NCBI GenBank assembly: GCA_965228195.1
Contig: OZ245797.1
Coordinates: 356,383 to 420,382 of the forward strand
Source of the DNA: Candidatus Cloacimonadales bacterium
GTDB lineage: Bacteria > Cloacimonadota > Cloacimonadia > G963667145
Direction: 5' to 3'
DNA length: 64,000 nt
Shown here: piece by piece, positions 1-64,000 of the stretch
How the letters are laid out: the number at the start of each line of letters is the position of its first letter
Numbering within the stretch: the first letter of the stretch is position 1
Position numbers and translations under genes: made by a program
Notes under the pieces: model-generated
Seen by the model: the letters and a program-made list of their open reading frames with translations, nothing else
Database searches by the model: none
What the model was told of the DNA's origin: nothing

Positions 1-116
1 GCCAACAGATCGGTAAGCTGGGAGATTCGGGCTACAGCACCAATCCTCACCTTCATTACGAGATTCATCAAAAAGAGAAAAAACTAAATCCAGAAAATTT
101 TATAAAAGATATTTAA
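1..116 (+). CDS. M23 family metallopeptidase, C-terminal fragment (5' end outside window)
   Basis: Frame 3 reads ...QQIGKLGDSGYSTNPHLHYEIHQKEKKLNPENFIKDI*. This is the conserved C-terminal HxH region of LytM/M23 peptidases. Stop codon at 114-116. Confidence 0.6.
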   Translation, partial: QQIGKLGDSGYSTNPHLHYEIHQKEKKLNPENFIKDI

Positions 117-128
117 GGAGAAAAGGTT

Positions 129-482
129 ATGATAAAAGAAAAAAATAGAGAGGTTGAAATTTCTTCGATCATCGGCAAAGACCTGAAGATTAAAGGTGAT
201 ATCAGCGGAGAGAACGGCATAAAAATAGATGGCGACATCACCGGCAACATCGTCGGCAAATCTTTGATCTCTATCACCACCAGCGGCAAAGTGGAAGGCA
301 ACATCGATTGCAACAACTGTATCATCGCCGGGATCATCAACGGAGGCGTCAACTCCAAAGGCACCATCGAAATCAAGAAGAGTGCCAAAATAAATGGCGA
401 TATCAAAGCGGTGACCTTGATTGTGGAGCCAGGAGCGACCCTCAACGGCAACTGCACCATGGGAAAAGATGTCATCAAATAA
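129..482 (+). CDS. bactofilin (DUF583) polymer-forming cytoskeletal protein
   Basis: 117 aa with the repetitive beta-helix pattern GDISGENGIKIDGDITGNIVGKS...VEGNIDCNN...INGDIKA typical of bactofilins. AAGGAG RBS lies 8 nt upstream of the ATG. Confidence 0.8.
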   Translation: MIKEKNREVEISSIIGKDLKIKGDISGENGIKIDGDITGNIVGKSLISITTSGKVEGNIDCNNCIIAGIINGGVNSKGTIEIKKSAKINGDIKAVTLIVEPGATLNGNCTMGKDVIK

Positions 483-843
483 AGAACATTTTTTATACCT
501 TGGCAAAGTTTGCCTGCTCAGCGTGGTTTTGGCTTGCCCAGGAACTTTATTGCCCTCCGGTCTTAGCCTTTTTTTAGGACTAATTGGAGGGTTGTTTTTT
601 TTGCTGGCAACCGGCATCAGCACGCTTGTTGCCCTGTCTTCTCGCTATCGCACCAGCAAAGCGGTCATCGTCGGTTTCGGCAGCCGCTTTTTTATCGTTG
701 CTCTCTACAGCTACCTGCTTTTCTACCACCTAAATCTGGAGGTTATCGCCTACGGAGTGGGCCTACTCTTGCCCTTATTGGCTCTTTACCTCTACGAAGC
801 TTACCTGTTTTGGCTCCATCACAACCATCGGCAAAAGCGATAA
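469..843 (+). CDS. small integral membrane protein (hypothetical); likely start at the internal ATG of ORF 421..843
   Basis: Downstream of the first Met (MSSNKEH...) there are three to four hydrophobic helices. Overlaps the bactofilin stop by about 14 nt. Confidence 0.4.
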   Translation: MSSNKEHFLYLGKVCLLSVVLACPGTLLPSGLSLFLGLIGGLFFLLATGISTLVALSSRYRTSKAVIVGFGSRFFIVALYSYLLFYHLNLEVIAYGVGLLLPLLALYLYEAYLFWLHHNHRQKR

Positions 844-868
844 CTCCCGCTGGCTCTTCTTTAAACTT

Positions 869-1783
869 ATGAACCCACAAACTCTTTGCCAAAACACCAC
901 TTGGCTGGCACCGCTGGCTGGATTTACCGACTTACCTTATCGAAAGATAGCCAAAGAAAACGGCGTAGATGTGCTCACCACCGAGATGGTCAGCGCCGCA
1001 GGACTCACCTACAACCCATCAGCAAGTCTGCCTTACGCTTACACCCAAGAAGACTCCTCCCCCATCGGCGTCCAGCTCTTCGGCAGCACCCCTGCGCATT
1101 TCGTCCAAGCTATCTCCGTTTTACCCGCCATCGATTTCTTGTGCATCAATATGGGTTGCCCGGTAAAGAAGGTGGTCAAAACTGGCGCCGGATCAGCCCT
1201 GATGGACACCCCCTTGCTCGCAGCCCAGATAGTGGAAAGTTGCCGCAAATCGCTTCCTGCCAGCACGCCATTGGTGGTCAAATTCCGCTCGGGATTTTCT
1301 CGGGTAAACTACTTGCAGTTCGGGCTGAGAATGCAAGCAGCAGGAGCCGACATCTTAATCTTGCACCCTCGCACCAGGGCGCAGATGTTCACCGGTCACA
1401 GCAACTGGGAACAAATAGCCCAGCTCAAGGCGGCTTGCCAGACCCCTGTCATCGGCAACGGCGATATAAAAAGCCACGCCGATATTACCAAGATGAGACG
1501 GCAGACCAGCTGCGATGGCGTGATGATCGGACAAGGAGCCATCGGCAACCCTTGGATATTCTCACCAAACTCACCCACCAACCCCGAAAAATTAGCCACC
1601 ATCAAGAAGCACTACCGCTTGGCTATGGCTCACTACGGGCAAACCAAAGGGATCCGCACCATGCGCTCCCACATCGCCAAATACACCAAAAGTTTGCCTG
1701 GCGGCAGCATCGCCCGTCAAGAGATAAATAGCCTAACAGATTTAGAAGCTATCTTTAAGGTGTTGGAAAAAGTTTTGGCTTAG
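869..1783 (+). CDS. dus: tRNA-dihydrouridine synthase (Dus family)
   Basis: 304 aa. N-terminal LAPLAGFTDLPYR and the internal FMN-binding TIM-barrel motifs (INMGCP, GNGDI) are diagnostic of DusA/B/C enzymes. Confidence 0.85.
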   Translation: MNPQTLCQNTTWLAPLAGFTDLPYRKIAKENGVDVLTTEMVSAAGLTYNPSASLPYAYTQEDSSPIGVQLFGSTPAHFVQAISVLPAIDFLCINMGCPVKKVVKTGAGSALMDTPLLAAQIVESCRKSLPASTPLVVKFRSGFSRVNYLQFGLRMQAAGADILILHPRTRAQMFTGHSNWEQIAQLKAACQTPVIGNGDIKSHADITKMRRQTSCDGVMIGQGAIGNPWIFSPNSPTNPEKLATIKKHYRLAMAHYGQTKGIRTMRSHIAKYTKSLPGGSIARQEINSLTDLEAIFKVLEKVLA

Positions 1784-1834
1784 AGACTCACCTTATTTTT
1801 TTGCAATTCACTTTGCGGTGAGTCTCTTTTTTCG
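1783..1834 (+). terminator. putative intrinsic terminator after dus
   Basis: 11-bp perfect stem AGAGACTCACC / GGTGAGTCTCT followed by TTTTTT. The loop is long (about 23 nt), hence moderate confidence. Confidence 0.5.
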
Positions 1835-2149
1835 CCTAAAGGCGAGATATGTCACCTTTCTTTTTGTCTGAACAAAAATAATTGTGACCGAAAGAAAAAA
1901 TCAAATCAAAAGACAAAATCCTAACTTGCAAAACTTTCTCGCTGTGGCTGTAGTGCATCGTTTAGATTCTTTCCTAGCATCGCTAAAGACAGAGAAATAA
2001 ATTCCTCACACAGCCACAACTTCATTCGTTTAAACAAGTTCGACGGATTTAGTCTTGATTGATTACTAGCCCATTCCGCAGGCTTTGTCGCTCCCGCTCC
2101 AAAGCAATTGATAAGTTACATTGGATAATTGTTAATTAAAAATAAAAGT

Positions 2150-2445
2150 GAAAAAATTGACTACCACTTAGTGGGAAAAGATGGGGTGGAATTTTTCATT
2201 TTTCATTCTCAATTTTTAGTTTGGCTATGGCTCGTTAGAGGCAAAGCCTTTGGAGGGGACTACCTCCGCTTAAAGGGGTCTTCTTATTTTCTCGACATTC
2301 ATAAGCCAGTGACACTAATCACTTTCTAAGTAGAAATGCAAAGCCAAAAGCAGAAAATGACAAAATTATGGGTAATAAGCGGGAACAACCACACTTTTTT
2401 ACTCTGCTGGTGACACACCCCGTCGCTGGCGCTTTGAAGCAGAGC
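2150..2445. repeat. left arm of a large imperfect inverted repeat (partner at 8930..9200)
   Basis: The reverse complement of 2150-2445 aligns with 8930-9200. The inner about 110 bp (2340-2445 vs 8935-9050) is roughly 90% identical, e.g. ccgcttcaaagcgccagcgacgggg(c/t)gtgtcaccagcagagtaaaaaagtgtggttgttcccgcttattacccata. The outer about 190 bp is roughly 70% identical with conserved blocks (ggctttgca, tttagaaagtgatt, ccctttaagcggag, tgaaaaattccacc). Confidence 0.6.
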
Positions 2446-2525
2446 GGTTTTCTTTTCTCTCCCCTCTCTTTTCGTTGAGCGCTCAACGAAAAGAGAGGGT
2501 CCCGCTGAAAGCGACACCCCCTGCT
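2446..2525. repeat. short repeat-family element with a 38-bp perfect palindrome (copy 1)
   Basis: gagcggttttcttttctctc followed by the palindrome ccctctcttttcgttgagcgctcaacgaaaagagaggg (2462-2499), then (t/c)c(c/t)gctgaaagc. A near-identical direct copy lies at 9527-9605, and a partial inverted copy (gctttcagcaagaccctctcttttc) at 8826-8850. Confidence 0.55.
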
Positions 2526-2549
2526 GAAAGCAAATCAACTCAGTTACCA

Positions 2550-3383
2550 CTAGGTCACAAGAACACCCTTGCGGTAAGCGAAGAACATCTTGCCGTCTTT
2601 TTTCAAAACGAAGATAACGATCAACAAAAGCAGTCCGGTTTGGATGATCTTGCTGTCTGGATGAGTAGCAAAAATCTCGTTGGAGACGTTCGCCATTAAA
2701 TGAAAAACAACCGTGATGAAGATGTTGCGGTTTGTTTTGTAGTAGAGCCAATTCATCAAAATCACGAAGACAAAAATGCTGACAACGAAGTTTAAGAAGT
2801 AAATCCAGCCCTCTGCCACGATGTTGCTATGGTAATAGCCTTGCACAAACGAGAGCGGAAGGTGCCAAAAAACCCAGTAAAAAGCGAAGATTAAACAGGT
2901 ATTAAAAAGGTTGAACTTGGCTCGCAGAGCGTCCATCCCGTAAGAGTGCCAAGCTAACTCCTCGGCAAGGGGCGCAAACAGGAGTATGAACCATGGCGAT
3001 AAAAGAAAAGAGGTGAAAGTTGGCTTGCCCGAGATGTAAAACTGGTGCAAATCGTAACCAAAGAGCAAAGAGATGCACTGGGCAACTACTATCGAGACAG
3101 GCAAAAGCAAGAATGCCAGTGCCAAATAGCTCTTGTTCAGCTCCCTTAAGCCCAGCAACCTTTGGGCTAAATCTTTTTTGAGAGTTTTGTCTTTCCAAAA
3201 AAAGTATCCCGCTACCACACAAGGCGACAAAAGCCCCGTGATTGCCAAGAACTGTTGCCAGCCCAAGAGTCCAAAAGATTGATTTGGTCGGTGGCTAAGG
3301 TAAGCCAAAGCAAACCAAAAAGTCCAAGGGATGAATAAAGACAGTCCGTAAAAAGTTAATGTTTTGTTATATTTTTCTAACAT
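2550..3383 (-). CDS. CPBP family intramembrane metalloprotease (CAAX protease / Abi domain)
   Basis: 277 aa polytopic membrane protein. Conserved CPBP motifs are present: EExxW (PLAEELAWHS), FxxxH (FYWVFWHLP) and HxxxN (FHLMANVSNE). Confidence 0.75.
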   Translation of the reverse strand: MLEKYNKTLTFYGLSLFIPWTFWFALAYLSHRPNQSFGLLGWQQFLAITGLLSPCVVAGYFFWKDKTLKKDLAQRLLGLRELNKSYLALAFLLLPVSIVVAQCISLLFGYDLHQFYISGKPTFTSFLLSPWFILLFAPLAEELAWHSYGMDALRAKFNLFNTCLIFAFYWVFWHLPLSFVQGYYHSNIVAEGWIYFLNFVVSIFVFVILMNWLYYKTNRNIFITVVFHLMANVSNEIFATHPDSKIIQTGLLLLIVIFVLKKDGKMFFAYRKGVLVT

Positions 3384-3453
3384 TTTTTCCTCCGTTTTAG
3401 GTTTAACCTATTTTTTTCGTTTTTCCCACTTCACTAATTTAATTCCAAAAAAA

Positions 3454-3476
3454 TATTGACCGACGGTCAGTCAATA
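3454..3476. promoter_or_regulatory. palindromic operator candidate in the divergent CPBP/tetR intergenic region
   Basis: TATTGACCGACGGTCAGTCAATA contains the inverted repeat TGACCG-A-CGGTCA and the outer half-sites ATTGAC/GTCAAT. It lies 14 nt upstream of the tetR start. Confidence 0.35.
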
Positions 3477-3489
3477 TTTTTCTAGTTTT

Positions 3490-4194
3490 ATGATGATCAG
3501 AAAAATAAAAAAAGAAGAGACCGTAGCCAATATCCTTCATATTTCGGAAAAACTATTTTATGAACAAGGGTATGAAAAAACCTCTATCTCTCAGATCGCC
3601 AAAGAGTGCGGTTTGTCTAAAGGTGCACTGTATCACCACTTTACCTCTAAACAGCAGGTGTTAGAAAAGATCTGTCACAACCATTACGAGTTGCTGAAAG
3701 ATATTTTTTTGCCGATTGTCGCCAAGAGATCTTTGAGTATGTTCGAGCGGTTTTTGCAAATAATGAACATCGCCCGCTCTATGCAGATGAACACGGCAGC
3801 CACCACTTTTGCCAAGAGTGAAAAAGCTGACAACCATTCCCCCGAGAATGCGGCTCTAAATCAGTTATTGAACCAATATCACCAAAAAGTTTACCTGGAG
3901 ATATTCAGCTCTCTTCTGGAAGAGGGCAAAAAAAACCAAGAGTGTTCTTTCCCTTGCTCGTCGCAAACCATAGCCAACCTCGTCTTCAACCTAGACAACG
4001 GCACCAATCAAAGACTAAACCAGATCGTTTACCAAGAAAAATCTTTAAAACAGGAAAAGATGTTAAACGACACCATCGACGGGTTTGTGTTCGCTTTGGC
4101 AAATATTTTGAATATGGACACCCAAAAAATCGAAAAAATGATCTTAGCTACGAAGATGAAAGAGATATACAGATCGATCTTAAAGAAAGGATAA
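3490..4194 (+). CDS. TetR/AcrR family transcriptional regulator
   Basis: N-terminal HTH TVANILHISEKLFYEQGYEKTSISQIAKECGLSKGALYHHFTSKQQVL matches the TetR_N signature. Confidence 0.85.
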   Translation: MMIRKIKKEETVANILHISEKLFYEQGYEKTSISQIAKECGLSKGALYHHFTSKQQVLEKICHNHYELLKDIFLPIVAKRSLSMFERFLQIMNIARSMQMNTAATTFAKSEKADNHSPENAALNQLLNQYHQKVYLEIFSSLLEEGKKNQECSFPCSSQTIANLVFNLDNGTNQRLNQIVYQEKSLKQEKMLNDTIDGFVFALANILNMDTQKIEKMILATKMKEIYRSILKKG

Positions 4195-4197
4195 AGA

Positions 4198-5139
4198 ATG
4201 AATCTCAGAAAAAAAATCGCTTTATTGCTCGTTTTGACAAGCAACTATTTAATAGCCAACGAAAAATCTACCAACTACATTCCGTTGTTTCAGTCCGAAA
4301 ATCTCAATGTGAGTGAGCAAAGCCTCCAGTGCCAAAGTGCCGGCTTTGTCATCGAAAAAGAGAACTTCCTTTTTGTGGGAATTACCTCTTTCACCAAGTT
4401 TGAGCAGCAGCCTCTCTTTGAGTTCCCCAAATCTTATCTGTCAATCGATGTTTTGACCGAGTTCAAAAAGAACAGCTCGGAAATCCTTTTCATCTACAAA
4501 TCTGATGCCGACAAAACCGAAAGCTTCGAGTTGCAAACCTTACAAACGGCTTTGGTTTATGGACACAGATTTATCGACAAAGAAAACTTTCAGCTTGTGT
4601 TCGGTGGAGGTTTAGCCGTAAGCGACTTCGGCATAGAGTGTTCCGATGGCTCCACACTCCCTATGATCCCGGTGCCTTTGCTGAGGATAAACTCACACAA
4701 CCAGCTTTTTACCACTAAGTTCGAGTTTATCACCTCCCCCAATTTGGACATTACTTTTTTGCTGAGCGAACATATCAAAGCGACTTTTGAAGGGAGGTTT
4801 GACCAACTAAGAGACGAGCGAGATCTGCTTTTCGAGAGTAAACTTCACTACCGATTTTTCTCCGCTTCTGATGATCTGGGTGATATTGCCGGCGTGGCTC
4901 TCGGGTTCAAAAACGGCAATCATGGCGCCTTTAATCTGGCTAAAAGAGACAATAAAGAGAACGAAACCTTGGAGATCCAGTACCGCTCCATTTTTGCCGA
5001 GCTAGATTTGACACTGCTAAAACTCTCCGCAGGTCACGCCTTCCAAGGCAGAGAACTTTATCAAGATGGCGAGCAGCTGTCCAAGCAAAATGTTGGTGAT
5101 GGCTACTTCTGGAGCGTGCAAGCGTTATACCAGTTTTAA
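4198..5139 (+). CDS. secreted protein, probably an outer-membrane beta-barrel (hypothetical)
   Basis: Signal peptide MNLRKKIALLLVLTSNYLIANE, alternating amphipathic segments, and a C-terminal ...ALYQF with terminal aromatic Phe typical of OMP beta-signals. Starts 4 nt after the tetR stop. Confidence 0.45.
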   Translation: MNLRKKIALLLVLTSNYLIANEKSTNYIPLFQSENLNVSEQSLQCQSAGFVIEKENFLFVGITSFTKFEQQPLFEFPKSYLSIDVLTEFKKNSSEILFIYKSDADKTESFELQTLQTALVYGHRFIDKENFQLVFGGGLAVSDFGIECSDGSTLPMIPVPLLRINSHNQLFTTKFEFITSPNLDITFLLSEHIKATFEGRFDQLRDERDLLFESKLHYRFFSASDDLGDIAGVALGFKNGNHGAFNLAKRDNKENETLEIQYRSIFAELDLTLLKLSAGHAFQGRELYQDGEQLSKQNVGDGYFWSVQALYQF

Positions 5140-5224
5140 AAAAAATTATTAAAATCCAAAAAATTATTGCAAAAGGATACCAAAATATTAGCTTGACTGT
5201 TCTTTCAAGGAAAAGGAGGGAAAG

Positions 5225-5509
5225 ATGATAAAGATCCAATTTTTGATGACCATCGCATCGTCCACCGGCATCAGCAAAGCTGAATTAGATAGCAAAGAAG
5301 AGATCACCGTTCTAAAGACTTTGCAAAGGCTGGAAATTCAAGAGAAGAAGCAGATTATCGACAAAATAATGATCCCAGACAAAACCGAGTTCAAACCAGG
5401 TGTGCTAGTGCTGGCAGGCAAAGAGAACGAGCTACAACCGGCGAAGTTCGACACAATCCTAAAAAGCGACTATCTGCTTAAAGTAACCACCATCGTCGGC
5501 GGAGGCTAA
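5225..5509 (+). CDS. small protein ending in -GGG; C-terminal region resembles a ThiS/MoaD-like beta-grasp (ubiquitin-like sulfur-carrier fold)
   Basis: 94 aa. AAGGAGGG RBS lies 7 nt upstream. The C-terminus ...ILKSDYLLKVTTIVGGG resembles ThiS/MoaD termini (…ILLFQVIAGG). Its stop overlaps the RBS (GGAGG) of the downstream E1-like gene. Confidence 0.5.
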   Translation: MIKIQFLMTIASSTGISKAELDSKEEITVLKTLQRLEIQEKKQIIDKIMIPDKTEFKPGVLVLAGKENELQPAKFDTILKSDYLLKVTTIVGGG

Positions 5510-5512
5510 GAG

Positions 5513-6184
5513 TTGGAAACCATTTTTGATCGATCGACTCTGCTCTGGGGCAGGGCGGATCAAGCCAAGCTGACAAAAGCAAGAGTGGTGCTACTGGGCA
5601 TGGGCGGACTCGGCTCGGCAATCGCCCAAGTTCTGGTCAGAGCTGGAGTAGGAGAGCTGACTTTGTTCGACCAAAAGAGAGTAGATTTGCCCGATTTGGG
5701 CAGGCAACTGCTTTACACCCAAGAAGATTTGAACAAATCTAAGCTTGAGGCGGCTAAAGCTGCCATCTTGAGGATAAATCCAGACTGCATCGTCAACACA
5801 GTTTGCCAAGATATAAATAAGCTAAAAAGTTTACCCGCTGCCGACCTTTTTCTCGACTGCTTGGACAACTTTGCCACTCGCCTGAACATCTGGGAGAAGC
5901 TTCCTGCCCAAAGCTTTTTTGTCCATTGTGGCGTGCGAGCTTATCAAGGCCAGGTGATCACCTTGCAAAAAGCAGTCACCCTTGGTCTGCCAGAGCTACT
6001 ACTCTCGGGCAAAGACGACGATGAGAAAATCCCTATAGCCCCTCAGACGGTGATGTTGGCAGGATCTCTAGCGGCAGATGAGGCTATCGGTATCTTGCAA
6101 GGAAAAGCAAAACTTTTAGGGAAGCTCTTTCAGTTTGACCTGAAAAACCACAGCTTTACAACCATCGAAGGTTTCAATCTTTGA
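5513..6184 (+). CDS. ThiF/MoeB/HesA-family E1-like adenylyltransferase (minimal, no CxxC zinc motif)
   Basis: 223 aa with TTG start. It carries the nucleotide-binding VVLLGMGGLGSAIAQVLVRAGVGELTLFDQKRVDLPDLGRQ motif. LDCLDNFATRLNI...HCGVRAYQGQV aligns to MoeB VLDCTDNVAVRNQLN...SGAAIRMEGQI. There are no CxxC pairs. Confidence 0.8.
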   Translation: METIFDRSTLLWGRADQAKLTKARVVLLGMGGLGSAIAQVLVRAGVGELTLFDQKRVDLPDLGRQLLYTQEDLNKSKLEAAKAAILRINPDCIVNTVCQDINKLKSLPAADLFLDCLDNFATRLNIWEKLPAQSFFVHCGVRAYQGQVITLQKAVTLGLPELLLSGKDDDEKIPIAPQTVMLAGSLAADEAIGILQGKAKLLGKLFQFDLKNHSFTTIEGFNL

Positions 6185-6243
6185 CAACAAGCCAAGCTGA
6201 AGCTAGCGTTTGGCAGTCGGTCTTAGGGTAAAGGCGAAGCAGA

Positions 6244-6861
6244 TTATAAGACAATATCGGCGAGTTTCTTGTGCTTGACTATCTGCTTATGCTCGATTTG
6301 TAAAACTTTTTCGACGAACTCCGAGATCGGATCTCTGCCCCGCAACTGTCTGTTTTTTTTGGTCTGCAGATAAGATTTGTCGATAAAGCACCTAAAGTCA
6401 ACATTTTGCAAAAGGCTGGTGTAAGTCCCTTCCACAATTATCAAGGCAAAATCGCCAACATCCAGCACCTCTTGACCTATCTTGTCGTTTTCAAAATCTA
6501 CCAAAGGCTTTACCAGTTTTGGCGCCGACATTTTTTTTAAGATAAGCAGATGCTCATCCAGTTTGTCCAATAGAACCTCTTTTGTGCCAACATTGTCTAA
6601 AGATTTGAGACGATTTTGGTGGTTAGTTTGGGGCGGCAACTTGAAATAGTCGTCTTGACACAAAATAACGGCTTGTCCTTCTTGAAAATTTTTTGCCAAA
6701 CAGTAAGCGATCTCGCTCTTGCCACAACCCGATTCTCCTGCGATGCTTACTACAATCTTTTCTTTTTCTACCCTGTTTTTAATCTTTGCAAAGATCTTTT
6801 TGGCAGACTCGATATGAAAATCTTTTATCAATAACTTGTCCCCTTTCACTTCCAACTCCAT
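6244..6861 (-). CDS. P-loop nucleoside/nucleotide kinase (uridine kinase / phosphoribulokinase family)
   Basis: Walker A IAGESGCGKSE followed by a uridine-kinase-like fold. The N-terminus overlaps the 3' end of the upstream GT gene by about 83 nt, so the true start is uncertain. Confidence 0.6.
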   Translation of the reverse strand: MELEVKGDKLLIKDFHIESAKKIFAKIKNRVEKEKIVVSIAGESGCGKSEIAYCLAKNFQEGQAVILCQDDYFKLPPQTNHQNRLKSLDNVGTKEVLLDKLDEHLLILKKMSAPKLVKPLVDFENDKIGQEVLDVGDFALIIVEGTYTSLLQNVDFRCFIDKSYLQTKKNRQLRGRDPISEFVEKVLQIEHKQIVKHKKLADIVL

Positions 6862-8587
6862 TTTTTATATCTAAACCTTTTTTTCGTAAAAACTCGATAA
6901 GGTTTTTTATGGTCACTTGCCAACTTATCTTTTCTGAGATTTTAGTTAGCTTTTTGACATTTTCCATATTTGGCGTATCTAAAGTTTTTTTCATCAACCT
7001 TGCCAGCTCCTGCCCATCTCCGTTAGGGAAAATATCGATACAATCCGCGGCGAAATTGGTAGAAAAAGGGATAAGATCGGAAGAGATGATCTGGCTTTTG
7101 GTAGCTGAGGCTTGAGCAACACTCATCCCAAAACCTTCCATCTCTGAGGCAGAGACATATATATCGGCGATGTAAAAAACTGGTCCAATAAACTTCTGCG
7201 GAATATAGTCTAGCAAAAAAACTTTCTTTTCCAATCCTGGTTTTGCGTTTATCTGCTTCTCCAGCTCGTTATAAACCTTATTTTTTGACCCCCCACCGAT
7301 CAATAAGTAAACATCTTGGTAATCGTCACATATATTGGCAAAAGCTTCTATTATGAGATCTTTTCGCTTGGTCAGATCCATCCTACTTGTCTCAAAAATA
7401 ATCTTGCTTTTTTTTAATAGATCTGGCTTAATATCTGTCACTTCGGCTAAATATTCGTAAGCCAAACTCAGCTCTTCAGGACTATATTTCCTAAAAATAG
7501 ATTTATCTGCCTGTGGATGAAGATAAAAAATGCTCTTTTCATCAACCCGATAGTAAGAGATTAAACAGTCGGTGATTTCCGTGGAGGTTGAGATAAAAAA
7601 AGGCGTTCTGGCACAAATGTTTATCTCGTGACTGTCTCGCTCACGCAGCCGCAAAGAACTTCTGTCCGAAGCAGGAGCTCCTCTCATATTGTAGTTTTTT
7701 ATTTCGCCCAAAGAATGAGGAGTCCAGATATGTTTATTTATCTTGCTAAAGTTTGTTTTTAACTCACCTTTAAACTTTTGACAACGCTCAAATATCTTTT
7801 TCGCCAACAAGGTGATGAAATCTAGCTCTTTATAAGATTCGTCTTGAGTATTGGGCAACTCCTTGAAAATAGCGGCTAAAATTTGTTTGTTGATAAACAG
7901 CTTCTCATGGAAAACAGACTCCCAAATGTCGATGATTTGCAAAGCTTTCCGCTGGACAGACGAGCCCTTAAACTTCTTGAATAAGATCTTAACAATATGA
8001 AAAACTGGCAACTTAGAAATATCTTGCCAGTGTCGATTGCGAAACAATTTATCTTTATCTTTAGTCGATAGATAATCAGCAAAGTATTTTTCCACCAGTT
8101 CATAAACAAAATCGTTTTGCCAAAAATCTATCAAACTCATACCGATCACCCCAGCATCCCAATAGTGAGAGTTTATAAACTCAAAAACTTCCCACTCTTG
8201 GCAACCTTTTGCCTTTGCCTTGTCTTGAACAATCTTATACAGATGATGCAACTCTTGATTCAAAGCAGGAGAGATATTCTCTTTGGGCAAAAACTTATCA
8301 CCGCCTCCACACAGATACTCGTAGCGGACAAACTCGGATAAATAAGAGACTCCTTTGCGTATCTGATAACCTTTATACTTGGGAAATCCACCCCTGGAGT
8401 AGATAGAAACTTTATACCCCAGCTGCTCTAACTTTAGAGCAAGCACATTGACATACACCACCTGTCCACCAGTATCTGGCACCCCACCTATCTTTACTTG
8501 GGGCGAGGCGTAGCCGTGATTGGTGATCAAAGCTACCTCTGGACGCAAAGAGTCCTCAAACAAAAGACCGCTACCATTAAAACACAT
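6779..8587 (-). CDS. GT4 glycosyltransferase of the sucrose-phosphate-synthase / sucrose-synthase family
   Basis: 602 aa. N-terminal HGYASPQVKIGGVPDTGGQVVYV matches the SPS/SuSy GYPDTGGQVVY signature. The C-terminal E-x7-E region (EMEGFGMSVAQASA) is also present. Confidence 0.75.
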   Translation of the reverse strand: MCFNGSGLLFEDSLRPEVALITNHGYASPQVKIGGVPDTGGQVVYVNVLALKLEQLGYKVSIYSRGGFPKYKGYQIRKGVSYLSEFVRYEYLCGGGDKFLPKENISPALNQELHHLYKIVQDKAKAKGCQEWEVFEFINSHYWDAGVIGMSLIDFWQNDFVYELVEKYFADYLSTKDKDKLFRNRHWQDISKLPVFHIVKILFKKFKGSSVQRKALQIIDIWESVFHEKLFINKQILAAIFKELPNTQDESYKELDFITLLAKKIFERCQKFKGELKTNFSKINKHIWTPHSLGEIKNYNMRGAPASDRSSLRLRERDSHEINICARTPFFISTSTEITDCLISYYRVDEKSIFYLHPQADKSIFRKYSPEELSLAYEYLAEVTDIKPDLLKKSKIIFETSRMDLTKRKDLIIEAFANICDDYQDVYLLIGGGSKNKVYNELEKQINAKPGLEKKVFLLDYIPQKFIGPVFYIADIYVSASEMEGFGMSVAQASATKSQIISSDLIPFSTNFAADCIDIFPNGDGQELARLMKKTLDTPNMENVKKLTKISEKISWQVTIKNLIEFLRKKGLDIKNGVGSERGQVIDKRFSYRVCQKDLCKD

Positions 8588-8929
8588 CCGATCTCCTTTC
8601 TTATTTCCCCTTCCTTGAAAACAGTCTAAACAGCCTTAATTATCTGCTTTTCGATAATTAACTGTGTCCTCAAAATATACTTTTTTTACCGTTCGATATT
8701 CATAAACTACAGCCTTTTCTTGTCAATAGGAAAAATGAAAGAAAACGAAACTTGCCATAAAAAAGCCTTTAAAAAAGTGTCCAGTTTTTTGGGTTCATAT
8801 CACTCCTGCGGAGGGCGGACTCTTTTTGCTTTCAGCAAGACCCTCTCTTTTCTTTTTCTCCTGCGGAGGGCTCTGACCACATAAAGAGGGTCTCAAATGA
8901 TTAGCATTCTTTATGTGGTCAGACTAAAA

Positions 8930-9200
8930 AGACAGCTCCGCTTCAAAGCGCCAGCGACGGGGCGTGTCACCAGCAGAGTAAAAAAGTGTGGTTGTTCCCG
9001 CTTATTACCCATACTTTTGTCATTTTCGGCAACTGGCTTTGCACCTATATTTAGAAAGTGATTTTTGTCGCTGGCTTAACAAAGTAACGAAAACGGGCTA
9101 ATTTCCCTTTAAGCGGAGATTGTCCCCGCCAATGGTTCTGGCGAGTCAGCCAAATAAAAAATTGGAAATGAAAAGTGAAAAATTCCACCGAAACCTCACA
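8930..9200. repeat. right arm of the large imperfect inverted repeat (partner of 2150..2445)
   Basis: See feature 2150..2445. A partial inverted copy of the palindromic short repeat lies just inside at 8826-8850. A separate 15-bp-stem hairpin lies at 8877-8927 (ctgaccacataaaga ... tctttatgtggtcag). Confidence 0.6.
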
Positions 9201-9526
9201 CTTTTTTTTTGCATAGTGCTACTGATGGATTCCTGCTTTCGCTAGGAATGAGGGTGGGAGGAGAAAACAGGCTTCTTGCCCTATCCAGCTGGGCGGGATA
9301 GACTAGGTCTCACTTGCTTGCTAGAAGGGTAGGATGGTATACTCCGCTTCATCGGGGTCACTTATTTTCACTTGCTCGGTTGAGCAGAGACACTTGGCAC
9401 TCTCTTTAAGGTGTTGAAAACGCAAAGACCAAAGTGATTAGCTAGTCAGGAACAAATCTCGGAGATGCTCCCCGCCACGGTAATCTTTAAGACATCTCAC
9501 GACCTGTCTCTAGCGAGTTGAAGCGG

Positions 9527-9605
9527 AGCGGTTTTCTTTTCTCTCCCCTCTCTTTTCGTTGAGCGTTCAACGAAAAGAGAGGGTCTGGCTGAAAGCCAAA
9601 CCACC
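9527..9605. repeat. short repeat-family element with a 38-bp near-perfect palindrome (copy 2, direct)
   Basis: gagcggttttcttttctctcccctctcttttcgttgagcgttcaacgaaaagagagggtctggctgaaagc is about 95% identical to 2446-2525. Confidence 0.55.
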
Positions 9606-9780
9606 AAATCTCCACAGAAGAAAGCAATAATAATTTACTTAGCAAAATAAGGAAGAGAACGGGTGCTTACCTGCCCCGCAAAAAAATAGCTCTCTGCAAG
9701 AGATAAAGAACATTCCCCGCCGAAAGTTTTGCTATTGGAGAAAAAAAAAGCGGTGCAGTTAAAAAAGATCAGTTCTTTTA

Positions 9781-11049
9781 CTACCTTTTGCCGCGGCGAT
9801 AGCTGGGATTTTGAGCGCCTCTTTTCTTGTTGCGATTGGCAAAAAACTCCTGTTTCCGACGCTGCTTCTCTTTGTTATGCTCTCTTTTTTCCGCTGCGTT
9901 CATGGGTCTGTCGGTCTGAGGGAAAGGGTTTTCGCCGAAGACCTTAATCTTTTGCTTGATCAGCTTTTGGATATCTTCGATATAAGCGTTCTCTTCTGGC
10001 TCGCAGATGGAGATGGCGATGCCTTGCTCACCGGCTCTACCACAACGCCCGATTCTATGCACATAAGTTTCTGGCTCGTTGGGAATATCGTAGTTGATCA
10101 CATAACGAAGCTTATCGATATCTATTCCTCGGGCGGCGATGTCTGTGGCAACTAGCACCCTTAGCTGACCATCTTTGAAATCGCGCAAAGCTTTTTGACG
10201 CTGGTTTTGAGACCTATCGCCGTGGATAGCAGCGGCGTTAATTTTCTTCCTGTGCAGATTTTTCACGATGCGATTAGCGCCATGCTTGGTGCGAGAAAAA
10301 AGCAAAACCTGCTCTATTTTGTGATTCTCCAAGATGTGAAAAAGCAGCTCTTTTTTACTGCTTTTGTTGGTAGTATACAAATATTGTTGAATGGTATCCG
10401 CCGTCGAAGAGGTCGGATTGACAGACACTTTTTGGGGATTAACCAAAAGCGTTTGCGAAAACTTGACGATATTCGGGGGCATAGTTGCCGAGAAGAACAA
10501 GGTTTGCCGCTGCGTGGGCAATTTGGCGATTATCTTCTTGATATCGTGAATAAAGCCCATATCCAACATCCGATCGGCTTCGTCCAGCACGAAATATTTG
10601 ATCTCTGCAAGAGAGATGAACCCTTGATCCATCAAATCCAAAAGACGCCCTGGTGTTGCCACCAACACATCTACCCCTTGCCCCAAAGCTCTGGTTTGTG
10701 CTCCTTGAGGGACACCGCCGAAAACCACCGTATTTTTGATGCTGGTGTGTCTGCCGTAAGTGCTAAAGCTCTCACCGATCTGAATTGCCAGCTCCCTTGT
10801 CGGGGTTACCACCAAACAAGAGATCTTTCTCTTTCCCTTTGTCTTTTGCGGCTCACCCACCAGATGCTGAATAATCGGAATAGCGAAAGCCGCTGTCTTG
10901 CCCGTTCCCGTCTGCGCACTGCCTAGCACATCTTCCCTTTTTAAAATCAGGGGAATCGACTTGGCTTGAATAGAGGTAGGCTCGATATAATTTTCCTCAC
11001 TCAAAGCTTTGAGTATGGGAGGAATTAGTTTTAAATCTTTAAATTTCAT
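9781..11049 (-). CDS. DEAD-box ATP-dependent RNA helicase (RhlE/DeaD-like) with basic C-terminal tail
   Basis: Q-motif, motif I AQTGTGKT, PTRELA, the DEAD box (VLDEADRMLDMGF), SAT and HRIGRCGRAG are all present. Confidence 0.9.
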   Translation of the reverse strand: MKFKDLKLIPPILKALSEENYIEPTSIQAKSIPLILKREDVLGSAQTGTGKTAAFAIPIIQHLVGEPQKTKGKRKISCLVVTPTRELAIQIGESFSTYGRHTSIKNTVVFGGVPQGAQTRALGQGVDVLVATPGRLLDLMDQGFISLAEIKYFVLDEADRMLDMGFIHDIKKIIAKLPTQRQTLFFSATMPPNIVKFSQTLLVNPQKVSVNPTSSTADTIQQYLYTTNKSSKKELLFHILENHKIEQVLLFSRTKHGANRIVKNLHRKKINAAAIHGDRSQNQRQKALRDFKDGQLRVLVATDIAARGIDIDKLRYVINYDIPNEPETYVHRIGRCGRAGEQGIAISICEPEENAYIEDIQKLIKQKIKVFGENPFPQTDRPMNAAEKREHNKEKQRRKQEFFANRNKKRGAQNPSYRRGKR

Positions 11050-11461
11050 ATTTTTCCTTATTTATGATGCTCATCTGCTGCAAAGCATGCCGTAATGAGC
11101 TATTTTAGTTTTTTTTCACTTTAGAAGAAAAGCGAGCTATCGCCATTATTTTTATTAGCGACTTCTTTGCTAGGTTTTTCTTGGATTTGAGAAGATTTGA
11201 GAAGCGACCTGCTTTGCATATTTTTAAAGTAGGCGTTATTTTTTTCTGACAAGAAGATGTGGAAAACTCAAAAAAGGTTGATAGAGTTGGTTTGAAGATA
11301 GCTGTAAAGTTAAGCTTAAGCTCTCTTAGTTTTTAAAAATATTAAGCAATTAGTAGTTGGTGTAGAAGTGGCAGATTGCGAGATAGTTGAAGCGGGCTAA
11401 AAACCTTAATACTTAACATATCGTCTGCCGTTACTTATACAAAGTGTTAGCAACAGTAATT

Positions 11462-12847
11462 TTATTTTCCAGTAATTTTAATTAATTTTATAGAAATTTT
11501 TTGTCCCATTAAAGCTGCTAAAAATCCAAAGATATAAGCCCAAGGACCTAGAGTTGGTACAAATATTTTTAAAAGTAGATATACAACAAATCCACTAATA
11601 ATTCCTAATGAAGAAGCTGTATTAACAGGTTCTTTTATCATTATTGCAGAAAATATTGAAGGCAATAAAATCACCATTATTTTAAAACCTTCCGTAATAA
11701 GAGATACAATATTGGGTTGTACTATCGCTAATATTGTACTAATAAGTGAAATAATAAAGGAAACTAAAATAATAGAATTAGAATTATTATTTTTTAATAA
11801 ATTCCATGCTTTTAACGATTGTATTATTGCACTTGCAGAAGCATTTAGTACTGTATCCGCACTACTAAAAACAGCAAAGAGAAAAGCAACTATTGCAAAT
11901 CCAAAAATAATTTCATTCAATATTGTTCCATTACCTAATAAATATTTCTCAAATAAATGAAATAAGTCGTTAGAACCTTCCAATTTATTTGACAAACCAA
12001 TAAGGAGTAACATAAAGAAAACAAATAGAAGTATGAACCCAGATATTATATATGCTCGTTTTGCAACAATATCTGTTTTAGCCGTGAAGATTCTTTGCCA
12101 GTGGTCTAATCGAAGAAGTAAAGTAGGAAAAACAAACAAAGAAAGCCATATAAAATAACTAGTCAATGACTGATTAGCAAATGGATTCCAATATGACGTT
12201 TCGACTAAAGACAAATCAACAGGCGATTTGAACATTATTAAAAATATCGCTGTTAAGAGAATGACCAAAACAGCAATAAATTGTATAATATCACTTTTTA
12301 ATACTGAACGAAATCCACCAATTGAAACATATATATAAATAGTTATAGAAGAAATAACTATTAACCAATTTGAATCTATATTTATATGCAAAACTTTAAT
12401 TAATGAAGCCATAGCTACATATTGAGCTGCAAGAAATCCAATATAAATGACTCCATATGAAAAGATTATACCCCCCCATGTAACTTTATTATATTTTTTA
12501 GCAAGTAATAACGGAAAAGATATATTATGATTATCATCAATTAAACCTCTTTCTTGCATATTTCGACCTATCCTTCTAATATATTTTGCAAAAAAACCCA
12601 ATCCAATAAATGAAAGACAGTATACAATAGCTAATAAAATACCTATTATACCGGACGAAGAACCAAATTGAATTAGTCCAAATATTAATCCTCCACCTAT
12701 CGCAGTAGCTAACAATGTAGACATTAAAGGAATTAGTCCAACACTATTGGGCTTTCCTAAATGAAGGTTTAAATCAGTTGTCCTTTCTTTTAATGCTCTG
12801 ATAATTAAAAAAACAAGAGCAATAGCGATGATTATTTTATACGTCAT
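11462..12847 (-). CDS. sodium:solute symporter family (SSF) transporter
   Basis: 461 aa, about 12 TM segments. Contains the SSF-like motifs GGFRSVLKSDIIQ, RLDHWQRIFTAK and FSSADTVLNASASA. Coding is strongly AT-rich relative to its flanks. Confidence 0.65.
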   Translation of the reverse strand: MTYKIIIAIALVFLIIRALKERTTDLNLHLGKPNSVGLIPLMSTLLATAIGGGLIFGLIQFGSSSGIIGILLAIVYCLSFIGLGFFAKYIRRIGRNMQERGLIDDNHNISFPLLLAKKYNKVTWGGIIFSYGVIYIGFLAAQYVAMASLIKVLHINIDSNWLIVISSITIYIYVSIGGFRSVLKSDIIQFIAVLVILLTAIFLIMFKSPVDLSLVETSYWNPFANQSLTSYFIWLSLFVFPTLLLRLDHWQRIFTAKTDIVAKRAYIISGFILLFVFFMLLLIGLSNKLEGSNDLFHLFEKYLLGNGTILNEIIFGFAIVAFLFAVFSSADTVLNASASAIIQSLKAWNLLKNNNSNSIILVSFIISLISTILAIVQPNIVSLITEGFKIMVILLPSIFSAIMIKEPVNTASSLGIISGFVVYLLLKIFVPTLGPWAYIFGFLAALMGQKISIKLIKITGK

Positions 12848-13466
12848 AATATTTTATTTTTTCCTCAATTGATGCGTAAAAACCTGTTAATAAGAACCAA
12901 ACAGTAAAAATTGTTAAATGAATACATGAACCGATTTCAAGAGATAAAATACTGTTATTAACAAATTTGCATGTAATTGGCAATATTATGAATGAAATTA
13001 TTGATAACATTATAATAAAGTATAATAAAGCTCTTACTACTAGTTCCGAGCCACCTTTTTCAATTGCTTCTTCTACATATTCATCAAAAATAGACCAAAA
13101 TGATTTATTAAAGATATAGAAAAGAATTATAACAAATAAAGCTAGTATTGCTAGTAATATTCCAATACTAAAGAGACTTGAATGATTAACAGAAAGACTA
13201 CTAAATGAAAAAGCAATATTAATTATAACCCAAAGTATAAATGTGAAAATACTCGTATTATTTTTTATAAATTTTGGGACATATATGCTAAATAAACCAA
13301 AAATTAGGGAGAATAGTATACTTACAAAAGAAAGTGAAGTAATTAAATTAGAAGTATCCCCTGATGTAAGCAGAGTAACTGTTATAGCCATAGGTACTCC
13401 AAAAACAATTTCAATCATTGTTGATACAGAACTCGGCAAAGGGTTTTTAAGCATTTTTATTATCAT
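12837..13466 (-). CDS. hypothetical polytopic membrane protein
   Basis: 209 aa with several hydrophobic helices. Overlaps the downstream SSF gene by 11 nt. AT-rich. Confidence 0.4.
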   Translation of the reverse strand: MIIKMLKNPLPSSVSTMIEIVFGVPMAITVTLLTSGDTSNLITSLSFVSILFSLIFGLFSIYVPKFIKNNTSIFTFILWVIINIAFSFSSLSVNHSSLFSIGILLAILALFVIILFYIFNKSFWSIFDEYVEEAIEKGGSELVVRALLYFIIMLSIISFIILPITCKFVNNSILSLEIGSCIHLTIFTVWFLLTGFYASIEEKIKYYDV

Positions 13467-13954
13467 AGCTGTAAATCTTTAATTATATAGCCAATACCTT
13501 TTGAATAAAAGTATTTTTGGGAGTAAGCCTCAAATAAAACAATACATTTTTTGGATTGACTTCGGATTTTAAGAATCTTTGTTTCTATACAGATTTCATT
13601 GCACAACGGAATCGGTTTAATTATTTTAGTTTCAATTTTGGGAACAAGACAATAACCTTCTTCAACAAGAAATCTAAACCCTTTAATTGACCCCCAAAAT
13701 CCGTTAATCTGGTTTTTGCTAATTTCATTATCCAAGTGTACAATTAATGATTGCTCAATCCCTAAATTTATTAAATTCAAGCTAGAATATTGCATTCTAG
13801 TATTTGTAAAAGGGTAACTATCAAATGAGGCTTTAAACAAATAATTAGACTTGTCTATGACTTTTTCTATAGATTTTATTAATCTATATTCAGTTTTATA
13901 TGCATTTAAAGCATATCCGATTAATGTTCCTTTCATTAGAGTTTGTTTATTCAT
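13463..13954 (-). CDS. hypothetical protein
   Basis: 163-aa ORF, AT-rich, no recognisable motif. Overlaps the next gene by 4 nt (operonic). Confidence 0.4.
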   Translation of the reverse strand: MNKQTLMKGTLIGYALNAYKTEYRLIKSIEKVIDKSNYLFKASFDSYPFTNTRMQYSSLNLINLGIEQSLIVHLDNEISKNQINGFWGSIKGFRFLVEEGYCLVPKIETKIIKPIPLCNEICIETKILKIRSQSKKCIVLFEAYSQKYFYSKGIGYIIKDLQL

Positions 13955-14023
13955 ATGCAGTATCCTATTTCTATTGTGCTAAAGTGTTAATATATGTCAT
14001 ATGTCGTTTATTCCTTCTTTATA

Positions 14024-14215
14024 TTAAAAAAGAACATCTCCGAGAGAAACAATATTTGTCAAGCTTTTAGTTGAAATATCAGCATAAATTTCTGTCTTTT
14101 TAAAACTACTATGTCTTAAAAATTTTGTATATAACACAAATCTGTTCCTTGTTCTTTTTTCTACTCTCCCGCAAACAATAGTTGCTCTTGTTTCTGTCAA
14201 GTCCAAAATTTGCAT
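14024..14215 (-). pseudogene. possible remnant of a tyrosine recombinase (integrase) gene
   Basis: 63-aa ORF. ...TIVCGRVEKRTRNRFVL resembles the integrase box VIGKGNKERLVPL. FLRHSSF resembles LRHSFAT. About 50 aa between these boxes is missing, so it looks degenerate or deleted. Confidence 0.25.
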
Positions 14216-14361
14216 AGTTCTATTCTAAAATGTGAGGAACGGGATAAGAACGGGTTTATGTGCAAAAAGTCCCTGATTTTACATTATTCTGAGCTAAGCG
14301 GTGTATGTTATCCTACGATACGGCAACAGCTAGCGAAAAGGATGGCGTTGGCTTTTTTCTC

Positions 14362-14625
14362 TTTTAATTTCTATTTTTTAATTTAACAGAGGAGTTTTTT
14401 TTGCCTAAATTCGCAGTAATTTGCCCTGAAGCTGCGTGATGCATCCTGCGATGCTAACAACAGCTGGGCAAGGACGAGGCAGGGCATTTTTAATTATTAA
14501 CTTTTTTTTAATTTAACAGAGGATTTTTTTTGCCTAAATTCGCAGTAATTTGCCCTGAAGCTGTATATTGTATACTGCGATAGGGGAAATTGCAAAAAAG
14601 TTGGGCAAAAAAAAATCCTCTGTTA
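14362..14625. repeat. tandem about 135-bp duplication downstream of the 5S rRNA, forming long hairpins that include the 5S 3' end
   Basis: ttttaatttaacagagga(g)ttttttttgcctaaattcgcagtaatttgccctgaagctg occurs at 14362-14425 and 14497-14560. aacagaggattttttttgcc (14507-) is complementary to ggcaaaaaaaaatcctctgtt (14604-14625), which overlaps the 5S 3' terminus. Confidence 0.6.
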
Positions 14626-14745
14626 TGGCGGCGTCCTACTCTCCCACACAGTCGCCCGTGCAGTACCATCGGCGCAGACAAGCTTAACTGCTGTGTTCGG
14701 AATGGGAACAGGTGTTGCCTTGTCGCTATAGCCACCATAACAAAG
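14618..14745 (-). rRNA. rrf: 5S ribosomal RNA
   Basis: Reverse complement reads TGTTATGGTGGCTATAGCGACAAGGCAACACCTGTTCCCATTCCGAACACAGCAGTTAAGCTTGTCTGCGCCGATGGTACTGCACGGGCGACTGTGTGGGAGAGTAGGACGCCGCCATAACA, with canonical helix I pairing. Confidence 0.9.
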
Positions 14746-14949
14746 AACTTTAGATTTTGTTAAACTGCAAGAATTAGGCTTTATATTTAGCACTCGTTTT
14801 TTGAGAACCTCACCCTCTCGCAGTGTCATAAACACAGCTTCGGGGTTCGTTTCCCTAAAAAACAAGCACTTTAACAAAATCTAAGCTTTGGCTAATTTAA
14901 CAAATTAACAAATTGTTATAGTAAAAAGTTGGTGAGATATTAAAAAGAA

Positions 14950-17932
<2,983 letters not shown>

Positions 17933-18017
17933 TTATCTCACCACTTCTATAAAATTTCTATTCAAAAGATCGAAAAATATTTTTTGCCGCTGATTGCGAC
18001 TTTTTACTCTAAATAAA

Positions 18018-18093
18018 TGGTGGAGGATAACGGATTCGAACCGTTGACATCTTGCTTGCAAAGCAAGCGCTCTACCAGCTGAGCTAATCCCCC
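18018..18093 (-). tRNA. tRNA-Ala (anticodon TGC) in the 16S-23S spacer
   Basis: Reverse complement GGGGGATTAGCTCAGCTGGTAGAGCGCTTGCTTTGCAAGCAAGATGTCAACGGTTCGAATCCGTTATCCTCCACCA. Cloverleaf with G3:U70 and encoded CCA. Confidence 0.92.
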
Positions 18094-18154
18094 AGCAAAT
18101 TGCTGAAGCAATTTGCAATTAATAGTTTATAATTGACAGTTGATAATTAAGGAG

Positions 18155-18508
18155 CTAACGCACGTTTTTCACCTTTTTGACTATTGCAGTCAAAATTTTG
18201 ATTATCTCTATCAAATCGTTTTTAAGACTAAAAACCTCTTTTTCGCCCAAATATTCACCAGCCAACAAATCGAGCCAATACTCTGTTTCACCAGCCTCTT
18301 TGAGAGCTATCGACAATTTCGAGACAAAATCTCTTTTGCTTTGCGCATTTTGACTTTCCTTGATGTTCGCACCAATCGAAGTCCCGCTTCTCAAAATCTG
18401 CCTCGACAAAACATACTCTTTCTTATCAACATTCAAGCTTTTACACAGCTTCACTATCTTTTTAGCAAACACAAACGCTTTCTCGTAAACGATATTTTTT
18501 CTTATCAT
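18155..18508 (-). CDS. four-helix-bundle protein ('23S rRNA intervening-sequence protein' family, TIGR02436 / PF05635) embedded in the 16S-23S ITS
   Basis: 117 aa from the ATG (the ORF track's TTG start at 18556 is probably upstream read-through). The motifs ...RSGTSIGANIKESQNAQSKRDFVSKLSIALKEAGETEYWLDLL... are typical of this family. It is on the same strand as the rRNAs and has a GGAG RBS. Confidence 0.8.
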   Translation of the reverse strand: MIRKNIVYEKAFVFAKKIVKLCKSLNVDKKEYVLSRQILRSGTSIGANIKESQNAQSKRDFVSKLSIALKEAGETEYWLDLLAGEYLGEKEVFSLKNDLIEIIKILTAIVKKVKNVR

Positions 18509-18606
18509 CTTCCAAATCGCTCCAAGCCCCAAAATAATTGCCTTCACAATTATCAATTATGAATTGTCACTTGATAATTCATTTGACACCAAGAAATGGT
18601 GTCAAA

Positions 18607-18683
<77 letters not shown>

Positions 18684-18745
18684 ATCAGAATAAAAATTAG
18701 GTAGAGTAAACCCAAAGCCAATCGGCTTTTTCTTTTTTCCTTTAA

Positions 18746-20311
<1,566 letters not shown>

Positions 20312-20743
20312 AATAAATTACAATTTGATTGACTTTGTTTGGTTTACTCTACACTTCTATAAATTTCTTTTTTCAAGTATCTGTTTCAATTGTGAGCGCA
20401 TATTTTGTTGTGAGCTTTTTGTGTCAACACCAAATTCTCAAAAAATTTTTTGGGACAAAAAAAACCTTGCCTTCAATCTAAAATGTTCGTTACTCTTCAA
20501 TCGAAGGCTGGTTAATGCTCAACTAGCTTTGCTATCTCAATTGTGGTTCGTTTGTATTTCAGACGGTTTTTGCGTCAATGGAAAAGTTCGGGTTTCTTTA
20601 ACTCCCTGCGACAACTGTTAACAGCATCTTGTTCTTATTTATCAAAATAAGCAAGGGCAATTTCTTCTTTTCTTTGACTCCAAAATCTAAAAATAAGTCT
20701 TCACTTCTACTCTCTACCAACAAGCTAAGCAAGCCCCCTCCCT

Positions 20744-20778
20744 TAAAAAAAAAGGCGGACACCCCTTGGTGTTCGCCT
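20744..20778 (-). terminator. intrinsic terminator downstream of the DUF285 lipoprotein gene (minus strand)
   Basis: On the minus strand GGCGAACACC-aagg-GGTGTCCGCC is followed by TTTTTTTTT. This also insulates the rrn promoter region. Confidence 0.6.
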
Positions 20779-20800
20779 TTAAGATCTTCTTATTCAAGCA

Positions 20801-22276
20801 CTAATTGAAGCTAGGTTTTTCATCATCTTTCCATTCATACGAAGTCTCTTCATCAAAATCACTAGTATCTTTTACAGCAGAAACATTCCATCCACTTATA
20901 TTTCTATTAAAGTTGGACGCTTCCTTAAACATCGAGTTCATATTAGTCACACTGCTCACAACCCAAGATTCAATATCTCCATTAAAATCGTCAGCCTCTT
21001 CAAACATCTGGCTCATATTAAGAACACTTGTAACAGTCCAGTTCAAATCTTGATTAAAATCATCGGCATAGTAAAACATCTTACTCATATCGGTTACACT
21101 ACTAACATTCCAACCGCCGATAGGTTGATTAAAAACTAAAGCCTGCTCAAACATCTGACTCATATCGGTCACCTTGCCCACTTTCGTAGCCCAAGTGCTA
21201 ATGTTTTGGTCAAAATTTTTAGCTTTTCTAAACATCGCTCTCATCGTGGTAACACTATCGACGTTCCAGCGACTAATATCTTGATTGAAAGTCGAAGCGT
21301 TATCAAACATCCCCGTCATATTCTCGGCACTGCTCACATCCCAATCACCAATATTTTGATTAAAAGAGGTTTTATTTTGAAATAAATAACTAAAGTCGGT
21401 AATCTCACTGACATTCACATTGGTTATATCTTTGCCAGAGGCAACCATTTTGTCTAGTGTTGCCCTGGTTATCGCATTAAAGGTAGGCTTACTTTCAACC
21501 GTCCAAACACTATCATTACTCTCGGTATCAAAGTCGTAATAATAAGCCACCTTGCTCACATCCCAGTTTTTTATATTACTATCAAAAGATTGCGCACCCC
21601 AAAACATATTGTCCATGGTGGTAACCTCGCCAACCTGCCAACTACTCAAATCTGCCTCAAAATCCTTGGCGTTATAAAACATATAAGACATATCTTTGAC
21701 TTTATCAACTTCCCAACCGCTAATATCTTGATTAAATTTTGTCGCCCCACAAAACATACCTTTCATATTGGTAACGTTACTAACATCCCAACCACCTATC
21801 TCTTGATTAAAAGTGGAATTGTTTAAAAAAAGATCGTGCATATCTGTAATGCCAGAAACATTCACTTGCGTAACAATCACATCGTCGCCCATAGCTAGCA
21901 TCAACATAAGCTCTTCTCGAGTAGCCAATCCAGTAGTAAAACTCCAAACATCACTCTCTATTCGAGAGCCGTCAGATTTATTCCAAACCACTTTCCAGTA
22001 GTAAGTCTTGCCGTTAGACAAATCCCTGGGTACGATGTAACTCGTCGATTTATAGTCGTCAACAATTTTACGCGGCACTTCTCTTGAGTCACTTAGGTAA
22101 ACTTCGTAACTCTCCGCTTCTCCGCTCCAGCTTAGCTCAATGGTTGTGTTTTGCGCAATAGAGCCATCAGAAGGAGCCACCAACTCGTCAGGATCTACTC
22201 CTCCAGAACTTGAACTGGAAGAACAACCCACCAATAATAACAACATCGTAAAAGTTAAACCTAATAATTTCTTCAT
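20801..22276 (-). CDS. BspA-type / DUF285 (PF03382) repeat surface lipoprotein with N-terminal fibronectin-III-like domain
   Basis: Lipoprotein signal MKKLLGLTFTMLLLLVGCSSSS. More than 10 tandem repeats of about 24 aa of the form FxxAxxFNQ(D/N)I(S/G)xW(D/N)VSxVTxMxxMF, as in DUF285/'Mycoplasma protein of unknown function' repeats. Confidence 0.75.
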   Translation of the reverse strand: MKKLLGLTFTMLLLLVGCSSSSSSGGVDPDELVAPSDGSIAQNTTIELSWSGEAESYEVYLSDSREVPRKIVDDYKSTSYIVPRDLSNGKTYYWKVVWNKSDGSRIESDVWSFTTGLATREELMLMLAMGDDVIVTQVNVSGITDMHDLFLNNSTFNQEIGGWDVSNVTNMKGMFCGATKFNQDISGWEVDKVKDMSYMFYNAKDFEADLSSWQVGEVTTMDNMFWGAQSFDSNIKNWDVSKVAYYYDFDTESNDSVWTVESKPTFNAITRATLDKMVASGKDITNVNVSEITDFSYLFQNKTSFNQNIGDWDVSSAENMTGMFDNASTFNQDISRWNVDSVTTMRAMFRKAKNFDQNISTWATKVGKVTDMSQMFEQALVFNQPIGGWNVSSVTDMSKMFYYADDFNQDLNWTVTSVLNMSQMFEEADDFNGDIESWVVSSVTNMNSMFKEASNFNRNISGWNVSAVKDTSDFDEETSYEWKDDEKPSFN

Positions 22277-22449
22277 TTCGACCTCTTTTTCTTATTTTTT
22301 AGTAGTTATCAACACAAACGCCCTAAATCCTGTCAACCTCTTTTTGTTTTTAAATCACTTATCCACAAAAAGTAACGACTTTTTTCAGTGAAAAATTGTT
22401 TTAATTTATGTTTATTTCTTTGCTTGACTTTCTTACCTTTTAGAATTTC

Positions 22450-24396
22450 GTGCTTCTTAAAAGATCAAAGATTAACTCCTACAAGGAGGAAGTTATCAAA
22501 AAGTTAGAAATCCTGGCTCCGGCAGGAAACAAAGAGGCTTTTTTCGCTGCCATAGACGCTAAAGCCGACGCAATTTATCTGGGGCTAAAGAACTTTAGCG
22601 CCCGAGCCAGAGCCAACAACTTCAGCAAAGAAGATTTACCGTATCTGCTCCAATACGCTCACGCTCACCAGAAGACGAAAATCTACATCACCCTCAACAC
22701 GCTCATCAAAAACTGCGAGCTGCCAGAGCTTATCAAGACGCTCTATTTTTTGGACAAACTGAAAGTCGATGCGGTAATTTTTCAAGACTGGGCTGTGGCT
22801 CTCATCGCCCAAAAACTTTTCCCCCAGCTTACTTTGCACGCCAGCACCCAAATGGGATTTCACAACTCCCTGGAAGCAAACTTCGCCCGCAGCAAAGGGA
22901 TAAAGAGAGTCGTTTTGGCAAGGGAGATCACCAAGTTGGAGCTGAAAAAACTGCGAGAAAAAAGCAAGACCGAGCTGGAGCTGTTTGTGCACGGCTCTTT
23001 GTGTTACAGCGTTTCGGGGATGTGCCTTTTTAGCAGCTTCATCGGGGGCTTCAGCGGAAATCGCGGGCAGTGCAAACAGCCTTGCCGCCGCATCTATAAC
23101 GGGCACCACTACTTCAACCTCTGCGATCTAGAGCTACTGCAGGAGTTGCCCGAGCTAAAGAAAATCGGTATCGACTCTCTAAAGATCGAAGGCAGGATGA
23201 AATCAGCCGAATATGTTCACCGAGTCTGCCAAGCTTATAAACAAGGTGATAAAACGGTGGAAGATTTCGGCAGAGCCAAGAGCCAATACTTCTTCGCCCA
23301 GCAATTGCAAAAACCGATCATCGACTACCCTTTCATCGGCAAACTGATCGGCAAGGTGAGTCAAGTGGGCAAAGATTGGCTAAAAATAGACAGCCAGATA
23401 ACTTGGCAAGACGGCTTAAAAATCCGCATCATGGGCGCAGAAGGACACGACGCCAAGCAGTTCAAGATAAAAAAAGCGATGCTGACAAATCCAGAGAGTT
23501 TAGACAACCTGCCCCAAGAGGTAGTCCAAGGAGTCAAAAAAGGCGACAAGGTTTTCCTCACCGGCTGCCAAGATTACAAAACCAACCAAAAGGTGGAAAA
23601 GATAGATTTTGAGTTCGACTACAATCCCCAGATCGAAAAGAAGGTTTTGCCCCAAATGCGCAACAATCCACCGCTTCAGCGCGAACTGTTTGTCAAGATT
23701 GACTCACTCAAATGGCTAAGAAAAATCGACTTGCGCAATATCGACCGCTTGATCTTAGATTTTGAAAAGGTCGAGCTGGAGAAAGTCGATTTTCAGCAAA
23801 AATTTTTGCAGAAGTTCATCGACAAAATCGTGGTGGAACTACCCTCTTTTATCAGCCAAAACTCGCTTGTCGCTTACCAAAACTTGGTCACCAAACTGTA
23901 TCGCCAAAAAGTCAAGCGGTTCGTTTGCTTTGCCAAACAAGAAGATCTGCTCTTACCAGGTTGCACGGTCTATTACAAAGATCCGGTGATGAACGATCTG
24001 GCAGCACTTTTTCTTGCCAGCGACAACTTCTTTTACCCGCAAGAGGGCGAGCTGAAAAACGATTATCGATGCAAAAACGGCATCTATCCGCTCTACTTCA
24101 CGCCCAAACTTTTTTACTCACGCTGTCCGATAAAAGATTTTCAGAAGTTAGAGGTTGACCAGTTCACGCTCAAAAAAACTGTCAGAAACGGCTTTACAAT
24201 CGTCTATCCCGACAAGCCCGTTTCGATTATGGAGGAGAAGCCCAATCTTTACCAGCAAGGTTACCGCCGCTTTTTGCTCGACTTATCTTTCCAGAAACCG
24301 TCTAAGCATCTGATAACCAGACTAATAAGGGAATACGCCTACCCAGCCGAAGGGGTAGTGGGCTACAAGTTTAACTTCAAAAGAGGGCTAAAGTGA
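22450..24396 (+). CDS. peptidase U32 family protein (collagenase-like; long form with C-terminal extension)
   Basis: U32 signature ELFVHGSLCYSVSGMCLFSS and an N-terminal TIM-barrel region (LEILAPAGN...). Confidence 0.8.
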   Translation: MLLKRSKINSYKEEVIKKLEILAPAGNKEAFFAAIDAKADAIYLGLKNFSARARANNFSKEDLPYLLQYAHAHQKTKIYITLNTLIKNCELPELIKTLYFLDKLKVDAVIFQDWAVALIAQKLFPQLTLHASTQMGFHNSLEANFARSKGIKRVVLAREITKLELKKLREKSKTELELFVHGSLCYSVSGMCLFSSFIGGFSGNRGQCKQPCRRIYNGHHYFNLCDLELLQELPELKKIGIDSLKIEGRMKSAEYVHRVCQAYKQGDKTVEDFGRAKSQYFFAQQLQKPIIDYPFIGKLIGKVSQVGKDWLKIDSQITWQDGLKIRIMGAEGHDAKQFKIKKAMLTNPESLDNLPQEVVQGVKKGDKVFLTGCQDYKTNQKVEKIDFEFDYNPQIEKKVLPQMRNNPPLQRELFVKIDSLKWLRKIDLRNIDRLILDFEKVELEKVDFQQKFLQKFIDKIVVELPSFISQNSLVAYQNLVTKLYRQKVKRFVCFAKQEDLLLPGCTVYYKDPVMNDLAALFLASDNFFYPQEGELKNDYRCKNGIYPLYFTPKLFYSRCPIKDFQKLEVDQFTLKKTVRNGFTIVYPDKPVSIMEEKPNLYQQGYRRFLLDLSFQKPSKHLITRLIREYAYPAEGVVGYKFNFKRGLK

Positions 24397-25325
24397 TTAA
24401 AAAAATCGCCGACTATATCCAAGCTCATTTCAGCACCGTCTTCTTGGTGGTAATCTGCTTGGGATTGTGGCAACCGGCTCTGCTCTGGCCGCTACAAGGT
24501 TACATCGACAAGCTGCTGATGGGAGCGCTTTTTTTGGGCTGTCTGAAGATCGAGTTTAGCGAGTTTACTCACCTTAAGAGCAACCTGAGCAAAATCATCG
24601 TCCTCAGCCTTGCCACGGTCACCGCTTTGCCGCTGTTTGTTTATCTGCTGGTGTTTTGGTTACCTTTGCCCACAGCTCTGGGCCTTACCATGATCGCCGC
24701 CGCTCCAGGGGCGATGATGTCACCGCTGATAGCCGGGATGTGGAACTTGCGCATCCTCTGGACCAGCATCTATGTCATCCTCACCTCCGCCCTTTTACCG
24801 CTGAGTTTCCCTTATGTCATCCTCTTTCTTTTCGGCTCCAAGATAGATGTTTCGGTTTTACAGATGAGTCTATTTTTGGCAAAGATGATTATCGTCCCTT
24901 GCGTTTTGGCTTTCTTGTGCAAGAGGTTTGCTCCTTTCTGGTCACAAAAAACTTCCGAAAACTCGGGGGCTATCGGCAGTTTGTGCATCGCCCTTTTCGT
25001 GGCAATCATCGTGGCAAGCAATCGCGACTTTTTGCTAAACGGGTTTACCCAAACACAAACTTTCGTCTCTTTAGCTTTTATGATCTTCCTCTTTTTCATC
25101 CGCTTTGGCATCGGCTACCTAGTGCCAGCCAAAGAGAAGAAAGAGAAGCTGACCAACTGTATGATGTTTGGCTGTATGAACAACGGCATCGTCATCATCG
25201 TCGCCAGCAAGTTCTTCTCTCCCGAAGTGCAACTGGTGCTGCTACTCTCGGAAATACCTTGGAGCTTTTCTTTACCAATTTTTAAGCGGTTCTTGGACAG
25301 AAAAAAAAGAAATTTAAAAATATGA
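24393..25325 (+). CDS. membrane transporter, probably bile acid:Na+ symporter (BASS/AEC-like) family
   Basis: 310 aa with about 9-10 TM segments. Organisation and the MIAAAPGAMMSPL motif resemble BASS transporters. The start overlaps the U32 stop (ATGA). Confidence 0.45.
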   Translation: MIKKIADYIQAHFSTVFLVVICLGLWQPALLWPLQGYIDKLLMGALFLGCLKIEFSEFTHLKSNLSKIIVLSLATVTALPLFVYLLVFWLPLPTALGLTMIAAAPGAMMSPLIAGMWNLRILWTSIYVILTSALLPLSFPYVILFLFGSKIDVSVLQMSLFLAKMIIVPCVLAFLCKRFAPFWSQKTSENSGAIGSLCIALFVAIIVASNRDFLLNGFTQTQTFVSLAFMIFLFFIRFGIGYLVPAKEKKEKLTNCMMFGCMNNGIVIIVASKFFSPEVQLVLLLSEIPWSFSLPIFKRFLDRKKRNLKI

Positions 25326-26158
25326 GCAACTACTTAAAAACAGAGTGGGACTACGATTTGGACAAGCTGGTCGAACTTTTCGACGAGTTACCACTTTGGG
25401 CTGCTCCTTTTGGCTTAAAGCTTTTGGACAATATCAACTACAGGCAAGAGATTAAGGTGCTGGATATTGGCTTTGGAGCGGGTTTCCCCTTGACCGAACT
25501 GGCAATGAGACTAGGTAAAAAATCTAAGATTTATGGAGTTGATCCTTGGGAAAGTGCGGTAAACAGGGCAAAGAAGAAAATCGATTTTTATCAGATAAAA
25601 AATGTGGAGATAATCCGTGGCGTTGCCGAAAAGATCCCACTTGGCAAAAACACAATCGATTTGATCGTCAGCAACAACGGTTTGAACAATGTAGAAAACC
25701 TCGATAAGTCTCTTTTGGAGTGTGCCAGAGTGGCTAAAAGCGGCGCACAATTTATCCAAACTATGAACCTAAACACCACTATGATCGAGTTTTATAAGGT
25801 GATGAAAGAGGTGCTTGAGAGTTTGCAACTCGATAAAAGTTTGATCGAAATGGAAAAACAAATCTACCAAAAGCGCAAACCCCTAGACCAGTATATAGGC
25901 AAAATCGAAGCCAAAGGTTTTTGCGTAAACAAAGTTCTTCCCAGCCAGTTCCAATACAAGTTTGTCGATGGAACCACGATGTTTCATCACCACTTCATCA
26001 GGTTAGCTTTCCTCGATAGCTGGAAAAAGATTGTTCCCAAAGAAAAACAAAAAAAGGTGTTTAGCCTGATCGAAAAAAAGCTAAACAAGAGATCTCAAGA
26101 AGAGGGAATAATAAAACTAACCGTTCCTTTCGTGGTGATCGATGCCAAGCGATTATAA
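25322..26158 (+). CDS. class I SAM-dependent methyltransferase
   Basis: Motif I VLDIGFGAGFPLTELA, an acidic residue at the end of beta-2 (YGVDP), and motif IV LIVSNNG. Confidence 0.75.
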   Translation: MSNYLKTEWDYDLDKLVELFDELPLWAAPFGLKLLDNINYRQEIKVLDIGFGAGFPLTELAMRLGKKSKIYGVDPWESAVNRAKKKIDFYQIKNVEIIRGVAEKIPLGKNTIDLIVSNNGLNNVENLDKSLLECARVAKSGAQFIQTMNLNTTMIEFYKVMKEVLESLQLDKSLIEMEKQIYQKRKPLDQYIGKIEAKGFCVNKVLPSQFQYKFVDGTTMFHHHFIRLAFLDSWKKIVPKEKQKKVFSLIEKKLNKRSQEEGIIKLTVPFVVIDAKRL

Positions 26159-26187
26159 AAATAGATAAAAGTAACTAAAAGGAAAAA

Positions 26188-26904
26188 ATGAAACCGAAAA
26201 GAAAACTATTAACCTTGCTCTTTTTCTTAATGACACTCTCTTTAGCGGCACAGCAGCAAGGAGCAAAACTATCGATAGTGGGCAAAGCCAAGATGATGAC
26301 CCTACCGGACATCACATCCGTAACCATAAAGTTAGTCTCAGAAAACAAAGATTACTCCAAGGCGATAAGCCAATTACAAGATAGGGCAAAAGCGTTTAAA
26401 AAATTTTTGAAAACGAAAGGGGTGTCTGCCAGTTACCTAAAGTCGGAAAATTTCCAAGTAAGCAAAAAAATCGATTACCAAGAAAAGAAGAAAGTTTGCC
26501 GCGGCTATTACGCTAGCCTTTTTATAAACTTGGAATTTTTGCATAACAACCAGCTGGTCAATACACTAATCAACGACATCGGAGACTCGAACACGGAAGC
26601 TGAAATAACCATCGGCTTTCGGGTTTCAGACAACAAACAAGACTCCATCGACGAGCAGCTGATCAAGCTGGCAATAAAAGACGCCAAGAAGAAAGCGGTG
26701 ACAATCTCAAACTCCACCGACCAAAAAATCGATCGCATAGAGAAGATAGAGTATGGTGTCAAAGATAACCTCACCTACCAAAAATCTGCTCGATTCCTGA
26801 CAGGTTCCGCCTTGGAAAGCAGCCCTTCTAACTTTGCGATAACCCCCAAAGAGATCGAAAATTCAACCCAGATCACAATCTACTGGTTATTGAAAGACAG
26901 ATAA
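26188..26904 (+). CDS. SIMPL-domain (DUF541) secreted protein
   Basis: Signal peptide followed by a SIMPL-like two-domain arrangement (…KLSIVGKAKMMTLPDITSVTIKL...). Confidence 0.5.
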   Translation: MKPKRKLLTLLFFLMTLSLAAQQQGAKLSIVGKAKMMTLPDITSVTIKLVSENKDYSKAISQLQDRAKAFKKFLKTKGVSASYLKSENFQVSKKIDYQEKKKVCRGYYASLFINLEFLHNNQLVNTLINDIGDSNTEAEITIGFRVSDNKQDSIDEQLIKLAIKDAKKKAVTISNSTDQKIDRIEKIEYGVKDNLTYQKSARFLTGSALESSPSNFAITPKEIENSTQITIYWLLKDR

Positions 26905-26935
26905 TTTTAAGATTAAAGTTAAGGAGAAAATTAAA

Positions 26936-27394
26936 ATGAAAAACAAAGATTATCAGGCGGACGAAAAACGGCTCAAAAAGCGAGAAAATCACAACAACAG
27001 GCTGATAGCTAAGTTTAAAGATTACCTTGAAAAAAAATCACTGAAACCAAAGACGATCGGAAAACATATTTTTAATATTAAATTTTTTGCAAACAATTAT
27101 TTACTCTATTACGATGACTCGGCGATAGAGGAAGGTTTTTTAGGGATTGGATCTTTTCTAGGATACTATTTTATCAGAAAAACGAATTGGTCAAGCAAGA
27201 GTACGATCTTGGAAAACATTACCAGTATTAAGAAGTTTTATACATTTATGCAAGAGATTGGGAAAATTTCAAAAGAAGATTTGGACGAATTAAAAGAGTC
27301 TATAAAAGATGGGAAAGAAGATTGGCTCGAAGAGATGGAAAACTATATGAACAATATTGAGGTTGACGACGATATTGAAGAAGAATATTATTAG
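26936..27394 (+). CDS. hypothetical protein resembling a stand-alone phage-integrase N-terminal SAM-like (core-binding) domain with acidic tail
   Basis: IAKFKDYLEKKSLKPKTIGKHIFNIKFFANNYL...ITSIKKFYTFM resembles the integrase core-binding domain. There is no catalytic domain, and the C-terminus is D/E-rich. Confidence 0.4.
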   Translation: MKNKDYQADEKRLKKRENHNNRLIAKFKDYLEKKSLKPKTIGKHIFNIKFFANNYLLYYDDSAIEEGFLGIGSFLGYYFIRKTNWSSKSTILENITSIKKFYTFMQEIGKISKEDLDELKESIKDGKEDWLEEMENYMNNIEVDDDIEEEYY

Positions 27395-27461
27395 GATCAA
27401 GCCATTAAATGGCTCAGGAAAATAATCAACACTCACGATTCTTGGACAAAAAAAGGAAACT

Positions 27462-27680
27462 ATGTATCCTTACCACAACAAAATAAAGCAGCGAATTAAG
27501 AACAACGAACTGATTAACTTCGAGTATGTTGATGAGTATCACAAAATAAGCCCTTGCCTGCTACTATATTTTTATACCGAGCCGAAGATCAGACCAATTA
27601 GAGAGCATCGTTTTGCCGAGTATGAGCAAATTCTGAAGAAAATATTTCCGAAAGTGAAAAAGTTGTTTTCTACACTTTAA
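27462..27680 (+). CDS. hypothetical small protein
   Basis: 72-aa ORF between two co-directional genes. No motif recognised, so weak support. Confidence 0.25.
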   Translation: MYPYHNKIKQRIKNNELINFEYVDEYHKISPCLLLYFYTEPKIRPIREHRFAEYEQILKKIFPKVKKLFSTL

Positions 27681-27765
27681 TTTATTGCTTGACAAAGAAT
27701 TAAATGTTTCCACTCTGGCAGAAAATCGATTTTAAATTAAAGAAACTGCAGTTTTAATTATCAAA

Positions 27766-28248
27766 TTGGAGAAAATTATGAATTTTGAGATTAGAACGAT
27801 CGGAAAGGTCAAAAAAGAGAAAGGAAAATCTTTTATCTGTTTGCAACCGGAGTTCAGAAAAGGGCTTACCAACATCCAAGGTTTCAGCCACCTAAACATC
27901 TTTTGGTGGGCTGATGGTTGCCAAGAAAAAGATAGAAGCGTTTTGCTGATCGACTCTCCCTACAAATCTGCTCCCAGCCAGATAGGTGTGTTTGCCACCA
28001 GATCTCCTTATAGACCCAACCCGATAGCGCTCTCACCCATATTTGTGCTAGATGTGGATGTGGAAAAAGGCGTCATCAGCTTCCCTTACATCGATGCCGA
28101 AAACGGAACTCCGGTGATCGATATCAAGCCTTACCACCCTTGCTCAGATAGAATAGAGAAGGCGACTGTTCCCGACTGGTGTAGCCATTGGCCAAGCTCT
28201 TACGAAGAGTCGGCAAACTTCGACTGGGAAAAAGAGTTTAACTTCTAA
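27766..28248 (+). CDS. trmO: tRNA (adenine37-N6)-methyltransferase TrmO/TsaA (YaeB family)
   Basis: Characteristic IGKVKKEKG...FSHLNIFWWADGC...RSPYRPNPIALS...PVIDIKPYHP motifs. Confidence 0.8.
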   Translation: MEKIMNFEIRTIGKVKKEKGKSFICLQPEFRKGLTNIQGFSHLNIFWWADGCQEKDRSVLLIDSPYKSAPSQIGVFATRSPYRPNPIALSPIFVLDVDVEKGVISFPYIDAENGTPVIDIKPYHPCSDRIEKATVPDWCSHWPSSYEESANFDWEKEFNF

Positions 28249-30524
28249 AGAGCTACTTCGCTCACGCCGTCCCCTCCCAGATTCTCGGGAGGGACGGTAA
28301 ATTTTAGCTTTCGCTGCCTTAGATACTGACGCACCTTGCTTGCCAACACCCCTTTGCCATGCACGATGCGCACCAAATCTAACCCTGCCAAAAGAGCTTC
28401 GTCCACAAAGCGGTCTATTTCCACCTTGGCTTCTAGAAAATTTTTACCCATCAACTTCAGTTCTCTGCTGGTGGTTGCCGCTGCCAACACCTTTTGGCGC
28501 TGAGCTTTCTTCTTTTTAACGGCTCCATGCGGCTGATAAAGATTTTGGGTGCTACAGGAGATGGTCAATCCTCCCACCTCCACCTTCGCTTTCGTGCCAT
28601 CCACAGCGATAACTTTACCGTTTTCCTTAAAATTTTTGACAAAGACGCTCTGCCCTACCTGCACGCAGCTCAGTGGCTTCTCCTGCTCAAACTCCTGCTC
28701 TTGCAAAGCTTTGACGATTTGTGCCGATTTTTGAAAAAGCTCTTGGCTACTTTTACTTTTCTTGGCTTTTTTCAGCTCCAAACTAAACTTCGCCTGCAAA
28801 CCTTCGAAGTATCGCATCGCCTTGGCGAGTTGCTCTTTCTCGATCTTCTTCCGGTTTTTTTGCAAAGCTTCCAACTTTTGAGCGTAAAGATTTTTGTAAG
28901 ACTCCACCTGAGCCAGCTCTTTTTTCAGCCGGCTGTTTTTTTGTTGCCAGGCATTTTTCTCTTTGCCCATATCGGACAAGAGCGTCGAGAGCAAAAGGGC
29001 GTCGTCGTCCAGAAGTTGCTTTGCTCTAGCCAAGATAGTAGCATCGAAGCGCAAGTTTTTGGCTAGTTCCAAGGCGTGACTATCGGCTGGATAACCGACC
29101 TGCAGGTGGTAAGTGGGGTTGTGAGTCTGAGCATCGAAACTCATCGAAGCGTTTTGACAAAGCGGACTGTGATGAGCAAAAAGCTTGAGCTTGTTCAAGT
29201 GGGTGGAGATTACGCCAATGCTCCCGTTGGCACAAAGCGACTCTAAGGCAGCGGCTCCCAAGGCAAAGCCTTGCTCGGGGTCGGTGTAAGAGCCCAGCTC
29301 GTCGAACAAAACCAACGACTTTTCGCCACTCTGAACAAGCGCTTTTTTAAGAGTTGCCAAATATCCCGAGAACGAAGAAAGCTGGCTCTGCAAAGATTGC
29401 ATATCGCCGATACCCACAAAATAGTTATCGAACACCCCCACCTGGCTTTGCGCATCGGCAGGGATGAGCAAACCACAGTTGACCATCAAGCTCAGAAGCC
29501 CTACCCCTTTGAGGAAAACACTCTTACCCCCGGCGTTCGCTCCCGAGACGACCAAATAGGTGTAGCTCCCTCCAAGCTCGACAGAAAAAGGCACGCACCT
29601 TTGCTCGGCGTCCAACTTGAGCAAAGGGTGATAAGCGCAGCGAAGTTTCAGCCTCGCCTCTGGGATCACCTTCACCCTTTTGGCGCCCAGCTCTTGGCTA
29701 AACTCAGCCAAACCGAAGTAGTAGTCCAGCTTAGCCAAAATATCTTGATTTTGCAAGAGGCAACTGGACTGGGAAAAAACTTGCTGGCTGAACTGTTGCA
29801 ATATTTTATTAATCTCCTGCAGCTTCTGGTCACGCAGATCGCGCAAAAGGTTGTTTTGCGGCACCACCTCTTGTGGCTCGACATAGACCGACGACCTGCT
29901 GGCACTGCGTCCGTGAACCACACCCTGAAGGTTACGGGCAGCCTTGGTCAAGACAAGCACTCTACCTTCCCGATAAGTGACAAAATCTTGTTGTGTGTCA
30001 AGATAACTCTTTTCGAGCAAGCTGTTTATCTGCACTTCCAACGAGCGGATTCTGGTGCAAATCTGACTCAGCTTACCACTAGCGGTCTCTTTCACCTTGC
30101 CGTTCTCGTCAAAAATCTGCTGAAAGCTTGTTAACAAGGTTGCCAACGAATGCAAGCTGTCTATGCTGCTACCCAGCAAGTGCAAATCGACCTTCTCCAG
30201 ATCTTCCAGAGTCGCCCAACTCCTTTTGAACTCACCGCTCAAACTGCAAATGTTTTTCACTCTTTGCAACTGCTCGAACTCCAAAAGTTGAGGTGTTTGC
30301 AATATTTGAGTAACCTCTAGCAAGGCGTCAAACCGCACCCGCTGAACCTTGCTGATGTAGCTTATGCACTGAAAGATCAGCTCTTGCTCTGCCAAGATCG
30401 CCTCTTTCTTGCCCAGAGGTCGCAACTTTGCCACCATCTTTTGCCCCAGCGGGCTGTGGATCTTGTCTTTAATCAGTTGTTGCAATCGCTGAAAACCTAA
30501 AGCTTGACTCCAATCTTGTTTCAT
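28245..30524 (-). CDS. mutS2: endonuclease MutS2 (MutS domain III-V plus C-terminal Smr domain)
   Basis: 759 aa. Walker A GANAGGKS in the ATPase core and a C-terminal Smr domain (…DLVRIVHGKG...). Convergent 4-nt overlap with trmO. Confidence 0.92.
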   Translation of the reverse strand: MKQDWSQALGFQRLQQLIKDKIHSPLGQKMVAKLRPLGKKEAILAEQELIFQCISYISKVQRVRFDALLEVTQILQTPQLLEFEQLQRVKNICSLSGEFKRSWATLEDLEKVDLHLLGSSIDSLHSLATLLTSFQQIFDENGKVKETASGKLSQICTRIRSLEVQINSLLEKSYLDTQQDFVTYREGRVLVLTKAARNLQGVVHGRSASRSSVYVEPQEVVPQNNLLRDLRDQKLQEINKILQQFSQQVFSQSSCLLQNQDILAKLDYYFGLAEFSQELGAKRVKVIPEARLKLRCAYHPLLKLDAEQRCVPFSVELGGSYTYLVVSGANAGGKSVFLKGVGLLSLMVNCGLLIPADAQSQVGVFDNYFVGIGDMQSLQSQLSSFSGYLATLKKALVQSGEKSLVLFDELGSYTDPEQGFALGAAALESLCANGSIGVISTHLNKLKLFAHHSPLCQNASMSFDAQTHNPTYHLQVGYPADSHALELAKNLRFDATILARAKQLLDDDALLLSTLLSDMGKEKNAWQQKNSRLKKELAQVESYKNLYAQKLEALQKNRKKIEKEQLAKAMRYFEGLQAKFSLELKKAKKSKSSQELFQKSAQIVKALQEQEFEQEKPLSCVQVGQSVFVKNFKENGKVIAVDGTKAKVEVGGLTISCSTQNLYQPHGAVKKKKAQRQKVLAAATTSRELKLMGKNFLEAKVEIDRFVDEALLAGLDLVRIVHGKGVLASKVRQYLRQRKLKFTVPPENLGGDGVSEVAL

Positions 30525-30560
30525 CTTTTCCTTTGAAAAAATCTTTAATAATAAACTTGC

Positions 30561-30947
30561 TTGACTCTTGCCCCAAAATCAAGACTACTACTTCTTATGA
30601 ACGACAAAGGCGTAAAATACGAAAACATAGCAAGGAAATTCCTGCAAAACAAGGGGTTTGAGATCTTGACCCAAAACTTCTTTTGCTCCCGCGGTGAGAT
30701 AGATATCATCGCCTGGAAAGATCACTGGCTCTGCTTTACCGAAGTGCGTTACCGAGCCCAAAACTTGGAGAGTGCCATCCAGAGCGTCGACAAAAAGAAA
30801 GCGGAAAAAATCAAGCTGGCTGCCCAAAATTTTTTGTGGCAAAACCCTTGGTTTGAGAACTCCAATCTAAGATTCGACCTTGTTGCCATCTCCAAAGACA
30901 AAAAAAGCGGCAAATACTTTATCCAGCACCTAAAAAACTTCTTTTGA
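30561..30947 (+). CDS. yraN: YraN family (UPF0102) endonuclease; likely start at internal Met (30597)
   Basis: KGVKYENIARKFLQNKGFEILTQNFFCSRGEIDIIAWKDHWLCFTEVRYR matches UPF0102. Confidence 0.75.
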   Translation: MTLAPKSRLLLLMNDKGVKYENIARKFLQNKGFEILTQNFFCSRGEIDIIAWKDHWLCFTEVRYRAQNLESAIQSVDKKKAEKIKLAAQNFLWQNPWFENSNLRFDLVAISKDKKSGKYFIQHLKNFF

Positions 30948-30952
30948 AAAAG

Positions 30953-31708
30953 TTAATCGGCACAGTACTCTGCCAAGATTTTCTCGTAGCAAGTTTGACA
31001 AACCTTTTTTCTGCCTAGGCTGCCGTCCAAACACCCCAAGAAACTGACTCTGACCTTGGCGCTTTTGACCCTCACCAGACCAATAAAATGGCGGATAAAC
31101 TTGATCTTGCCGTAGTAGTAAAGGCTATCACGGTTACTCTTATTGACCTTCTTGCCGTTGACCTGCAGGTATTTGATGCAAAACGGAACCACCTTACTGT
31201 GTTGTGCGGCAGCGAAGAGCGAGGCTTTGAACTTCTGCACAGAAGTTCCATCGGAGGTGGTGCCTTCGGGAAAAAGGAAGATCGGCAAGTCGCTATCCAA
31301 CACCCGTTTAGTCGCTTCTATATCGCTCAAAAGCTGACTCTTGTTTCGCCTTTCGATGAAAAGACTACCACCCATAGTTGCCAACAGCGCTTGCAAGATG
31401 TGCTTTTTCAAATCGACCGAGGTGATAAAAAGAGTCGGCATCAGCGAGGCGATGATCACGATATCCAGATAAGACAGATGGTTGCAAACAAACAGGTTAC
31501 CTTGCCTTACGGGCAAATTTTGCAAACCTTTCGTCTGAATACTGATGTGCAACAATCGCAGCGCCCTTTTCGCCCACTTGGAGGTGTTGCGCATAAAAAA
31601 CAAACGCCGCTGATATAGATGCCAGTAGCGAACATATCCCCAAAAGGAGTTGAGAATGTAGGCGACTACATAGAAAAAAAATAAAGAAAGTTTCAGAAGA
31701 TAAATCAT
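30953..31708 (-). CDS. plsC: 1-acyl-sn-glycerol-3-phosphate acyltransferase (PlsC/LPLAT family)
   Basis: HxxxxD box (CNHLSYLD) and FPEGTTS motif. Confidence 0.8.
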   Translation of the reverse strand: MIYLLKLSLFFFYVVAYILNSFWGYVRYWHLYQRRLFFMRNTSKWAKRALRLLHISIQTKGLQNLPVRQGNLFVCNHLSYLDIVIIASLMPTLFITSVDLKKHILQALLATMGGSLFIERRNKSQLLSDIEATKRVLDSDLPIFLFPEGTTSDGTSVQKFKASLFAAAQHSKVVPFCIKYLQVNGKKVNKSNRDSLYYYGKIKFIRHFIGLVRVKSAKVRVSFLGCLDGSLGRKKVCQTCYEKILAEYCAD

Positions 31709-31744
31709 TTTTTAAAATAGTTAGTCACACCATTTTTTTAATTG

Positions 31745-32175
31745 AATTTAAAACCGACATTTCTAATTCCTTATATATCTGTGCTACTTTTTTAGTTACA
31801 CTAAATTACTCAAAGTCCAATCACAAAGTTACTCAATGTTTTTTCTTTCCACAAAAATTAAATTTTATACTTAGTGCATTAACTTCGTAACACTTGGTGC
31901 TACTCTTTTTTTTAGGTTCACAAAGTTACTCAAAGTTGGGACACTAAGTTACTCAATGTTTTTGTTAACATAAAATTAAGTATCAATACTTGGTGACACT
32001 TTGTGCTACTTCTTTTCCAGGTTCACAAAGTTACCCAAAGTCAGAACACAAAGTCACACAATGTTTTTTCTTATCATAAAAATTAAATTTCATACTTCGT
32101 GCTACTTAGTGCATTAACTTCGTGGTACTTCGTGCTACTTTTTCTTTTAGTTACACTAAGTTACTCAAAGTCCAA
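31745..32175. repeat. tandem array (about 3.5 units) of an about 120-bp repeat, left block
   Basis: Each unit is roughly tt(a/g)gtt(a/c)ca(c/a)(t/a)aagttactcaaagtNNNNNcac(t/a)aagttactcaatgtttttNtt(aaca)taaaattaagtatcaatacttggtgacactttgtgctac(t). Each unit contains an internal direct half-site pair CAC(A/T)AAGTTACTCAA(A/T)GT. Confidence 0.7.
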
Positions 32176-32547
32176 TCACAAAACTAAACGCTTTATTCCA
32201 TCTCTTAAAGATTTTTTGTAAAAATTTAACAAAAGTCCAAGTTTGCAATGAACAAATCTCATATAAGTCAGTCCTTGTGCAATATGCTCAACACTAAAAT
32301 CATCTACAACTTTAAGTTCAATAACTACTTTTTTATTTACTAAAATATCTACTCTATATCCGCAATCAAACTTTATACCTTCATAAAAAACAGGGATTTC
32401 AACCTCTTCTTCTGCAATCAATCCTGATCTATTTAGCTCATAAGCCAGCGCTCCTCTATAAACTTTTTCAAGTAAACCAGAGCCCAGTTTTGTATGTACC
32501 TTAAAAGCACAATCTAAAATAATTTTACTAATTTCGTTTTCGTTCAT
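32176..32547 (-). CDS. GxxExxY protein (TIGR04256; PD-(D/E)XK nuclease-like small protein)
   Basis: 123 aa. N-terminal KIILDCAFKVHTKLGSGLLEKVYRGALAYEL contains the eponymous G-x-x-E-x-x-Y motif. Confidence 0.75.
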   Translation of the reverse strand: MNENEISKIILDCAFKVHTKLGSGLLEKVYRGALAYELNRSGLIAEEEVEIPVFYEGIKFDCGYRVDILVNKKVVIELKVVDDFSVEHIAQGLTYMRFVHCKLGLLLNFYKKSLRDGIKRLVL

Positions 32548-32559
32548 AACTTATTACTA

Positions 32560-32880
32560 CTTGAGTATATACTTTTTTTTCAGTTACACTAAGTTACGCA
32601 AAGTTGGAACACTGAGTTACTCAATGTTTTTTTTAACATAAAATTAAGTATCAATACTTGGTGACACTTTGTGCATTAACTTAGTGCTACTTTGTGCTAC
32701 TTTATTTTTAGGTTCACTAAGTTACTCAAAGTTGAAAATCTAAGGCACACAATGTTTTTTCTTATTATAAAAGTTAAGTATAAATACTTAGTGTTACTTT
32801 GTGCATTAACTTGGTGGCACTTTGTGGTACTCCTTAGTTACACAATTTTCAATTTTAAATTATCAACTATCAATTTCCCT
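32560..32880. repeat. tandem array (about 2.5 units) of the same about 120-bp repeat, right block
   Basis: Units at about 32578-32700 and 32700-32835, plus a partial unit running into the valS stop. Confidence 0.7.
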
Positions 32881-35514
32881 CTATTCCAGCCCTGCCAGTA
32901 GCTCGCTCACCTTGTCCATCTTGCCCTTCACCTCGTCGTATTTTCCTTTCTCTTTTTCCACGATCGCCGCCGGAGCACAAGAGGTAAACTTCTGGTTGTT
33001 GAGTTTGCCACAGATAACCTTGAACTCTTTCTCCAGCTTCTGCAACTGCTTTTTCAGCTTGCTCTTCTCTTCTTCCAGATCTACCATGCCGCTCAAAGGC
33101 ATAAAAATCTCCAAGTTCTCCACCACACCTGCTATCGCCTGAGATGGCTTTGACAGGTTCACTGCCACTTGTGGAGCCTCACAATTGGCTAGTAAGACGA
33201 CATACTGGCTATAATCGGCAAACAGTTTGACATCTTTCTGGGCAGAAGCTTTGATCAAAATCTTGACCTTTTGAGCTGGGGACAAACCCACCTGCTTCTT
33301 GAGATTGCGGATAGTGGTGATCGCCGCCTGAATGCAGTCCATATCGGCGATAATCTGCTCATCAATCTGGGACTTTTCGCACTTGGGGAACTCTGCCACG
33401 GTAACCACTTCGGCTAAATCGGAGAGATACTCCTTGATCTTGGCAAAGATCTCTTCGGTGATAAAAGGCATAATCGGGTGCAAGAGTCGCATAGATTTTT
33501 GCATAATATCCAAAAGCACGAACTGGACGGTGTTCTTTCGTTTGGCATCATCACCATACATCCTCTCTTTGGACAGCTCCAGATACCACGAGCAAAACTC
33601 TTTCCAGATAAAATCTATCAAGCAGGCGGCAACATCGTTAAACCTTAGCTTTTCATAATTTTCCTCGACCTGCTTTGTCACCTTTGCAAACCGCGCGTAG
33701 ATCCATCTATCGGCTAGCTCCAGCTGCAGATTGTCTTTATCGGGAGCCGAGTTTATATCTTGCAAGATGTAGCGAGTGGCGTTCCAAAGCTTGTTGGTGA
33801 AGTTCCTGCCCGTCTCCAAAATCTTGTGCGAGTAATAACTATCCTCACCTTTGGGCGTGTGGTAGATGATGGCAAAACGCAAAGCGTCGGCTCCCACCTG
33901 CTCGATCAAATCCAGCGGATTAGGCGAGTTACCCAAAGATTTGCTCATCTTCCTACCTTGCTCGTCGCGCACTATTCCGTGCAACAACACCGTATCGAAA
34001 GGAATGGTGTTTTTAAACTCCAAGGTGGTCATTATCATCCTGGCAACCCACAAGTAGATGATCTCGGGGGCAGTTATCAGCACATTGGTCGGCAAAAAAT
34101 ATTGCAAATCGTCGGTCTCTTGGGGCCAGCCCAAGGTAGAAAAAGGCCACAAAGCCGAAGAGAACCAAGTGTCCAAAACATCCTCGTCTTGACGGAACTT
34201 CTGGCAACCACACTCGGGACAACTTTGCGGAGCCGATTTTGCCACGACGATCTTCCCACAACTCTCACAGTAGTAAGCAGGTATCCGATGACCCCACCAT
34301 ATTTGCCGAGAGATGCACCAGTCACGCACATTCTCCATCCAGTGCAGATAAACTTTCTTCCATCTAGCTGGCTGAAACTCAATCTCGCCGCTTTTCACTT
34401 TTGCGATAGCCGGAGCCGCCAACGGTTTCATATCCACAAACCATTGATCCGACAAGAACGGCTCGATGGTGGTATCACAACGATAACATTTGCCCACCGT
34501 GTGCGGATAATCTTCGGTTGCGCCCAAAACCCCCTCTTTAGCTAAAAGCTCTAACACCTTCTGGCGAGCCGCTTCTCTGCTCAAGCCAACAAACTCTGCT
34601 CCTGCCTCGGCACTCATCTTGCCGTGCTCATCGATGATGCTGATCGTCTCCAGATGGTGGCGTTGCCCGATCTCAAAATCGTTAGGGTCGTGCGCCGGGG
34701 TTATCTTCAGGCAACCGGTGCCAAAAGCGGTGTCCACATAATCGTCCGCTATAACGGGAATCTCTTTGTGAACGATGGGCAAAACAACTTTTTTGCCGAT
34801 CAAGTTTTTATACCGCTCATCGCCAGGATTTACTGCCACGGCGGTGTCTGCCATCATCGTCTCGGGTCTGGTGGTGGCGATCGTCACAAAGCCGCTTCCG
34901 TCTGCCAGCGGATACCGAACTTCGTAAAGTTTACCGGCTTCCTCTTTGTGCTCCACCTCGTCGTTGGCTAGAGCGGTAGTGCAGCGCGGACACCAGTTGA
35001 TGATGCGCTTCCCTTTGTAAATCAGCCCCTTCTCATAAAGGCGAATAAACACCTCTTTGACTGCCTGCGAGAGCCCTTCGTCCATGGTGAACCTTAGCCT
35101 CGACCAGTCGCACGAACAGCCCAGCTGTTTGAGTTGCTCCAAGATCGTCCCGCCTTTGTCCTCTTTCCACTTCCAAATCCTCTTGATCAGATCTTCTCTG
35201 CCCACATCGAAGCGCGTCTTACCCTCTTTGGCAATCTCTTTTTCGACCATGTTTTGGGTAGCAATACCGGCGTGATCGGTGCCGGGTATCCAAAGAGCGT
35301 TAAACCCTTTCATCCTTTTGTAACGCACCAAGATGTCTTGTAAGGTGTTGTTCAACACATGCCCCATATGCAAGACGCCAGTCACATTCGGCGGCGGGAT
35401 AAGGACAGTAAAAGGCTCTTTATCTTCGTTTGGCTTTGGCGAAAAATATCCATTATCTTGCCAAATCTGATACCATTTCTTCTCAATATCTTGGGGATTA
35501 TAAGCTTTCTGCAT
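32881..35514 (-). CDS. valS: valyl-tRNA synthetase
   Basis: 877 aa. HMGH (VLHMGHVLN) and KMSKS motifs, and a C-terminal coiled-coil. Confidence 0.95.
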   Translation of the reverse strand: MQKAYNPQDIEKKWYQIWQDNGYFSPKPNEDKEPFTVLIPPPNVTGVLHMGHVLNNTLQDILVRYKRMKGFNALWIPGTDHAGIATQNMVEKEIAKEGKTRFDVGREDLIKRIWKWKEDKGGTILEQLKQLGCSCDWSRLRFTMDEGLSQAVKEVFIRLYEKGLIYKGKRIINWCPRCTTALANDEVEHKEEAGKLYEVRYPLADGSGFVTIATTRPETMMADTAVAVNPGDERYKNLIGKKVVLPIVHKEIPVIADDYVDTAFGTGCLKITPAHDPNDFEIGQRHHLETISIIDEHGKMSAEAGAEFVGLSREAARQKVLELLAKEGVLGATEDYPHTVGKCYRCDTTIEPFLSDQWFVDMKPLAAPAIAKVKSGEIEFQPARWKKVYLHWMENVRDWCISRQIWWGHRIPAYYCESCGKIVVAKSAPQSCPECGCQKFRQDEDVLDTWFSSALWPFSTLGWPQETDDLQYFLPTNVLITAPEIIYLWVARMIMTTLEFKNTIPFDTVLLHGIVRDEQGRKMSKSLGNSPNPLDLIEQVGADALRFAIIYHTPKGEDSYYSHKILETGRNFTNKLWNATRYILQDINSAPDKDNLQLELADRWIYARFAKVTKQVEENYEKLRFNDVAACLIDFIWKEFCSWYLELSKERMYGDDAKRKNTVQFVLLDIMQKSMRLLHPIMPFITEEIFAKIKEYLSDLAEVVTVAEFPKCEKSQIDEQIIADMDCIQAAITTIRNLKKQVGLSPAQKVKILIKASAQKDVKLFADYSQYVVLLANCEAPQVAVNLSKPSQAIAGVVENLEIFMPLSGMVDLEEEKSKLKKQLQKLEKEFKVICGKLNNQKFTSCAPAAIVEKEKGKYDEVKGKMDKVSELLAGLE

Positions 35515-35528
35515 CGCCTTTTCCTTCC

Positions 35529-37898
35529 TTATTTTGCTACTGAGTTTCTTTGAACAAACTCAGCAAATTTTTCTTTTTGACTGACAAAAGCCCGCTTGTA
35601 TTCACCTTCCGAGACCCTGACGGCCACATCTATCATCTTTGCTGCCAAATCGAAATTGGATGTTTGCGAGGCTAACCTGATATGAGCCTTGTAATAGGTG
35701 TTCGCCACGAAGTTGCTCATCCTGGTCACATCGGAGTCTTTGAAGTAAGAGTCGTCGGCAAAACTTTCGACATAACAGACACTCAAAAGGTTTTTGATCG
35801 TCCTTTCCAAAGCCAGCTTCTCGTCCGGCTTCTCAACTACCCTTTGCACAAACCCCTCGTCTTGCCAATGTTCGCTAAAAAGTATATCTTCACTAGAGGT
35901 GGAAGCAAAATAGATGGGTCGCTTGCCGAAGTTGTTTTTGATAATCTGCAAAATCGCCAAATCACGCACATACATCACTTTCCCTTTTTTCAACTTGGTA
36001 GAAAGCAAAACATTGCCCGTCTGCTCATCGTAAAGCCTAAAGGAGCGATCTTCTTGGATATAAAAAGGTCGCAGACGCTCGATCTCGGCATCGCTCCAGC
36101 CGAAGATGACCCCGTTCTTATCTCTTATCTGGCGGATATACCAAGGTGTGTTGATCAGACTCAGGTTGACTATTGCCACATCGGGACGAATACCCTCGCG
36201 CTGGACAGCTTTCAATGCCTGGGTGGCAGCAATCCTTTTCTTCGTAGTCACATCAGGAGCGACATCTGTGGCAGGTTGCACCGTCTCGTGCTTCTTGCCG
36301 TAAGGGTCGAAACACGCCTGCGCATACCACAAAGGGAAAGTGTCGTTATCGCCGTTGGTAAAGATAATCGCATTCTCCTGACAAGAGTTCAAGAAGTTAG
36401 CCGCATACTCCATCGCCGTGAAGTTGGTGCGTCTGTTATGAATGTAATACATCGAGACGAAGTTCATGGCAGGGAAAACGAAGATAAGAAGAAGAGCCAA
36501 CTGCCGAAAGTACTTTTTTTGTTTGAGTAGATACGCCAACCAAACCAAGCCCATCGACATCCAAATCGTCCACATATTAAAAGCGGAGGCAAAGAAATAC
36601 TCCCTGTTGCGCACCTCGTGATCGGTTAGGTTCATTATCACGACCATCGCCACCGTGGTCATAAACACAAAAGAAGCAAAAAACCAAAAAGATCTCTTAC
36701 GCATCTTATACTGGAAAATCGCTCCGGCTACACCCGACAAAAGGATGAAAGAGTGAACAAGGAAGCCAACAAACCCTTTGGATAAACCCAGCAACTTGCT
36801 CAAATAAGGGATGTAAAAAAACTGCTCCCCGAAGTAGCGTAAGAAATGGAAGTTTATTTGATAAAAGATGGGAGAGTTTCGGTGCATAAAGTTAGAGCCG
36901 CCATACTGTTTTCGCAAAAGAAAATCGACGAAAGCTCCCCAAGTGGAAGGGTTGGACTCGTTGATGTAAGGAGTTTGCCCGGCACGAATTATCAAAAGCA
37001 GGTGACACGAAAAGCCCAAAAAAACAAACAAGCCGCCCAGTAACCAAACTTTTTTTTGGACACTATCTCTCAAGAAGTAGTAAAGGATTGCAAAAGCTCC
37101 CAAAGCGAAAAGGATCTTGGACAAACTGCTGATGCCCAAAGCTTCTCCAACAGGATAGCCCAAAAGCAAAACACAAAGCAAGGCGAACCCATAAACCCCG
37201 ACCTTGATCCAGAAGTTGTTGTCGTGAAAATGAGGATGAATCTTGGGGTAGATAGCGACAAACAAGATGGCTGGCACGATCTGCAAAACGGTCTGGTGAA
37301 AGCTAAAGCCGATAAAAAGCAGATAGACGATCAGCAAAAGCATATTTTGCCACGCCAAGTCGGACACCTTCTCGCGCCAAACAAGGGTCAACCAGATGCA
37401 CAAGTTGACGAAAGCCAAAGCTCCGGCATAAACCTCCGCCTCTATGGCGTTGTTCCAGATGGAGTGAGAGAAAGCGGTGAAAAGAGCCGCTATGATGCCG
37501 ATGGCGTAAACATAAGCACCGTCCTCTTTTTTGGTGAACATCAATTTTGCCAACTTCACCCCGATCAGGTAAGTAAAAAGAGTAGCAAAAGAGGACATCA
37601 GTCCAGAGTAGAAGTTCACCAGCACGGCGTCCGTGAAGAAGCCAAAAGTCACCACATCCAAAAACTTGCCCAGCAAAACATAAAATGGGTTGCCGGGAGG
37701 ATGTGGCACTCCCAAAAATGTGCAACCAGGGATAAACTCGCCACAATCCCAGAAGTTTACGGTGCTGCTCTCACAGTAGGTATAGACAGCCAAGACAGAG
37801 AAAAATATGGCTGTTGCCAACAGATAGTGCGTTTTTTTGTCGATTCTTATCATCTTCACCTCAAAATTATCGAATATTTTTGGCAAAGAACGAAACAA
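35529..37898 (-). CDS. DUF2723 (TMEM260/PMT-like) polytopic membrane protein, putative glycosyltransferase
   Basis: N-terminal ...TVNFWDCGEFIPGCTFLGVPHPPGNPFYVLLGKF is the DUF2723 signature. More than 12 TM helices plus a C-terminal soluble domain. Confidence 0.8.
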   Translation of the reverse strand: MFRSLPKIFDNFEVKMIRIDKKTHYLLATAIFFSVLAVYTYCESSTVNFWDCGEFIPGCTFLGVPHPPGNPFYVLLGKFLDVVTFGFFTDAVLVNFYSGLMSSFATLFTYLIGVKLAKLMFTKKEDGAYVYAIGIIAALFTAFSHSIWNNAIEAEVYAGALAFVNLCIWLTLVWREKVSDLAWQNMLLLIVYLLFIGFSFHQTVLQIVPAILFVAIYPKIHPHFHDNNFWIKVGVYGFALLCVLLLGYPVGEALGISSLSKILFALGAFAILYYFLRDSVQKKVWLLGGLFVFLGFSCHLLLIIRAGQTPYINESNPSTWGAFVDFLLRKQYGGSNFMHRNSPIFYQINFHFLRYFGEQFFYIPYLSKLLGLSKGFVGFLVHSFILLSGVAGAIFQYKMRKRSFWFFASFVFMTTVAMVVIMNLTDHEVRNREYFFASAFNMWTIWMSMGLVWLAYLLKQKKYFRQLALLLIFVFPAMNFVSMYYIHNRRTNFTAMEYAANFLNSCQENAIIFTNGDNDTFPLWYAQACFDPYGKKHETVQPATDVAPDVTTKKRIAATQALKAVQREGIRPDVAIVNLSLINTPWYIRQIRDKNGVIFGWSDAEIERLRPFYIQEDRSFRLYDEQTGNVLLSTKLKKGKVMYVRDLAILQIIKNNFGKRPIYFASTSSEDILFSEHWQDEGFVQRVVEKPDEKLALERTIKNLLSVCYVESFADDSYFKDSDVTRMSNFVANTYYKAHIRLASQTSNFDLAAKMIDVAVRVSEGEYKRAFVSQKEKFAEFVQRNSVAK

Positions 37899-37943
37899 GG
37901 CGGTTTTTGTCTATAAAAATTTTGAGAGAAAATCAGTTTTTAA

Positions 37944-39047
37944 TCAAATCGACAAAATATCTTTTCGCAATTTTTCCAATATCACTTTGGAATCAATATA
38001 AGGCTGAGCAGCTCTAGCCACCTGTGAACGAAGTGTAGATTGAAATTGCAAAGCAAAATCGTAAACTTTTTGCAAATCAAACTCACATATAAAAGCAAAA
38101 AATTTGTTTGAAAAACTAATATCACTCGTCCCAAGCACAACAGGAATTCCCATTTTTAAATTTTCGCGTATTTTTAAAGATGAACTTTGACTTATATTTA
38201 ATAAATCCATACTAAAAGAACCCAATCCGATATTGATTTTAGGGTAAAATTCGGCTAGCCACTCTTTACTTTTGTTGCCATAAATCTCCACATTTCCAAG
38301 AGATTGCGCCAATTTTTTGTCTTGTTTGTTCTTTATCTGCCCCACTAGATGCAAAACAACTTTTTCGCTCAATTCTGGATGTCTTTTGAAAGAGTTCAAA
38401 ACTTTGTCCAGTCCGTGCCAAGGCCAAAAATTAGCCACAAACCCTAGATGCAAAACTTTTGAGTCCCAAACTGGAAAATCTAAAGCGGAAAAATCCAGAT
38501 TGTCAAAAGACAAAGAGTTAGGAAAAAGTAAAGCTTTCCCTTGGTTTTTTCTTCTTCTTTTTTCATATTCCAAAATGTCGCTAGTCACCGAGACAGAGCC
38601 AGCAAACCTTCGCAAAAACCAGCCTCCAAAATGTTTCTCAAAAATATGCCTAAAATCACCAGTTTTTTTCATCTCCACGATCTCTTTACCGTGATGTTCA
38701 AAATAGATTTTTTTCTTATTTTTCAAAAACAACAAAACAATAGGATCAACCATCGTGTAGCGCAAAACTATTTTTTGATAATAAGGGGCAATTTTGTTGA
38801 TAAAATTGATCTGCATAAACCTGTAATAAAGCCGCTTCCAACCTTTGTTTTTGTCATCTAACTTGACCAAATTAAGATATTTCGGCTTGCTCAAATTGTA
38901 GTCGTAGCACGGCAAACAAAAAAAATCTATTCCCAAATTGTTCAAAGTCGAAGATTTCGCCAAATCTTCCAGCTTGTTGATTATTCCCGAAGAACAGCCA
39001 AAATTCAAAGTGATGTGGGCAATTCTGGGTTTGTTGTTTTTGCTCAT
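37944..39047 (-). CDS. putative glycosyltransferase (GT-B, GT4-like)
   Basis: C-terminal E-x7-E-like ENLKMGIPVVLGT motif and an overall GT-B length. Confidence 0.5.
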   Translation of the reverse strand: MSKNNKPRIAHITLNFGCSSGIINKLEDLAKSSTLNNLGIDFFCLPCYDYNLSKPKYLNLVKLDDKNKGWKRLYYRFMQINFINKIAPYYQKIVLRYTMVDPIVLLFLKNKKKIYFEHHGKEIVEMKKTGDFRHIFEKHFGGWFLRRFAGSVSVTSDILEYEKRRRKNQGKALLFPNSLSFDNLDFSALDFPVWDSKVLHLGFVANFWPWHGLDKVLNSFKRHPELSEKVVLHLVGQIKNKQDKKLAQSLGNVEIYGNKSKEWLAEFYPKINIGLGSFSMDLLNISQSSSLKIRENLKMGIPVVLGTSDISFSNKFFAFICEFDLQKVYDFALQFQSTLRSQVARAAQPYIDSKVILEKLRKDILSI

Positions 39048-39277
39048 TTTTCCCCAACTTTTTGATAAAACTCTGTCTTCGTTTTGTCACAGCCGACACA
39101 ACCGCTACACACTCCTTTGCAACTAAAGCTGTTTTCCACTTTTTTGAGATAGTTCTTTCGCTGCAGCTGTTGCAAAGCCAGCCTCAGCGTTTGAGGATCT
39201 TTTTTCAAAATCACCGACAAGTCGAACAAAGAGATCGTCTTTCTCTCAGCGAAGATTTTTTTTATCTGAGCAATCAT
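39044..39277 (-). CDS. feoC: FeoC-like winged-helix protein with Cys-rich C-terminus
   Basis: 77 aa. The wHTH segment LFDLSVILKKDPQTLRLALQQLQRKNYLKKV is followed by CKGVCSGCVGCD, the same layout as gammaproteobacterial FeoC. Confidence 0.5.
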   Translation of the reverse strand: MIAQIKKIFAERKTISLFDLSVILKKDPQTLRLALQQLQRKNYLKKVENSFSCKGVCSGCVGCDKTKTEFYQKVGEK

Positions 39278-39400
39278 AACTTACCTTTTTTTTGACAACC
39301 TTTTTTAAAAAAACAAGGTGCTTTTTTTTTCTATCACCGCTCTTATGAAAAAGAGACGAAAAAAAAGTAGCACCCTGTTTACTATAGTTTATTTTTTAGC

Positions 39401-39751
39401 TCAACGAACTACGATCGATTTTGCCGTTTTTCTGGGAATAACCAGCCTAGACTCACCCACACAAACCACCAGCTTATCTTTGCCGTCGTTCTTGCTCATC
39501 CTGATTATCTGCCCACTGAAAAGCCCCATTCCAACAGTTTGCTCATCGGGATTTACCACGATTCGGGCTCGTCTGTTTTCTGATAGATCTGCCAGCGGGA
39601 AGCTCCCTTCCGCTTGCCTTGCCTCACAGCGTCGCAGCCGCTCTTGCCTTGCCAAACCTTGCCCACAGCCGGATCTGAAATCTCGGCAATGACCACGACC
39701 TCTGCCCTGCTCCATGCCAACTGCATCTTTTTTGTTATGGGGAAATCTCAT
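39401..39751 (-). CDS. feoA: FeoA-domain protein (second feoA; true start probably internal)
   Basis: C-terminal 70 aa FPLADLSENRRARIVVNPDE...LVIPRKTAKSIVV has the FeoA SH3-like pattern. The N-terminal R/G-rich 45 aa of the ORF is probably not translated (Met13, or an alternative start). Confidence 0.55.
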   Translation of the reverse strand: MRFPHNKKDAVGMEQGRGRGHCRDFRSGCGQGLARQERLRRCEARQAEGSFPLADLSENRRARIVVNPDEQTVGMGLFSGQIIRMSKNDGKDKLVVCVGESRLVIPRKTAKSIVVR

Positions 39752-39778
39752 AGTTCCTCCTAAAATTTACTCTTTAAT

Positions 39779-42076
39779 TTAGTCCTCGATGGGACGATGG
39801 TATCTACTGAGTAGATACATACCAAAGGCAAATCCGCCTACAGTCAACGCAATCAGCAGCGACGATGAGCCAGGGTGAGCAAAGAAATTCGCCAATTGGT
39901 AATAAACCGTGGCTACACACCATGCCAAAATTGTCAAATAAGAACTGACTAAAACTGTCCAACCGAGGTTCGTCTCGCGGTAGATAGCCCCCACAGCGGC
40001 GACGCACGGCACATAGATGAGGATGAAAAGCAAATAGGCGTAGGCGGCTGAAACGCTACCAAACTTTTGTAACATATCGCCGAAAGTGGCAGTGTGGATC
40101 TCCAGCGCCTGAGCAGTCTCCGCTTTGCTTTGTCCAACATCGCCAAACCCTAAAGGGTCTCCCATGGCCACGAAGATCTCGCCCAAACCATCTCCCAGAG
40201 CGACGAAGGCGTCTTCTATTCCCGCCCAAAAATCGAAGCTATCGTTTTCATTAGCAACATCTTCGCTCTTTTTGTAAAGGGAGTTCAGCGTTCCCACCAC
40301 CGCCTCTTTGGCAAAAATACCTGTAAACAAACCCACCGTAGCTGGCCAGTTCTGCTCTTGGATGCCCATTGGCGTAAAAACTGGTGTTATCGTCTTGCCG
40401 ATTGCCGACAAGACCGAACTCTCCGAATCTTCGTTGCCGAAGCTACCGTTGGTGCCGATGGAGTTCAAAAAACTCAACACAACCACGATGATCATAATCG
40501 CTTTACCCGCTTTTTGGATAAACACCTTCAGTCTTTGCCAAGTGTGAAAAAAGATGCCACGGACCGTAGGAATATGGTAACTGGGAAGCTCCATCACAAA
40601 AGTGGAAACCTCACCCTTGATGAGAGTTTTTTTCATAATAAACCCGGTGAAGATAGCCAACAAGATGCCTATCAAGTAAATAGAAAAGACCATTTTACCC
40701 GCGTTGTTGGGGAAAAAAGCTGTTCCAAAAAGGACATAGACAGGAAGCCTTGCCCCGCAAGACATAAACGGAGCCATCATTATCGTCAAGAAACGGTCTT
40801 TGCGGCTCTCCAAAGTGCGAGTCGCCATTATCGCCGGCACCGTGCAACCAAAACCGACCAACATCGGCACAAAAGATTTCCCGGGCAAGCCGATGACTTT
40901 CATCAATCTATCCATCACGAAAGCTGCCCTTGCCATATACCCCGAGTCTTCCAAGATCGATAAACACAAGAAGGTGAAAAAAATCGGAGGGATGAAAGTT
41001 GCCACCGTCTGAATACCTCCACCCAAACCACCGGCTAAAAGAACTTTTGCCCAAACTGGCACTCCGATACTCTCCAGCAAAGAGCCCAAGCCATCGACAA
41101 AGATTGTGCCGGCAAATCCATCAAAAAAGTCGATGAAAGGTCCAGCTAGGTTCAAAGATGCCCAAAAAACCAAATACATCACCACCAAGAAAAGCGGAAT
41201 GCCAATCACGCGGTGCAAAACCACCTTGTCTATGGCTTCGGTGACCGACCTGCCGATCTGGTCGCTACGATTTACCACATCTTCGGCAATTCCGTTGATA
41301 AAACCGTATTTGCCATCGGCGATGACCAAATCGGCGTCTTCACCGGTGTGCTTTTCGATCTTCTCCACCAGCGTCTTGATCTTCTGGTCCAAACTATCTG
41401 GGATCACCTGATAAGCAAACTCGTCGTCTTCCAAAACTTTCACCGCCAGCCAGCGGGCATCCACACGCTCTTTTTGAGCATAAGGCTCCACCAGTGGCAA
41501 GATCTGGTCGATCTGCTGCTCGACCACCTGATCGTAAACGACTCTGGTCGCCGAGATTTTTTTTACCTCCAACTGCGTTGCGATCACCTCTTTCAACTCT
41601 TCCAAACCTTTGTTTGCTGCGGCAACAATCGGCACCACCGGACAATCCAGATGCTTGGCAAAATGTTCGACCTCGATCTTGATCTTCTTGCGTTTTACCG
41701 CGTCCATCATATTCAAGGCAACCACCACCGGCACGCGCATCTCCAGCAGTTGCGTAAGCAGATACAAACTCCGCTCCACATTGGTGGCGTCGATGATGTT
41801 GACCACCACATCGGCTTTCCCCGAGAGAATAAAGTCGCGAGTCACCTTCTCGTCGATTGAGAAGCTGGTCATCGAGTAAATCCCGGGCGTGTCCACCACC
41901 TCGATTTTGGCACCCTTATACTTCATCTGCCCACTTTTTTGCTCCACGGTCACCCCAGGCCAGTTACCCACATACTGGCTGCTGCCGGTTAAGGCGTTAA
42001 ACAGGGTGGTTTTGCCACAATTTGGGTTGCCGGTTACGGCAATAGTCATCTTCTTATTCATCCAAAGCCTCCACAT
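39779..42076 (-). CDS. feoB: ferrous iron transporter FeoB
   Basis: 765 aa. G-domain G1 GNPNCGKTTLFNALTG and G4 NMMD, followed by the gate and core polytopic membrane domain. Confidence 0.92.
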   Translation of the reverse strand: MWRLWMNKKMTIAVTGNPNCGKTTLFNALTGSSQYVGNWPGVTVEQKSGQMKYKGAKIEVVDTPGIYSMTSFSIDEKVTRDFILSGKADVVVNIIDATNVERSLYLLTQLLEMRVPVVVALNMMDAVKRKKIKIEVEHFAKHLDCPVVPIVAAANKGLEELKEVIATQLEVKKISATRVVYDQVVEQQIDQILPLVEPYAQKERVDARWLAVKVLEDDEFAYQVIPDSLDQKIKTLVEKIEKHTGEDADLVIADGKYGFINGIAEDVVNRSDQIGRSVTEAIDKVVLHRVIGIPLFLVVMYLVFWASLNLAGPFIDFFDGFAGTIFVDGLGSLLESIGVPVWAKVLLAGGLGGGIQTVATFIPPIFFTFLCLSILEDSGYMARAAFVMDRLMKVIGLPGKSFVPMLVGFGCTVPAIMATRTLESRKDRFLTIMMAPFMSCGARLPVYVLFGTAFFPNNAGKMVFSIYLIGILLAIFTGFIMKKTLIKGEVSTFVMELPSYHIPTVRGIFFHTWQRLKVFIQKAGKAIMIIVVVLSFLNSIGTNGSFGNEDSESSVLSAIGKTITPVFTPMGIQEQNWPATVGLFTGIFAKEAVVGTLNSLYKKSEDVANENDSFDFWAGIEDAFVALGDGLGEIFVAMGDPLGFGDVGQSKAETAQALEIHTATFGDMLQKFGSVSAAYAYLLFILIYVPCVAAVGAIYRETNLGWTVLVSSYLTILAWCVATVYYQLANFFAHPGSSSLLIALTVGGFAFGMYLLSRYHRPIED

Positions 42077-42740
42077 TCAAAGCGTCCGCCTCTTTCTTAC
42101 GAAGCGTCAGGTTAAAATTGTTTATCAAAATCTCGAGCGGATCTCCCATCGGAGCCACCCTTATCACCTCAAAAACTTTCCCTTTGACCAGTCCCATAGC
42201 CAAAAGTTTCTTGCGATAAGATTTGTCTTGGGTGTCGTAAGAAACGATCTTCGCCTTGTCTCCCACTTTCAAATCTTTAAGCTTCATACTCTCTCTCCTT
42301 AAAATATTATTTTGACAAGCTTTGCACTCTCCAAAAAGGTTAACTTGACAATCTTGCAAAATGAAGTTCTCGTCTTGGCAAATCTTCTCTAGGTTTTTTC
42401 TAACCAAATCGATAGATTTTTCGACAACCTTTCCACATTTTCGACACACAATATGAAAATGTTTCTGGTGACCAAAAATATGCTCATAAAACTCTTTTTC
42501 GCCATTGCCCACCGTCTTCTTGATCAGCTCACACTCTTCCAAAATCGGCAAAGTCCGATAAATGGTAGCTTTGGAAATATCTACAGATTGGTCTAAAAAG
42601 TATTTAAAAATATCGTCCGCGGCAAAATGGGTATGAGTCGAAAAGACATAACCAACAATCAGCTCTCTTTCTTTGGTAATCTTAAATCCACTGTCTTTTA
42701 GTTTCTGCAAAACCGTCTTTTTTTCTTGCATCTTCTTCAC
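42054..42740 (-). CDS. fur: Fur-family metalloregulator fused in-frame to a FeoA domain
   Basis: Residues 1-146 form a Fur fold with HHFHIVCRKCGK and FGECKAC metal sites. Residues 150-228, MKLKDLKVGDKAKIVSY...EVIRVAPMGDPLEILINNFNLTLRKKEADALNVE, are FeoA. There is no in-frame stop between them. An AAGGAG sits 8 nt upstream of the internal FeoA ATG. Confidence 0.8.
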   Translation of the reverse strand: MKKMQEKKTVLQKLKDSGFKITKERELIVGYVFSTHTHFAADDIFKYFLDQSVDISKATIYRTLPILEECELIKKTVGNGEKEFYEHIFGHQKHFHIVCRKCGKVVEKSIDLVRKNLEKICQDENFILQDCQVNLFGECKACQNNILRRESMKLKDLKVGDKAKIVSYDTQDKSYRKKLLAMGLVKGKVFEVIRVAPMGDPLEILINNFNLTLRKKEADALNVEALDE

Positions 42741-42751
42741 CTTCTTAATTG

Positions 42752-42774
42752 TAAATGCAAATCATTCTCATTTA
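42752..42774. promoter_or_regulatory. Fur box upstream of fur-feoA-feoB
   Basis: AATGCAAATCATTCTCATT matches the Fur consensus AATGATAATCATTATCATT at about 15 of 19 positions. It lies in the divergent intergenic region 42741-42862. Confidence 0.5.
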
Positions 42775-42862
42775 GAATATGTGTCAACAACTTTTTTAAA
42801 AGAAACCTAAAAAAGTGTTTGACAACTTTTAAGCCTCTTCAAAGTTTCCAAGAAAATAAAAG

Positions 42863-45058
42863 TTGGAGAATGTTGTTATGAAAAATATCAAAAAAGTCGA
42901 TGCTATGCGTAAATTAGATGGCGAAGTCTTGTTTATCGATGATATTCAAGCTGAAAATCTTTTGCACGCAAAGTTCATTTACTCGAGTAAAGCTCACGCA
43001 AAAATCAATAAAATCAATTTCCCGAAAAATTTCAATCTGGACGAATTTATCTTCGTGGACGCCAAAGATCTTCCTGGTAAAAACATCGTGGAAAACCCGG
43101 TGATGACCCAACCTCTTTTTGCCGAAAACAAAGAGGTGGAGTATTTTGGACAACCGATTATGGGTGTGGCTCACCAAGACAAAGACACCTTGCTCAAGTT
43201 TATGCAAGCCGTCCAAGTTGATTACACCGAGCTTCCAGCTGTTGTGGGGATCAAAGAGTGTTTGGAAAACGAAGAAAACGCTTTTCCTTACGACCCAAAA
43301 GATGTGGGTAACCCTTTCAAATCGCAAATCACAATCGATAATCACCAACACAAAGAGATCGACCCTTCTTGGGTAAAACATCATGGCGTCTACTACACAC
43401 CACACCAAGAGCAGCTCTACATCGAGCCTCAAGGCGTTGTGGCAGAGTATTTTCCTGCCGAGAGCAGGATGTTCGTCAAAGCCGCTTGCCAATGCCCATA
43501 CTACATTCACGAGGCTATCGAAATTTTTTATGGCGATGCCATCAAGAAAGTTGAGATCGAAGAGTCTGACGCTCTGGGCGGAGCTTTTGGCGGTAAAGAG
43601 GACTATCCAAACATCTTGTCAGGTATTGCCAGCCTTATCTCTTACAAAAACGGCGGTGGCAAAGTAAAACTGGTGTTAGATCGTGAAGACGACATCCAGA
43701 TAACCACCAAAAGACACCCCAGCAGATCGGAGATCACCTCTTACACCGACCCCAAAACAGGACAGATGGAAAAAGTTTATATCGATTTCCGTTTGGACGC
43801 TGGTGCTTACGAGACTCACTCTCCAGTGGTGATGGCCAGAGGCGCTCTGCACGCTGGTGGCACCTACAACTGCACCGATGTCAAAATCTTTGCTCGCTTT
43901 TTCAAGAGTAACACTCCACCAAACGGTGCTTTCCGTGGCTTTGGCGCACCTCAGTCGCAGTTCGCCATCGAGGTGCACGCCCAAGAGGTTGCCGACAAAA
44001 TCGGAATTAGCTTCTTAGATTTCAAGAGAAAAAACATCTTGCGACCAAACGACATCTTCCCTACCACGCAGGTAAACAAAGTGGATAGCGTCTACCAGAC
44101 GATGAAGGTTGCTTTGGAAAAATCTGATTACGAGAAAAAAATCAAAGAGTTTGCCGAATACAACAAGAGTCACAAAATCAAAAAAGGCATCGGCATCTCC
44201 ACAGGTATGCACGGCGGTGGATTTACCGGCACCGGCGAGAAGACGATGGCTTCCAAGGTGCGCGTAAACATCGACAAAGACGCCGTTGTCAAAATCTATG
44301 TATCTTCCACAGATATGGGTCAAGGCTGCTCTACCTCGTTGCCCCAATGCTTCAGCGAAGAGATCGGTCATCCTTTGAGCAAAACTTTTTACCAAACTCC
44401 AAACACCCAAAAAACTCCTAACAGCGGGCCAACGGTTGCCTCAAGAACTATCTACATCGTGGGTAACCTTTTGCGAAAAATGGCTAAAGAGTTAGTGGCT
44501 GAAGATTTCGGTGGCAAGAAGATCGAAGATTATGTAGCTGCCAATCAAGACCAATTCCCTAAAGATTTTTACAAAACTTTCGAACTAGACCCATCTATCC
44601 AGTTCGATGTGGCAACCTACAAAGGCATGGGATACGGAGATTTCTCTTGGGGTTGTGGAGTCGTCGAAATTGAATACGATCCAGACACCTACCAAGTCGA
44701 TGTGAAAAAAAGCTGGTTTGGTATCGATGTTGGCAGAAGAGTCAACCAAGAGATTTGCGAAGGGCAGATCCAAGGCGGAGTATTGCAAGCCATCGGCTGG
44801 GGTTCGACCGAGTATATCGAAAGAAAGAATATGAAAGGGACATCGATCACCGACTACATCGCTTACACCAGTGCCGACGCTCCTGAGCTGAATGTCTATT
44901 TCACCGACAACGACGCTTCCAAGCCAAAAGGTTTGGGCGAGTTGCCTATGGACTTCCCCGCCTCGGCAGTTACCGACGCTCTGCACAACGCCACCGGCAT
45001 CATCTTACCGGAAATTCCAGTGATCCCCGAGAACATCAGAGACGCTATCAAAAACTAA
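42863..45058 (+). CDS. molybdopterin-dependent oxidoreductase, xanthine dehydrogenase / aldehyde oxidase large (MoCo-binding) subunit family
   Basis: 731 aa. a/b-hammerhead N-terminal region and GGGFGGK-like GGAFGGKEDY motif, with C-terminal MoCo-binding domains. Confidence 0.8.
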   Translation: MENVVMKNIKKVDAMRKLDGEVLFIDDIQAENLLHAKFIYSSKAHAKINKINFPKNFNLDEFIFVDAKDLPGKNIVENPVMTQPLFAENKEVEYFGQPIMGVAHQDKDTLLKFMQAVQVDYTELPAVVGIKECLENEENAFPYDPKDVGNPFKSQITIDNHQHKEIDPSWVKHHGVYYTPHQEQLYIEPQGVVAEYFPAESRMFVKAACQCPYYIHEAIEIFYGDAIKKVEIEESDALGGAFGGKEDYPNILSGIASLISYKNGGGKVKLVLDREDDIQITTKRHPSRSEITSYTDPKTGQMEKVYIDFRLDAGAYETHSPVVMARGALHAGGTYNCTDVKIFARFFKSNTPPNGAFRGFGAPQSQFAIEVHAQEVADKIGISFLDFKRKNILRPNDIFPTTQVNKVDSVYQTMKVALEKSDYEKKIKEFAEYNKSHKIKKGIGISTGMHGGGFTGTGEKTMASKVRVNIDKDAVVKIYVSSTDMGQGCSTSLPQCFSEEIGHPLSKTFYQTPNTQKTPNSGPTVASRTIYIVGNLLRKMAKELVAEDFGGKKIEDYVAANQDQFPKDFYKTFELDPSIQFDVATYKGMGYGDFSWGCGVVEIEYDPDTYQVDVKKSWFGIDVGRRVNQEICEGQIQGGVLQAIGWGSTEYIERKNMKGTSITDYIAYTSADAPELNVYFTDNDASKPKGLGELPMDFPASAVTDALHNATGIILPEIPVIPENIRDAIKN

Positions 45059-45074
45059 ACCATAAAAAAGCAAA

Positions 45075-45106
45075 AGACAGAGCTTTCAAGCTCTGTCTTT
45101 TTTTAT
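45075..45106 (+). terminator. intrinsic terminator after the Mo-hydroxylase gene
   Basis: AGACAGAGC-tttcaa-GCTCTGTCT followed by TTTTTTT. Confidence 0.75.
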
Positions 45107-45133
45107 GCGAGAAAAAAAAACTCAGGGAAAACA

Positions 45134-45400
45134 CTACTGATAAACCTCTTTTCTGTGGGCAATCCGAATTATGGTTATGATTAAAACCCCTTTCTCTTTT
45201 GCGTAAACAACCCTGTAGTTGCCCACTCGTAGCCGATACTTCTGGCTACCTCTGCCGATGAGCTTTTTGGTGCTGCCTGCCAACACACTCGGGTCGCAAG
45301 CCAACAGCTTCAGCTTATCAACTACCCTTTTTTGCCAGATCAAATCTATCTTTTCCAGCTCTTTCTTAGCTTTTTTCAAGAAGATTACCTTATACTTCAT
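45134..45400 (-). CDS. type II toxin, RelE/ParE family
   Basis: 88 aa. ...KKAKKELEKI...YRLRVGNYRVVYAKEKGVLIITIIRIAHRKEVY is a typical RelE/ParE fold sequence. Overlaps the upstream antitoxin by 4 nt. Confidence 0.75.
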   Translation of the reverse strand: MKYKVIFLKKAKKELEKIDLIWQKRVVDKLKLLACDPSVLAGSTKKLIGRGSQKYRLRVGNYRVVYAKEKGVLIITIIRIAHRKEVYQ

Positions 45401-45612
45401 AGATTTAGCTCTTGTTCAATCTCCTCTAGGGTATAACTCTCTTCTCTGTTTTTAAGCCTTATTTCGGCTAGCTCAGAGTCTTTGATGTCGAAATAGAGGT
45501 TCAAAGCTTCGGAAACGATGCGACTCTTCTTTTCGCCCAACTCTTTGGCGAAAAGAGACAGTTCTTCGGTTACCTCTGAGGGTAAGGTGATAGTCAATTT
45601 GTTTGCACTCAT
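45397..45612 (-). CDS. antitoxin, ribbon-helix-helix (CopG-like) family
   Basis: 71 aa. N-terminal beta-strand KLTITLPSEVTEEL and helix pattern. Positioned immediately upstream of the toxin. Confidence 0.6.
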   Translation of the reverse strand: MSANKLTITLPSEVTEELSLFAKELGEKKSRIVSEALNLYFDIKDSELAEIRLKNREESYTLEEIEQELNL

Positions 45613-45730
45613 TTGTCCTCCTAAAAAGCCTTACTTTATGCCATACTTTTAAGGGGATGCTTTTTGTCAAGGAGTTAAACAAAAATGTTTTGAGATTTTT
45701 TGCTTGTTTATGAAGATTTGGCTGTCTTGA

Positions 45731-46972
45731 CTAGATTAACTCGCCTACCAAGTCGTATTCAAAACTATCGACGATTTTGACTTTTTGGATTGTGCCAACT
45801 TCGGCTTCGTCGTCCAGATAGACAACGCCGTCTATCTCGGGAGCGTCAAACCTGCTGCGGGCGATGTTTGGCTCGTCCAAGATAACCTCTAACTCTTTGC
45901 CCACAAACCTTTTCAGGTTGGCTCTGGAGATGTCGATCTGAGCGCTCATCAAGATATCGGCTCGCTCTTGAGCCAAAGCGGTCTCCACCTCTGGGTGAAG
46001 GTCGTAGGCGGCTGTTCCTTCCTCTTTGGAGTAAGCAAAAACGCCCATCTTATCAAACTGGTTGGTTTGAACAAAACTTTTGAGCGTGGCAAAATCTTGC
46101 TCCTCCTCACCAGGGAAACCGGTGATGAAGGTGGTTCTTATCGCCTTTTCTTGAGGAAAACAGCGAATGTAGTCCAGTAGCTCCTGGATCTCCTTTTGAC
46201 CTTTTTGACGATTCATTGCCCGCAAAATCTTGTCGCTAGCGTGTTGAAAAGGAACTTCAAAGTAGTTACAAATCTTGGGATTGGCAAAAATAAAATCGAT
46301 GAACTTTTTTTGCAAGTGGTCGGGATGCAGATACAAAAGCCTGATCCAGCGAATACCATCCACTTCGCTCAAAGCTTGCAAAAGCTCTATCAGGCGCACC
46401 TGGTCGTAAAGATCTTTCCCGTAAAGACAAATATCTTGAGCGGTGACAATCAGCTCTTTGACCCCTTTTTGGGCAAGACTCCTTGCTTCTGCCAGTAGCT
46501 CTTCAACGCTCCTGCTGGTAAATCTGCCCCGAATATAAGGGATGGCACAGTAGCTACAGTAGTTGTCGCAACCATCACTAATGCGCAGGTATGCATAATG
46601 TTTGGGCGTGAGCAAGGCTCTATCGTCGATGGCAGAGGTGGCAAAGATTTTGGCGAACTGTTCAAAACCTTTTAACTCCACCAGATAATCTATCTCAGGG
46701 ATCTCCTCTCGCAAAGCTTTTTTGTATCGCTTCACAAAGCAGCCGGTGACGATGAGCTGTGCCGATTTTTTCTTCGCCTTGGCAGATTGCAAAATCGTCT
46801 CGATAGCTTCTTGTTTGGCAGATTCGATAAACGCACAAGTGTTGACGATGACAAACTCCGCTTGCTCCAAGCTGGTAGCGGCTTCTTGTCCGCTTTTTTC
46901 TAGGATAGCTTTAAACCGCTCGCTGTCCACCAAGTTTTTGGGACAACCTAGGCTAATCAAAAAGTAGCTCAA
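45731..46972 (-). CDS. rimO: ribosomal protein S12 methylthiotransferase RimO
   Basis: MTTase N-domain (SLGCPKNLVDSE), radical-SAM CxxxCxxC (CDNYCSYC) and C-terminal TRAM domain. The short N-terminus is typical of RimO. Confidence 0.85.
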   Translation of the reverse strand: MSYFLISLGCPKNLVDSERFKAILEKSGQEAATSLEQAEFVIVNTCAFIESAKQEAIETILQSAKAKKKSAQLIVTGCFVKRYKKALREEIPEIDYLVELKGFEQFAKIFATSAIDDRALLTPKHYAYLRISDGCDNYCSYCAIPYIRGRFTSRSVEELLAEARSLAQKGVKELIVTAQDICLYGKDLYDQVRLIELLQALSEVDGIRWIRLLYLHPDHLQKKFIDFIFANPKICNYFEVPFQHASDKILRAMNRQKGQKEIQELLDYIRCFPQEKAIRTTFITGFPGEEEQDFATLKSFVQTNQFDKMGVFAYSKEEGTAAYDLHPEVETALAQERADILMSAQIDISRANLKRFVGKELEVILDEPNIARSRFDAPEIDGVVYLDDEAEVGTIQKVKIVDSFEYDLVGELI

Positions 46973-48669
46973 ATCTTGCCCAGCTTCTTCAAAAGCGACT
47001 TCAACTTCTTAAAATCTTCTTTGATGTTCATCATTGCCCCGGGCATAAACCGGGCTTGCTCAAACTTATTGTTTAGCCACTTCACCTGTGAGATCAGCTT
47101 TTCATCGACACCTTTGCCTACCAAAAGATCGTAAACTTCTAGGCTAGTGGCAGATTTATCCAAGCAAAGCAGATCGCAAAGAAAGTGCATCAGCCCTTTG
47201 TGAGCGGCAGGATAAAACTCAGGGTCGCCAGAGCCAGCGAGGTTAGAGGCGTCTTTGATATACTTTTTGAAAACCTGTTCCGAGCTTTTGCGTTTAAGAT
47301 AATCTTGGTCAAACCTCTTATTTCGTTTGGCTTTCAATATCTTGCCCAAAACAAACGCTGCCAAAACCACCGACAAGCACAAAACCCAATAACGGTAATC
47401 TTCCACCCAGATGATATCTGGACTGAGTTTGGGATCGGTGATGATAAAATCTATATCTTCGCCACTTTTTTTTACGGTCTGAGGGCTACTGCCAGAAGAA
47501 TATTGGGCAAACCCCTCTTTATTCTTCTTGACTTTTATTCTTATCTTCTTCGTGGTCAGCTTCTGATACTTCCCGCTCTGAGGCGAAAAAGCCCAAAAAG
47601 TAGTGGCAGGAATGGTAAAACTACCCGCTTTCTTGGCAATCACCATATATTTAGCTTGGTTCAAACCTTCCTTATTGGTGATCTCAGGGGTAGCAAAGCG
47701 GTATTTATCGTTTTTGGCAAACTTGGGAAAATCGTCAACGAAGTTCCCGTTACCACTGACTTTAATGGTGTAGGTGATCGCATCACCCACATCTACCACC
47801 TTGGAGCTAACCGACGAGCTTATCTGAAAATCTCCGATTGAGCCTGCGAAATCTGCGGGTCCCGAAGGCAAATCTTTGACCAAAAGCTCTTGCTCTTGGC
47901 TAACAAGGCGATAATCTTTGCTCCTGCCGAAGCTAAAGAAGTCGTCACCTTCCCTCACCGAGGCGGTAAGCACCATGGGGGTAATCTTTAACTTGCCCGC
48001 TTTTTGGGGAGAAAGCTGATAAGAGGCGATCTGCATCTTGCCGTAAATGACGCCGCCAACGATGTTTTGGGTGAAATTGACTTGCTTGGCAGCAAAAGTT
48101 TGCTTGCTCCAAAATCCGTCGAAAACAGGGTCGCTCACCTTTCGCAAGCCAGAAACGTTGTAGCGGGTGTAAACGAAGTAACTGAGCAAAACTTTTTCGC
48201 CCACATAGACAGAGTTCTTGCTCAAGTTGGTTTTGATATAAAGAGGCGAGCCACTAGATTTGGTCGCTTGGGCTGGGTTTTTGCTCACCGTTATCTGGAT
48301 AGGTTTGGTGGTGTAAATCTTGGCGCCTACCACCAACTTTTGGACAGGGATCGTCAAAGAGCCCACCTTTGTCGGCATCAATGTGTATTTGTAACTGATA
48401 GTTTTATTTTTGGAGCTTTTACCGTTCACCAGACGATAACTGGTGGAAGTGTAGTGAGATCTGCCAATAATCTTAAACCCTGCCAACTTAGACAATTTGG
48501 GCTGAGGAAGAGTTTTATCTGTCTCCACCACCTGCAGAGTCAACTCCAGCTCCTCGTGGATCGACAAAGTTGTCCTATCGACACTGGCACTGAAGCTACT
48601 GCCAAAAAGCAAAGCAAACCCAAAGCTAGCGGCGACTAAACAAAGCCACCTCTTACCAATACTTCCCAT
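46969..48669 (-). CDS. batD: BatD family protein (aerotolerance operon)
   Basis: 566 aa with signal peptide, beta-rich extracellular region and a single C-terminal TM. Position after batC. Confidence 0.7.
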   Translation of the reverse strand: MGSIGKRWLCLVAASFGFALLFGSSFSASVDRTTLSIHEELELTLQVVETDKTLPQPKLSKLAGFKIIGRSHYTSTSYRLVNGKSSKNKTISYKYTLMPTKVGSLTIPVQKLVVGAKIYTTKPIQITVSKNPAQATKSSGSPLYIKTNLSKNSVYVGEKVLLSYFVYTRYNVSGLRKVSDPVFDGFWSKQTFAAKQVNFTQNIVGGVIYGKMQIASYQLSPQKAGKLKITPMVLTASVREGDDFFSFGRSKDYRLVSQEQELLVKDLPSGPADFAGSIGDFQISSSVSSKVVDVGDAITYTIKVSGNGNFVDDFPKFAKNDKYRFATPEITNKEGLNQAKYMVIAKKAGSFTIPATTFWAFSPQSGKYQKLTTKKIRIKVKKNKEGFAQYSSGSSPQTVKKSGEDIDFIITDPKLSPDIIWVEDYRYWVLCLSVVLAAFVLGKILKAKRNKRFDQDYLKRKSSEQVFKKYIKDASNLAGSGDPEFYPAAHKGLMHFLCDLLCLDKSATSLEVYDLLVGKGVDEKLISQVKWLNNKFEQARFMPGAMMNIKEDFKKLKSLLKKLGKI

Positions 48670-49489
48670 TGGCTGGCACCTCCCCTTTTTGGTTCGAGAG
48701 TTTTATGCGCAACATCTTCTCTTTATTCAAAATCTTATCGATTTTTTTATCTGCCATCTTTTTCTTGATCGCCTCTCTTTTTTCGGCTTTCTTCTTCTGA
48801 GGATCTTTTTGTTTATCTTGGTTGGTTAAATCTTGTTTTTGCTCAGATTTGTCTTGGTTTTTTTGCTTTTTTTGTTCTGAAGAGCGCTTGTCTTGCTCTT
48901 TTTGTTGATCAGAGTTTTTCTGATCTTCACCTTTTTTTTGTTGCTGCTGATCTTTTTTATCTTCTCGTTTTTGATCTTGGTCGTCTTTACTATCTTTTTT
49001 CTTTCCTTCTTGGTCTTGTTTGTTTTGATCATCACCCGACTGCTGGGGCTGCTTTTGTTGCTTTTGTTTCATCTTCTCGGCTATTTCCAGATTCAACCTC
49101 GCCTGATAGTTGCCAGGGTCCTCTTTAATCGCCTGAATGTAAGAGTTTTTGGCTTTCTCAAACTCACCTTTCTTAAAGTAAGAGTTACCAATATTTTGAT
49201 ACGCAAAAGATCTAGCCTCAAAATCTTTGTCCAGCAAGGCGATGTTATATTGAGCAAGAGCGTTATCATAATCTTGATTCTTGTAATAACTATCACCAAG
49301 GTTAAAATTAAAAACGCCATTTTTCTCTTTCTTGCCAGCGGTCATCTTCAAAAAATCTTCGCTGGCTGCAGAAAACTCCCCTTTTTGGTAAGCGCTTTTA
49401 CCCAAGTAGTTGTGATAAACCTCGGCAAAGTTTAGCGCAAAACAAAAGCTAAATTGAAGCAAAACGACAAAAAATATTTTTCTTTTCAT
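48653..49489 (-). CDS. batC: BatC-like TPR protein with long Q/K/D/E low-complexity tail
   Basis: Signal peptide, 3 TPR units (…LGDSYYKNQDYDNALAQYNIALL…), then about 120 aa of KQDQ/KKD repeats. Confidence 0.65.
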   Translation of the reverse strand: MKRKIFFVVLLQFSFCFALNFAEVYHNYLGKSAYQKGEFSAASEDFLKMTAGKKEKNGVFNFNLGDSYYKNQDYDNALAQYNIALLDKDFEARSFAYQNIGNSYFKKGEFEKAKNSYIQAIKEDPGNYQARLNLEIAEKMKQKQQKQPQQSGDDQNKQDQEGKKKDSKDDQDQKREDKKDQQQQKKGEDQKNSDQQKEQDKRSSEQKKQKNQDKSEQKQDLTNQDKQKDPQKKKAEKREAIKKKMADKKIDKILNKEKMLRIKLSNQKGEVPANGKYW

Positions 49490-49491
49490 AC

Positions 49492-50496
49492 CTACTCCAA
49501 AAACCGATCGTTATTTACTACAGATTTGCGAAAGACAAAAAACTCCAACAACAAAAATAGAAGAGCCAAAAGAGCAAAGTAGGAGTATTTGTGTTTGTAG
49601 GTGGTGTGCAACTTGTTGGAGAACTTGCTCTTTTCCATTTTGCTGATATCCTCTAGGATGGTGAAGATCTCAGACTGGTTGGGGGTGATGGCATAAGCTC
49701 TGCCTCCGGTGGTTTGAGCGATGGAAGACAAAGTTGCCATATCTAGCTTGGACTGGACGATATCGCCTTGCTCGTCTTTCACATATTTGCCGCCAGCACT
49801 CTGGTCTATCACCGCACTGCCAAGAGGCGTACCCACACCAACACAATAGACACGCACCCCTTCTTTCTTTAGGTCAGCGGCTATCTGCAAAACATCGCCC
49901 GACAAATTTTCGCCATCGGAGATCAGCAAGATTATTTTCTGCTCCCCGGTGAGCACCTGTATCGCTTTTTGCAAAGCGTCGGCGATGTTGGTGCCGTATT
50001 TTTTGATGAGGTTAGTTCCCAAAAGATCGACAAAAAGCCTAAAGGTAGAGTAGTCGTTGGTAAGCGGACACTGAATTTTAGCCACGCCAGCAAAAGGTAT
50101 CAAGGCGACTCTATCCCCTGGGAGCTGATCGACAAAAAGGTTTATCAAGTCTTTGGCTCTGGCGAGCCTAGAGGGCGATATGTCCGAGGCGTCCATACTT
50201 TTGCTGACATCCACACAGATTGCCACATCCACCCCTTTTTGCTCCACTTTCTGGGTGTGCTTATCCCATTTGGGAGCAGACATTGCCACTATCAAGAAGA
50301 AAAAGGAGGTCAAATAGAGAAGATTTTTCACTTTCCAAACAAAACCAAACCTCTCTTTTAGATAGTAGGGACAAAACTTCGCTTCGGCAAACTTACAAAA
50401 ATAGCGATAAAAAAACCTCTGGCTGAACAAAAAAAGAACGAAAAAAAACGGCACCAATAGCAAAAAATACAAAACAAAAGGGTATTCAAACTTCAT
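49492..50496 (-). CDS. batB: VWA-domain protein BatB
   Basis: Two N-terminal TM segments, then a VWA domain with MIDAS DVSKSMDASD. Confidence 0.75.
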   Translation of the reverse strand: MKFEYPFVLYFLLLVPFFFVLFLFSQRFFYRYFCKFAEAKFCPYYLKERFGFVWKVKNLLYLTSFFFLIVAMSAPKWDKHTQKVEQKGVDVAICVDVSKSMDASDISPSRLARAKDLINLFVDQLPGDRVALIPFAGVAKIQCPLTNDYSTFRLFVDLLGTNLIKKYGTNIADALQKAIQVLTGEQKIILLISDGENLSGDVLQIAADLKKEGVRVYCVGVGTPLGSAVIDQSAGGKYVKDEQGDIVQSKLDMATLSSIAQTTGGRAYAITPNQSEIFTILEDISKMEKSKFSNKLHTTYKHKYSYFALLALLFLLLEFFVFRKSVVNNDRFLE

Positions 50497-50517
50497 AACA
50501 TCTTCTCTTTTATCATC

Positions 50518-51504
50518 TTAGGGTAAATAGATTTTCAAGGGAACTCGCAAAACGAACTCCAAAAGCATAAACAAAAATGCCAATCCCAGATAGATCCAAA
50601 ACTTCTCTTTATACTCGTAGTAGTTTTTAATCTTATATTTACTCTTTTCCAACTTATCGATGCGCGCAAAAATCTGCTCCAACTCCTTGGTGCTTTGCGC
50701 CCTGCGAGCAAAACCAGTTCCGGTGGTTTTAGCAATATCGTTTAGCGTTTGCATATCGATAGGGATATTCACCTTTTGGTAAGAGGTTTTCCCGAAAAAG
50801 TTTTGATAAGGGTAATCGACCATCCCCTGCTTGCCCACACCGATCGGATAAACCTTGACCCCGTAAGTTGCTGCCAACTCCGCTGCTTCCGCAGGCGAGA
50901 TATCGCCCGCATTGTTTCTGCCGTCGGTAAGCAAAATCACCACTTTCGATTTGGCTTGGCTATCTCGCAATCTGCCCACAGCCGTCGCCAATCCCAAGCC
51001 TATGGCCGTGCCTTGAGCGGTCTCATCGATTTTGACATCTTCGATTATCTGACCGAGCAGCCCGTAATCTAGCGTCAAAGGACAAGAGGTAAAAGCGAAG
51101 TCGGAGAAAGTGACCAAACCGATCTTGTCGTTGCCTCTTTTTTTAACGAAGCTCAAAGCCACCTTCTTGGCTGCCTCCAGTCGATTGGTCGGCTTCAGAT
51201 CTACCGCCTGCATCGATCCAGAAACATCCAAAGCCAAAAAGATGTCGATGCCTTTGCCGGTGATTTCCGTTTTCTTACGAGCATTTTGTGGTCTTGCCAG
51301 AGCCAAGATGAGACAGACGATAGCAGCTAACCTCAAGAAAAAAGGGAAAAATCGCCACCAAGACGACCTCTTGTAAACTGCTTTGAGCAAATCGATCCGC
51401 GAGTAAGGAATTTTGGCTTTATGCTTGTTGCGGTAAAATATTTCAAAAAGCAAGACGGGGATTAAAAGCAGAAGCAGCCAAAGATATTGAGGGTCTCTAA
51501 ACAT
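50518..51504 (-). CDS. batA: VWA-domain protein BatA
   Basis: N-terminal TMs and VWA MIDAS LDVSGSMQAVD. Confidence 0.75.
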   Translation of the reverse strand: MFRDPQYLWLLLLLIPVLLFEIFYRNKHKAKIPYSRIDLLKAVYKRSSWWRFFPFFLRLAAIVCLILALARPQNARKKTEITGKGIDIFLALDVSGSMQAVDLKPTNRLEAAKKVALSFVKKRGNDKIGLVTFSDFAFTSCPLTLDYGLLGQIIEDVKIDETAQGTAIGLGLATAVGRLRDSQAKSKVVILLTDGRNNAGDISPAEAAELAATYGVKVYPIGVGKQGMVDYPYQNFFGKTSYQKVNIPIDMQTLNDIAKTTGTGFARRAQSTKELEQIFARIDKLEKSKYKIKNYYEYKEKFWIYLGLAFLFMLLEFVLRVPLKIYLP

Positions 51505-52504
51505 CTTGCTCCCCCTTTTTTTTTGAGGATTGACTTGCGCTGGGCGATTGACTCTGCCCGGCAGAACTTACCGAAAGATTTTGCTGGGCAGCTCTTTGCG
51601 CCTTCTCTTCTTCTTCTTTCTTGGCTTGCCAAAAAAGTTGCTTCGCCCACCGGCAATAATCTTCTGCCAAAGCTTTGTCGCCTGCATATTTAGCAAACTT
51701 AACCAGATCGGCGTAAGCAAAAATTTCAAAAAGTTTGTTGTGTTGACTCATATTAGCCAGCCTTATCACCTCTTTCAGCTCGTCCGTGGTCATCTGCGTC
51801 GCCGAGAGGTGGTGCGCTCTCTCCAAAAAAATCCGCAAAGAAAAAGAGAGTCGGAAGAAGTAGTCGAGCAGATTACCTTTTTGCAAGCTCTTTTCGGCTT
51901 TGCGCAAGCTTTGCAAACCCACTTGCCAAGCAGGTCGATCGTCGATAACCTCTTGCTCTTGGGCGAGATTTCGCCTGCCTCGAAGCAGAAGCGATAACAA
52001 AAAGATTACCAGCAGCAAAATCGCCAAGCCAAACAAAATGGTCAAATACTCTAACGCTCCCAAATAGACAGATTGCGGCGGACGCACATCGGCAATATCT
52101 TTGATCGTGGTGTCCAAAAGTGAGTGGACGACAAAGGGGTAAGAGTCGCTGGTTATCTTCTTCGAATTGCCTTTTTGGTCTGGATAGGTGAAGCTCAAGC
52201 TGGGCAAACTAACCAAACCTCCCGAGGTGAAGATAAACTGATGCGACAACTTTATGCCGTCTTTGGCTTCAACGACCTTCACATCTAGCAAAGACAAATC
52301 TGGCAACGTATCGAACAAAGGCATTTTGATCTGGGGCTCGGTTTCGATGCTACAAGCAAGATCGGCGTCGGGCAAAACTATCTCGGCGGTGAAAACAGTT
52401 CCCACTGTCAACGAATCGGGAGCTTTTATCAGCCATTTTTGCTCTGCCCAAGCCAGCGAAACTAACAGCAAAACAGCTGCAACTAAAAATCTTTTCTGGC
52501 TCAT
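51497..52504 (-). CDS. hypothetical membrane protein of the bat operon (DUF4381-like position)
   Basis: Signal peptide, one central TM, and a C-terminal charged tail. Overlaps both neighbours (operonic). Confidence 0.5.
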   Translation of the reverse strand: MSQKRFLVAAVLLLVSLAWAEQKWLIKAPDSLTVGTVFTAEIVLPDADLACSIETEPQIKMPLFDTLPDLSLLDVKVVEAKDGIKLSHQFIFTSGGLVSLPSLSFTYPDQKGNSKKITSDSYPFVVHSLLDTTIKDIADVRPPQSVYLGALEYLTILFGLAILLLVIFLLSLLLRGRRNLAQEQEVIDDRPAWQVGLQSLRKAEKSLQKGNLLDYFFRLSFSLRIFLERAHHLSATQMTTDELKEVIRLANMSQHNKLFEIFAYADLVKFAKYAGDKALAEDYCRWAKQLFWQAKKEEEEKAQRAAQQNLSVSSAGQSQSPSASQSSKKKGEQDV

Positions 52505-53385
52505 TTTCTGCTAATCCTGCGCTTAAAAAACTTCATCAGCTCTTTGATGTAAGACTCACCGGTGTGCATGGTCAACAAATCGACCTTTATCTTCTTAAAA
52601 GTTTGCTCGATCAACTGGTCTTGCTCTGCCACCTTGCGGGCAAATTCGGCTCGCTTCTTCTTGGATAAACTGTTCACCGTAAAGCGATCTCCCGTCTCGG
52701 GATCGACAAGCTCCAAAATACCCGCCTTGGGCAAGATCGTCTCTGCGGGGTCTAACACCCGCAAGGCTACCACATCGTGCTTTTGGGAGAGCACTGCCAA
52801 AGATTTGGTGTAATCTTTGTCCAAGAAATCGGAGATAATAAACACCACGCTTCTTTTCTTGGTGACTTGCATCAAATACTTGATCGCCGCGCCGATGTCG
52901 GTCTTCTTTTGGCGAGGCGAAAATTGCAAGATCTCGCTCAAGATGCGCAAGATAGTTTTGCGTCCTTTCTTGGCAGGAACATACTTTTCCACCTCTTGGC
53001 AAAAAAGCATCAACCCCACTTTATCGTTGTTGGACAAGGCAGAAAAAGCCAAAACAGCGGTCAACTCGGCGATGTATTCGGACTTGAGGTTAGAGGTGGT
53101 TCCAAACAAGGTGGAAGCCGAGCCGTCCACCAAGAAGATGATGTTTAACTCTCTGGTCTCCTCAAACTTCTTGATGTAAGGGTAGTCCATCCGCGCCGAG
53201 ACGTTCCAGTCGATCTGACGAAAACTGTCGCCATCTTGATACTGCCGCACCTCGCTAAACTCCAAACCTTGACCCTTGAAGATGCTGTGATACTCACCCG
53301 AAAAAAGGTCGGAGACGATATCTTTGGTCGATATCTCGATTTTACGAATCTTCTTTAAAATATCTTTAGTTTTCATGATTTTCAA
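52501..53385 (-). CDS. DUF58 domain protein
   Basis: YHSIFKGQGLEFSEVRQYQDGDSFRQIDWNVSARMDYPYIKKFEE is the DUF58 signature. Confidence 0.75.
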   Translation of the reverse strand: MKIMKTKDILKKIRKIEISTKDIVSDLFSGEYHSIFKGQGLEFSEVRQYQDGDSFRQIDWNVSARMDYPYIKKFEETRELNIIFLVDGSASTLFGTTSNLKSEYIAELTAVLAFSALSNNDKVGLMLFCQEVEKYVPAKKGRKTILRILSEILQFSPRQKKTDIGAAIKYLMQVTKKRSVVFIISDFLDKDYTKSLAVLSQKHDVVALRVLDPAETILPKAGILELVDPETGDRFTVNSLSKKKRAEFARKVAEQDQLIEQTFKKIKVDLLTMHTGESYIKELMKFFKRRISRK

Positions 53386-53423
53386 AACTATCGATTAGAT
53401 AATTTTTGCCAAAATAGTTCCTT

Positions 53424-54422
53424 TTAGGGGACGCGAATCTCACCGAAGATTCTGGTGATGATATCCTCCACCGTCACTTGCTCGGCTTCTGCCTCATAAG
53501 ACAAGATCAAGCGATGCCGCAAAACATCTTTGCCGATAGCTTTCACATCGTCGGGAGTCACAAATCCTCGCCCAGACAAGAAAGCGTGCGCTCTAGCAGC
53601 CAAGGCTAAGTTAATCGTCGCCCTAGGGGAAGCTCCACAGTCGATCAGATCTTGCAAATCTTTCAGGTTGCGGTAATTTTCCGGTTCCCTGGTGGCAAAA
53701 ACCAAATCGACGATGTAATCTTTGACTTTTTGTTCGATATATATTTGCCCAACCAACTCTTTCATCTGGAGCAAATCTTGCGGCGAGAGCATCGGCTCCA
53801 CATCCAAAAGCTCTTGACCGATCATTCTATCCAAAACCAGCTTCTCTTGATCTCTGGTGGGATACTCAACTTTGAGTTTGAGCATAAACCTGTCCATCTG
53901 CGCCTCGGGCAAAGGATAAGTTCCTTCTTGATCCAGAGGGTTTTGGGTAGCCATCACCAAGAAAGGAGCCTCCAGCTTGTAGGTGCTATCACCGATGGTC
54001 ACCTGCTTTTCTTGCATCGCCTCCAGCAAAGCTGCCTGCACCTTGGCAGGGGCTCTGTTGATTTCGTCGGCAAGAACGAAGTTGGCAAAGATTGGACCTA
54101 GCTTGGGATTAAACTCACCGGTTTTTTGGTTGTAGATCATCGTTCCCACGATATCCGCCGGCAACAGATCGGGCGTAAACTGAACCCTAGAAAAAGAGGC
54201 TTTGATAGCTTTGGCAGTGGTGCTGATAGACAAAGTTTTGGCAAGACCAGGAACGCCTTCCAAGAGAATATGTCCCCCGGTGAGTAGACCAATAAAGATC
54301 CGCTTGAGCATATAATCTTGCCCAACTATCACTTTTTTGATCTCTTGCTCGAGGTTGTTTATCTTCACCGAGTTCTCGGCAATAACTCTATTTAACTCTT
54401 CAATCGTCATAATTCCTCCCAC
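53424..54422 (-). CDS. moxR: MoxR-family AAA+ ATPase
   Basis: Walker A GVPGLAKT and Walker B LADEINRA, with MoxR-type length (332 aa). Confidence 0.9.
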   Translation of the reverse strand: MGGIMTIEELNRVIAENSVKINNLEQEIKKVIVGQDYMLKRIFIGLLTGGHILLEGVPGLAKTLSISTTAKAIKASFSRVQFTPDLLPADIVGTMIYNQKTGEFNPKLGPIFANFVLADEINRAPAKVQAALLEAMQEKQVTIGDSTYKLEAPFLVMATQNPLDQEGTYPLPEAQMDRFMLKLKVEYPTRDQEKLVLDRMIGQELLDVEPMLSPQDLLQMKELVGQIYIEQKVKDYIVDLVFATREPENYRNLKDLQDLIDCGASPRATINLALAARAHAFLSGRGFVTPDDVKAIGKDVLRHRLILSYEAEAEQVTVEDIITRIFGEIRVP

Positions 54423-54533
54423 AAATTCAAACTTTTGTTAAATTATAAGTTTCAAGTCAAATCGGTCTTAAAAAAAAAGCACTTATTCGCAAATTTTAAA
54501 AAATCTAACAAATAAATGCTCAGCAAAAAAAAA

Positions 54534-54609
54534 TGGCATCCCGTAGGGGAATTGAACCCCTGTTGCCAGGATGAAAACCTGGAGTCCTGGGCCACTAGAC
54601 GAACGGGAC
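54534..54609 (-). tRNA. tRNA-Glu (anticodon TTC)
   Basis: Reverse complement GTCCCGTTCGTCTAGTGGCCCAGGACTCCAGGTTTTCATCCTGGCAACAGGGGTTCAATTCCCCTACGGGATGCCA. Confidence 0.9.
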
Positions 54610-54625
54610 CCTTTCTTTAAAAAAA

Positions 54626-54700
54626 TGGTGAGCGTAGATGGATTTGAACCATCGACTCTCTGCTTAAAAGGCAGATACTCTACCGCTGAGTTATACGCCC
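54626..54700 (-). tRNA. tRNA-Lys (anticodon TTT)
   Basis: Reverse complement GGGCGTATAACTCAGCGGTAGAGTATCTGCCTTTTAAGCAGAGAGTCGATGGTTCAAATCCATCTACGCTCACCA. Confidence 0.9.
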
Positions 54701-54762
54701 ACTTACCTTAATCAATTCTGGACTCTTTTTAAAAGTTGCCTCTGGTGTGTCAACTCCTAACT

Positions 54763-57258
54763 TTAACTTTTTGAAAATCTCCTCTTAACCACGCTCTTTA
54801 CAACAACAAACAAAAACAAAAGCGACCAAACGATCTTGAACCCTTGGGAGACCATCTTGGTCCATTGCATACTGTAAGGAGCAAACTCGAAGCGCAGGCT
54901 ATGCTCTCCTGCCGGCACGAAAACAGAAGAGAGGACATGGTTGGTCTTATATATAGCCACCAGTTCATCGTCCAGATAAGCGTGCCAACCATCGGGGTAG
55001 TAGACGCTGCTGACCACAAACAGGCCATCTTTCTGGTTTTGCAAACGAAACTTGATGTTATGAGGATCGAACGCCAAAAGCTCAACCTTCTCATCGTCCG
55101 GTTTTTGGACATTTTTTTGAGGCTCCTCTTCCAGAAGGGCAGTTCTTTGCACCGAAAACTTTTCGCTTTTGAGCAAGTCAAACCTCTGCTTTTTGGTGGT
55201 GACCACCTTGTAGTCACGAACAAACCAACCTTTGGGCATAGCCTCTTTGTTCAAGTAAACATTGTATTTAGAGCCGGTGAAAACAAGTTTGAGGTCTGCA
55301 AAAGGTCTTTGGTCTGGCAAAACGGCAGAGGTCAAAAAATATTTTGCCGAGAGCATATTGCTGATGTTGCGAGCCAAGCCACCATTAACAACACCATTAT
55401 CGACTAAATCTTGGTAGATGCGGAGCTTGGCTGCCGAATACCCTCCGATAGATTGAAAGACACTCGAATACTTTTTGGAAGCCCAAAAATCGCTCATCAC
55501 CGGATAAACGCGATAAGGGCTAAAGATCTCACCCTCTTTCTTTTGGGCTACGATGAACTTCTCGGCAGGGCTAAGCTGGAAAACCTTTTTGGTAACCTCG
55601 TTTCCTTTTTGCAAATTGGTGTAACTGCCGGCAGATTTTTTGAACAAAAACCTGTTTTGAATCTGGTAAAAGTCGATCAACATCAAGCCTGAGATCAAGA
55701 CAAAAAAGAAAAGTTTTCGCTTGAACCACCTTTTCAAATAGGCGAACACCAAACCAAAAGCTAGTAGCAAATAGACCAAATAGCGCAAGGTGTCGGAGAT
55801 GAGCATCTCTTGGCGGATGGTTTTGATTATCAACATCGATTGGGCGTCGTAACGGTCTGAGAGGGAAGAGTAAGAAAACTGACCCGAAAAAGCCAACACC
55901 AGCAATCCTATACCTAAAAAGATGCCGAAGTTTATCAAAACCACCTTGAAAAGGTTCTCTTTTTTGTTATGCAAAATATCGTTAATCCCATAGCCAGCCA
56001 ACACGGCAACGATAAACTCCACCAAGATCAAGATCATGGAGGGAACCCTGAACTTATTGAACCCTGGGGCGAAGTTGAAAAAGAGGTCGTAAACTAGGGA
56101 AAAGTGCCTACCAAAAGAGAGGAACACTGCCAAAACTGCCAAAAACACCAAACTTTTCACCATATTATTGCGCAGATTCAAACCTATGCCGACAAAAGCC
56201 AAGAAAAGAAGGATGACTCCCGCATAATCTGTGCCTTGATTAAAAGGCATATCACCCCAATAACCAGGAATATCACGCCCGGCAAGGTGCGGATATTGGG
56301 GATTGTTAACATCGTATCTTTCCCCGCTGGCTCCTCCCCTGGCTCTGGGGATAGCAAGAGTCAAAAGCTCTTGAGGAGAAAAGCTCCAAGAGGTTGCATA
56401 AGATTTGCTCAGACCGATTCTACCATTTTCGGTTTTAGCTCCTCTGATGGTGTGCTTAGAGTACTCCTGAGTAAGTAACATCGGTTCAAAAGCTACTCCA
56501 ACCACGATGATGGTCGCCATCAGCAAAAATAGACCGCTTTTGAGAAGATGTTTAGTTTTTTTGCGATACTCGATCAACTTAGCCAGCGTCACCACCCCGA
56601 TCAACATCGCCGTGTAGTAGATTATTTGATAGTGATTACTTTGAATCTGCCAAACTTGGAAAAAAGAGAAAAAAACTAAGTTTTGCCAATTCGGTTTATC
56701 GAATAACCTTAAAAAAAACAGTAAACAGACCGGAATAAGCAAAACCCCAAAAAACTTCCATATATGCCCGATAGCAAACAACACACCCCAGTGAGGGATT
56801 AAGGAAAAGCCCAAAGCAGCGAAGAAACAAGCCATTCTGCCAACTCGAAAGTGGCGAAGCAAGAAAAACATCCCCAACACACCCACCAGCAAATAAACCC
56901 CGCCATAACCGACCACTTTGTCCAGTTTCACATAAGAGGCAACAGCGTTGGCTCTGGGATGACTAGAGGTGAAAGCGTAATTGGGCTCACCAGAGAACAT
57001 CGTCAAGTTGTTGAAAGCCCTTTTCCCCGTGGCTTTACTCCACTGGCTATTCAAGTTCTCACTAGAAGAGATCGAGTCGTAACCGGCTGTCCTGTAGCCG
57101 GCAAAGGTGATCGGGTTGAAGATGATGAGCACCAACAAAGAGAGCAGCACTGGATAGAGCCAAGCTTGGTGCTTTTTGAAGAGGTTGTCTTGAGTGGCTG
57201 CCACAACTTTTTTCGGTTTACTACTTATCGCTTTCTGATTTTTTTTCTTTTTACTCAC
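54763..57258 (-). CDS. YfhO-family large polytopic membrane protein (putative glycosyl/lipid transferase)
   Basis: 831 aa, more than 14 TM helices plus a C-terminal extracytoplasmic beta-rich domain. Architecture matches 'bacterial membrane protein YfhO'. Confidence 0.6.
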   Translation of the reverse strand: MSKKKKNQKAISSKPKKVVAATQDNLFKKHQAWLYPVLLSLLVLIIFNPITFAGYRTAGYDSISSSENLNSQWSKATGKRAFNNLTMFSGEPNYAFTSSHPRANAVASYVKLDKVVGYGGVYLLVGVLGMFFLLRHFRVGRMACFFAALGFSLIPHWGVLFAIGHIWKFFGVLLIPVCLLFFLRLFDKPNWQNLVFFSFFQVWQIQSNHYQIIYYTAMLIGVVTLAKLIEYRKKTKHLLKSGLFLLMATIIVVGVAFEPMLLTQEYSKHTIRGAKTENGRIGLSKSYATSWSFSPQELLTLAIPRARGGASGERYDVNNPQYPHLAGRDIPGYWGDMPFNQGTDYAGVILLFLAFVGIGLNLRNNMVKSLVFLAVLAVFLSFGRHFSLVYDLFFNFAPGFNKFRVPSMILILVEFIVAVLAGYGINDILHNKKENLFKVVLINFGIFLGIGLLVLAFSGQFSYSSLSDRYDAQSMLIIKTIRQEMLISDTLRYLVYLLLAFGLVFAYLKRWFKRKLFFFVLISGLMLIDFYQIQNRFLFKKSAGSYTNLQKGNEVTKKVFQLSPAEKFIVAQKKEGEIFSPYRVYPVMSDFWASKKYSSVFQSIGGYSAAKLRIYQDLVDNGVVNGGLARNISNMLSAKYFLTSAVLPDQRPFADLKLVFTGSKYNVYLNKEAMPKGWFVRDYKVVTTKKQRFDLLKSEKFSVQRTALLEEEPQKNVQKPDDEKVELLAFDPHNIKFRLQNQKDGLFVVSSVYYPDGWHAYLDDELVAIYKTNHVLSSVFVPAGEHSLRFEFAPYSMQWTKMVSQGFKIVWSLLFLFVVVKSVVKRRFSKS

Positions 57259-57281
57259 GCTTGTCCTTCCTTTTAACTGAT

Positions 57282-57971
57282 CTACTGGTAATCTCGTCTG
57301 CCGAAGATCGAGCTACCCACACGAAGCATGTTGGCGCCGCACTCCAAGGCGAGCTGATAATCTCCGCTCATCCCCATGGAGAGCCACTTCATTTGTGCCG
57401 TTTTGATAGCTTGGCACTCCTGAAAAATCTCTTTGAGCAAGAGGAAACACCTCTTGGTAGCCAACGGCTCTGGACTCAAAGAGCCGATTGTCATCAGCCC
57501 TTGAACCTCAAGGTTGGGTAGCTTTGATATTTTTTCCACCAGCCCAAAAGCTTCTTGCTTATCCGCTCCCGACTTGGAAGATTCGTCCGAGGTGTTGACC
57601 TGCACCAAAACCTTTTGCTTCTTCCCCATATTTTGCAAAGCTGCATCTAACTTTTCGGCGGTGGAGAGCTTATCTAACGAGTGGATAAGGGTCGGCTGGA
57701 GCTTGAGCAACTTATTGATCTTGTTGCTTTGCAGATGCCCGATGAAGTGAAACTCTTGGTAAGCTTGTTGCAAACAAGGGAGCTTGCCTTGAGCCTCTTG
57801 CACCTTGTTCTCTCCGATGTATTCGGCTCCTGCGGCGATTGCCTGATCCACTTTTTCGGCTGGGTGCGTCTTGGTAACCACAATCAACTTGACCTCTCGG
57901 CTAGGGTCTCCTATCTTTTGCAAGGTAGCGGCTATCCTCTTTTTGACCTCTTGTAAGTTTTGACTTATCAT
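57282..57971 (-). CDS. yggS: YggS-family PLP homeostasis protein (PLPBP)
   Basis: ...KLIVVTKTHPAEKVDQAIAAGAEYIGENKVQEA...HFIGHLQSNK... is the alanine-racemase-N-like YggS signature. Confidence 0.85.
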   Translation of the reverse strand: MISQNLQEVKKRIAATLQKIGDPSREVKLIVVTKTHPAEKVDQAIAAGAEYIGENKVQEAQGKLPCLQQAYQEFHFIGHLQSNKINKLLKLQPTLIHSLDKLSTAEKLDAALQNMGKKQKVLVQVNTSDESSKSGADKQEAFGLVEKISKLPNLEVQGLMTIGSLSPEPLATKRCFLLLKEIFQECQAIKTAQMKWLSMGMSGDYQLALECGANMLRVGSSIFGRRDYQ

Positions 57972-58291
57972 AAATCTTCCAAATCTTCCAGATCGTCCAA
58001 AAAATCTTCGTCGTCATCATCTTCGTCTTCGTCGTCCAAACCTTCGTTGGTGATCCAATCGGGACAAAAGAAGATAGGGTCACGATAGTCGTAGCCCGAG
58101 ATGTTCTCCAACCCCAACCGCTCCAAGATCTCCTCTTCCCAAACCGTGTAATAGACATAGTCGCCTTCGGTTTTGTAACTCAAGATCGGCTTGTTGAACC
58201 GCTCAAAATCTATCTTTCTCTCCAAAAGTTGCAAAAACTGTTTTATCCTCTCTTTATCGTATTCAAACAAAAAATCACTCATAATATGCAC
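57968..58291 (-). CDS. hypothetical protein with highly acidic C-terminus
   Basis: 107 aa, ends DDEDEDDDDEDFLDDLEDLEDL. Overlaps both neighbours, so probably expressed in the operon. Confidence 0.4.
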   Translation of the reverse strand: MHIMSDFLFEYDKERIKQFLQLLERKIDFERFNKPILSYKTEGDYVYYTVWEEEILERLGLENISGYDYRDPIFFCPDWITNEGLDDEDEDDDDEDFLDDLEDLEDL

Positions 58292-58770
58292 CCCCCTCGA
58301 GCATCAATACCGACCCAAAGAGGCATTTTGTCAACCAATAGTTTTCGTATCGCCTCTGTGCCCAGCTCTGGATACGCCAGTAGTTCTTGCCTAACAATGG
58401 ATTGGGCGTATAGCACCCCGCAACCTCCCAAAGCCAAAGCGTAGACCGATGCGTTTTTTTGCAAAGATTTTTGCACCCGCTTATCTCGGGGACCTTTGCC
58501 GATTAGTAGCCTTACCCCTTTGTCTAGAAGCGCTGGGGTAAACTTGTCCATTCGGGCAGAGGTGGTGGGACCACAAGAGACTATCTTGTCGCCATTTAAG
58601 ATAGGACCCGCATAAAAGATAGCCGCGTCTTGCAGATCAAAAGGTAGCCGCTTCCCCTCTTGCAAAAGCTCCCAAAGACGCAAGTGAGCAGCGTCTCGTG
58701 CCAAGTAGATCGTCCCGGTGTAAGTGAAAAACTCCCCCGCCTTGAGGTTTTGCAGTTGGTCTATTTTCAT
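58279..58770 (-). CDS. class I fumarate hydratase / Fe-S hydro-lyase beta subunit (FumA C-terminal domain homologue)
   Basis: ...YAGPILNGDKIVSCGPTTSARMD...ALGGCG... matches the tartrate/fumarate hydro-lyase beta subunit. Confidence 0.8.
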   Translation of the reverse strand: MKIDQLQNLKAGEFFTYTGTIYLARDAAHLRLWELLQEGKRLPFDLQDAAIFYAGPILNGDKIVSCGPTTSARMDKFTPALLDKGVRLLIGKGPRDKRVQKSLQKNASVYALALGGCGVLYAQSIVRQELLAYPELGTEAIRKLLVDKMPLWVGIDARGGCIL

Positions 58771-59588
58771 AAGGTTAACTCCAAGTGTCTATTCACATAA
58801 CAGCCCAAGTTCACGGCAACAGGAAGGCTGGCTATATGACAAGGTGCGCTCAAGATCTTCACTGCCAAGGCAGTCGGCTGCTCTTCCAACCCTTGCGGCC
58901 CGATTTTTAGAGCCTGCACCTTTTGCAAGATCGACTCTTCCAGCAAGGCGTAATCTTGGCAAGGGTTCGGTTTTGGCAAAGGGCGAGCCAAAGCTTTTTT
59001 GGCTAAAAGGGCGACTTGCTCAAAGTTGCCGCCGATGCCGATGCCGATGATGTAGGGCGGACAAGCCGCCGCTCCTGCTCTTCTCACCCAATCTACCACA
59101 AAATCTTCGATCTCCAGAGCCGATGCGGTGGGGTCGAACATCTTCAGAGTGCTTTTGTTTTCGGCGCCGCCACCTTTTGCCAGTAGCGTAAATCGCAACC
59201 GATCGCCAGAACAGATGCTGGTGTGAACCACGGCAGGGGTGTTATCTTGGCTGTTGTCTCGATGAAAAAGCGGATCTTTGACGATAGATTTGCGCAAGCC
59301 CTGATAACCTGACCGCACGCCAGAGTTGATCGCTTCTTGGAAGTTGCCACCGACGATCTGGACATCTTGACCGAACTCCACAAAAACCACCACCGTCCCC
59401 GTGTCTTGACAAATGGGCAACCTCTTTTCTTTGGCTAGGTTAATGTTTTTTACCATCATTGCCACCACACCTTGGCTTTTCTGGTAGCTTTGCAAGGCGT
59501 CCAAAATATCGGAGTCCAAGTCGGTTGCCATCTGCTGGCAAGCTTCGCCTATCGCCTTTGTTATCTGTTTGCAATCTATCTGTCTCAT
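58767..59588 (-). CDS. class I fumarate hydratase / Fe-S hydro-lyase alpha subunit (FumA N-terminal domain homologue)
   Basis: ...LPICQDTGTVVVFVEFGQDVQI... and the Cys ligands are conserved. Confidence 0.8.
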   Translation of the reverse strand: MRQIDCKQITKAIGEACQQMATDLDSDILDALQSYQKSQGVVAMMVKNINLAKEKRLPICQDTGTVVVFVEFGQDVQIVGGNFQEAINSGVRSGYQGLRKSIVKDPLFHRDNSQDNTPAVVHTSICSGDRLRFTLLAKGGGAENKSTLKMFDPTASALEIEDFVVDWVRRAGAAACPPYIIGIGIGGNFEQVALLAKKALARPLPKPNPCQDYALLEESILQKVQALKIGPQGLEEQPTALAVKILSAPCHIASLPVAVNLGCYVNRHLELTL

Positions 59589-59614
59589 TTACAACCACCT
59601 TTTCTCTTTTCTGA

Positions 59615-60658
59615 TCAACCTAACTCCCCGCCGCCAACAAGCAAGTTACCCCGATAAAAAACTGCCGACTGCCCTGGGGCGATGGTTTTCATCGGTTTTT
59701 GGGTCTGCACCAGATAACCTTTGCCCTTGGCTACCACCTTCTGTACCGGCACGGGCATGCTGTGATAACAGGTTTGCACCACCAACCCTTGCCCAGAAAA
59801 AAACTTTTCCTCCAATAGATTCACCTTCTTGATGTAAAAAAGGAAGCTTTCCAAAAGCGACTTGTCTTCTACCACCGTGATGGAGTTACACTTGGCGTTT
59901 TTGGACTTCACATACAAAGGCGTAGCGTAAGGTATCTCCAGCCCGCGGCGTTGCCCGATGGTGTAATACTCGATGCCTTTGTGTTCGCCGATTTTTTTGC
60001 CACCTAGTCGCACCGCACCGGCGTGCTGACCTATCAAACGCTGCAGCAGCTCCTTATAGTCGTTCTCGATGAAGCAAACGCCTTGACTCTCTTTGCCTGA
60101 CTCCACCAACCCCAGTTGTAAAGCGATAGATTTTATCTGCGACTTCTTCATCTCAGCCAAAGGAAAAAACATCTTGGAGAGCTGATTTTGTTGCAGACGC
60201 CAGAAGAAGTAGGTCTGATCTTTGGCGTCGTCTTGAGCCTTGTAGATATGGTAGCGACCCTCTTCTTGCACCACCTTGGCGTAGTGCCCGCTGGCAACCT
60301 TGGCAAACCCTTTTGCCGCTAACCTCTGCACAAACTCTCCCCATTTGATATAAAGGTTGCAATCCACACAAGGGTTTGGCGTGAGCCCCTGTCGATACTT
60401 CTGCAAGAAAGGTTGGATAACTTTTTGGTTAAACTCTGGGCGCAGGTCGATAACCTCAAAAGGTAAGCCCAGCTTCTGAGCCACCGCTCTAGATTTTTCG
60501 ATCGTCCCTTTGTTGCCACTGCCACCTTCGAAGCCAAGAGCGTCGTCATCAAAAAGTTGCATGGTGAAGCAGTGAACATCGTAACCTTGCTGGCGCAAGA
60601 AGTAGGCACAAACAGACGAGTCAATGCCTCCGGAGAGTGCCAAAGCGATTTTTTTCAT
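59615..60658 (-). CDS. mnmA: tRNA 2-thiouridine(34) synthase MnmA
   Basis: PP-loop SGGIDSS at the N-terminus and MnmA length and catalytic Cys pattern. Confidence 0.9.
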   Translation of the reverse strand: MKKIALALSGGIDSSVCAYFLRQQGYDVHCFTMQLFDDDALGFEGGSGNKGTIEKSRAVAQKLGLPFEVIDLRPEFNQKVIQPFLQKYRQGLTPNPCVDCNLYIKWGEFVQRLAAKGFAKVASGHYAKVVQEEGRYHIYKAQDDAKDQTYFFWRLQQNQLSKMFFPLAEMKKSQIKSIALQLGLVESGKESQGVCFIENDYKELLQRLIGQHAGAVRLGGKKIGEHKGIEYYTIGQRRGLEIPYATPLYVKSKNAKCNSITVVEDKSLLESFLFYIKKVNLLEEKFFSGQGLVVQTCYHSMPVPVQKVVAKGKGYLVQTQKPMKTIAPGQSAVFYRGNLLVGGGELG

Positions 60659-61380
60659 GGTGATAAGATCTCGATCGCTTTTTGCAAATCTGCGGGGGTG
60701 TCGATTCCCAAGATTTTATCTTTTATCTGTGCCATCTTTATCTTCACTCCGTTTTGCAAAAAACGCAGCTGCTCAAGGTTCTCGGCAATCTCTAGAGTAG
60801 ACTTTTGTGTTTGGACAAACTCCCCCAGAGCTTTCTTTGTGTAAGCGTAAAGACCGATGTGACCAAAATAGTCCACCTTGTTGCCATCACGATTGTAAGG
60901 GATGACACTGCGCGAGAAGTAGAGGGCGAAGTTGTTTTGGTCGCACACCACCTTGACGCAGTTGGGATCTAGCACATCTTGCTCGTTTTGCAACTGGGAC
61001 ATCGCCGAGGCAACCTGAATGCTCCCATCGTCGAACGAAGAGAGGACAGCCCACACCGCCTTTTTGGGCAAGAAAGGCTCGTCGCCTTGGATGTTACAGA
61101 CGATATCACACTCGGCGCTGCTCACCACCTCCCAAATTCTGTCGCTCCCGGTTCGATGATCAGGCAAGGTCATCGCCACGCTTCCACCAAAATCTTTCAC
61201 ACAAGCAAAAATCCGCTCATCGTCGGTAGCCACCACCACCTTGTCGAAAAGCCCGAAGCTGAGAGTGTTTTCATAAACTCTTTGGATCAGCGGTTTACCT
61301 GCCAAATCTGCCAAAGGTTTACCCGGAAGCCTGGTGGAGGCGTAGCGGGCAGGGATTACTGCCCAAAATTTTTTGCTCAT
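60655..61380 (-). CDS. kdsB: 3-deoxy-manno-octulosonate cytidylyltransferase (CMP-KDO synthetase)
   Basis: N-terminal VIPARYASTRLPGKPL. Confidence 0.9.
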   Translation of the reverse strand: MSKKFWAVIPARYASTRLPGKPLADLAGKPLIQRVYENTLSFGLFDKVVVATDDERIFACVKDFGGSVAMTLPDHRTGSDRIWEVVSSAECDIVCNIQGDEPFLPKKAVWAVLSSFDDGSIQVASAMSQLQNEQDVLDPNCVKVVCDQNNFALYFSRSVIPYNRDGNKVDYFGHIGLYAYTKKALGEFVQTQKSTLEIAENLEQLRFLQNGVKIKMAQIKDKILGIDTPADLQKAIEILSP

Positions 61381-62702
61381 CGCTCTATCTCCTTAATCAT
61401 CTCGCCTTTCAGCGTCCAGCCGGTCGCCTTGGTGATCTTCACCTGCACATAGCTACCGATCAAGCTTTTGTCACCGGGGAAGATAACCATCTTGAAATCT
61501 TCGGATTTGCCCGCTATCTCCTGCGCATCTTTCTTACTCACCTTCTCCACCAGCACATTTTTGACCTTCCCGATTTGCTCCTCATACTTCTGAGTGGTGA
61601 TTTTGTTCTGCTCCTGGATTATCTCTTGTAGCCGCTTCAACCGCTCTGGCTCGGGAACTTGTTCGGCAAAAGTAGCGGCTTTGGTTCCTTGGCGCGGCGA
61701 GTATTTGTAAAGAAAGGCGTAGTCGAAACGAATCTCTTTGAGCAAAGCGACCGTGTCCAGATATTGGCTATGTGTCTCGCCTGGAAAACCGACGATGATG
61801 TCGGTGGTGATAGCTATCTCAGGGATAGCCGCTCGCAGATCTTTGACCATCTGCAGGTATTGTCCGGCGGTGTATTTACGGTTCATCTTTCGCAAAATCT
61901 CGTCGTTGCCCGACTGCAAAGCCACATGCAGATGGGGACAAACCTTGGGCAGATCTCGCATCGTCTTGATCAGCTCTGCCGACATATCTTTGGGATGAGA
62001 GGTGACAAAGCGAATCCGACGCACCCCTTGACTCTGGTGCACCTCCCGCAGTAGCCCAGCGAAGTTCAAACCCTCAAAAAGATAAGAGTTAACATTTTGT
62101 CCCAGCAAGGTTATCTCGGAAAACCCTTGTTGGACAGCGGCACGCACATCTGCCAAGATCTGAGAAACGGAGCGAGACCGCTCCCGCCCACGCAAGTAAG
62201 GGACGATGCAGTAAGAACAGAAGTTGTCACAACCACGCATAACCGTCACGAAGGCGCTGACTCCCGACCCGCGAAAAGGGTAACAGAAGTCGTAAACCTC
62301 TTCAGAGTCGAAGTCGGCTCGCAGCAGTTTGCCACTCTCCCCCAACGATTGCACCACCTCGGGCAAGGTGCCGTATTGATCCACACCCACCACGAAATCG
62401 ACGCCGTTATCAAAAAGCTCGCCTTGCATCCTTTGTGCCATACAACCGATAACGCCCACGAAAAATCTTTCTTTTTGCTTCTTGTAAGCCAGCACACTGG
62501 CAATTCTACCCAGCACCCTTTGCTCGGCGTGTTCTCGCACACTACAAGTGTTAAAAATCACCAACTCTGCCTGATCAAAATCTTGCACCTGCTTATGCCC
62601 CGCTTTTTGCAAGATCCCCACCACCAACTCACTATCGGCGATGTTCATCTGACATCCATAACTCTCTATCTTAAAATTCATCTTGTTTATTAGCTCTCCC
62701 AC
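61377..62702 (-). CDS. miaB: tRNA-2-methylthio-N6-dimethylallyladenosine synthase MiaB
   Basis: MTTase N-domain (SYGCQMN), radical-SAM CDNFCSYC, and a TRAM domain. Confidence 0.9.
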   Translation of the reverse strand: MGELINKMNFKIESYGCQMNIADSELVVGILQKAGHKQVQDFDQAELVIFNTCSVREHAEQRVLGRIASVLAYKKQKERFFVGVIGCMAQRMQGELFDNGVDFVVGVDQYGTLPEVVQSLGESGKLLRADFDSEEVYDFCYPFRGSGVSAFVTVMRGCDNFCSYCIVPYLRGRERSRSVSQILADVRAAVQQGFSEITLLGQNVNSYLFEGLNFAGLLREVHQSQGVRRIRFVTSHPKDMSAELIKTMRDLPKVCPHLHVALQSGNDEILRKMNRKYTAGQYLQMVKDLRAAIPEIAITTDIIVGFPGETHSQYLDTVALLKEIRFDYAFLYKYSPRQGTKAATFAEQVPEPERLKRLQEIIQEQNKITTQKYEEQIGKVKNVLVEKVSKKDAQEIAGKSEDFKMVIFPGDKSLIGSYVQVKITKATGWTLKGEMIKEIER

Positions 62703-62824
62703 TTTTTTTTAACAATGAGCAAAAGAGGAGAAATTTGGTCAAGCGTGTTCAGAAACTTTATAAAAAAAGGCTCCTCAAAAATATTGAAGAGCCTCTTAAA
62801 TAAGAAAAAGATTACTTGGCTGGA

Positions 62825-64000
62825 TTACTTTGCTGGTGGAGTTCCCTCACAATTAGAAACCACAGCATCAATCTGCACCAACGCTCCCATGGCAATATCT
62901 TTTACCGCAAACGCTGTTACGGCAGGAAGCTCTCCCTTGAAGAAGTTTTTGTAGGCACTGCTTACAGCATCAAGGTCGGCAATGTTCTTTAGCTGAATGT
63001 TTAGCTTAACCGTGTCGTCTATATCGTGCTCAACACTCTCAACTATAGCTTTGATGTTTTGCAAGCATTGTTTGGCTTGCTCGCCTGCGCCACCTGCTAC
63101 CAGCTTGCCGCTCTTGGCATCCAGTGGTAACTGCCCTGAGATGTGGTTGTAGTGAGAGAAGGCAACCGTGTGTGAGTATGAGGTTTTAGGAGCCTTCTCT
63201 GTGTTGCTCGCCTCTATAACCAAGAATTTGGTGTCTTCTGGTAACTGAGGTGGGGTGCCATCGCCGTGTGATACCGCCGCATCTATCTGCACCAAGGCGT
63301 TTTCGGGCAAGTTTGAGGCGTTAATAACGCTACAGGCAGGCATATAAGCAGAGAAGAACTTTGCATAAGCACTGTTTACGGCGTCAACATCGGCTAGGTT
63401 TTTTACAAAGATGGTGGTTTTAACGATGTCGTCCATCTTGTGATCGATACTCTCTAAGATAGCTTTGATGTTGCTAAGGCATTGCTCGGCTTGCTCTAAA
63501 GCCCCGCCTGAGACTATCTTTCCTGTTTTGGCATCAATTGGCAACTGAGCAGAGATGTTGTTGTAATGAGAAAAAGCTGCTGTTTGTGAAAACAGACCCT
63601 TGGGGGCGTTGTCGGTGTTGCGCGAAACCTTGATCAGATCGCAGGGATCTTGAGGAGTGGTTCCTTCTCCGTTAGAGATAAGGGCATCTATCTGCACCAA
63701 GGCACCCTCGACTGAAAAATCCTCTACTGCCAAGACATTACGCGTAGGCAAGGCGTTTTTAAAAAACGGGGTATAAACCGCATCAACAGCATCAAGGTCG
63801 GCGATGTTTTTGAGAAAGATGTTAACTTTAACCACATCGTCCATAACATGGCCAACACTTTTTACGATGCTTTCTATGTTGATAAGACACTGCTTGGCTT
63901 GTGCCTTCACATCGCCGGCTACCAGCTTGCCCGATTTTGGCTCTAGAGGTAGTTGGGCAGAAAAGTTGTTGTAATGAGAAAACGCAACGGTTTGGGTAGA
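62825..64000 (-). CDS. protein composed of tandem RidA/YjgF/TdcF (reactive-intermediate deaminase) domains; 5' end beyond window
   Basis: Three complete repeats of about 120 aa (…AKQCLxNIxxIVESVxHxMDDxVKxxIFxKNxADxDAVxxAYxxFF…) plus part of a fourth upstream of the called GTG start. The reading frame is open to the window end. The nucleotide repeat is also visible at 63101-63170, 63520-63590 and 63920-63990. Confidence 0.7.
   Translation of the reverse strand, partial: STQTVAFSHYNNFSAQLPLEPKSGKLVAGDVKAQAKQCLINIESIVKSVGHVMDDVVKVNIFLKNIADLDAVDAVYTPFFKNALPTRNVLAVEDFSVEGALVQIDALISNGEGTTPQDPCDLIKVSRNTDNAPKGLFSQTAAFSHYNNISAQLPIDAKTGKIVSGGALEQAEQCLSNIKAILESIDHKMDDIVKTTIFVKNLADVDAVNSAYAKFFSAYMPACSVINASNLPENALVQIDAAVSHGDGTPPQLPEDTKFLVIEASNTEKAPKTSYSHTVAFSHYNHISGQLPLDAKSGKLVAGGAGEQAKQCLQNIKAIVESVEHDIDDTVKLNIQLKNIADLDAVSSAYKNFFKGELPAVTAFAVKDIAMGALVQIDAVVSNCEGTPPAK

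Follow-up and report, generated by a model that had tools for sequence, protein, structure and literature searches.

A gene block of 6.5 kb in a 1.56-Mb genome related to Cloacimonadota lies between two long inverted repeats. Does this geometry mark a mobile or invertible element, or do the repeats have another origin? For the window (the whole stretch of 64 kb analyzed here), the initial annotation had offered two readings: a segment that is invertible or was once mobile, with long inverted repeats at its ends, or an old inverted duplication of a promoter- or ncRNA-bearing region. The best explanation, to which we assign a probability of about 0.55, is that the arms belong to a local set of three paralogs of a structured noncoding module at rearrangement junctions, and not the ends of a transposable or invertible unit.

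The long inverted repeat reported at 2150-2445 and 8930-9200 is genuine and far above chance: in a blastn comparison within the window, positions 2185-2454 matched the reverse complement of 8926-9189 with 80.9% identity over 272 columns (E = 4e-69). Upon alignment, the inner arm (2335-2454) was 90.0% identical and gap-free, and the outer arm (2185-2334) was 74.3% identical with 10 gap columns, so that the earlier estimates of about 90% and 70% were accurate. The arms measure ~270 bp rather than the 300 to 400 bp first claimed, because identity past 2185 and 9189 drops to 46%, the chance level. A general repeat search of the window returned two inverted pairs, I1 (168 nt, 86%) and I2 (42 nt, 88%). 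Within the 120-nt segment of 90% identity, 49 consecutive bases are identical in the two arms.

A third, diverged copy, overlooked in the initial annotation, was found next to the right arm. The three copies are as follows.

2185-2454 (+): copy L, the left arm (blastn against R, E 4e-69; nhmmer 2180-2462, E 4e-87; covariance model R1, 217 bits), with an AT-rich 5' extension at 2185-2261 and the core unit at 2262-2450
8926-9189 (-): copy R, the right arm (covariance model R1, 205 bits; blastn, nhmmer), with the core unit at 9120-8930, helix P1 at 9118-9106 / 8948-8936, and a terminator-like hairpin at 8949-8935 followed by a T-run
~9258-9546 (+): copy R2 (gapped pattern match; covariance model, 171 bits; nhmmer, E 2e-71), with the core unit at 9340-9534, P1 at 9342-9354 / 9516-9528, and a T-run at 9532-9545

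R2 is head-to-head with R and in direct orientation with L. The cores of R2 and L are 57.5% identical versus 49.4 ± 1.9% for shuffled sequences, and identity reaches 88% over the last 103 nt. A gapped pattern matched three times, at L, R, and R2, versus 0.00 matches expected. All three copies fall inside 7.4 kb, and the remaining 56 kb of the window yielded no further copy with either covariance model R1 or nhmmer. L, R, and R2 are homologous copies of one noncoding intergenic module.

No open reading frame (ORF) is conserved across the three copies. The 66-amino-acid (aa) ORF of L and the 45-aa ORF of R switch frame across the most conserved island. L (2336-2413) and R (9044-8967) both have an uninterrupted ORF of 18/25 aa with almost the same sequence, which is missing in R2. 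Pfam gave no match for six ORFs of the arms, and a profile of the antisense 54/55-aa ORF, searched against 1.84 billion proteins, retrieved only two repetitive, unrelated proteins.

The core of ~190 nt is common to all copies and contains three nested helices, P1, P2, and P3, which RNAalifold recovered from the three sequences. In L, they are located as follows.

2264-2276 (+): 5' strand of P1, CTCCGCTTAAAGG, pairing with 2432-2444; complementary islands are present in all three copies
2305-2313 (+): 5' strand of P2, GCCAGTGAC, pairing with 2422-2430, GTCGCTGGC
2326-2334 (+): 5' strand of P3, pairing with 2403-2410
2430-2460 (+): terminator-like hairpin CGCTTTGAAGCAGAGCG, then GTTTTCTTTTCTCT (terminator scan, plus strand only)

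The conserved islands of the otherwise poorly conserved outer arms are the 5' strands of these helices. One P2 pair is U.G in L, C-G in R, and A-U in R2, and three of the eight P3 pairs are altered on both sides in R2 with pairing retained. Changes of this compensatory kind suggest that pairing in P2 and P3 is under selection. For the P1-P3 model, which was derived from the same three sequences of one genome, 87.8% of 90 cells were paired as opposed to 37 to 46% with slid partners. Both-side changes affected 5 of 30 pairs, and the observed values were reached by 5 of 500 shuffles, again with only three sequences from which the structure itself had been drawn; with n = 3 from a single genome, these covariation statistics are weak. 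The minimum free energy (MFE) fold of R closes with P1 and P2 and that of R2 with a 10-bp P1, and the core does not stand out by MFE z-score (-0.1 to -1.9). A search of the whole window against Rfam gave no match at the gathering score; at E<=10, the two intergenic regions returned just spurious microRNA-type matches to a palindrome described below.

A hairpin followed by a T-run was detected by the terminator scan at 2430-2446(+) in L and 8949-8935(-) in R, and R2 carries the same GGTTTTCTTTT after P1. A GC-rich hairpin and U-run at the 3' end of one strand, the mark of an intrinsic terminator, is found in L and R, with the same T-run in R2. This T-run is present after the core on a single strand, and together with the hairpin it is the sole strand-specific signal in the arms. 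Since the hairpin and T-run lie at the inner ends of L and R, they indicate inward, not outward, reading. The asymmetry between G.U and A.C favored the proposed strand by just 8 to 4. A consensus promoter scan upstream of L and R gave nothing convincing; the only good sigma-70-like site, spotted by eye, is that of R2 (TTGCTT-N18-TGgTATACT, 9315-9343), and its predicted start falls past the 5' strand of P1.

An outward-facing TAnnTTTG-like motif had been noted in both arms. The motif is present, a few bases from where it had been placed, at 9012-9019(+) and 2361-2368(-), but its role as a promoter did not hold up: TAnnTTTG occurs 69 times versus 57 ± 9 expected and is not enriched, this genome has TTGACA -35 boxes at its rRNA and tRNA promoters, and the strand signal of the arms points inward. 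A Bacteroidetes-type promoter was rejected on the first two of these grounds. As for the proposed old inverted duplication, a duplicated region of ncRNA type comes close to the evidence, and the outward promoter fails.

Small palindromes and hairpins accompany the copies.

2462-2499: perfect 38-nt palindrome, REP-like (I13, 19+19 nt, 100% complementary; 97% identical to 9546-9583)
up to ~2531: GCTGAAAGC mini-hairpins, following the palindrome
8828-8855 (-): partial palindrome module (right half) beside R, 89% complementary to 2485-2512 and 91% to 9569-9600
8872-8923: TCTGACCACATAAAGA...TCTTTATGTGGTCAGA hairpin (I22, 16-nt arms, 100% complementary), in place of the palindrome's left half beside R
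9222-9252: small hairpin GATGGATTCC..GGAATGAGGG between the 5' ends of R and R2
9546-9583: second full 38-nt palindrome, attached to R2, ~200 nt past the helicase stop

The palindromic element had been described as complete by the left arm and partial by the right arm, which agrees with these positions, and R2 bears the same palindrome as L. In size and location, the palindrome (two full copies and the half copy) fits REP/BIME elements, for which the 190-nt core is too long. Hairpins related to that at 8872-8923 occur in the fetched locus L024 (1540-1591) and, after dus, in L025. The hairpin at 9222-9252 has a 23-nt exact match at 1407-1429 of L024, with a similar sequence 3' of dus in L025.

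The genes between the arms were identified with Pfam and NCBIfam, and their content was as first described.

2550-8587: CPBP(-), tetR(+), 313 aa(+), 94 aa ending in GGG(+), ThiF/E1-like(+), P-loop kinase(-), GT4 glycosyltransferase (GT)(-)

The GC content of the block (38 to 47%) shows no contrast with the flanks. Pfam analysis of all ORFs at 1-14000 of the window revealed no recombinase, transposase, integrase, or RAYT. No direct repeats flank the arm ends, and no target-site duplications were seen at the core ends, whose flanks read TAC|..|CGG, AAT|..|CTG, and ATA|..|CGG.

Loci of relatives were reached via protein homologs of the helicase, the GT, and dus. In relative L014, a 315-aa gene, tetR, and CPBP have the same orientation to the helicase as in the window, without the repeat, and CPBP-tetR-313aa is ancestral beside the helicase in L014 and L013. 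The GT and kinase genes are a two-gene module of their own, which L016 and L019 carry in different surroundings. The GT, kinase, ThiF, and 94-aa genes are missing at this locus in the three closest genomes. Homology with relatives ends at 9786 (the helicase stop), at 1771-1776 (the dus stop), and at 2614 (~60 nt inside the CPBP 3' end). Each copy abuts an end of synteny. The distance between dus and the helicase is 8 kb here, as against ~515 kb by record coordinates in the closest relative. Metagenome contigs of the same strain had the window's orientation only; L001 carries the L core, the palindrome, and CPBP, and L015 carries R2, R, and the GT gene.

These observations speak against the invertible or once-mobile segment, given three copies, no recombinase or transposase at 1-14000, an unchanged orientation without the repeat in L014, and the single orientation seen in L001 and L015. 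Nor did the block behave as a unit: one part (CPBP-tetR-313aa) is retained in L014 and the other (GT-kinase) lies elsewhere in L016 and L019. As judged from gene order, the block appears to be a mosaic and not a transposable or programmed invertible unit.

We then looked beyond the window. The gapped pattern, which hits all three copies, gave eight matches in genome contigs that do not include the source genome and four in a metagenome collection that likewise lacks it; all were chance matches without similarity past the anchors. Viral contigs contained no match to a conserved 20-mer or to the palindrome, and blastn in "distant" mode matched nothing in plasmids and phages. Searches with blastn, nhmmer, and covariance model R1 revealed no further copy in ~220 kb of loci retrieved from relatives and other sources, and the repeats are missing from the matching places in the relatives. 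In none of these searches is there a sign of conservation of the module beyond one species.

We propose that each ~190-nt core would fold into a rod closed by the 12- to 13-bp helix P1 (CTCCGCTT.. / ..AAGCGGAG), with P2 and P3 nested within it, the U/T-run directly after it and then, in L and R2, the 38-nt REP-like palindrome. Each copy may be an sRNA gene or, at a minimum, a structured element that is transcribed, on the plus strand in L and R2 and on the minus strand in R, and its transcript would presumably stop at an intrinsic terminator of its own. The inverted arrangement of the arms about the 6.5-kb block would be a by-product of segmental duplication of the module into rearrangement junctions, and the near-identical inner stretch of L and R (49 bases) may result from gene conversion, stronger constraint, or both. 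The module is probably a lineage-specific structured repeat, a family of sRNA paralogs. A bolder reading is put forward tentatively: L, R, and R2 may be an expressed, previously undescribed, lineage-specific family of rod-shaped sRNAs whose copies seed or mark large rearrangements, with exchange between L and R occasionally flipping the block.

More doubtful is a REP/BIME- or MITE-like DNA repeat without an RNA function of its own, that is, a selfish or structural sequence copied by recombination or by a transposase in trans, in which the complementary ends would bind protein rather than form an RNA helix. The 12- to 13-bp complementary ends and subterminal inverted repeats of the core are MITE-like, small palindromes accompany it, and related lineages are rich in REP-like hairpins, including GTAG-plus-palindrome units in L024; the copies lie in 3' intergenic regions of convergent genes, the promoter scan was negative, and the MFE z-scores are weak. 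However, the core ends lack target-site duplications, and homology between L and R reaches 80 nt past the putative terminal repeat and includes the palindrome, which points to duplication of a chromosome segment rather than of a fixed-end element. The location of all three copies found in the 64-kb window within 7.4 kb, the compensatory changes in P2 and P3, the one-strand T-run, and the lack of a RAYT or transposase gene at 1-14000 argue against it as well. Homologous recombination between L and R, flipping the block as standing heterogeneity or in a past inversion, is unlikely. The ~270-bp inverted arms, with 49 identical bases and 120 nt at 90% identity, would be enough for RecA-dependent exchange, which fits gene conversion, and the arms are at synteny breakpoints, but both same-strain contigs have the window's orientation, the gene order relative to the helicase matches L014, no site-specific recombinase is nearby, and inversion would have no evident regulatory effect since each gene keeps its own upstream region.

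It is less likely again that the copies are small-protein genes, e.g., of the type I toxin-antitoxin kind, the inner part encoding MTK(L/V)WVISGNNHTFLLCW (18 aa, or 25 aa from an upstream start) and the outward motif giving rise to an antisense RNA. Type I toxin-antitoxin loci are often multicopy and intergenic, and in L and R this ORF is uninterrupted, almost the same in sequence, and has a terminator after it. On the other hand, R2 lacks it, the longer ORFs change frame from one arm to the other, the peptide, with GNNH in its middle, is no hydrophobic membrane helix, TAnnTTTG is unsupported as a promoter motif in this genome, and protein searches gave no homologs; L and R are too similar here for synonymous and nonsynonymous changes to be compared. 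Least probable of all is a composite transposon or genomic island that brought the whole block, with the arms as its terminal inverted repeats. Although the geometry alone is compatible with an island and four of the genes are missing at this locus in the three closest genomes, there is no transposase or integrase, the arms have no flanking direct repeats, CPBP-tetR-313aa beside the helicase is ancestral, GT-kinase moves independently as a two-gene module, the third copy lies outside the "element," and the GC content is like that of the flanks.

Among known systems, paralogous trans-acting sRNA genes with an intrinsic terminator (e.g., sibling sRNAs) resemble the module in length (~190 to 310 nt), intergenic location, and a 3' hairpin and U-run, as well as in the clustering of several diverged paralogs with helices apparently kept by compensatory change. 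The module differs in having no convincing promoter upstream of L or R and no sign of conservation beyond one genome, and its copies share only basal helices rather than a common single-stranded "seed." REP/BIME elements and MITEs (e.g., Correia, ERIC, RUP) are likewise hairpin-forming intergenic repeats with complementary ends and small palindromes alongside, frequently located 3' of convergent genes and frequently at rearrangement breakpoints; the module departs from them in that only three copies are seen, all of them local, and in its lack of target-site duplications, duplication past the complementary ends, strand-specific T-run, compensatory changes in some pairs, and lack of a nearby RAYT or transposase. 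Invertible segments (P1 C segment/Cin, Mu G segment/Gin, shufflons, and invertons) share a multi-kilobase segment between inverted repeats of a few hundred base pairs, whereas the present locus has no recombinase gene, arms of only 81% identity, a single observed orientation, and no promoter or split-gene logic for an inversion to switch. 6S RNA is rod-like, as proposed for the module, and ~190 nt long with a long closing helix, and has paralogs in some bacteria, but no Rfam 6S match was obtained even at E<=10, the P1-P2 internal loop of the module is highly asymmetric (30 nt versus 1 nt) with no central bubble, and three copies would be unusual.

If transcribed, the module would add a new sRNA family, outside current RNA libraries, from a lineage with small genomes that is related to Cloacimonadota and has received little study. 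Even without transcription, it is a clean case of a short structured repeat exactly at gene-order breaks between close relatives, and the locus is useful for understanding the reshuffling of compact genomes. It also serves as a reminder that a gene block bracketed by long inverted repeats is not necessarily mobile or invertible.

Contigs L001, L015, and L019 contain palindromic fold-backs. These at first suggested a hotspot of biological origin in the GT gene, a reading that we rejected: the junctions are not the same (7788|6971, 5770|7340), and the same artefact occurs in L027 at dus. Fold-back contigs were preferentially retrieved because their truncated chimeric proteins served as unique look-up keys.

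An inverted repeat at the ends of the 6.5-kb block between dus and the DEAD-box helicase gene, claimed in the initial annotation, is indeed present. Positions 2185-2454 matched the reverse complement of 8926-9189 with 80.9% identity over 272 columns (blastn, E = 4e-69), and a repeat search returned the same two arms, as I1, I2 and I5. Global alignment reproduced the arm identities estimated by eye. The inner 120 nt (2335-2454) were 90.0% identical and gap-free, including 49 identical bases in a row, and the outer 150 nt matched at 74.3% over an alignment that needed 10 gap columns. Beyond 2185/9189 identity fell to 46%, the same as for shuffled sequence. The palindromic short-repeat element also noted there is a perfect 38-nt palindrome at 2462-2499, and its right half, with the GCTGAAAGC motif after it, recurs inverted at 8828-8855.

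The two inverted arms described initially are real, but a third copy had been overlooked. Positions 2414-2521 recur directly at 9498-9605 with 87-88% identity, and three-way alignment identified this recurrence as the 3' end of a diverged copy, R2. The repeat features are as follows.

2185-2454, plus strand, copy L
9189-8926, minus strand, copy R
about 9258-9546, plus strand, copy R2
9546-9583, second full palindrome, within the 9498-9605 recurrence

The islands CTCCGCTTnAnnGG, CTTATTTTC, CAGnGACA, CACTyTCT and TTGAAGCnGAGCGGTTTTCTT are common to R2 and both arms. A gapped pattern made from two islands had three matches in 64 kb, namely L, R and R2, with 0.00 expected. L and R2 shared 57.5% identity in the core (shuffles, 49.4 +/- 1.9, maximum 54.7) and 88% in the last 103 nt. 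R and R2 stand head to head; some 70 to 150 nt separate their 5' ends. Since R2 is present, the locus is a three-member family arranged L> ... <R R2> rather than a terminal pair.

Two anchor islands, CTCCGCTT(A/C)A.. and ..TGAAGCGGAG, are mutually complementary and form the strands of a helix, P1, with 8-10 contiguous pairs extended to 12-13. RNAalifold, applied to the three copies, predicted P1 together with two nested helices.

P2, GCCAGYGAC / GTCGCTGGC, one pair being C-G in R, U.G in L and A-U in R2
P3, 8 pairs, 3 of which are changed on both sides in R2 with pairing kept

With only three sequences, from which the 30-pair model was itself derived, 87.8% of 90 cells held standard pairs versus 37-46% when the 3' partners were slid by 1-3 columns; 5 of the 30 pairs changed on both sides, and 5 of 500 column shuffles matched the observed values. 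P1 closed the MFE folds of R and of R2, each folded singly, and MFE z-scores were ordinary (-0.1 to -1.9). The conserved islands reported in the weakly conserved outer arms coincide with the 5' strands of P1, P2 and P3. A second local hairpin, CUCC..GGGG followed by a U-run, competes with P1 at 2262-2279 in L and 9341-9358 in R2.

A T-run directly follows the 3' strand of P1, on one strand only, in all three copies (GGTTTTCTTTTCTCT in L and R2, TGTCTTTTTAG in R), and a terminator scan flagged 2430-2446 (plus) and 8949-8935 (minus). These signals indicate that the copies are probably read inward (L plus, R minus, R2 plus), not outward as initially proposed; the asymmetry of G.U versus A.C pairs favors the same strand by only 8 to 4. 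The outward proposal had leaned on a TAnnTTTG-like motif. This motif occurs 69 times in the window versus 57 +/- 9 expected, the rRNA and tRNA-Lys promoters alike carry (g)TTGACAC -35 boxes, and named dus homologs, at about 50% identity, point to a Cloacimonadota-related lineage. Thus, the motif in the arms is no evidence of an outward promoter. A search in both directions found no convincing promoter for L or R. R2 has a candidate, TTGCTT-N18-TGgTATACT (9315-9343), whose predicted start lies downstream of the P1 5' strand, which counts against a simple reading of P1 as an RNA helix.

We compared the block with relatives reached via the helicase, dus and glycosyltransferase (GT) proteins; complete genomes among them are about 1.56 Mb, and two of the relatives have a dus with 68% identity. 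In one relative (L014; helicase, 82% amino acid identity), the helicase is followed by a 250-aa gene, a nitroreductase gene, a 159-aa gene and then 315aa(-), tetR(-) and CPBP(+), the last three oriented relative to the helicase as in the window. The GT, kinase, ThiF and 94-aa genes are missing there, no repeat is present, and Fer4/AFOR occupies the place of dus. In L013, two transposase genes flank 315aa-tetR. The closest relative (L011; helicase, 92%) has no block gene after the helicase, and its dus lies about 515 kb away, followed by LptF/G. The GT gene was found in none of the three relatives' genomes, and L016 and L019 carry GT plus kinase as a two-gene module in different surroundings.

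At the nucleotide level, the match between window and relatives breaks off at three points: 9786 (the helicase stop), 1771-1776 (the dus stop) and 2614, which is some 60 nt within the CPBP 3' end. Protein-level comparison with relatives found no further shared neighbors. Thus, every repeat copy abuts a synteny breakpoint. The block itself is not a unit but a mosaic, partly ancestral and partly added later. The dus gene has its own strong intrinsic terminator at 1784-1835 (AGAGACTCACC...GGTGAGTCTCT, then T5), and therefore copy L is not simply the dus 3' UTR.

Searches with blastn, nhmmer and the covariance model R1 found no further copies, either in the other 56 kb of the window or in the fetched loci, from relatives and other sources, which total about 220 kb. 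Matches in GTDB species genomes and JGI metagenomes were at chance level only, and no copy was found in viral contigs, plasmids or phages. Across these collections and the 64-kb window of a genome of about 1.56 Mb, the family looks species-specific.

We favor, at a probability of roughly 0.55, a reading in which the two arms are paralogs of one structured non-coding module that ends in a terminator, and are probably genes for small RNAs with an inward direction of reading. Pieces of chromosome some 330 bp long, comprising core, T-run and palindrome, would have been duplicated into junctions made by rearrangement, and gene conversion, constraint or both would have kept the 3' two-fifths of L and R alike. 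L is closer to R in the core (90%) and to R2 in the terminator-palindrome part (88%), a mosaic that points to exchange among copies. Multi-copy structured intergenic repeats and sibling sRNAs at rearrangement junctions are a known kind; this family, outside Rfam and with no detectable relatives, appears to be a new member. A REP- or MITE-like DNA repeat with no RNA function is a possible though clearly less probable account. Hairpins beside the copies (8872-8923 and 9222-9252) have kin in the fetched loci L024 and L025, and the lineage as a whole therefore carries REP-like intergenic hairpins.

Inversion of the block driven by recombination is unlikely, and a composite transposon or island more improbable still. 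The arms are inverted and block genes vary among relatives, but that variation is mosaic, no recombinase or transposase gene was found in 1-14000, and two same-strain contigs from another sample (L001 and L015) have the window orientation at both arms; block GC (38-47%) is like that of the flanks. A mobile or invertible cassette, as first suggested, is not supported. Small-protein or type I TA genes are about as unlikely as inversion, if not slightly more so. The 66-aa ORF of L (2129-2329) and the 45-aa ORF of R (9188-9051) share start and end frames yet differ in the frame used across the most conserved island, and an inner-part 18/25-aa ORF, intact in L and R, is missing from R2. Six arm ORFs had no convincing Pfam match, and searching 1.84 billion proteins with a profile built on the antisense 54/55-aa ORF returned just two, both repetitive and unrelated. 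Rfam gave no match at gathering score and, at E<=10, only microRNA-type noise on the palindrome. The copies are thus neither coding nor a known RNA.

The small intergenic hairpins fall into families: TCTGAC(C)ACA..TGTGGTCAGA, GATGGATTCC..GGAATGAGGG and, in L024, GTAG-plus-palindrome units that are like classical REPs. Besides the two window sites, they were seen at 1407-1429, 1540-1591, 1770-1800 and 1960-1985 in L024 and at about 10990-11155 in L025.

Within the block, the gene for a 94-aa protein ending ...TIVGGG* (5225-5509) immediately precedes that for a 223-aa ThiF/MoeB/E1-like adenylyltransferase (5513-6184), an arrangement that suggests a ubiquitin-like or sulfur-carrier pair. Both genes are missing from the corresponding loci of the three relatives. 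The helicase (9781-11049) has its best matches outside its own small-genome clade in Bacteroidota (75-78% amino acid identity; for example Flagellimonas, Muriicola and Carboxylicivirga), whereas dus reaches only about 50% to named Cloacimonadota. This difference suggests that the helicase either is conserved to an unusual degree or was transferred horizontally.

Between the helicase and the rRNA operon, GC drops to 27-29% at 11000-14000, versus 44% window-wide. This stretch encodes an SSF-like transporter (11462-12847, minus) and a 209-aa membrane protein (12837-13466, minus); at the equivalent position, L011 has a Transposase_mut gene and an integrase fragment. The region has the look of a variable slot filled by horizontal acquisition. 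In L011, about 280 bp (3276-3555) are inserted in the 23S rRNA gene and code for a GIY-YIG protein of 84 aa. The insert is probably a group I intron that carries a homing endonuclease; the window 23S gene has no such insertion at the corresponding site (17600|17641). Finally, the ENA contigs L001/L002, L015, L019 and L027 (ctg..._l) are low-coverage linear fold-backs, inverted duplications with a unique central loop. The junctions vary from contig to contig (window 7788|6971 in L001, 5770|7340 in L015), and chimeras formed in the library or the assembly, rather than any biology, are the most likely explanation.

Follow-up and report, generated by a model that had tools for sequence, protein, structure and literature searches.

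A 64,000-nucleotide stretch of a Candidatus Cloacimonadales genome (here, the window) encodes a small protein ending in three glycines directly ahead of a minimal E1-like enzyme, beside genes for a regulator, an outer-membrane protein (OMP) and a protease, which raises the question of what this pair does and whether the five genes act together. A sequence-only reading had proposed a single TetR-controlled cassette, and all five open reading frames were found where it had placed them: a CPBP (Rce1-like) intramembrane protease (2550-3383, minus strand; Pfam Rce1-like, 5e-11), divergent from a TetR-family regulator (3490-4194, plus strand; Pfam TetR_N, 1.6e-17), and, also on the plus strand, a 313-aa protein modelled as a secreted outer-membrane beta-barrel (4198-5139), a 94-aa putative MoaD-family beta-grasp sulfur carrier with a free C-terminal Gly-Gly-Gly (5225-5509) and a 223-aa minimal MoeB/ThiF-type adenylyltransferase (5513-6184). 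The same five-gene order is seen in a second assembly (L066).

Comparison with related genomes separates these genes. In both sister genomes the 94-aa gene and its 221-aa partner sit together behind htpG, and TetR, OMP and CPBP genes are all missing from their surroundings; in one of these genomes (1,555,846 bp) TetR and OMP genes are found about 1 Mb from the pair. The CPBP, TetR and OMP genes are linked in L060, L061 and L064, each time without the pair, TetR and OMP also stand without it alongside in L059, and the pair and the trio differ in phyletic distribution. Judged by gene order and distribution, the region is made up of two unrelated modules, A (5225-6184) and B (2550-5139), set side by side by chance in one small Cloacimonadota genome, with an adjacency that seems specific to this genome. 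It is very improbable that TetR controls all five genes as a single system, with the GGG protein as a ubiquitin-like modifier or an MccB-like precursor adenylated at its C-terminus and the OMP and CPBP protein as its partners in export, maturation or immunity. Such a system would fit the adjacency of the five genes here, co-oriented apart from the CPBP gene, the recurrence of their order in L066, the gap of only 85 nt between the OMP and carrier genes with no plus-strand terminator predicted, and the presence of MccB among the PDB sequence matches of the E1 (E 1.4e-15). Against it, the adjacency is not conserved, and the conserved operator sits at the CPBP/TetR promoter region where the locus lacks the pair. 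With 94 residues folded as a beta-grasp homologous to the MoaD family, the carrier is not a short peptide, the MccB match covers the Rossmann core only (E1 17-125 against MccB 110-221), leaving the E1 without the N-terminal peptide-clamp region, and adjacent genes have no E2- or JAB/DUB-type family match in Pfam or NCBIfam. The comparative data have already largely refuted the one-system proposal; the single cassette was abandoned on the separate distributions, and MccB-like modification and ubiquitin-like conjugation were rejected for want of a clamp region and of E2- or JAB-type neighbours, respectively.

Taken on its own, module B combines an outer-membrane beta-barrel and a CPBP protease with a TetR repressor whose operator is conserved, and it could plausibly be a stress unit of the envelope or efflux type. 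The candidate operator, AATATTGACCGACGGTCAGTCAATATT (3452-3478), lies in the divergent CPBP/TetR intergenic region within an inverted repeat whose 25-nt arms (3440-3464 and 3466-3490) are 80% complementary. The palindrome previously noted at 3454-3476 is thus present, and its core, TTGACCGACGGTCAGTCAA, recurs immediately ahead of the TetR gene in three other genomes (L059, L061 and, as the reverse complement, L060), a pattern that makes it a credible TetR operator. The TetR and OMP reading frames are 3 nt apart and can be read as co-operonic. AF2 modelled the 313-aa protein with an N-terminal signal helix and 16 strands (pLDDT 87), supporting the secreted beta-barrel suspected from sequence, and the top Foldseek matches were the porin-type OmpG and OmpM1 at low TM (~0.4); its 49 homologues are found in Cloacimonadota and Spirochaetes. 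The CPBP protein matches NCBIfam MmRce1 at 2e-48, below the family cut-off.

For module A, structure prediction gave the 94-aa protein the beta-grasp fold that had been suspected for it (AF2 pLDDT 89, pTM 0.80), with SAMP1, MoaD, MOCS2A, Urm1 and CysO as top Foldseek matches, and it is predicted with high confidence to be a MoaD/SAMP/Urm1-type beta-grasp protein with a free GGG tail. The C-terminus reads LLKVTTIVGGG, its last nine residues as had been reported, and the tail is invariant over 11 residues in three genomes. By sequence the protein is far more elusive: it has no Pfam match, ThiS/MoaD (PF02597) included, NCBIfam SAMP1 is the sole NCBIfam family aligning end to end (E 0.04), and no relatives beyond the three genomes were detected among 1.84 billion representative proteins.

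The partner enzyme is readily placed in the ThiF/MoeB family (Pfam ThiF, 4e-42), and its TTG start and lack of CxxC motifs agree with the sequence-only reading, its only cysteines being at positions 92, 98, 116 and 139; neither zinc CxxC motifs nor a rhodanese domain were found. The motifs GxGGLG, D53, R64-Q65, K77 and D115-C-L-D118-N do not vary among homologues. The best solved relatives in a PDB sequence search were E. coli ThiF (3.7e-21) and MoeB (3.4e-20), yet its scores with the NCBIfam MoeB and ThiF equivalogs fall far under the cut-offs (105 where 266 is needed, to give one example), and the best NCBIfam match is PRK08328, a ThiF-family model with a short length of 231 positions; the sequence matches also include Thermococcus proteins of the ThiF family that are similarly short (~232 aa). 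The two genes are tightly joined. Namely, the GGAGG ribosome-binding site of the E1 gene (5501-5505) lies within the carrier Gly codons, the carrier stop TAA (5507-5509) follows it, and the TTG at 5513 begins 3 nt past the stop. Since both sister genomes (L001, L002) keep the same GGAGG-stop-TTG layout, the coupling appears real and conserved, as had been proposed, although the stop comes after the GGAGG and not inside it.

The phylogenetic origin of the pair points to tungsten enzymes. In about 20 of 49 genome loci, and in L003, a gene for tungsten aldehyde:ferredoxin oxidoreductase (AOR) is followed by a MoaD-like protein of about 92 aa ending in FPPxGGG and then by a short ThiF gene, and it is from these AOR-linked loci that the closest E1 relatives beyond the clade come (33-41% identity). 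In the neighbor-joining (NJ) tree, the sister group of the E1 clade includes Cloacimonadota AOR-linked E1s (87/100 bootstraps) and lies wholly inside the AOR-type group (81/100). The small proteins tell the same story: the carrier aligns with 14 AOR-linked MoaD-like proteins over 92 columns (hhalign probability 97.5%, E 6e-12), and an HMM built from the AOR-linked proteins matches it over its whole length (33.7 bits), hitting nothing else among the 760 ORFs that a six-frame reading of the window gives. All four AOR-linked small proteins scanned, and the one in L003, belong to PF02597. The gene order matches that of the aorABCDE operon of Aromatoleum aromaticum, in which aorD and aorE are putative tungsten-cofactor maturation factors resembling MoaD (PMC6365974); recombinant AOR reached 16 U/mg, up from 4.5, when the plasmid used for expression also carried aorDE (PMC9295118), and in Thermococcus kodakarensis MoaD-family Ubls serve tungsten-cofactor synthesis, one of their genes adjoining an AOR gene (PMC11323500). 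The sequence-only reading had set its novel-system proposal against the finding of the E1 gene in canonical carrier/E1 operons of relatives, and this is essentially what emerged, as the closest outside relatives consistently adjoin a MoaD-family gene in AOR clusters. Its fallback, an orphan ThiS/ThiF-like pair, came closest to the truth, though MoaD/MoeB is the better label.

Could such a pair simply be decaying? A remnant of AOR-linked maturation genes, duplicating the work of a canonical MoaD/MoeB encoded elsewhere and heading for loss in a shrinking genome, would account for the patchy distribution among closely related genomes of ~1.55 Mb, the lost AOR synteny and the very fast evolution that leaves the small protein without detectable relatives outside three genomes. 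We consider this distinctly improbable, because both reading frames are intact in the three genomes (55-71% identity), every adenylation motif, the 11-residue tail and the coupling signals are kept, and the carrier fold is predicted confidently, which together argue for purifying selection.

The pair is most likely an ordinary but highly diverged sulfur carrier and activating enzyme, serving the pterin cofactor of tungsten or molybdenum enzymes; more specifically, we regard it as probably a relocated, fast-evolving MoaD/MoeB-type pair for molybdopterin or tungstopterin sulfuration. Module A would descend from the MoaD-like/ThiF-like pair located directly downstream of the tungsten AOR in many anaerobes, other Cloacimonadota included, and in this reduced-genome lineage it would have detached from AOR and evolved fast, the carrier losing its FPP tail and slipping from the view of Pfam. 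Given the intact catalytic motifs, an E1 dimer would bind ATP and adenylate the C-terminal glycine of the carrier. As the E1 has no rhodanese domain, a separate persulfide donor encoded elsewhere, a cysteine desulfurase or rhodanese, would convert the acyl-adenylate to a thiocarboxylate. Ancestry and the presence of client enzymes suggest the last step, in which the thiocarboxylated carrier and a MoaE-type partner would give sulfur to cyclic pyranopterin monophosphate, building the molybdopterin or tungstopterin dithiolene.

Two likely clients can be named, the AOR of this lineage and a 731-aa molybdopterin-binding protein of the xanthine-dehydrogenase/aldehyde-oxidase family encoded in the window (42863-45058, plus strand; Pfam MoCoBD_1 4.7e-50, MoCoBD_2 1.3e-46, Ald_Xan_dh_C 1.1e-16). 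The earlier remark that thiamine, molybdopterin and siderophore biosynthesis genes are missing nearby holds among the window ORFs scanned, although this Moco-binding protein is encoded there. The 64-kb window has no AOR gene, and moaE, moaA, moaC and moeA were seen neither in it nor in the loci fetched from related genomes. L059, a pair-bearing sister genome, carries AOR together with a Fer4 subunit, and so does L060, a related genome in which the pair was not detected; no MoaD-like or ThiF gene follows AOR in either. Neither pair protein has a match in three related small genomes that carry the OMP gene, of which one or more also have AOR, so AOR in some relatives seems not to require the pair.

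This detachment, and the absence of the pair from some AOR-bearing relatives, would also fit a sulfur-carrier/E1 system now working outside pterin synthesis, with the same adenylation and thiocarboxylation chemistry and a different acceptor enzyme: in tRNA 2-thiolation (TtuB/TtuC- or Urm1/Uba4-like), thiazole synthesis (ThiS/ThiF-like) or cysteine/homocysteine synthesis (CysO/HcyS-like). The invariant TTIVGGG, in place of the MoaD-typical FPPxxGG (FPPxGGG in AOR-linked proteins), looks more like the tails of ThiS or Urm1, and among PDB sequences the carrier profile fits yeast Urm1 best, end to end though non-significantly (E 0.37), so the partner enzyme may have changed. Urm1 and CysO stand beside MoaD among the Foldseek matches, and AOR-linked relatives weakly match Pfam Urm1. 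We nevertheless consider such a switch unlikely: the ancestry points to an AOR-linked MoaD-type pair, no ThiG/ThiH, TtuA/Ncs6, CysM or MetY-type gene adjoins the pair in the three genomes, and the window encodes MnmA (59615-60658), the Ubl-independent s2U34 enzyme.

Set against known systems, the putative pterin-sulfuration pair resembles E. coli MoaD/MoeB, the small subunit of molybdopterin synthase with its adenylyltransferase (PDB 1fm0, 1jw9/1jwb), in having a beta-grasp carrier with C-terminal Gly-Gly (Foldseek E 7.7e-4, TM 0.62-0.70), in an E1 that matches MoeB over residues 17-215 (E 3.4e-20) and in conserved nucleotide-binding and catalytic motifs. Its E1, however, falls short by about 25 residues and has neither of the two CxxC zinc-binding pairs, and the pair is linked neither to moaE nor to another moa gene. 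Archaeal SAMP1 (3po0), the carrier of the SAMP1/UbaA system, is the best structural match (TM 0.73), and Thermococcus Ubls (TK1065, TK2118; PMC11323500) are alike in their short ThiF-family E1 relatives and in a Ubl gene beside AOR; those systems also conjugate Ubl to proteins, whereas the pair described here, in a bacterial host, is read as a sulfur-transfer system, and its carrier sequence similarity to them is non-significant. MccB of microcin C7 shares the ThiF-type adenylation core but has the peptide clamp and a heptapeptide substrate ending in Asn, in contrast to a folded beta-grasp ending in Gly and a locus with no microcin-type genes. The closest likeness is to the AOR-linked pairs with the aorD/aorE gene order: a GG-terminated beta-grasp gene of ~90 aa, then a tightly coupled ThiF-family gene of ~220 aa without zinc motif or rhodanese domain, a sister position in the E1 NJ tree (87/100) and homologous small proteins (hhalign 97.5%). 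The A. aromaticum AorD/AorE are likened by gene order and description, the papers describing them only as MoaD-like or as maturation factors. The window pair differs in standing away from AOR (~1 Mb apart in a sister genome), in its TTIVGGG tail, in a carrier that escapes PF02597 and in E1 identity of only 33-41%.

The five open reading frames (ORFs) of the segment lie where the sequence-only reading placed them: a CPBP protease on the reverse strand (2550-3383; Pfam Rce1-like, 5e-11; NCBIfam MmRce1, 2e-48, under the family cut-off) and, on the forward strand, a TetR regulator (3490-4194; TetR_N, 1.6e-17), a 313-aa ORF beginning 3 nt past the TetR stop (4198-5139; no family match), a 94-aa ORF ending KVTTIVGGG (5225-5509) and a 223-aa ThiF-family ORF (5513-6184). 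Beyond them are a uridine-kinase/PRK-family P-loop kinase ORF (6244-6861) and a 602-aa GT4 glycosyltransferase ORF (6779-8587). As listed, the kinase ORF shares 83 nt with the 3' end of the glycosyltransferase ORF, and its true start probably lies further downstream. We found that the last two of the five, here called the carrier and the E1, form a highly diverged new member of the MoaD/MoeB-type sulfur-carrier systems, with an ancestry among pairs associated with tungsten aldehyde:ferredoxin oxidoreductase (AOR, or AFOR), as judged from sequence comparison and structure prediction.

The E1 matches Pfam ThiF (PF00899) over residues 6-218 at 144.4 bits (cut-off 28.1; E 4e-42), and its best solved relatives, E. 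coli ThiF (3.7e-21) and MoeB (3.4e-20), align over nearly the full length. Alignments of its homologues revealed an invariant GxGGLG loop (G29, G31-G34), D53, R64-Q65, K77 and D115-C-L-D118-N119, residues that align with the ThiF motifs, namely the nucleotide-binding GxGxxG, the Arg finger (R-Q), the Lys and the Mg/adenylation aspartate of DxxDN. E. coli MoeB and ThiF carry two CxxC zinc-binding pairs. The lack of this motif pointed out earlier is genuine, as the only cysteines of the E1 are at positions 92, 98, 116 and 139, and the enzyme has neither a rhodanese domain nor any cysteine in the region aligned to the ThiF crossover loop. Most homologues in the alignment, the AOR-linked ones included, likewise have no CxxC, rhodanese domain or crossover-loop cysteine, so the missing zinc motif is not peculiar to this protein. 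Its scores fell far short of the cut-offs of the NCBIfam equivalogs PRK08328 (113 vs 339), ThiF (112 vs 275), MoeB (105 vs 266) and UbaA (81 vs 450).

The sequence-only reading had put the carrier stop codon inside the ribosome-binding site of the E1. The GGAGG site does lie within the carrier gene, among its Gly codons (5501-5505), but the TAA comes after it (5507-5509), and the TTG start follows 3 nt past the stop. Since this GGAGG-stop-TTG layout recurs in both sister genomes that carry the pair and the E1 N-terminus, (M)E-TIFDRS, is conserved in the homologue alignment, the proposed TTG start and translational coupling are borne out. The original genome's gene calls give 87 aa for the carrier and 194 aa for the E1, and those of a second assembly give 94 and 223 aa; the shorter calls look truncated at both proteins. 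The two ORFs share one frame in the window, with TAA-GAG alone between them, such that read-through of a single stop would fuse them. We rejected a read-through fusion: the frame is shared in the window and in one sister genome and differs in the other, so the sharing is probably incidental. A promoter common to the pair in the window and in that second sister genome was not relied on either, the similarity being weak (TTATTGC...TTGACT) in AT-rich DNA.

The carrier is more elusive at the sequence level. Nothing in Pfam matched it at E <= 0.1, the NCBIfam SAMP1 model matched it end to end yet weakly (E 0.04, 14 bits vs a cut-off of 60), and no curated family model was reached in either scan. 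Sequence searches found it in three genomes only; HMMER with a three-sequence carrier profile against 1.84 billion representative proteins returned its own cluster and one spurious match in a repetitive protein, and two metagenome scans, with the carrier and the three-genome clade's E1 as their respective queries, returned no close relatives. AlphaFold2, run with the three-sequence alignment, predicted a beta-grasp-like order of elements with a flexible tail (pLDDT 89, pTM 0.80), in line with the fold suggested for it earlier. The top Foldseek matches in the PDB were SAMP1 (TM 0.73), E. coli MoaD, human MOCS2A, P. furiosus MoaD, Urm1 and CysO, and no fold other than beta-grasp appeared among the first 24. 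A profile built from the small ORFs upstream of E1 homologues in AOR loci matched the carrier end to end at 33.7 bits, the carrier being its sole match (E 2e-9) among 760 ORFs taken from all six frames of the window, and hhalign aligned the carrier alignment with 14 AOR-linked small proteins over 92 columns (probability 97.5%, E 6e-12). All four AOR-linked small proteins that were scanned belong to Pfam ThiS/MoaD (PF02597), with weak Urm1 matches; this status is known by scan for three of the 14 proteins in the hhalign set, and the protein of metagenomic contig L003 has a precomputed PF02597 match. Homology to bona fide PF02597 members is thus detectable by both hhalign and HMM comparison. Given the predicted fold, the AOR-locus profile match, the hhalign alignment and the PF02597 status of its relatives, the 94-aa protein is, on profile and model evidence, a divergent MoaD-family carrier whose distinguishing feature is its tail. 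A MoaD-type tail reads F/V-P-P-x-x-G-G, and the AOR-linked relatives end in ...FPPxGGG. The carrier has TTIVGGG instead and so departs from MoaD proper; its free C-terminal Gly-Gly directly before the stop (...VGGG, then TAA) and the whole LLKVTTIVGGG tail are invariant in the three genomes.

Next, we traced the origin of the pair. The closest E1 outside the three genomes (41% identity) lies on contig L003 in a cluster of Fer4, AFOR, Pyr_redox_2, ThiS (90 aa) and ThiF (220 aa). A contig profile search with a four-sequence E1 alignment placed E1 homologues at 49 genome loci, of which about 20 show AFOR, then an ORF of about 92 aa ending ...FPPxGGG, then a short ThiF, in Cloacimonadota, Bacteroidales, Spirochaetaceae, Hydrothermota and others. 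At three further loci the homologous genes follow an apparent xanthine-dehydrogenase-family Mo subunit, judged from C-terminal sequence. In a neighbor-joining tree the three-genome E1 clade is monophyletic (100/100 bootstraps), and its sister group takes in the AOR-linked E1s of Cloacimonadota (87/100) and falls wholly inside the AOR-type group (81/100); the AOR-type group as a whole is weakly supported as an exclusive clade (28/100). Among the findings that the sequence-only reading had named as counting against it was an E1-like gene found consistently in canonical thiS/thiF or moaD/moeB operons of relatives, and this is essentially what we observed, because the related E1 genes adjoin a MoaD-family gene within clusters for pterin enzymes. 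The 64-kb window contains no AFOR gene, and the pairs of the sister genomes follow htpG.

The proposal of a single TetR-controlled cassette of five genes did not survive comparison with relatives, in which the pair and the CPBP-TetR-OMP trio are separate and have different phyletic patterns. Its closest relatives come from circular MAG chromosomes, each about 1.56 Mb in size, of Candidatus Cloacimonadota/Cloacimonadales. In each of the two sister genomes, the genes for the 94-aa and 221-aa proteins of the pair stand together directly after htpG. FTCD, an ECF sigma-factor cluster and isocitrate dehydrogenase genes are among their neighbors, and no TetR, OMP or CPBP gene was seen near them. For the 313-aa protein, the OMP of the trio, 49 homologues turned up, and these belong to Cloacimonadota and Spirochaetes. 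Two related small genomes (loci L060 and L061) carry the trio as CPBP(-)/TetR(+)/OMP(+), lack a carrier or E1 there and have the strand reversed at the next gene; in another Cloacimonadota genome (L064), TetR, OMP and CPBP all run in one direction, with a beta-lactamase-family gene between the last two; and a genome of 1,555,846 bp has TetR and OMP at about 0.36 Mb and the pair at about 1.33 Mb. Overall, searches recovered the pair from three genomes and the OMP gene from five small ones, two being common to both. The trio is a separate, conserved and uncharacterised module, plausibly one of the envelope. In the window genome the carrier gene begins only 85 nt past the OMP gene, no terminator being predicted between them, and transcription may read through from one to the other there, an arrangement not conserved across relatives.

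Repeats surround the site at which the two modules meet. Non-coding inverted repeats (2185-2454 vs 8926-9189; arms of 168, 42 and 36 nt, 83-88% complementary) bracket a 6.5-kb segment holding CPBP, TetR, OMP, the pair, the kinase and the glycosyltransferase, and a 108-nt direct repeat (2414-2521 vs 9498-9605) contains a perfect 38-nt palindrome, CCCTCTCTTTTCGTTGAGCGCTCAACGAAAAGAGAGGG, found twice in the window (2462-2499 and 9546-9583). The bracketing fits a local rearrangement that joined the two modules, which the repeats may explain as a MITE-like element or as a recombination substrate. A linear contig of 10,109 bp from another sample (ENA ERZ25074352 ctg16398_30x_l) has CPBP-TetR-OMP-carrier-E1 twice, as mirror images on either side of truncated pieces of the kinase and glycosyltransferase genes. 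It probably arose as a foldback artefact of long-read assembly or through the window's inverted repeats. Further along the window is a bacterial rRNA operon (14623-20311, reverse strand). Beside it, at 12001-14000, GC content is 0.28 and two ORFs (12837-13466 and 13463-13954) have no family match, and on its other side is a 491-aa DUF285 repeat protein (20801-22276). A Bat/MoxR-type cluster, of a kind typical of the aerotolerance operons of anaerobes, spans 46969-54422 with a MoxR AAA ATPase, DUF58, a family-less ORF, a BatA-like VWA protein, a second VWA protein, a TPR protein and BatD.

The palindrome noted earlier in the CPBP/TetR region is present and is a candidate TetR operator. Four genomes share its core, TTGACCGACGGTCAGTCAA: besides the window, it lies just upstream of the TetR gene in L059, a locus of a pair-bearing sister genome, and in L061, and, as its reverse complement, in L060. 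Since the core is kept upstream of TetR elsewhere, it is the predicted operator of the TetR/CPBP module and not of the pair. By sequence, then, the TetR helix-turn-helix protein has a putative operator palindrome at its own promoter, and other genomes keep it there. For the 313-aa protein, the suggestion of a secreted beta-barrel agrees with its model, in which a signal helix precedes a predicted 16-strand barrel (pLDDT 87) with porin-type structural matches of low TM. In loci L062/L063 (4259-10345), a distant barrel homologue (about 41% identity) has an ICMT-family methyltransferase, an MFS transporter and an FtsX/ABC pair as its neighbors. Taken with the linkage to CPBP seen elsewhere, they hint that this uncharacterised family of OMPs acts in the envelope or in efflux.

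As for clients, two small genomes encode an AOR operon beside the TetR module, with Fer4 (160 aa), AFOR (605 aa), NuoE-like 2Fe-2S and NuoF-like genes (L059, 1-3660; L060, 1-4159). Their AFORs are 51-58% identical to AFORs with an adjoining MoaD/ThiF pair, and no MoaD or ThiF gene follows the AOR in either locus; the L059 genome bears the pair elsewhere, and in the L060 genome the pair was not detected. The AorABC type of AOR has an FAD subunit, whereas this operon has NuoE/NuoF-like genes, a difference that points to a tungsten aldehyde oxidoreductase coupled to NAD(H). The window itself encodes a 731-aa Moco-binding protein of the xanthine-dehydrogenase/aldehyde-oxidase family (XDH; 42863-45058), so its genome very likely needs molybdopterin. 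This XDH-family subunit stands alone, with no adjacent Fe-S or FAD subunit genes; a Fur-FeoA fusion (42054-42740) and FeoB (39779-42076) lie upstream, and downstream an 88-aa and a 71-aa ORF, which overlap (45134-45612), look like a toxin-antitoxin pair.

The E1 would adenylate Gly94 of the carrier, an external persulfide donor would then convert it to a thiocarboxylate, and the carrier with a MoaE-type subunit would sulfurate cPMP to molybdopterin or tungstopterin for AOR and the XDH-family enzyme. Alternatively, the carrier might serve a sulfur-transfer pathway other than pterin synthesis, a reading we keep in weakened form. It would accommodate the change of the tail to a ThiS/Urm1-like form, Urm1 as the best, though non-significant, PDB sequence match of the carrier, the fact that the window and the loci retrieved from relatives showed neither moaE nor any further moa gene, and the related genomes, at least one of them with AOR, that gave no match to the pair. 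What weakens it is that the pair has no linked acceptor gene in its three genomes and that the window encodes MnmA (59615-60658), the Ubl-independent s2U34 enzyme. A further reading, in which the formerly AOR-linked pair left its operon, acquired an invariant non-MoaD tail and was repurposed into a non-pterin sulfur carrier or protein modifier of Urm1/SAMP-like dual function, possibly under the TetR/envelope module in the window genome via read-through, strikes us as improbable. Pterin sulfuration by a MoaD/MoeB-type pair is the reading we favor. The families of the two proteins, their conserved coupling, their ancestry and their candidate client enzymes are established by comparative and structure-prediction evidence.

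The value of these assignments is chiefly one of annotation: the carrier, which has no significant Pfam or NCBIfam match, now has a place in the MoaD family, and the E1 can be grouped with the AOR-associated short ThiF enzymes. The pair is also a natural example of cofactor-maturation genes leaving the operon of their client during genome reduction and then evolving quickly, and could help separate the MoaD-type residues that serve E1 recognition from those that serve MoaE recognition.

Among known systems, MccB-like peptide adenylation, raised in the sequence-only reading, was rejected: the match to MccB is confined to E1 residues 17-125 (MccB residues 110-221), the E1 begins at the Rossmann core without a peptide clamp, and the carrier is a predicted folded 94-aa beta-grasp protein. 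A bacterial ubiquitin-like conjugation operon (E1, E2 and JAB/DUB) was rejected as well, there being no E2 or JAB neighbor and no catalytic Cys loop; in Pfam and NCBIfam scans the neighbors in the window are TetR, OMP, CPBP, the kinase and the GT4 glycosyltransferase, and those in the sister genomes include HtpG and FTCD. The pair reveals no new kind of system and resembles one already described. In aorABCDE of Aromatoleum aromaticum, aorD and aorE are putative W-cofactor maturation factors resembling MoaD (PMC6365974), and the specific activity of AOR rose from 4.5 to 16 U/mg once aorDE had been added to the expression plasmid (PMC9295118). In Thermococcus kodakarensis, W-cofactor synthesis is served by MoaD-family Ubls, one of which is encoded beside the AOR gene (PMC11323500). 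The order AFOR, carrier, ThiF in the relatives of the pair matches that of aorABCDE, a likeness of gene order; aorD and aorE lie beside AOR, whereas the pair in the window has become detached from it.

Follow-up and report, generated by a model that had tools for sequence, protein, structure and literature searches.

This locus raises the question of what the AT-rich block between a helicase gene and the 5S end of an rrn operon is, and how it came to lie there. In the initial annotation, it was suggested to be a horizontally acquired and now decayed integrative element carrying an SSF transporter gene, two membrane or hypothetical genes and a recombinase remnant. In the window (the whole 64-kb stretch of DNA analyzed), everything from the 16S gene through the helicase gene is co-directional (Table 1). 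Windowed GC and codon-usage calculations bore out the sharp drop that had been claimed: GC was 0.26-0.31 across positions 11,001-14,000 versus 0.45-0.49 at 9,000-11,000, was back to 0.38-0.52 from 14,500 rightward, and was mostly 0.40-0.52 (~45%) in the remainder of the window. In the 100-nt profile, values within the island were 0.20-0.36 throughout, compared with 0.48 (10,800-10,999) and 0.46-0.54 (14,400-14,699) in the flanks. At third codon positions, GC (GC3) was 0.158 for gene C, 0.162 for gene B, 0.232 for gene A and 0.203 for a 63-aa ORF, whereas the remaining 36 ORFs with a length of at least 200 aa in the window had a mean of 0.546 (sd 0.069, minimum 0.375); each island gene was more than 4.5 sd under that mean. 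The GC drop is therefore carried by synonymous sites and is not explained by the amino acid composition of membrane proteins.

Table 1. Features at the AT-rich island and its borders (window coordinates)
Feature	Position	Strand	Remarks
DEAD-box RhlE-like helicase gene	9781-11049	-	
412-nt spacer, gene C stop to helicase start	11050-11461	-	GC 0.31-0.36
AT-rich island, approximate limits	11400-14373		From 100-nt GC profile and GC3 of four ORFs
Gene C	11462-12847	-	461 aa; divergent SSS/SLC5-type sodium/solute symporter; 13 predicted TM helices
Gene B	12837-13466	-	209 aa; integral membrane protein; six predicted TM helices; no known family
Gene A	13463-13954	-	163 aa; soluble, hotdog-fold protein
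63-codon ORF, probable tyrosine integrase stub	14024-14215	-	Only residues 31-57 (~14045-14125) integrase-like
Duplicate of distal half of hairpin, direct	14374-14452		Direct repeat D1; other copy at 14503-14581, spacing 129 nt
112-nt hairpin abutting 5S 3' end	14514-14625	-	Inverted repeats I9 and I2
5S rRNA gene	14623-14739	-	End of complete minus-strand rrn operon

For practical purposes, the left limit of the island could be set at ~11,400-11,460 and its right limit at ~14,220-14,373. The island lies ~400 nt away from the 3' end of the 5S gene. The left junction is contained in the 412-nt spacer, which presumably also holds the promoter and 5' UTR of the helicase gene, without being placed at an exact point within it. 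This spacer had no similarity to the upstream regions of helicase relatives, in which the corresponding gaps were 79-978 nt, and because these upstream regions are unconserved the left border could not be fixed. The helicase of the window was most similar to Bacteroidota sequences. An rrn operon was found near the helicase gene in none of the 8 relative loci checked in the genome collection, the closest relatives being at most 76% identical and not syntenic. Since no empty-site relative was found among these helicase relatives, the insertion is not demonstrated directly.

At the right border of the island sits a hairpin with an 18-bp perfect outer stem, the sequence of which is unique within the window; folding of the minus strand of the region 14360-14640 as RNA gave -78.7 kcal/mol (z = -5.69). 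Its distal half is duplicated in direct orientation as D1, which lies wholly on the rrn side and has a 32-nt core that is identical in both copies and absent elsewhere in the window. This half-hairpin duplicate, the only repeat at the island, may be what remains of an att-type duplication or of a tandem insertion. Direct repeats of the att type flanking the island were not found: the best local alignments between 11050-11470 and 13955-14640 reached 20-22, compared with an average of 22.8 and a maximum of 33 for shuffled sequences. Att-like repeats were also not found at L102, the relative locus carrying an intact integrase described below.

The presence of an SSF transporter in the island, as initially annotated, was upheld. 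Gene C scored 22.9 bits against Pfam SSF (PF00474), barely above the cutoff of 22.8, and 22.9 against TIGR00813, below the cutoff of 184. When the C family profile was compared with the PDB, the best match was the choline transporter SLC5A7 (E = 4e-10), and the profile matched CHT1 across its length (positions 8-421, E = 4e-9). The 'SSaDt.LN' motif in TM8 of C, with the invariant residues S328-S329-x-D331-T332, aligned to 'MSSMDS' of SLC5A7; we take the Ser/Thr pair in this helix to be the Na2 site. With this pair and the ~13-TM architecture given by hydropathy, C is assigned by sequence to the SSS family. The 15 C homologues had 69 invariant columns in common, and this branch has invariant motifs of its own (TLLATAIGGG and DHWQRI). 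At the next-nearest, more distant SSS loci (L093-L101, 25% identity), partners A and B were absent, so that these loci gave no clue to function.

Of the two genes initially described as membrane or hypothetical, B is a membrane protein, whereas A is a soluble hotdog protein in which hydropathy predicted no TM helix. Hydropathy of B gave six helices, and its single-sequence AF2 model likewise consisted of six long helices, with a pLDDT of only 58. Neither a consistent Pfam match among 8 B homologues nor any PDB match was found. One Pfam match of B (EII-Sor, E = 0.0012) was seen in only one of the 8 homologues and was rejected as chance.

Gene A has a hotdog fold and full-length similarity to Rv0098 and SAV606; these two enzymes and FabZ were its best structural matches over full length, and FapR was also among its structural and sequence-profile matches. 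A had no Pfam match, so that the FcoT model (PF10862) was not reached, although this model was just touched by the distant A-like protein P0049 (27.2 bits versus a cutoff of 27); P0046 and P0048 fell below the cutoff. A is FcoT/SAV606-like by structure and belongs to a new sequence family. Y19, Y47 and Q68 were invariant in this family, and the first and last of these were paired with the same amino acids in SAV606, in a profile alignment that was weak (E = 0.32). A word-indexed protein search queried with A alone returned just A itself, and its relatives were recovered only via an alignment of proteins encoded next to C homologues. P0042, an A-like protein of distant relationship (E = 4e-13 against the A profile), is encoded between a Peripla_BP_6 protein gene and a sigma-54 enhancer-binding protein gene, with overlapping stop and start codons, a neighbourhood which hints at a sensory instead of a catalytic role. 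Two ENA contigs with an identical A protein (L086 and L087) were observed to have palindromic gene layouts and gave no further genomic context.

Genes A, B and C form a translationally coupled minus-strand operon, with overlaps of 4 nt between A and B and of 11 nt between B and C, and these overlapping stop and start codons suggest that the three products may form a complex. All three genes are full-length and retain the family-invariant residues. The order A-B-C was constant in every sufficiently long relative locus (L002/L003, L004/L005, L088/L103, L089, L090, L102 and L104/L105; in L090, C is cut by the contig end), and B was kept between A and C in all relatives. At L001, remnants of A and B were found and an ISL3 transposase gene is inserted ahead of C. 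The cassette is rare: ~15 clusters of C and 8 of A were found in a database of 5.8e9 proteins, 22 A-like proteins were found in 1.84e9 representatives, and neither 72,556 plasmids nor IMG/VR contained the cassette. Its hosts are unrelated and include, for example, an Acidobacteriota MAG (Bryobacteraceae). Its surroundings point to mobile elements: 1) at L102, a full tyrosine integrase gene (PF00589, E = 1e-31) immediately precedes A in the same orientation, and a DUF6880 gene also adjoins the cassette, 2) at L002, the island that holds the cassette is delimited by tRNA-Thr and has genes for AlpA and Replic_Relax, and 3) at L001, transposase, resolvase, ArdA and HNH/CTD11-MC7-DUF2326 conflict-type genes are nearby. 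In all three other hosts tested, GC3 of the cassette was far under that of its neighbours, namely 0.48-0.54 versus 0.80-0.88 at L004, 0.30-0.38 versus 0.59-0.74 at L002 and 0.28-0.30 versus 0.41-0.63 at L102.

The 63-aa ORF had been said to resemble two motif boxes of tyrosine recombinases with the intervening region lost. What stood was a weak C-terminal LGH......T..Y match, whereas the HxLRH box was not matched and the 'GKGxKxR' box I was unsupported. The resemblance comprises ~27 residues, the extreme C-terminal patch with the nucleophile Tyr at a normal His-to-Tyr spacing. Residues 31-57 matched residues 338-364 of the L102 integrase in BLASTP (E = 0.009), and an HMM built from 13 plasmid integrases and the L102 integrase aligned FLRHSSFKKTEIYADISTKSLTNIVSL of the ORF to 'llGHadiktTlvYaHlapehlaeavdk'. 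A PHROG integrase match (E = 0.2) was also obtained, and the single tblastn match of the ORF in the plasmid collection fell inside an annotated tyrosine recombinase (E = 7). The R-K-H-R-H/W-Y catalytic domain is absent, and only the last His...Tyr patch being recognizable, the ORF is at most a non-functional remnant and not a member of PF00589. It is, from these sequence matches, a probable tyrosine integrase stub.

The competing explanation, that the ORF arose by chance in an AT-rich spacer and that the foreign cassette came via transformation and recombination, on a transposon or as part of a larger island since eroded, is possible but, in our judgement, somewhat less likely. In its favour, the integrase HMM run window-wide ranked the ORF third among 1,147 six-frame segments at a non-significant E of 0.72, two unrelated segments outscoring it; the ORF had no Pfam match even at E ≤ 10; the L102 integrase, used as a tblastn query against the window, failed to hit it; att repeats are absent; and most relatives have no adjacent integrase, one being found directly upstream of A in only one of ~6 informative relatives. 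In 1.48 Mb of relative loci searched with phmmer and a regular expression, no integrase besides that of L102 was found. Against chance, however, four independent weak matches fell on the same 27 residues, all to the C-termini of tyrosine recombinases and all with the correct His-to-Tyr spacing. In addition, the HMM test focused on the gap upstream of A gave an E of 0.0063, a score reached by 11 of 5,000 shuffles, and the ORF has the same position and orientation relative to A-B-C as the L102 integrase.

The locus is, with a probability that we put at about 60%, an integrative islet of small size, acquired horizontally, in which the cargo appears to be still functional and the integrase has decayed. 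The DNA separating the helicase gene from the 3' end of the rrn operon is foreign and most likely arrived on a tyrosine-integrase element. Such an element, with its three-gene operon, would have inserted ahead of the rhlE-like helicase gene, just past the 5S end; its integrase would later have been reduced to the 63-codon stub, leaving no att repeats and an intact A-B-C. As features of a genomic island, deviant composition and a cargo family residing on mobile elements and in unrelated hosts were found, and flanking att repeats were not. Horizontal acquisition, as initially proposed, agrees with the GC3 anomaly, the rare and patchy family, the mobile-element contexts and the integrase upstream of A-B-C at L102. 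The accompanying proposal of decay held for the integrase but not for the three cargo genes.

How the module may work is proposed tentatively. C would be an Na+-coupled secondary transporter of the SSS family, and B a dedicated six-helix partner of C, comparable to the small membrane proteins whose genes precede those of other SSS transporters. A would be a cytoplasmic FcoT-type hotdog protein hydrolysing or binding the acyl-thioester (CoA or ACP) form of the transported substrate, possibly an organic acid. Together they could constitute a module coupling transport with thioester chemistry, following the gene logic of acs-yjcH-actP and perhaps serving solute uptake. The direction of coupling is ambiguous, because SSS proteins are normally importers and thioesterases release free acids.

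Other readings of the block and of its cargo were weighed against this one. That the AT-rich block is native and vertically inherited, its composition reflecting the amino acid usage of membrane proteins or a local mutational bias near the rrn operon, would accord with the very hydrophobic nature of two of the three proteins and with the lack of an empty-site comparator among the helicase relatives. This is extremely unlikely, since third codon positions show the anomaly most strongly and the soluble A shares it, the family is restricted to ~15 C clusters spread over unrelated phyla, and the GC3 deficit was seen again in three other hosts. Accepting a foreign cassette, A might instead be a ligand sensor or regulatory subunit that gates or regulates B-C in response to an acyl-CoA-like effector, as in FapR. 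Hotdog folds do serve as effector-binding domains, FapR was among the matches, the P0042 gene lies in a signalling context, and the Pfam FcoT model was not reached by the A protein of the window. We consider this unlikely: the best full-length structural matches are enzymes, and the signalling context is a single one. Residues Y19, Y47 and Q68, invariant in the family, have the appearance of an active site or a binding site and so do not discriminate between the two roles.

A non-metabolic function in mobile-element conflict or anti-phage defence, with the hotdog protein triggering a membrane effector B/C, would fit a rare, patchy and AT-rich mobile-element cargo that is AT-richer than even its carrier element and that adjoins conflict-type genes and ArdA at L001 and the DUF6880 gene at L102. 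However, none of the PADLOC-DB 2.0 models gave a match at E ≤ 1 to the three cargo proteins or the 63-aa ORF, nuclease, NTPase and sensor domains are lacking, C has kept the Na-site motif of SSS proteins and a complete 13-TM architecture, as is typical of transporters that work, and the cassette is absent from the viral contigs searched, all of which makes such a function very unlikely. Only a little less improbable is that A-B-C represents an unrecognized mobile-element system in which a hotdog protein sensing acyl-CoA or another metabolite gates a membrane effector, for defence, conflict or antimetabolite detoxification; if this were true, the persistent AT-richness in every host would be due to selection for silencing or to a low-GC reservoir from which the cassette is transferred very often.

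As a genomic island, the integrative islet favoured here is ordinary, a small foreign insertion at a stable-RNA locus with a dead integrase. Its cargo is out of the ordinary, being a strictly conserved three-gene module outside curated families that has moved between unrelated phyla. If characterized, it would provide a new SSS-transporter subfamily with obligatory partners, a new branch of FcoT-type hotdog proteins and a test case for mobile cargo that remains compositionally foreign, although the practical impact would be modest unless the substrate or the role proves unusual. No literature joining FcoT, hotdog and symporter was found.

Among known systems, tyrosine-integrase islets at the 3' ends of stable-RNA genes share with this island the foreign composition and the RNA-proximal integrase-like stub, and of the relatives one lies in the island delimited by tRNA-Thr and a second is accompanied by an intact integrase; the island differs from them in having no flanking att repeats, a non-functional integrase stub and a cargo of three genes. 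Compared with the SSS family (TC 2.A.21, SLC5; CHT1/SLC5A7, PutP, PanF and ActP), C has in common the 13 predicted TM helices and the TM8 Ser-Ser-x-Asp, but forms a very divergent branch of ~15 clusters that always has A and B as partners. The genomic partners of Rv0098 are biosynthetic genes of the NRPS/PKS, ACP and FadD types. The same types of partners accompany SAV606 and CmiS1 (PMC11284099). Relative to these FcoT-type proteins of PF10862, A has an identity of 9-13% and no match to the family model, and its partners are a transporter and a membrane protein.

A close parallel in gene logic is acs-yjcH-actP of E. coli, which encodes acetyl-CoA synthetase, a DUF485 inner-membrane protein and an SSS acetate permease. 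In both, a gene for a soluble protein of acyl-thioester chemistry, putative in the case of A, is followed by one for a membrane protein and then by one for an SSS symporter, the three being co-directional and tightly linked. However, A resembles hotdog proteins of the thioesterase/dehydratase type instead of an adenylate-forming ligase, the six-TM protein B shows no relationship to DUF485, C is recognized only marginally as SSS (22.9 bits), and A-B-C is the cargo of a mobile element and not a core metabolic operon.

A sharp drop in base composition, already claimed in the initial annotation, was borne out for the block between the 5S end of the rrn operon and the helicase gene. GC content in 500-nt windows was 0.26-0.31 over 11,001-14,000, compared with 0.45-0.49 over 9,000-11,000, 0.38-0.52 from 14,500 onward and mostly 0.40-0.52 in the other 50 kb of the window; at 100-nt resolution, the low-GC block spanned ~11,000 to ~14,400. 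GC at third codon positions (GC3) was 0.158 in C (461 aa), 0.162 in B (209 aa) and 0.232 in A (163 aa), which are the genes of the island, and 0.203 in a 63-codon ORF, compared with 0.546±0.069 (minimum, 0.375) across the window's 36 other ORFs of at least 200 aa. The anomaly sits at synonymous sites and is therefore not accounted for by hydrophobic amino-acid usage. The rrn operon, the island genes and the helicase gene are all on the minus strand; A and B overlap by 4 nt and B and C by 11 nt, so that the three form one translationally coupled operon.

Features of the rrn operon, the AT-rich island and the adjoining helicase gene (window coordinates)
Feature	Position	Strand	Remarks
16S rRNA	18745-20311	-	
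tRNA-Ile	18607-18683	-	
23S_rRNA_IVP/four-helix-bundle gene	18155-18556	-	133 aa; PF05635, E 2.5e-28; TIGR02436, E 1e-32
tRNA-Ala	18018-18093	-	
23S rRNA	14951-17917	-	
5S rRNA	14623-14739	-	
112-nt hairpin	14514-14625	-	
Half-duplicate of the 112-nt hairpin	14374-14452		
63-codon ORF	14024-14215	-	
A	13463-13954	-	
B	12837-13466	-	
C	11462-12847	-	
Spacer between C and helicase		-	412 nt
DEAD-box RhlE-like helicase	9781-11049	-	

Other unusual segments were noticed in the window. The 16S-23S spacer embeds a protein-coding gene flanked by tRNA-Ile and tRNA-Ala (23S_rRNA_IVP; local GC, ~0.37). Directly upstream of the 16S end, a gene at 20801-22276 (-) has a lipoprotein-like product of 491 aa that contains five DUF285 repeats (PF03382, E 6e-101), its GC of 0.39 being accompanied by the second-lowest GC3 (0.39) among non-island ORFs. 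A second small low-GC patch at 26936-27680 (+), with a GC of 0.32 at 27,001-27,500, contains a 72-aa ORF and a 152-aa ORF; the latter weakly resembles the SAM-like N-terminal portion of the integrase HMM described below, but not significantly so (E 0.4). A 123-aa ORF at 32176-32547 (-), whose local GC is 0.33 and whose neighbours are ORFs of 251 and 877 aa, may be another small foreign insertion.

The 63-aa ORF had been read as a recombinase remnant with GKGxKxRxVPL and LRHS boxes. In the relative locus L102, exactly this position and strand, directly upstream of A, are taken by a complete tyrosine integrase gene (PF00589, E 1e-31; a SAM-like domain is also present), and four independent weak matches converge on residues 28-62 of the ORF. 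BLASTP against the L102 integrase (E 0.009) aligned residues 31-57 with 338-364, a C-terminal 'GH....TT.IYAH' patch; a PHROG integrase family was matched at E 0.2, and the single tblastn match in 7.3 Gb of plasmid sequence (E 7) fell inside an annotated tyrosine recombinase. An HMM made from 14 diverse integrases paired 'FLRHSSFKKTEIYADISTKSLTNIVSL' of the ORF with 'llGHadiktTlvYaHlapehlaeavdk' and ranked it third among 1,147 segments window-wide, at an E of 0.72, and this match is thus not significant. Pfam gave no match to the ORF, and the other frames held no further integrase fragments. Without prior expectation, this evidence is weak; when the test was focused on the 419-nt gap that precedes A, the integrase match had an E of 0.0063, a score reached by 11 of 5,000 composition-preserving shuffles. 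The ORF is thus probably an integrase stub. Its recognisable motif corresponds to the LGH…Y patch at the integrase end rather than to 'LRHS', and the 'GKGxKxR' box found no support.

No direct repeats common to the left and right island borders were found. The right border adjoins a hairpin of 112 nt, which begins at the final bases of 5S and whose outer stem is perfectly paired over 18 bp (TAACAGAGGATTTTTTTT with its complement); the fold of 14360-14640 (-), containing the hairpin, had a z of -5.69. A tandem copy of the hairpin's distal half follows 129 nt deeper in the island; the identical 32-nt core of the two is present in only two copies in the window, and the stem sequence occurs nowhere else in it. 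The hairpin may serve as a terminator or processing stem of the rrn operon; alternatively, it and the half-duplicate may be left over from att-site duplication or tandem insertion, or may represent a small TIR-bearing or MITE-like insertion. The left border lies somewhere within the 412-nt spacer, to which the gaps (79-978 nt) upstream of helicase relatives showed no similarity. The best matches of the helicase itself were at most 76% identical, nearly all of them Bacteroidota sequences, from which a Bacteroidota host was judged probable.

Among 5.8 billion proteins, C had only ~15 close clusters and the A profile 8; HMMER on 1.84 billion representatives gave 22 A-like proteins, and neither a set of 72,556 plasmids nor IMG/VR yielded any. 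The order A-B-C was kept in every relative locus with enough sequence (L002/L003, L004/L005, L088/L103, L089, L090, L102 and L104/L105). In L001 (7432-11422), an ISL3-family transposase gene (8747-9904) sits between A/B remnants and an intact C, with ArdA, resolvase, IS3-type transposases and a conflict-type HNH/CTD11-MC7-DUF2326 gene set in the surroundings. The L002 cassette lies within a tRNA-Thr-bounded island carrying AlpA and Replic_Relax genes, and that of L004 on the chromosome of a Bryobacteraceae MAG. Where the L002 island ends, an Rfam 'Ruegeria trans44 sRNA' match (6580-6840 (-), 207 bits) overlaps the AlpA-family gene beside tRNA-Thr, and what Rfam lists as an sRNA family may really be a conserved piece of mobile element. 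Two metagenome contigs, L086 and L087 (ENA ERZ25074352), carry A and B genes identical to those of the window in an inverted-duplicate (palindromic) layout around rRNA, and are probably long-read assembly artefacts from the same organism.

In every other host tested, cassette GC3 was far below that of the neighbours: 0.48-0.54 versus 0.80-0.88 in L004, 0.30-0.38 versus 0.59-0.74 in L002, and 0.28-0.30 versus 0.41-0.63 in L102. In the latter two it was lower even than in the other genes of the carrier mobile element (0.50-0.63 in the L002 island; 0.47 for the L102 integrase). Since, in addition, the closest C relative (70% amino-acid identity) lies in DNA of likewise 31% GC, horizontal acquisition of the cassette is well supported. 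The proposal that a foreign islet adjoins the rrn operon was right in outline, and it is likely that an integrase delivered it; decay does not apply to the cargo, as A, B and C are intact. As an island it is ordinary; what it carries is a mobile module of three genes that is very rare and has not been described before.

Protein A, previously placed among 'membrane' genes, had no match in Pfam, NCBIfam or PADLOC, and its AF2 model from 8 sequences (confident; pLDDT 85, pTM 0.82) has a hotdog fold. The top Foldseek matches were SAV606 (E 1.6e-8) and M. tuberculosis Rv0098/FcoT (E 2.5e-8), followed by FabZ; weak matches of the extended family profile were nearly all hotdog proteins (THEM4, HP0420, SAV606, Rv0098 and FapR), and the most distant A-like sequences touched Pfam FcoT. 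Y19 and Q68, invariant across the family, align to identical residues of SAV606, which, like CmiS1, is a dual-function thioesterase (PMC11284099). The gene for P0042, a distant A-like hotdog protein (L121, 1489-2073; A profile, E 4e-13), has a Peripla_BP_6 gene on one side and, on the other, the gene of a 670-aa sigma-54 activator, whose start its stop overlaps; this signalling context is unlike that of A-B-C.

Protein C scored 22.9 bits against Pfam SSF (gathering cutoff, 22.8), and hydropathy predicted 13 TM helices. A profile of 15 homologues matched SLC5A7 choline transporters in the PDB (E 4e-10 to 4e-9), the conserved 'SSaDt.LN' aligning with 'MSSMDS' of TM8. C is thus a true, though highly divergent, protein of the Na+/solute-symporter type. 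For B, six TM helices were predicted, with no known family and no PDB match; an EII-Sor assignment was rejected, the match being B's own and absent from its homologues.

The operon thus combines the gene for a cytosolic hotdog protein with those for a six-TM protein and an SSS-type transporter, and the trio is conserved as a unit. A small membrane-protein gene also lies directly upstream of other SSS genes (yjcH-actP, yhdT-panF and DUF4212 with SSS). B and C would form a membrane transport unit, and A would act on, or sense, the organic acid being transported in its thioester form. A regulatory or sensor role for A is hinted at by the precedent of FapR and by the distant A-like gene that has a periplasmic-binding-protein homologue and a sigma-54 activator as neighbours, but seems rather unlikely; a defence or conflict role, for which PADLOC gave no matches, is more doubtful still. 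The reading of a B-C transport unit with A working on or sensing the thioester is given a probability of about 0.3, and the closest known logic to A-B-C is that of acs-yjcH-actP.

Follow-up and report, generated by a model that had tools for sequence, protein, structure and literature searches.

How does a gene of the '23S rRNA IVS protein' (IVP) family come to lie between two tRNA genes of an rRNA operon, and what are the repeats that surround it? The question is raised by a window of 64,000 nucleotides from a Candidatus Cloacimonadales bacterium (contig OZ245797.1), the whole stretch of DNA analysed here, to which all coordinates refer. A sequence-only reading of this window had assigned the region 18100-18600 to a four-helix-bundle gene of this family, placed it in the 16S-23S spacer between tRNA-Ile and tRNA-Ala, co-oriented with the rRNAs, and taken 18-bp direct repeats on both of its sides as consistent with a cassette-like insertion. 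Family, location and orientation were confirmed, with the gene, both tRNAs and the rRNAs all on the minus strand (Table 1). To our knowledge, the function of this family has remained unknown since its discovery.

Table 1 Features of the rRNA operon and of the cassette in its tRNA-Ile/tRNA-Ala spacer, in the order of transcription
Feature	Position	Strand	Evidence and remarks
16S rRNA gene	18745..20311	-	Full-length match to Rfam RF00177 (1520.7 bits); opens the rrn operon
tRNA-Ile (GAU)	18607..18683	-	ARAGORN and Rfam; delimits the cassette-bearing spacer on its 5' side
12-bp perfect hairpin	18580..18608	-	Directly 3' of tRNA-Ile; inverted-repeat search and ITS alignment
Upstream (5') heptamer array	18545..18582	-	TRF period 7 at 18547-18569; autocorrelation and unit scan
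IVP / four-helix-bundle protein gene	18155..18508	-	Matches to PF05635, TIGR02436 and PDB 2RLD; dN/dS against the L004 and L005 orthologues
Downstream heptamer array, inverted	18117..18151	+	Five units; can pair with the upstream array
10-bp hairpin GCAAAUUGCU-UC-AGCAAUUUGC	18095..18116	-	Immediately 5' of tRNA-Ala; inverted-repeat search, alignment and folds
tRNA-Ala (UGC)	18018..18093	-	ARAGORN and Rfam; 3' boundary of the spacer
23S rRNA gene, 2967 nt	14951..17917	-	Rfam
5S rRNA gene	14623..14739	-	Rfam; closes the operon

The operon follows the gene order that is common for bacterial internal transcribed spacers (ITSs) with both tRNAs, i.e. 16S, tRNA-Ile(GAU), tRNA-Ala(UGC), 23S and 5S. 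Ordinary Ile-Ala spacers are generally short and non-coding, whereas the one in the window is 513 nt long and carries a protein gene under selection, which is the only sense-strand ORF inside it. The 16S and 23S genes fit the Rfam models end to end and are devoid of large inserts. Apart from the two tRNAs, the only Rfam match with E ≤ 1 between positions 18000 and 18760 was mir-2242 at chance level (18.2 bits compared to a gathering threshold of 70, E 0.48), and no group I or group II intron structure was found by Rfam around the ORF in this region. No ORF for a transposase or integrase is present in the Ile-Ala spacer, although such an enzyme might be supplied in trans from another locus. The neighbours of the gene are tRNAs and rRNAs only, with neither a reverse transcriptase nor the template and variable repeats of a diversity-generating retroelement (DGR) next to it, and models for defence (PADLOC) and phage (PHROG) families yielded no matches. 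A gene for RNase III was not found within the window. No terminator-like site was detected on the sense strand from tRNA-Ile to tRNA-Ala, and the 10-bp hairpin in front of tRNA-Ala is not an intrinsic terminator since it is not followed by a U-tract. The gene should therefore belong to the pre-rRNA, which is in line with what had been supposed from the sequence.

The ORF (18508..18155) encodes 117 amino acids when read from an ATG, which is directly preceded by a weak Shine-Dalgarno-like purine tract (GGAAG), or 133 amino acids from an upstream TTG, and ends with a TAG stop codon at 18157..18155. Its product matches PF05635 (23S_rRNA_IVP) with 99.4 bits (cut-off 33.8) over profile positions 1-105 of 106 and TIGR02436 (four helix bundle protein) with 113.1 bits (cut-off 24) over positions 1-109 of 109. 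The closest solved structure is PDB 2RLD, which matches residues 3-115 with an E of 9e-33; the entry has five chains. The family is very large, as this protein alone, used as query, matched more than 5,500 clusters.

The two 18-mers of the sequence-only reading (18130-18147 and 18563-18580) do exist at these coordinates. They are identical in 16 of 18 positions, a value reached by none of 300 shuffles. They turned out to be fragments of larger structures, as both flanks of the ORF are arrays with a period of seven nucleotides (self-identity of 0.5-0.7 at lags 7 and 14 compared to 0.15-0.45 at other lags). In RNA sense, the 5' array consists of four in-phase units, AAGTGAC AATTCAT AATTGAT AATTGTG (18572..18545), and the 5' flank reads AATTATC AAGTGAC AATTCAT AATTGAT AATTGTG. 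The 3' array consists of five units on the plus strand, AATTAAT AGTTTAT AATTGAC AGTTGAT AATTAAG (18117-18151), and is thus the reverse complement of an array of the (AATTGAT)n type; in RNA sense, this flank reads AATTATC AACTGTC AATTATA AACTATT AATTGCA. At 18562-18582, the outer portion of the 5' array has the opposite orientation, so that its units are read on the plus strand. This flipped part corresponds to the second of the two 18-mers, while the 3' array contains the first. In the window, the inverted match between the arrays is significant alongside the direct match of 16/18. An ORF-less pair of arrays was also observed at positions 2095-2235; its fold is not significant (z = -1.27).

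Three related genomes provided a comparison. Two of them, L004 and L005, are circular genomes of about 1.55 Mb with 16S rRNA genes that are 96.1% and 96.0% identical to that of the window. They contain the cassette at the identical place, between tRNA-Ile and tRNA-Ala, and their orthologues share 75% and 73% identity with the window protein. In the third, L086 (16S identity of 97.1%), the rrn operon is located at the syntenic place and the spacer has kept both arrays, while approximately 260 nt of the ORF are missing. The beginning of the ORF (some 26 codons) and its final few codons have been kept, leaving a 42-aa remnant, which indicates that the ORF is dispensable. In a fifth clade genome, L088 (ERZ25042269 ctg13201c), the rrn operon was not found at the syntenic site, and a search of this genome with the 461-aa protein encoded next to the rrn operon in the window returned no homologue. 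Three short contigs from one sample that encode an identical protein (L001-L003) were set aside as fold-back chimeras and provide no independent evidence. The best match of the MutS2 protein of this lineage outside the small clade has an identity of 34%, which shows that the host lineage is deep-branching.

In all three relatives, copies of the motif are oriented forward upstream of the ORF and reversed downstream of it. The best direct 18-nt match between the flanks drops to 13-14 of 18 positions in L086, L004 and L005, which is the chance level, whereas the best inverted match amounts to 15-17 of 18 positions, with significance in each of the four clade genomes. The conserved feature is hence the opposed orientation of the arrays and not a direct repeat, and the direct repeat results from the flipping of the outermost one or two 5' units in the window genome only. 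The sequence-only reading had named related ITSs as a comparison to be made. All of those examined contain either the ORF or its deletion remnant, but the repeat structure is always present as well, and no empty Ile-Ala site was found among the four clade genomes.

The 12-bp hairpin next to tRNA-Ile is specific to the window genome among the four clade ITSs; a different hairpin takes its place in L086, and the alignment revealed none at this site in L004 and L005. The 10-bp hairpin in front of tRNA-Ala is present in all four. The 23S rRNA gene of the window is free of the extra inserts that are present in the 23S genes of L004 and L005. The insert of the relatives carries a GIY-YIG ORF with a strong AAGGAG, unlike the weak GGAAG of the cassette.

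Comparison of the orthologues yielded a dN/dS of 0.09 between the window and L004 (dS 1.7) and of 0.07 between L004 and L005, while the synonymous sites between the window and L005 are saturated. Among the orthologues, 41-55 differences fall on third codon positions compared to 8-24 on first or second positions. The low dN/dS together with this concentration on third positions indicates that the gene is translated and under purifying selection. Occupation of the same site in three relatives at 16S identities of 96-97%, together with saturated dS, argues for an ancient, vertically inherited element instead of a recent insertion, and the cassette is older than the split of the clade genomes. We regard this identity and evolutionary history of the cassette as highly probable.

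Can the opposed arrays pair? In minimum free energy (MFE) folds of the whole spacer, a long-range closing stem of 18-23 base pairs with a pairing probability of about 0.9 was obtained for L004, L005 and L086. It is not formed in the MFE fold of the window. Here the flipped part of the 5' array is engaged in local pairing, which leaves array-array pairing with a probability of about 0.1. When the flanks were trimmed, duplexes of -23 to -32 kcal/mol were obtained for all four clade genomes, and only 0-6 of 500 composition-matched shuffles were as good. In 120 inverted repeats, the mismatches were not biased towards G-U pairing on the sense strand (G-U type: 81; A-C type: 110), and transversions dominated. 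The mismatches thus give no sign of selection for a helix in the sense RNA.

The architecture is not confined to the clade, as became evident from 160 loci with genes for the closest homologues (identities of about 50-63%), of which 80 were taken from species-representative genomes and the other 80 from metagenomes. Flanks were analysed for the 155 loci with sufficient flanking sequence (153 of the surveyed loci plus L004 and L005). When the 90 nt in front of the ORF were compared with the 90 nt behind it, their complementarity had a median z of -3.5, with 84 loci below -3, whereas mismatched partners and positions displaced by 1.5 kb gave medians of -0.20 and -0.07, respectively. Similar heptamer arrays were present in all ten loci inspected, including those of Oscillospiraceae, Ruminococcus, Verrucomicrobia and Chryseobacterium and two 23S intervening sequences (IVSs). 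Across the 155 loci, the unit A[AG]T[TG]GA[ACT] was counted 205 times in forward and 35 times in reverse orientation upstream of the ORF, and 200 times in reverse and 53 times in forward orientation downstream of it, compared to about 30 units per orientation in 133 control regions of 180 nt. The in-phase runs most often comprise four units (50/155 loci upstream, 60/155 downstream), while the arrays of the window's clade have five. Runs of at least three units were found upstream at 87 loci, downstream at 92, on both sides at 68 and on at least one side at 111, whereas 134 of 135 control regions had at most two units. About one quarter to one half of the loci are without recognisable arrays by the criteria used. 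The median distance is 15 nt from the array end to the start codon and 16 nt from the stop codon to the array.

Within the unit A-R-T-K-G-A-N, invariance reaches at least 92% at positions 1, 3 and 6, and 76% of the units have a G at position 5. Position 2 (A or G) and position 4 (T or G) are each two-state, and position 7 is free. The two arms of one cassette match in 19.0 of 21 positions, compared to 15.7 of 21 between cassettes (p = 1e-20; 57 loci with four or more units in each arm), and the excess holds at the variable unit positions as well. A match of the arms beyond the shared motif points to pairing or concerted evolution, and not to independent sites alone. Two constraints, which may concern RNA or DNA, are therefore acting together, a shared sequence motif and the matching of arm to arm in each cassette. 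Opposed heptamer arrays accompany about half to three quarters of the sampled relatives, from many phyla. A link between such arrays and the PF05635 family was not found in open-access texts.

The ITS location was not shared by any of the 160 surveyed loci (0/80 species-representative, 0/80 metagenome). Only two of them (L136 and L153) belong to rrn operons, both within the 23S rRNA gene; as short-read MAGs under-sample rrn operons, this suggests at most that the ITS location may be rare. These two are 23S IVSs located just 3' of the position of the window 23S that corresponds to helix 45, and their heptamer arrays form stems. IVP genes bracketed by such arrays were also found in Clostridia, between a promoter-like site and tRNA-Leu. 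Nine loci are located in front of a co-oriented tRNA-Leu gene at distances of 36-173 nt, eight of them being no further than 42 nt away. In seven or eight of the nine, a sigma-70-like promoter-like site of the TTGACA type was identified by eye in front of the forward array, which places the cassette in the tRNA leader. In L019 and L095, the 5' half of tRNA-Leu occurs a second time upstream of the cassette, which hints at past insertion events. The three closest homologues from outside the clade (58-66% identical) are located between co-oriented genes of ordinary protein operons.

Based on these results, we favour the view, with a probability of roughly 0.6, that the spacer holds a complete IVP cassette that is transcribed with the pre-rRNA, closed by a stem between its arrays and set free by RNase III or in the course of tRNA maturation. 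The module of about five 7-nt units (A-A/G-T-T/G-G-A-N), a 117-aa Avd-related gene and an inverted array would be identical in kind to the protein-coding 23S IVSs, lodged in a tRNA spacer instead of an rRNA helix. With no convincing promoter or terminator of its own, it would be transcribed from the rrn promoters within the pre-rRNA. Pairing of the arrays would give a stem rich in A and U, with the ORF enclosed in the resulting stem-loop. By analogy to 23S IVSs, this stem-loop could be excised by RNase III, and/or RNase P could release it on the side of tRNA-Ala and the maturation of the tRNA-Ile 3' end on the other. The liberated RNA would then serve as mRNA and be translated. Entry into the spacer most likely took place in an ancestor of the genus-level clade and was followed by vertical inheritance under purifying selection. 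We infer co-transcription, RNase III cleavage and translation from the processed RNA from what is known of 23S IVSs and of rRNA and tRNA processing in general. Several observations speak against this view, namely the MFE fold of the window without the closing stem, the mismatch spectrum, the weak Shine-Dalgarno-like tract, the lack of an RNase III gene in the window and the Coxiella IVS protein that appears not to be made in vivo (PMC4990558). For the specific route of pre-rRNA expression and RNase III release, we see the chances as even.

Two alternatives concern the history of the element. The first, akin to the cassette-like insertion of the sequence-only reading, is a recent insertion of a mobile element with an 18-bp target-site duplication, and the 16/18 direct repeat around the ORF, unmatched in 300 shuffles, speaks for it. 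This repeat is absent from all three relatives, though, and its 18-mers are internal to the arrays and not outside of them. Moreover, the site is occupied throughout the clade at saturated dS, and the spacer is devoid of a transposase or integrase. The target-site duplication was therefore rejected, as the direct 18-mer is window-specific and lies within arrays and no empty site was found in the four clade genomes; a recent insertion is hardly credible. What stands of the cassette-like insertion is the self-contained module of array, ORF and inverted array, for which the direct repeats are no mark of insertion. The gene could instead be a decaying selfish relic that makes no functional protein, as has been proposed for the IVS ORF of Coxiella, which was reported to be under reductive evolution (PMC4990558). 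The loss of most of the ORF in L086, with the operon kept, fits this proposal. Against it, the ORF of the window is intact and of full length with an HMM match across the whole profile, and a dN/dS of 0.07-0.09 was maintained over saturated synonymous divergence in three lineages. We thus consider a relic very improbable; selection of such strength and duration within a pre-rRNA spacer argues that the gene is not mere junk removed by RNase III.

The other two alternatives concern expression and the role of the arrays. The gene might be expressed as an independent mRNA from a promoter formed by the upstream array, the position in the ITS being incidental. A weak sigma-70-like sequence (TTATCA-17-GATAAT, 9/12) is indeed present on the sense strand inside the array (18577..18549), and AATTGAC units create TTGACA and AATTGAT units GATAAT, at a spacing of 17 nt when three units apart. 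The promoter-like sites of the region (7) are no more numerous than those of shuffles (4.3 ± 2.0), however, and the lineage's own promoter type may differ. The downstream array would equally be an antisense promoter, and in most of the tRNA-Leu loci the separate TTGACA-type site leaves the array in the transcribed leader. Such a promoter is consequently unlikely. Somewhat more plausible, but still less so than the reading that we favour, is that the arrays are bound, as RNA or DNA, by a protein that recognises their sequence, most simply the IVP protein, and act in autoregulation, protection or movement of the cassette, with the stem being secondary. This would account for the conservation of A-R-T-K-G-A-N across Bacteroidota, Clostridia, Verrucomicrobia and others, for the stereotyped array length and for a mismatch spectrum unlike that of an RNA helix. 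The five chains of 2RLD and the homology of IVP to a pentameric Avd-like bundle are also in line with it, and so is the homology of PF05635 to the nucleic-acid-associated Avd (PMC10053308). It is opposed by the match of the arms within a cassette beyond the shared motif, by the substantial share of loci without recognisable arrays and by similar TAACTGA repeats, which precede many unrelated genes in some genomes (PMC4679880). Binding sites and stem overlap as explanations and do not exclude each other.

Taken together, a complete cassette expressed with the pre-rRNA remains our preferred reading. An RNase III stem alone does not explain the arrays, since different phyla have in common the heptamer sequence as well as the complementarity; this conservation suggests an additional, sequence-specific reader, for which the IVP protein would be the most economical candidate. 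Tentatively, PF05635 genes could be the cargo of a widespread, stereotyped module whose arrays are recognition sites, in RNA or DNA, of an oligomeric Avd-like protein. If so, the complex of protein and array would control the processing, expression or movement of the cassette, and 23S IVSs, insertions in tRNA-Leu leaders and the ITS insertion would be one element in tolerant stable-RNA transcripts. This offers one explanation for the presence of IVP genes in rRNA helices, rRNA spacers and tRNA leaders. We regard the family-wide architecture of opposed heptamers as the most interesting result, as it opens a testable route to the function of an orphan family. The arrays also provide a simple signature for the annotation of such cassettes, including remnants that have lost their ORF.

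Among known systems, the tandem heptamers with the unit TAACTGA that were described for Beggiatoaceae, Cyanobacteria and Bacteroidetes resemble the arrays in form (PMC4679880). They are likewise 7-nt tandem units, repeated 2-6 times and in most cases separated from a following start codon by a few nucleotides, their distribution across phyla is patchy, and one IVP locus (L029) uses AACTGAT units, a cyclic permutation of this repeat. They differ in being direct repeats located upstream of many different genes, and neither genes for IVP or four-helix-bundle proteins nor inverted arrays in pairs are mentioned in that report (PMC4679880). At the protein level, the family is homologous to Avd, a small four-helix-bundle protein of DGRs, and PF05635 is the commonest Pfam family in DGR neighbourhoods (PMC10053308). 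The spacer of the window holds the ORF and the arrays alone, in contrast to the reverse transcriptase and template/variable repeat of a DGR.

IVP genes in rrn operons as such are already known; what is new is the location of an IVS-type IVP cassette in the ITS, between tRNAs, for which no report was found in open-access texts. In CPR bacteria, IVP ORFs have been published from the inside of 16S and 23S genes, at several non-classical sites and without group I or II introns (PMC11270868). The cassette shares with them its presence in rrn operons. The CPR insertions are located inside the 16S or 23S coding sequence, with an ITS location not being reported there (PMC11270868), whereas the cassette described here occupies a spacer. 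Its host is also different from the CPR hosts, belonging to a deep-branching lineage with a genome of about 1.56 Mb.

A close relationship is seen with the 23S IVSs of Leptospira and Coxiella burnetii (helix 45; PMC4990558), which also encode a PF05635 protein. Terminal inverted repeats surround the ORF in both, with a stem of about 28 bp or more, and both kinds of element are embedded in and co-oriented with the rrn transcript, sporadic and dispensable. In Coxiella, the ends of the IVP-bearing IVS form a stem of 28 bp that is cleaved internally by RNase III in vitro (PMC4990558). The complementary termini and long stem typical of an IVS are found as flank duplexes in all four clade genomes and as an MFE stem in three of them, the window being the exception. 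Insertion into a mature rRNA helix is the feature that sets the two apart, as the ITS cassette lies between tRNA-Ile and tRNA-Ala; its excision is thus unnecessary for ribosome function and causes no fragmentation of the rRNA. The protein of the Coxiella IVS is apparently not made in vivo (PMC4990558). While the Coxiella ORF was described as decaying (PMC4990558), that of the ITS cassette is under strong purifying selection.

Heptamer arrays of the kind that frame the four-helix-bundle protein (IVP) gene in the rrn operon were also found elsewhere in the window (table below). The array that follows valS consists of the units AATTGAT, AGTTGAT, AATTTAA, AATTGAA and AATTGTG. Neither an inverted partner of this array nor an IVP gene was detected there; a cassette that has since been lost may have left the array behind. 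The same valS-downstream region, which is different in each relative, harbours a gene coding for a GxxExxY protein. This gene is surrounded by five or so direct-repeat copies with a unit of approximately 90–130 nt and looks, together with the repeats, like another small repeat-flanked cassette. The convergent arrays are separated by only 54 nt, a gap that contains no ORF, and may constitute an ORF-less mini-cassette; the fold of this pair was not significant (z = −1.27).

Features of the window and of the 23S rRNA genes of two clade relatives (window positions unless a locus is named)
Feature	Position	Strand	Remarks
Convergent pair of three-unit heptamer arrays	2120-2140 and 2194-2214	+ and −	Intergenic region
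Low-GC island (27.7% GC)	12001-14000		Beyond the 79-nt repeats
79-nt direct repeat, two copies	14374-14452 and 14503-14581		Just downstream of 5S
GxxExxY protein gene	32176-32547	−	TIGR04256, E 5e-39; just downstream of valS
Direct-repeat copies around the GxxExxY gene	31763-32152 and 32574-32844		On both sides of the gene
Solo five-unit heptamer array	32841-32875	−	Directly after the valS stop codon
23S rRNA insert with GIY-YIG ORF	L004 10030-10345; L005 about 9941-10257		At the window-23S position corresponding to helix 45

The two repeat copies downstream of the 5S rRNA gene are 80% identical. Each of the three ORFs of the low-GC island is either without a family match or weakly matches a symporter family, and no homologue of its 461-aa ORF was found in the other clade genomes.

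An insert of about 290 nt, coding for an 84-aa GIY-YIG protein, is present in the 23S rRNA genes of the relatives L004 and L005 but absent from the 23S gene of the window. In L004, a 16-bp inverted repeat without mismatches (AAGCACCTATTTTTAA / TTAAAAATAGGTGCTT) closes the insert, whose ORF has a strong AAGGAG motif in front of it. Further segments of about 60–65 nt each were observed in the L004 gene near window-23S positions 150–175 and 617–635. The L005 gene also diverges from that of the window near positions 617–635; near positions 150–175 no discrete insert was resolved in L005, since the first ~617 nt of its 23S gene align only poorly.

The host lineage (the window and the genomes of L004, L005, L086, L088 and L089) is deep-branching and uncultured, with circular genomes of about 1.54–1.59 Mb and a MutS2 protein sharing at most 34% identity with anything outside the clade. 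The window's rrn operon is also borne by three short low-coverage contigs of one sample (L001, L002 and L003; ENA ERZ25074352). In these palindromic fold-back assemblies, which are probably long-read artefacts, the gene order is mirrored; one of them is the source of a truncated 78-aa IVP call.

The metagenomic rrn operon L153, which is unrelated, has an IVP-bearing intervening sequence in its 23S gene. Its spacer between tRNA-Ile and tRNA-Ala (662-1100) is also long (~440 nt); this spacer is GC-rich and contains no recognisable ORF. In Clostridia, IVP cassettes were found upstream of a co-oriented tRNA-Leu gene at nine loci (L019, L023, L026, L040, L081, L083, L090, L094 and L095), at distances of 36–173 nt and within 42 nt in eight of them. 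Most of these cassettes have a TTGACA-type promoter-like site on one side and the tRNA on the other. As 29–39 nt of the tRNA-Leu 5′ half are duplicated upstream of the cassette in L019 and L095, these partial copies hint at cassette insertion into or next to a tRNA gene.
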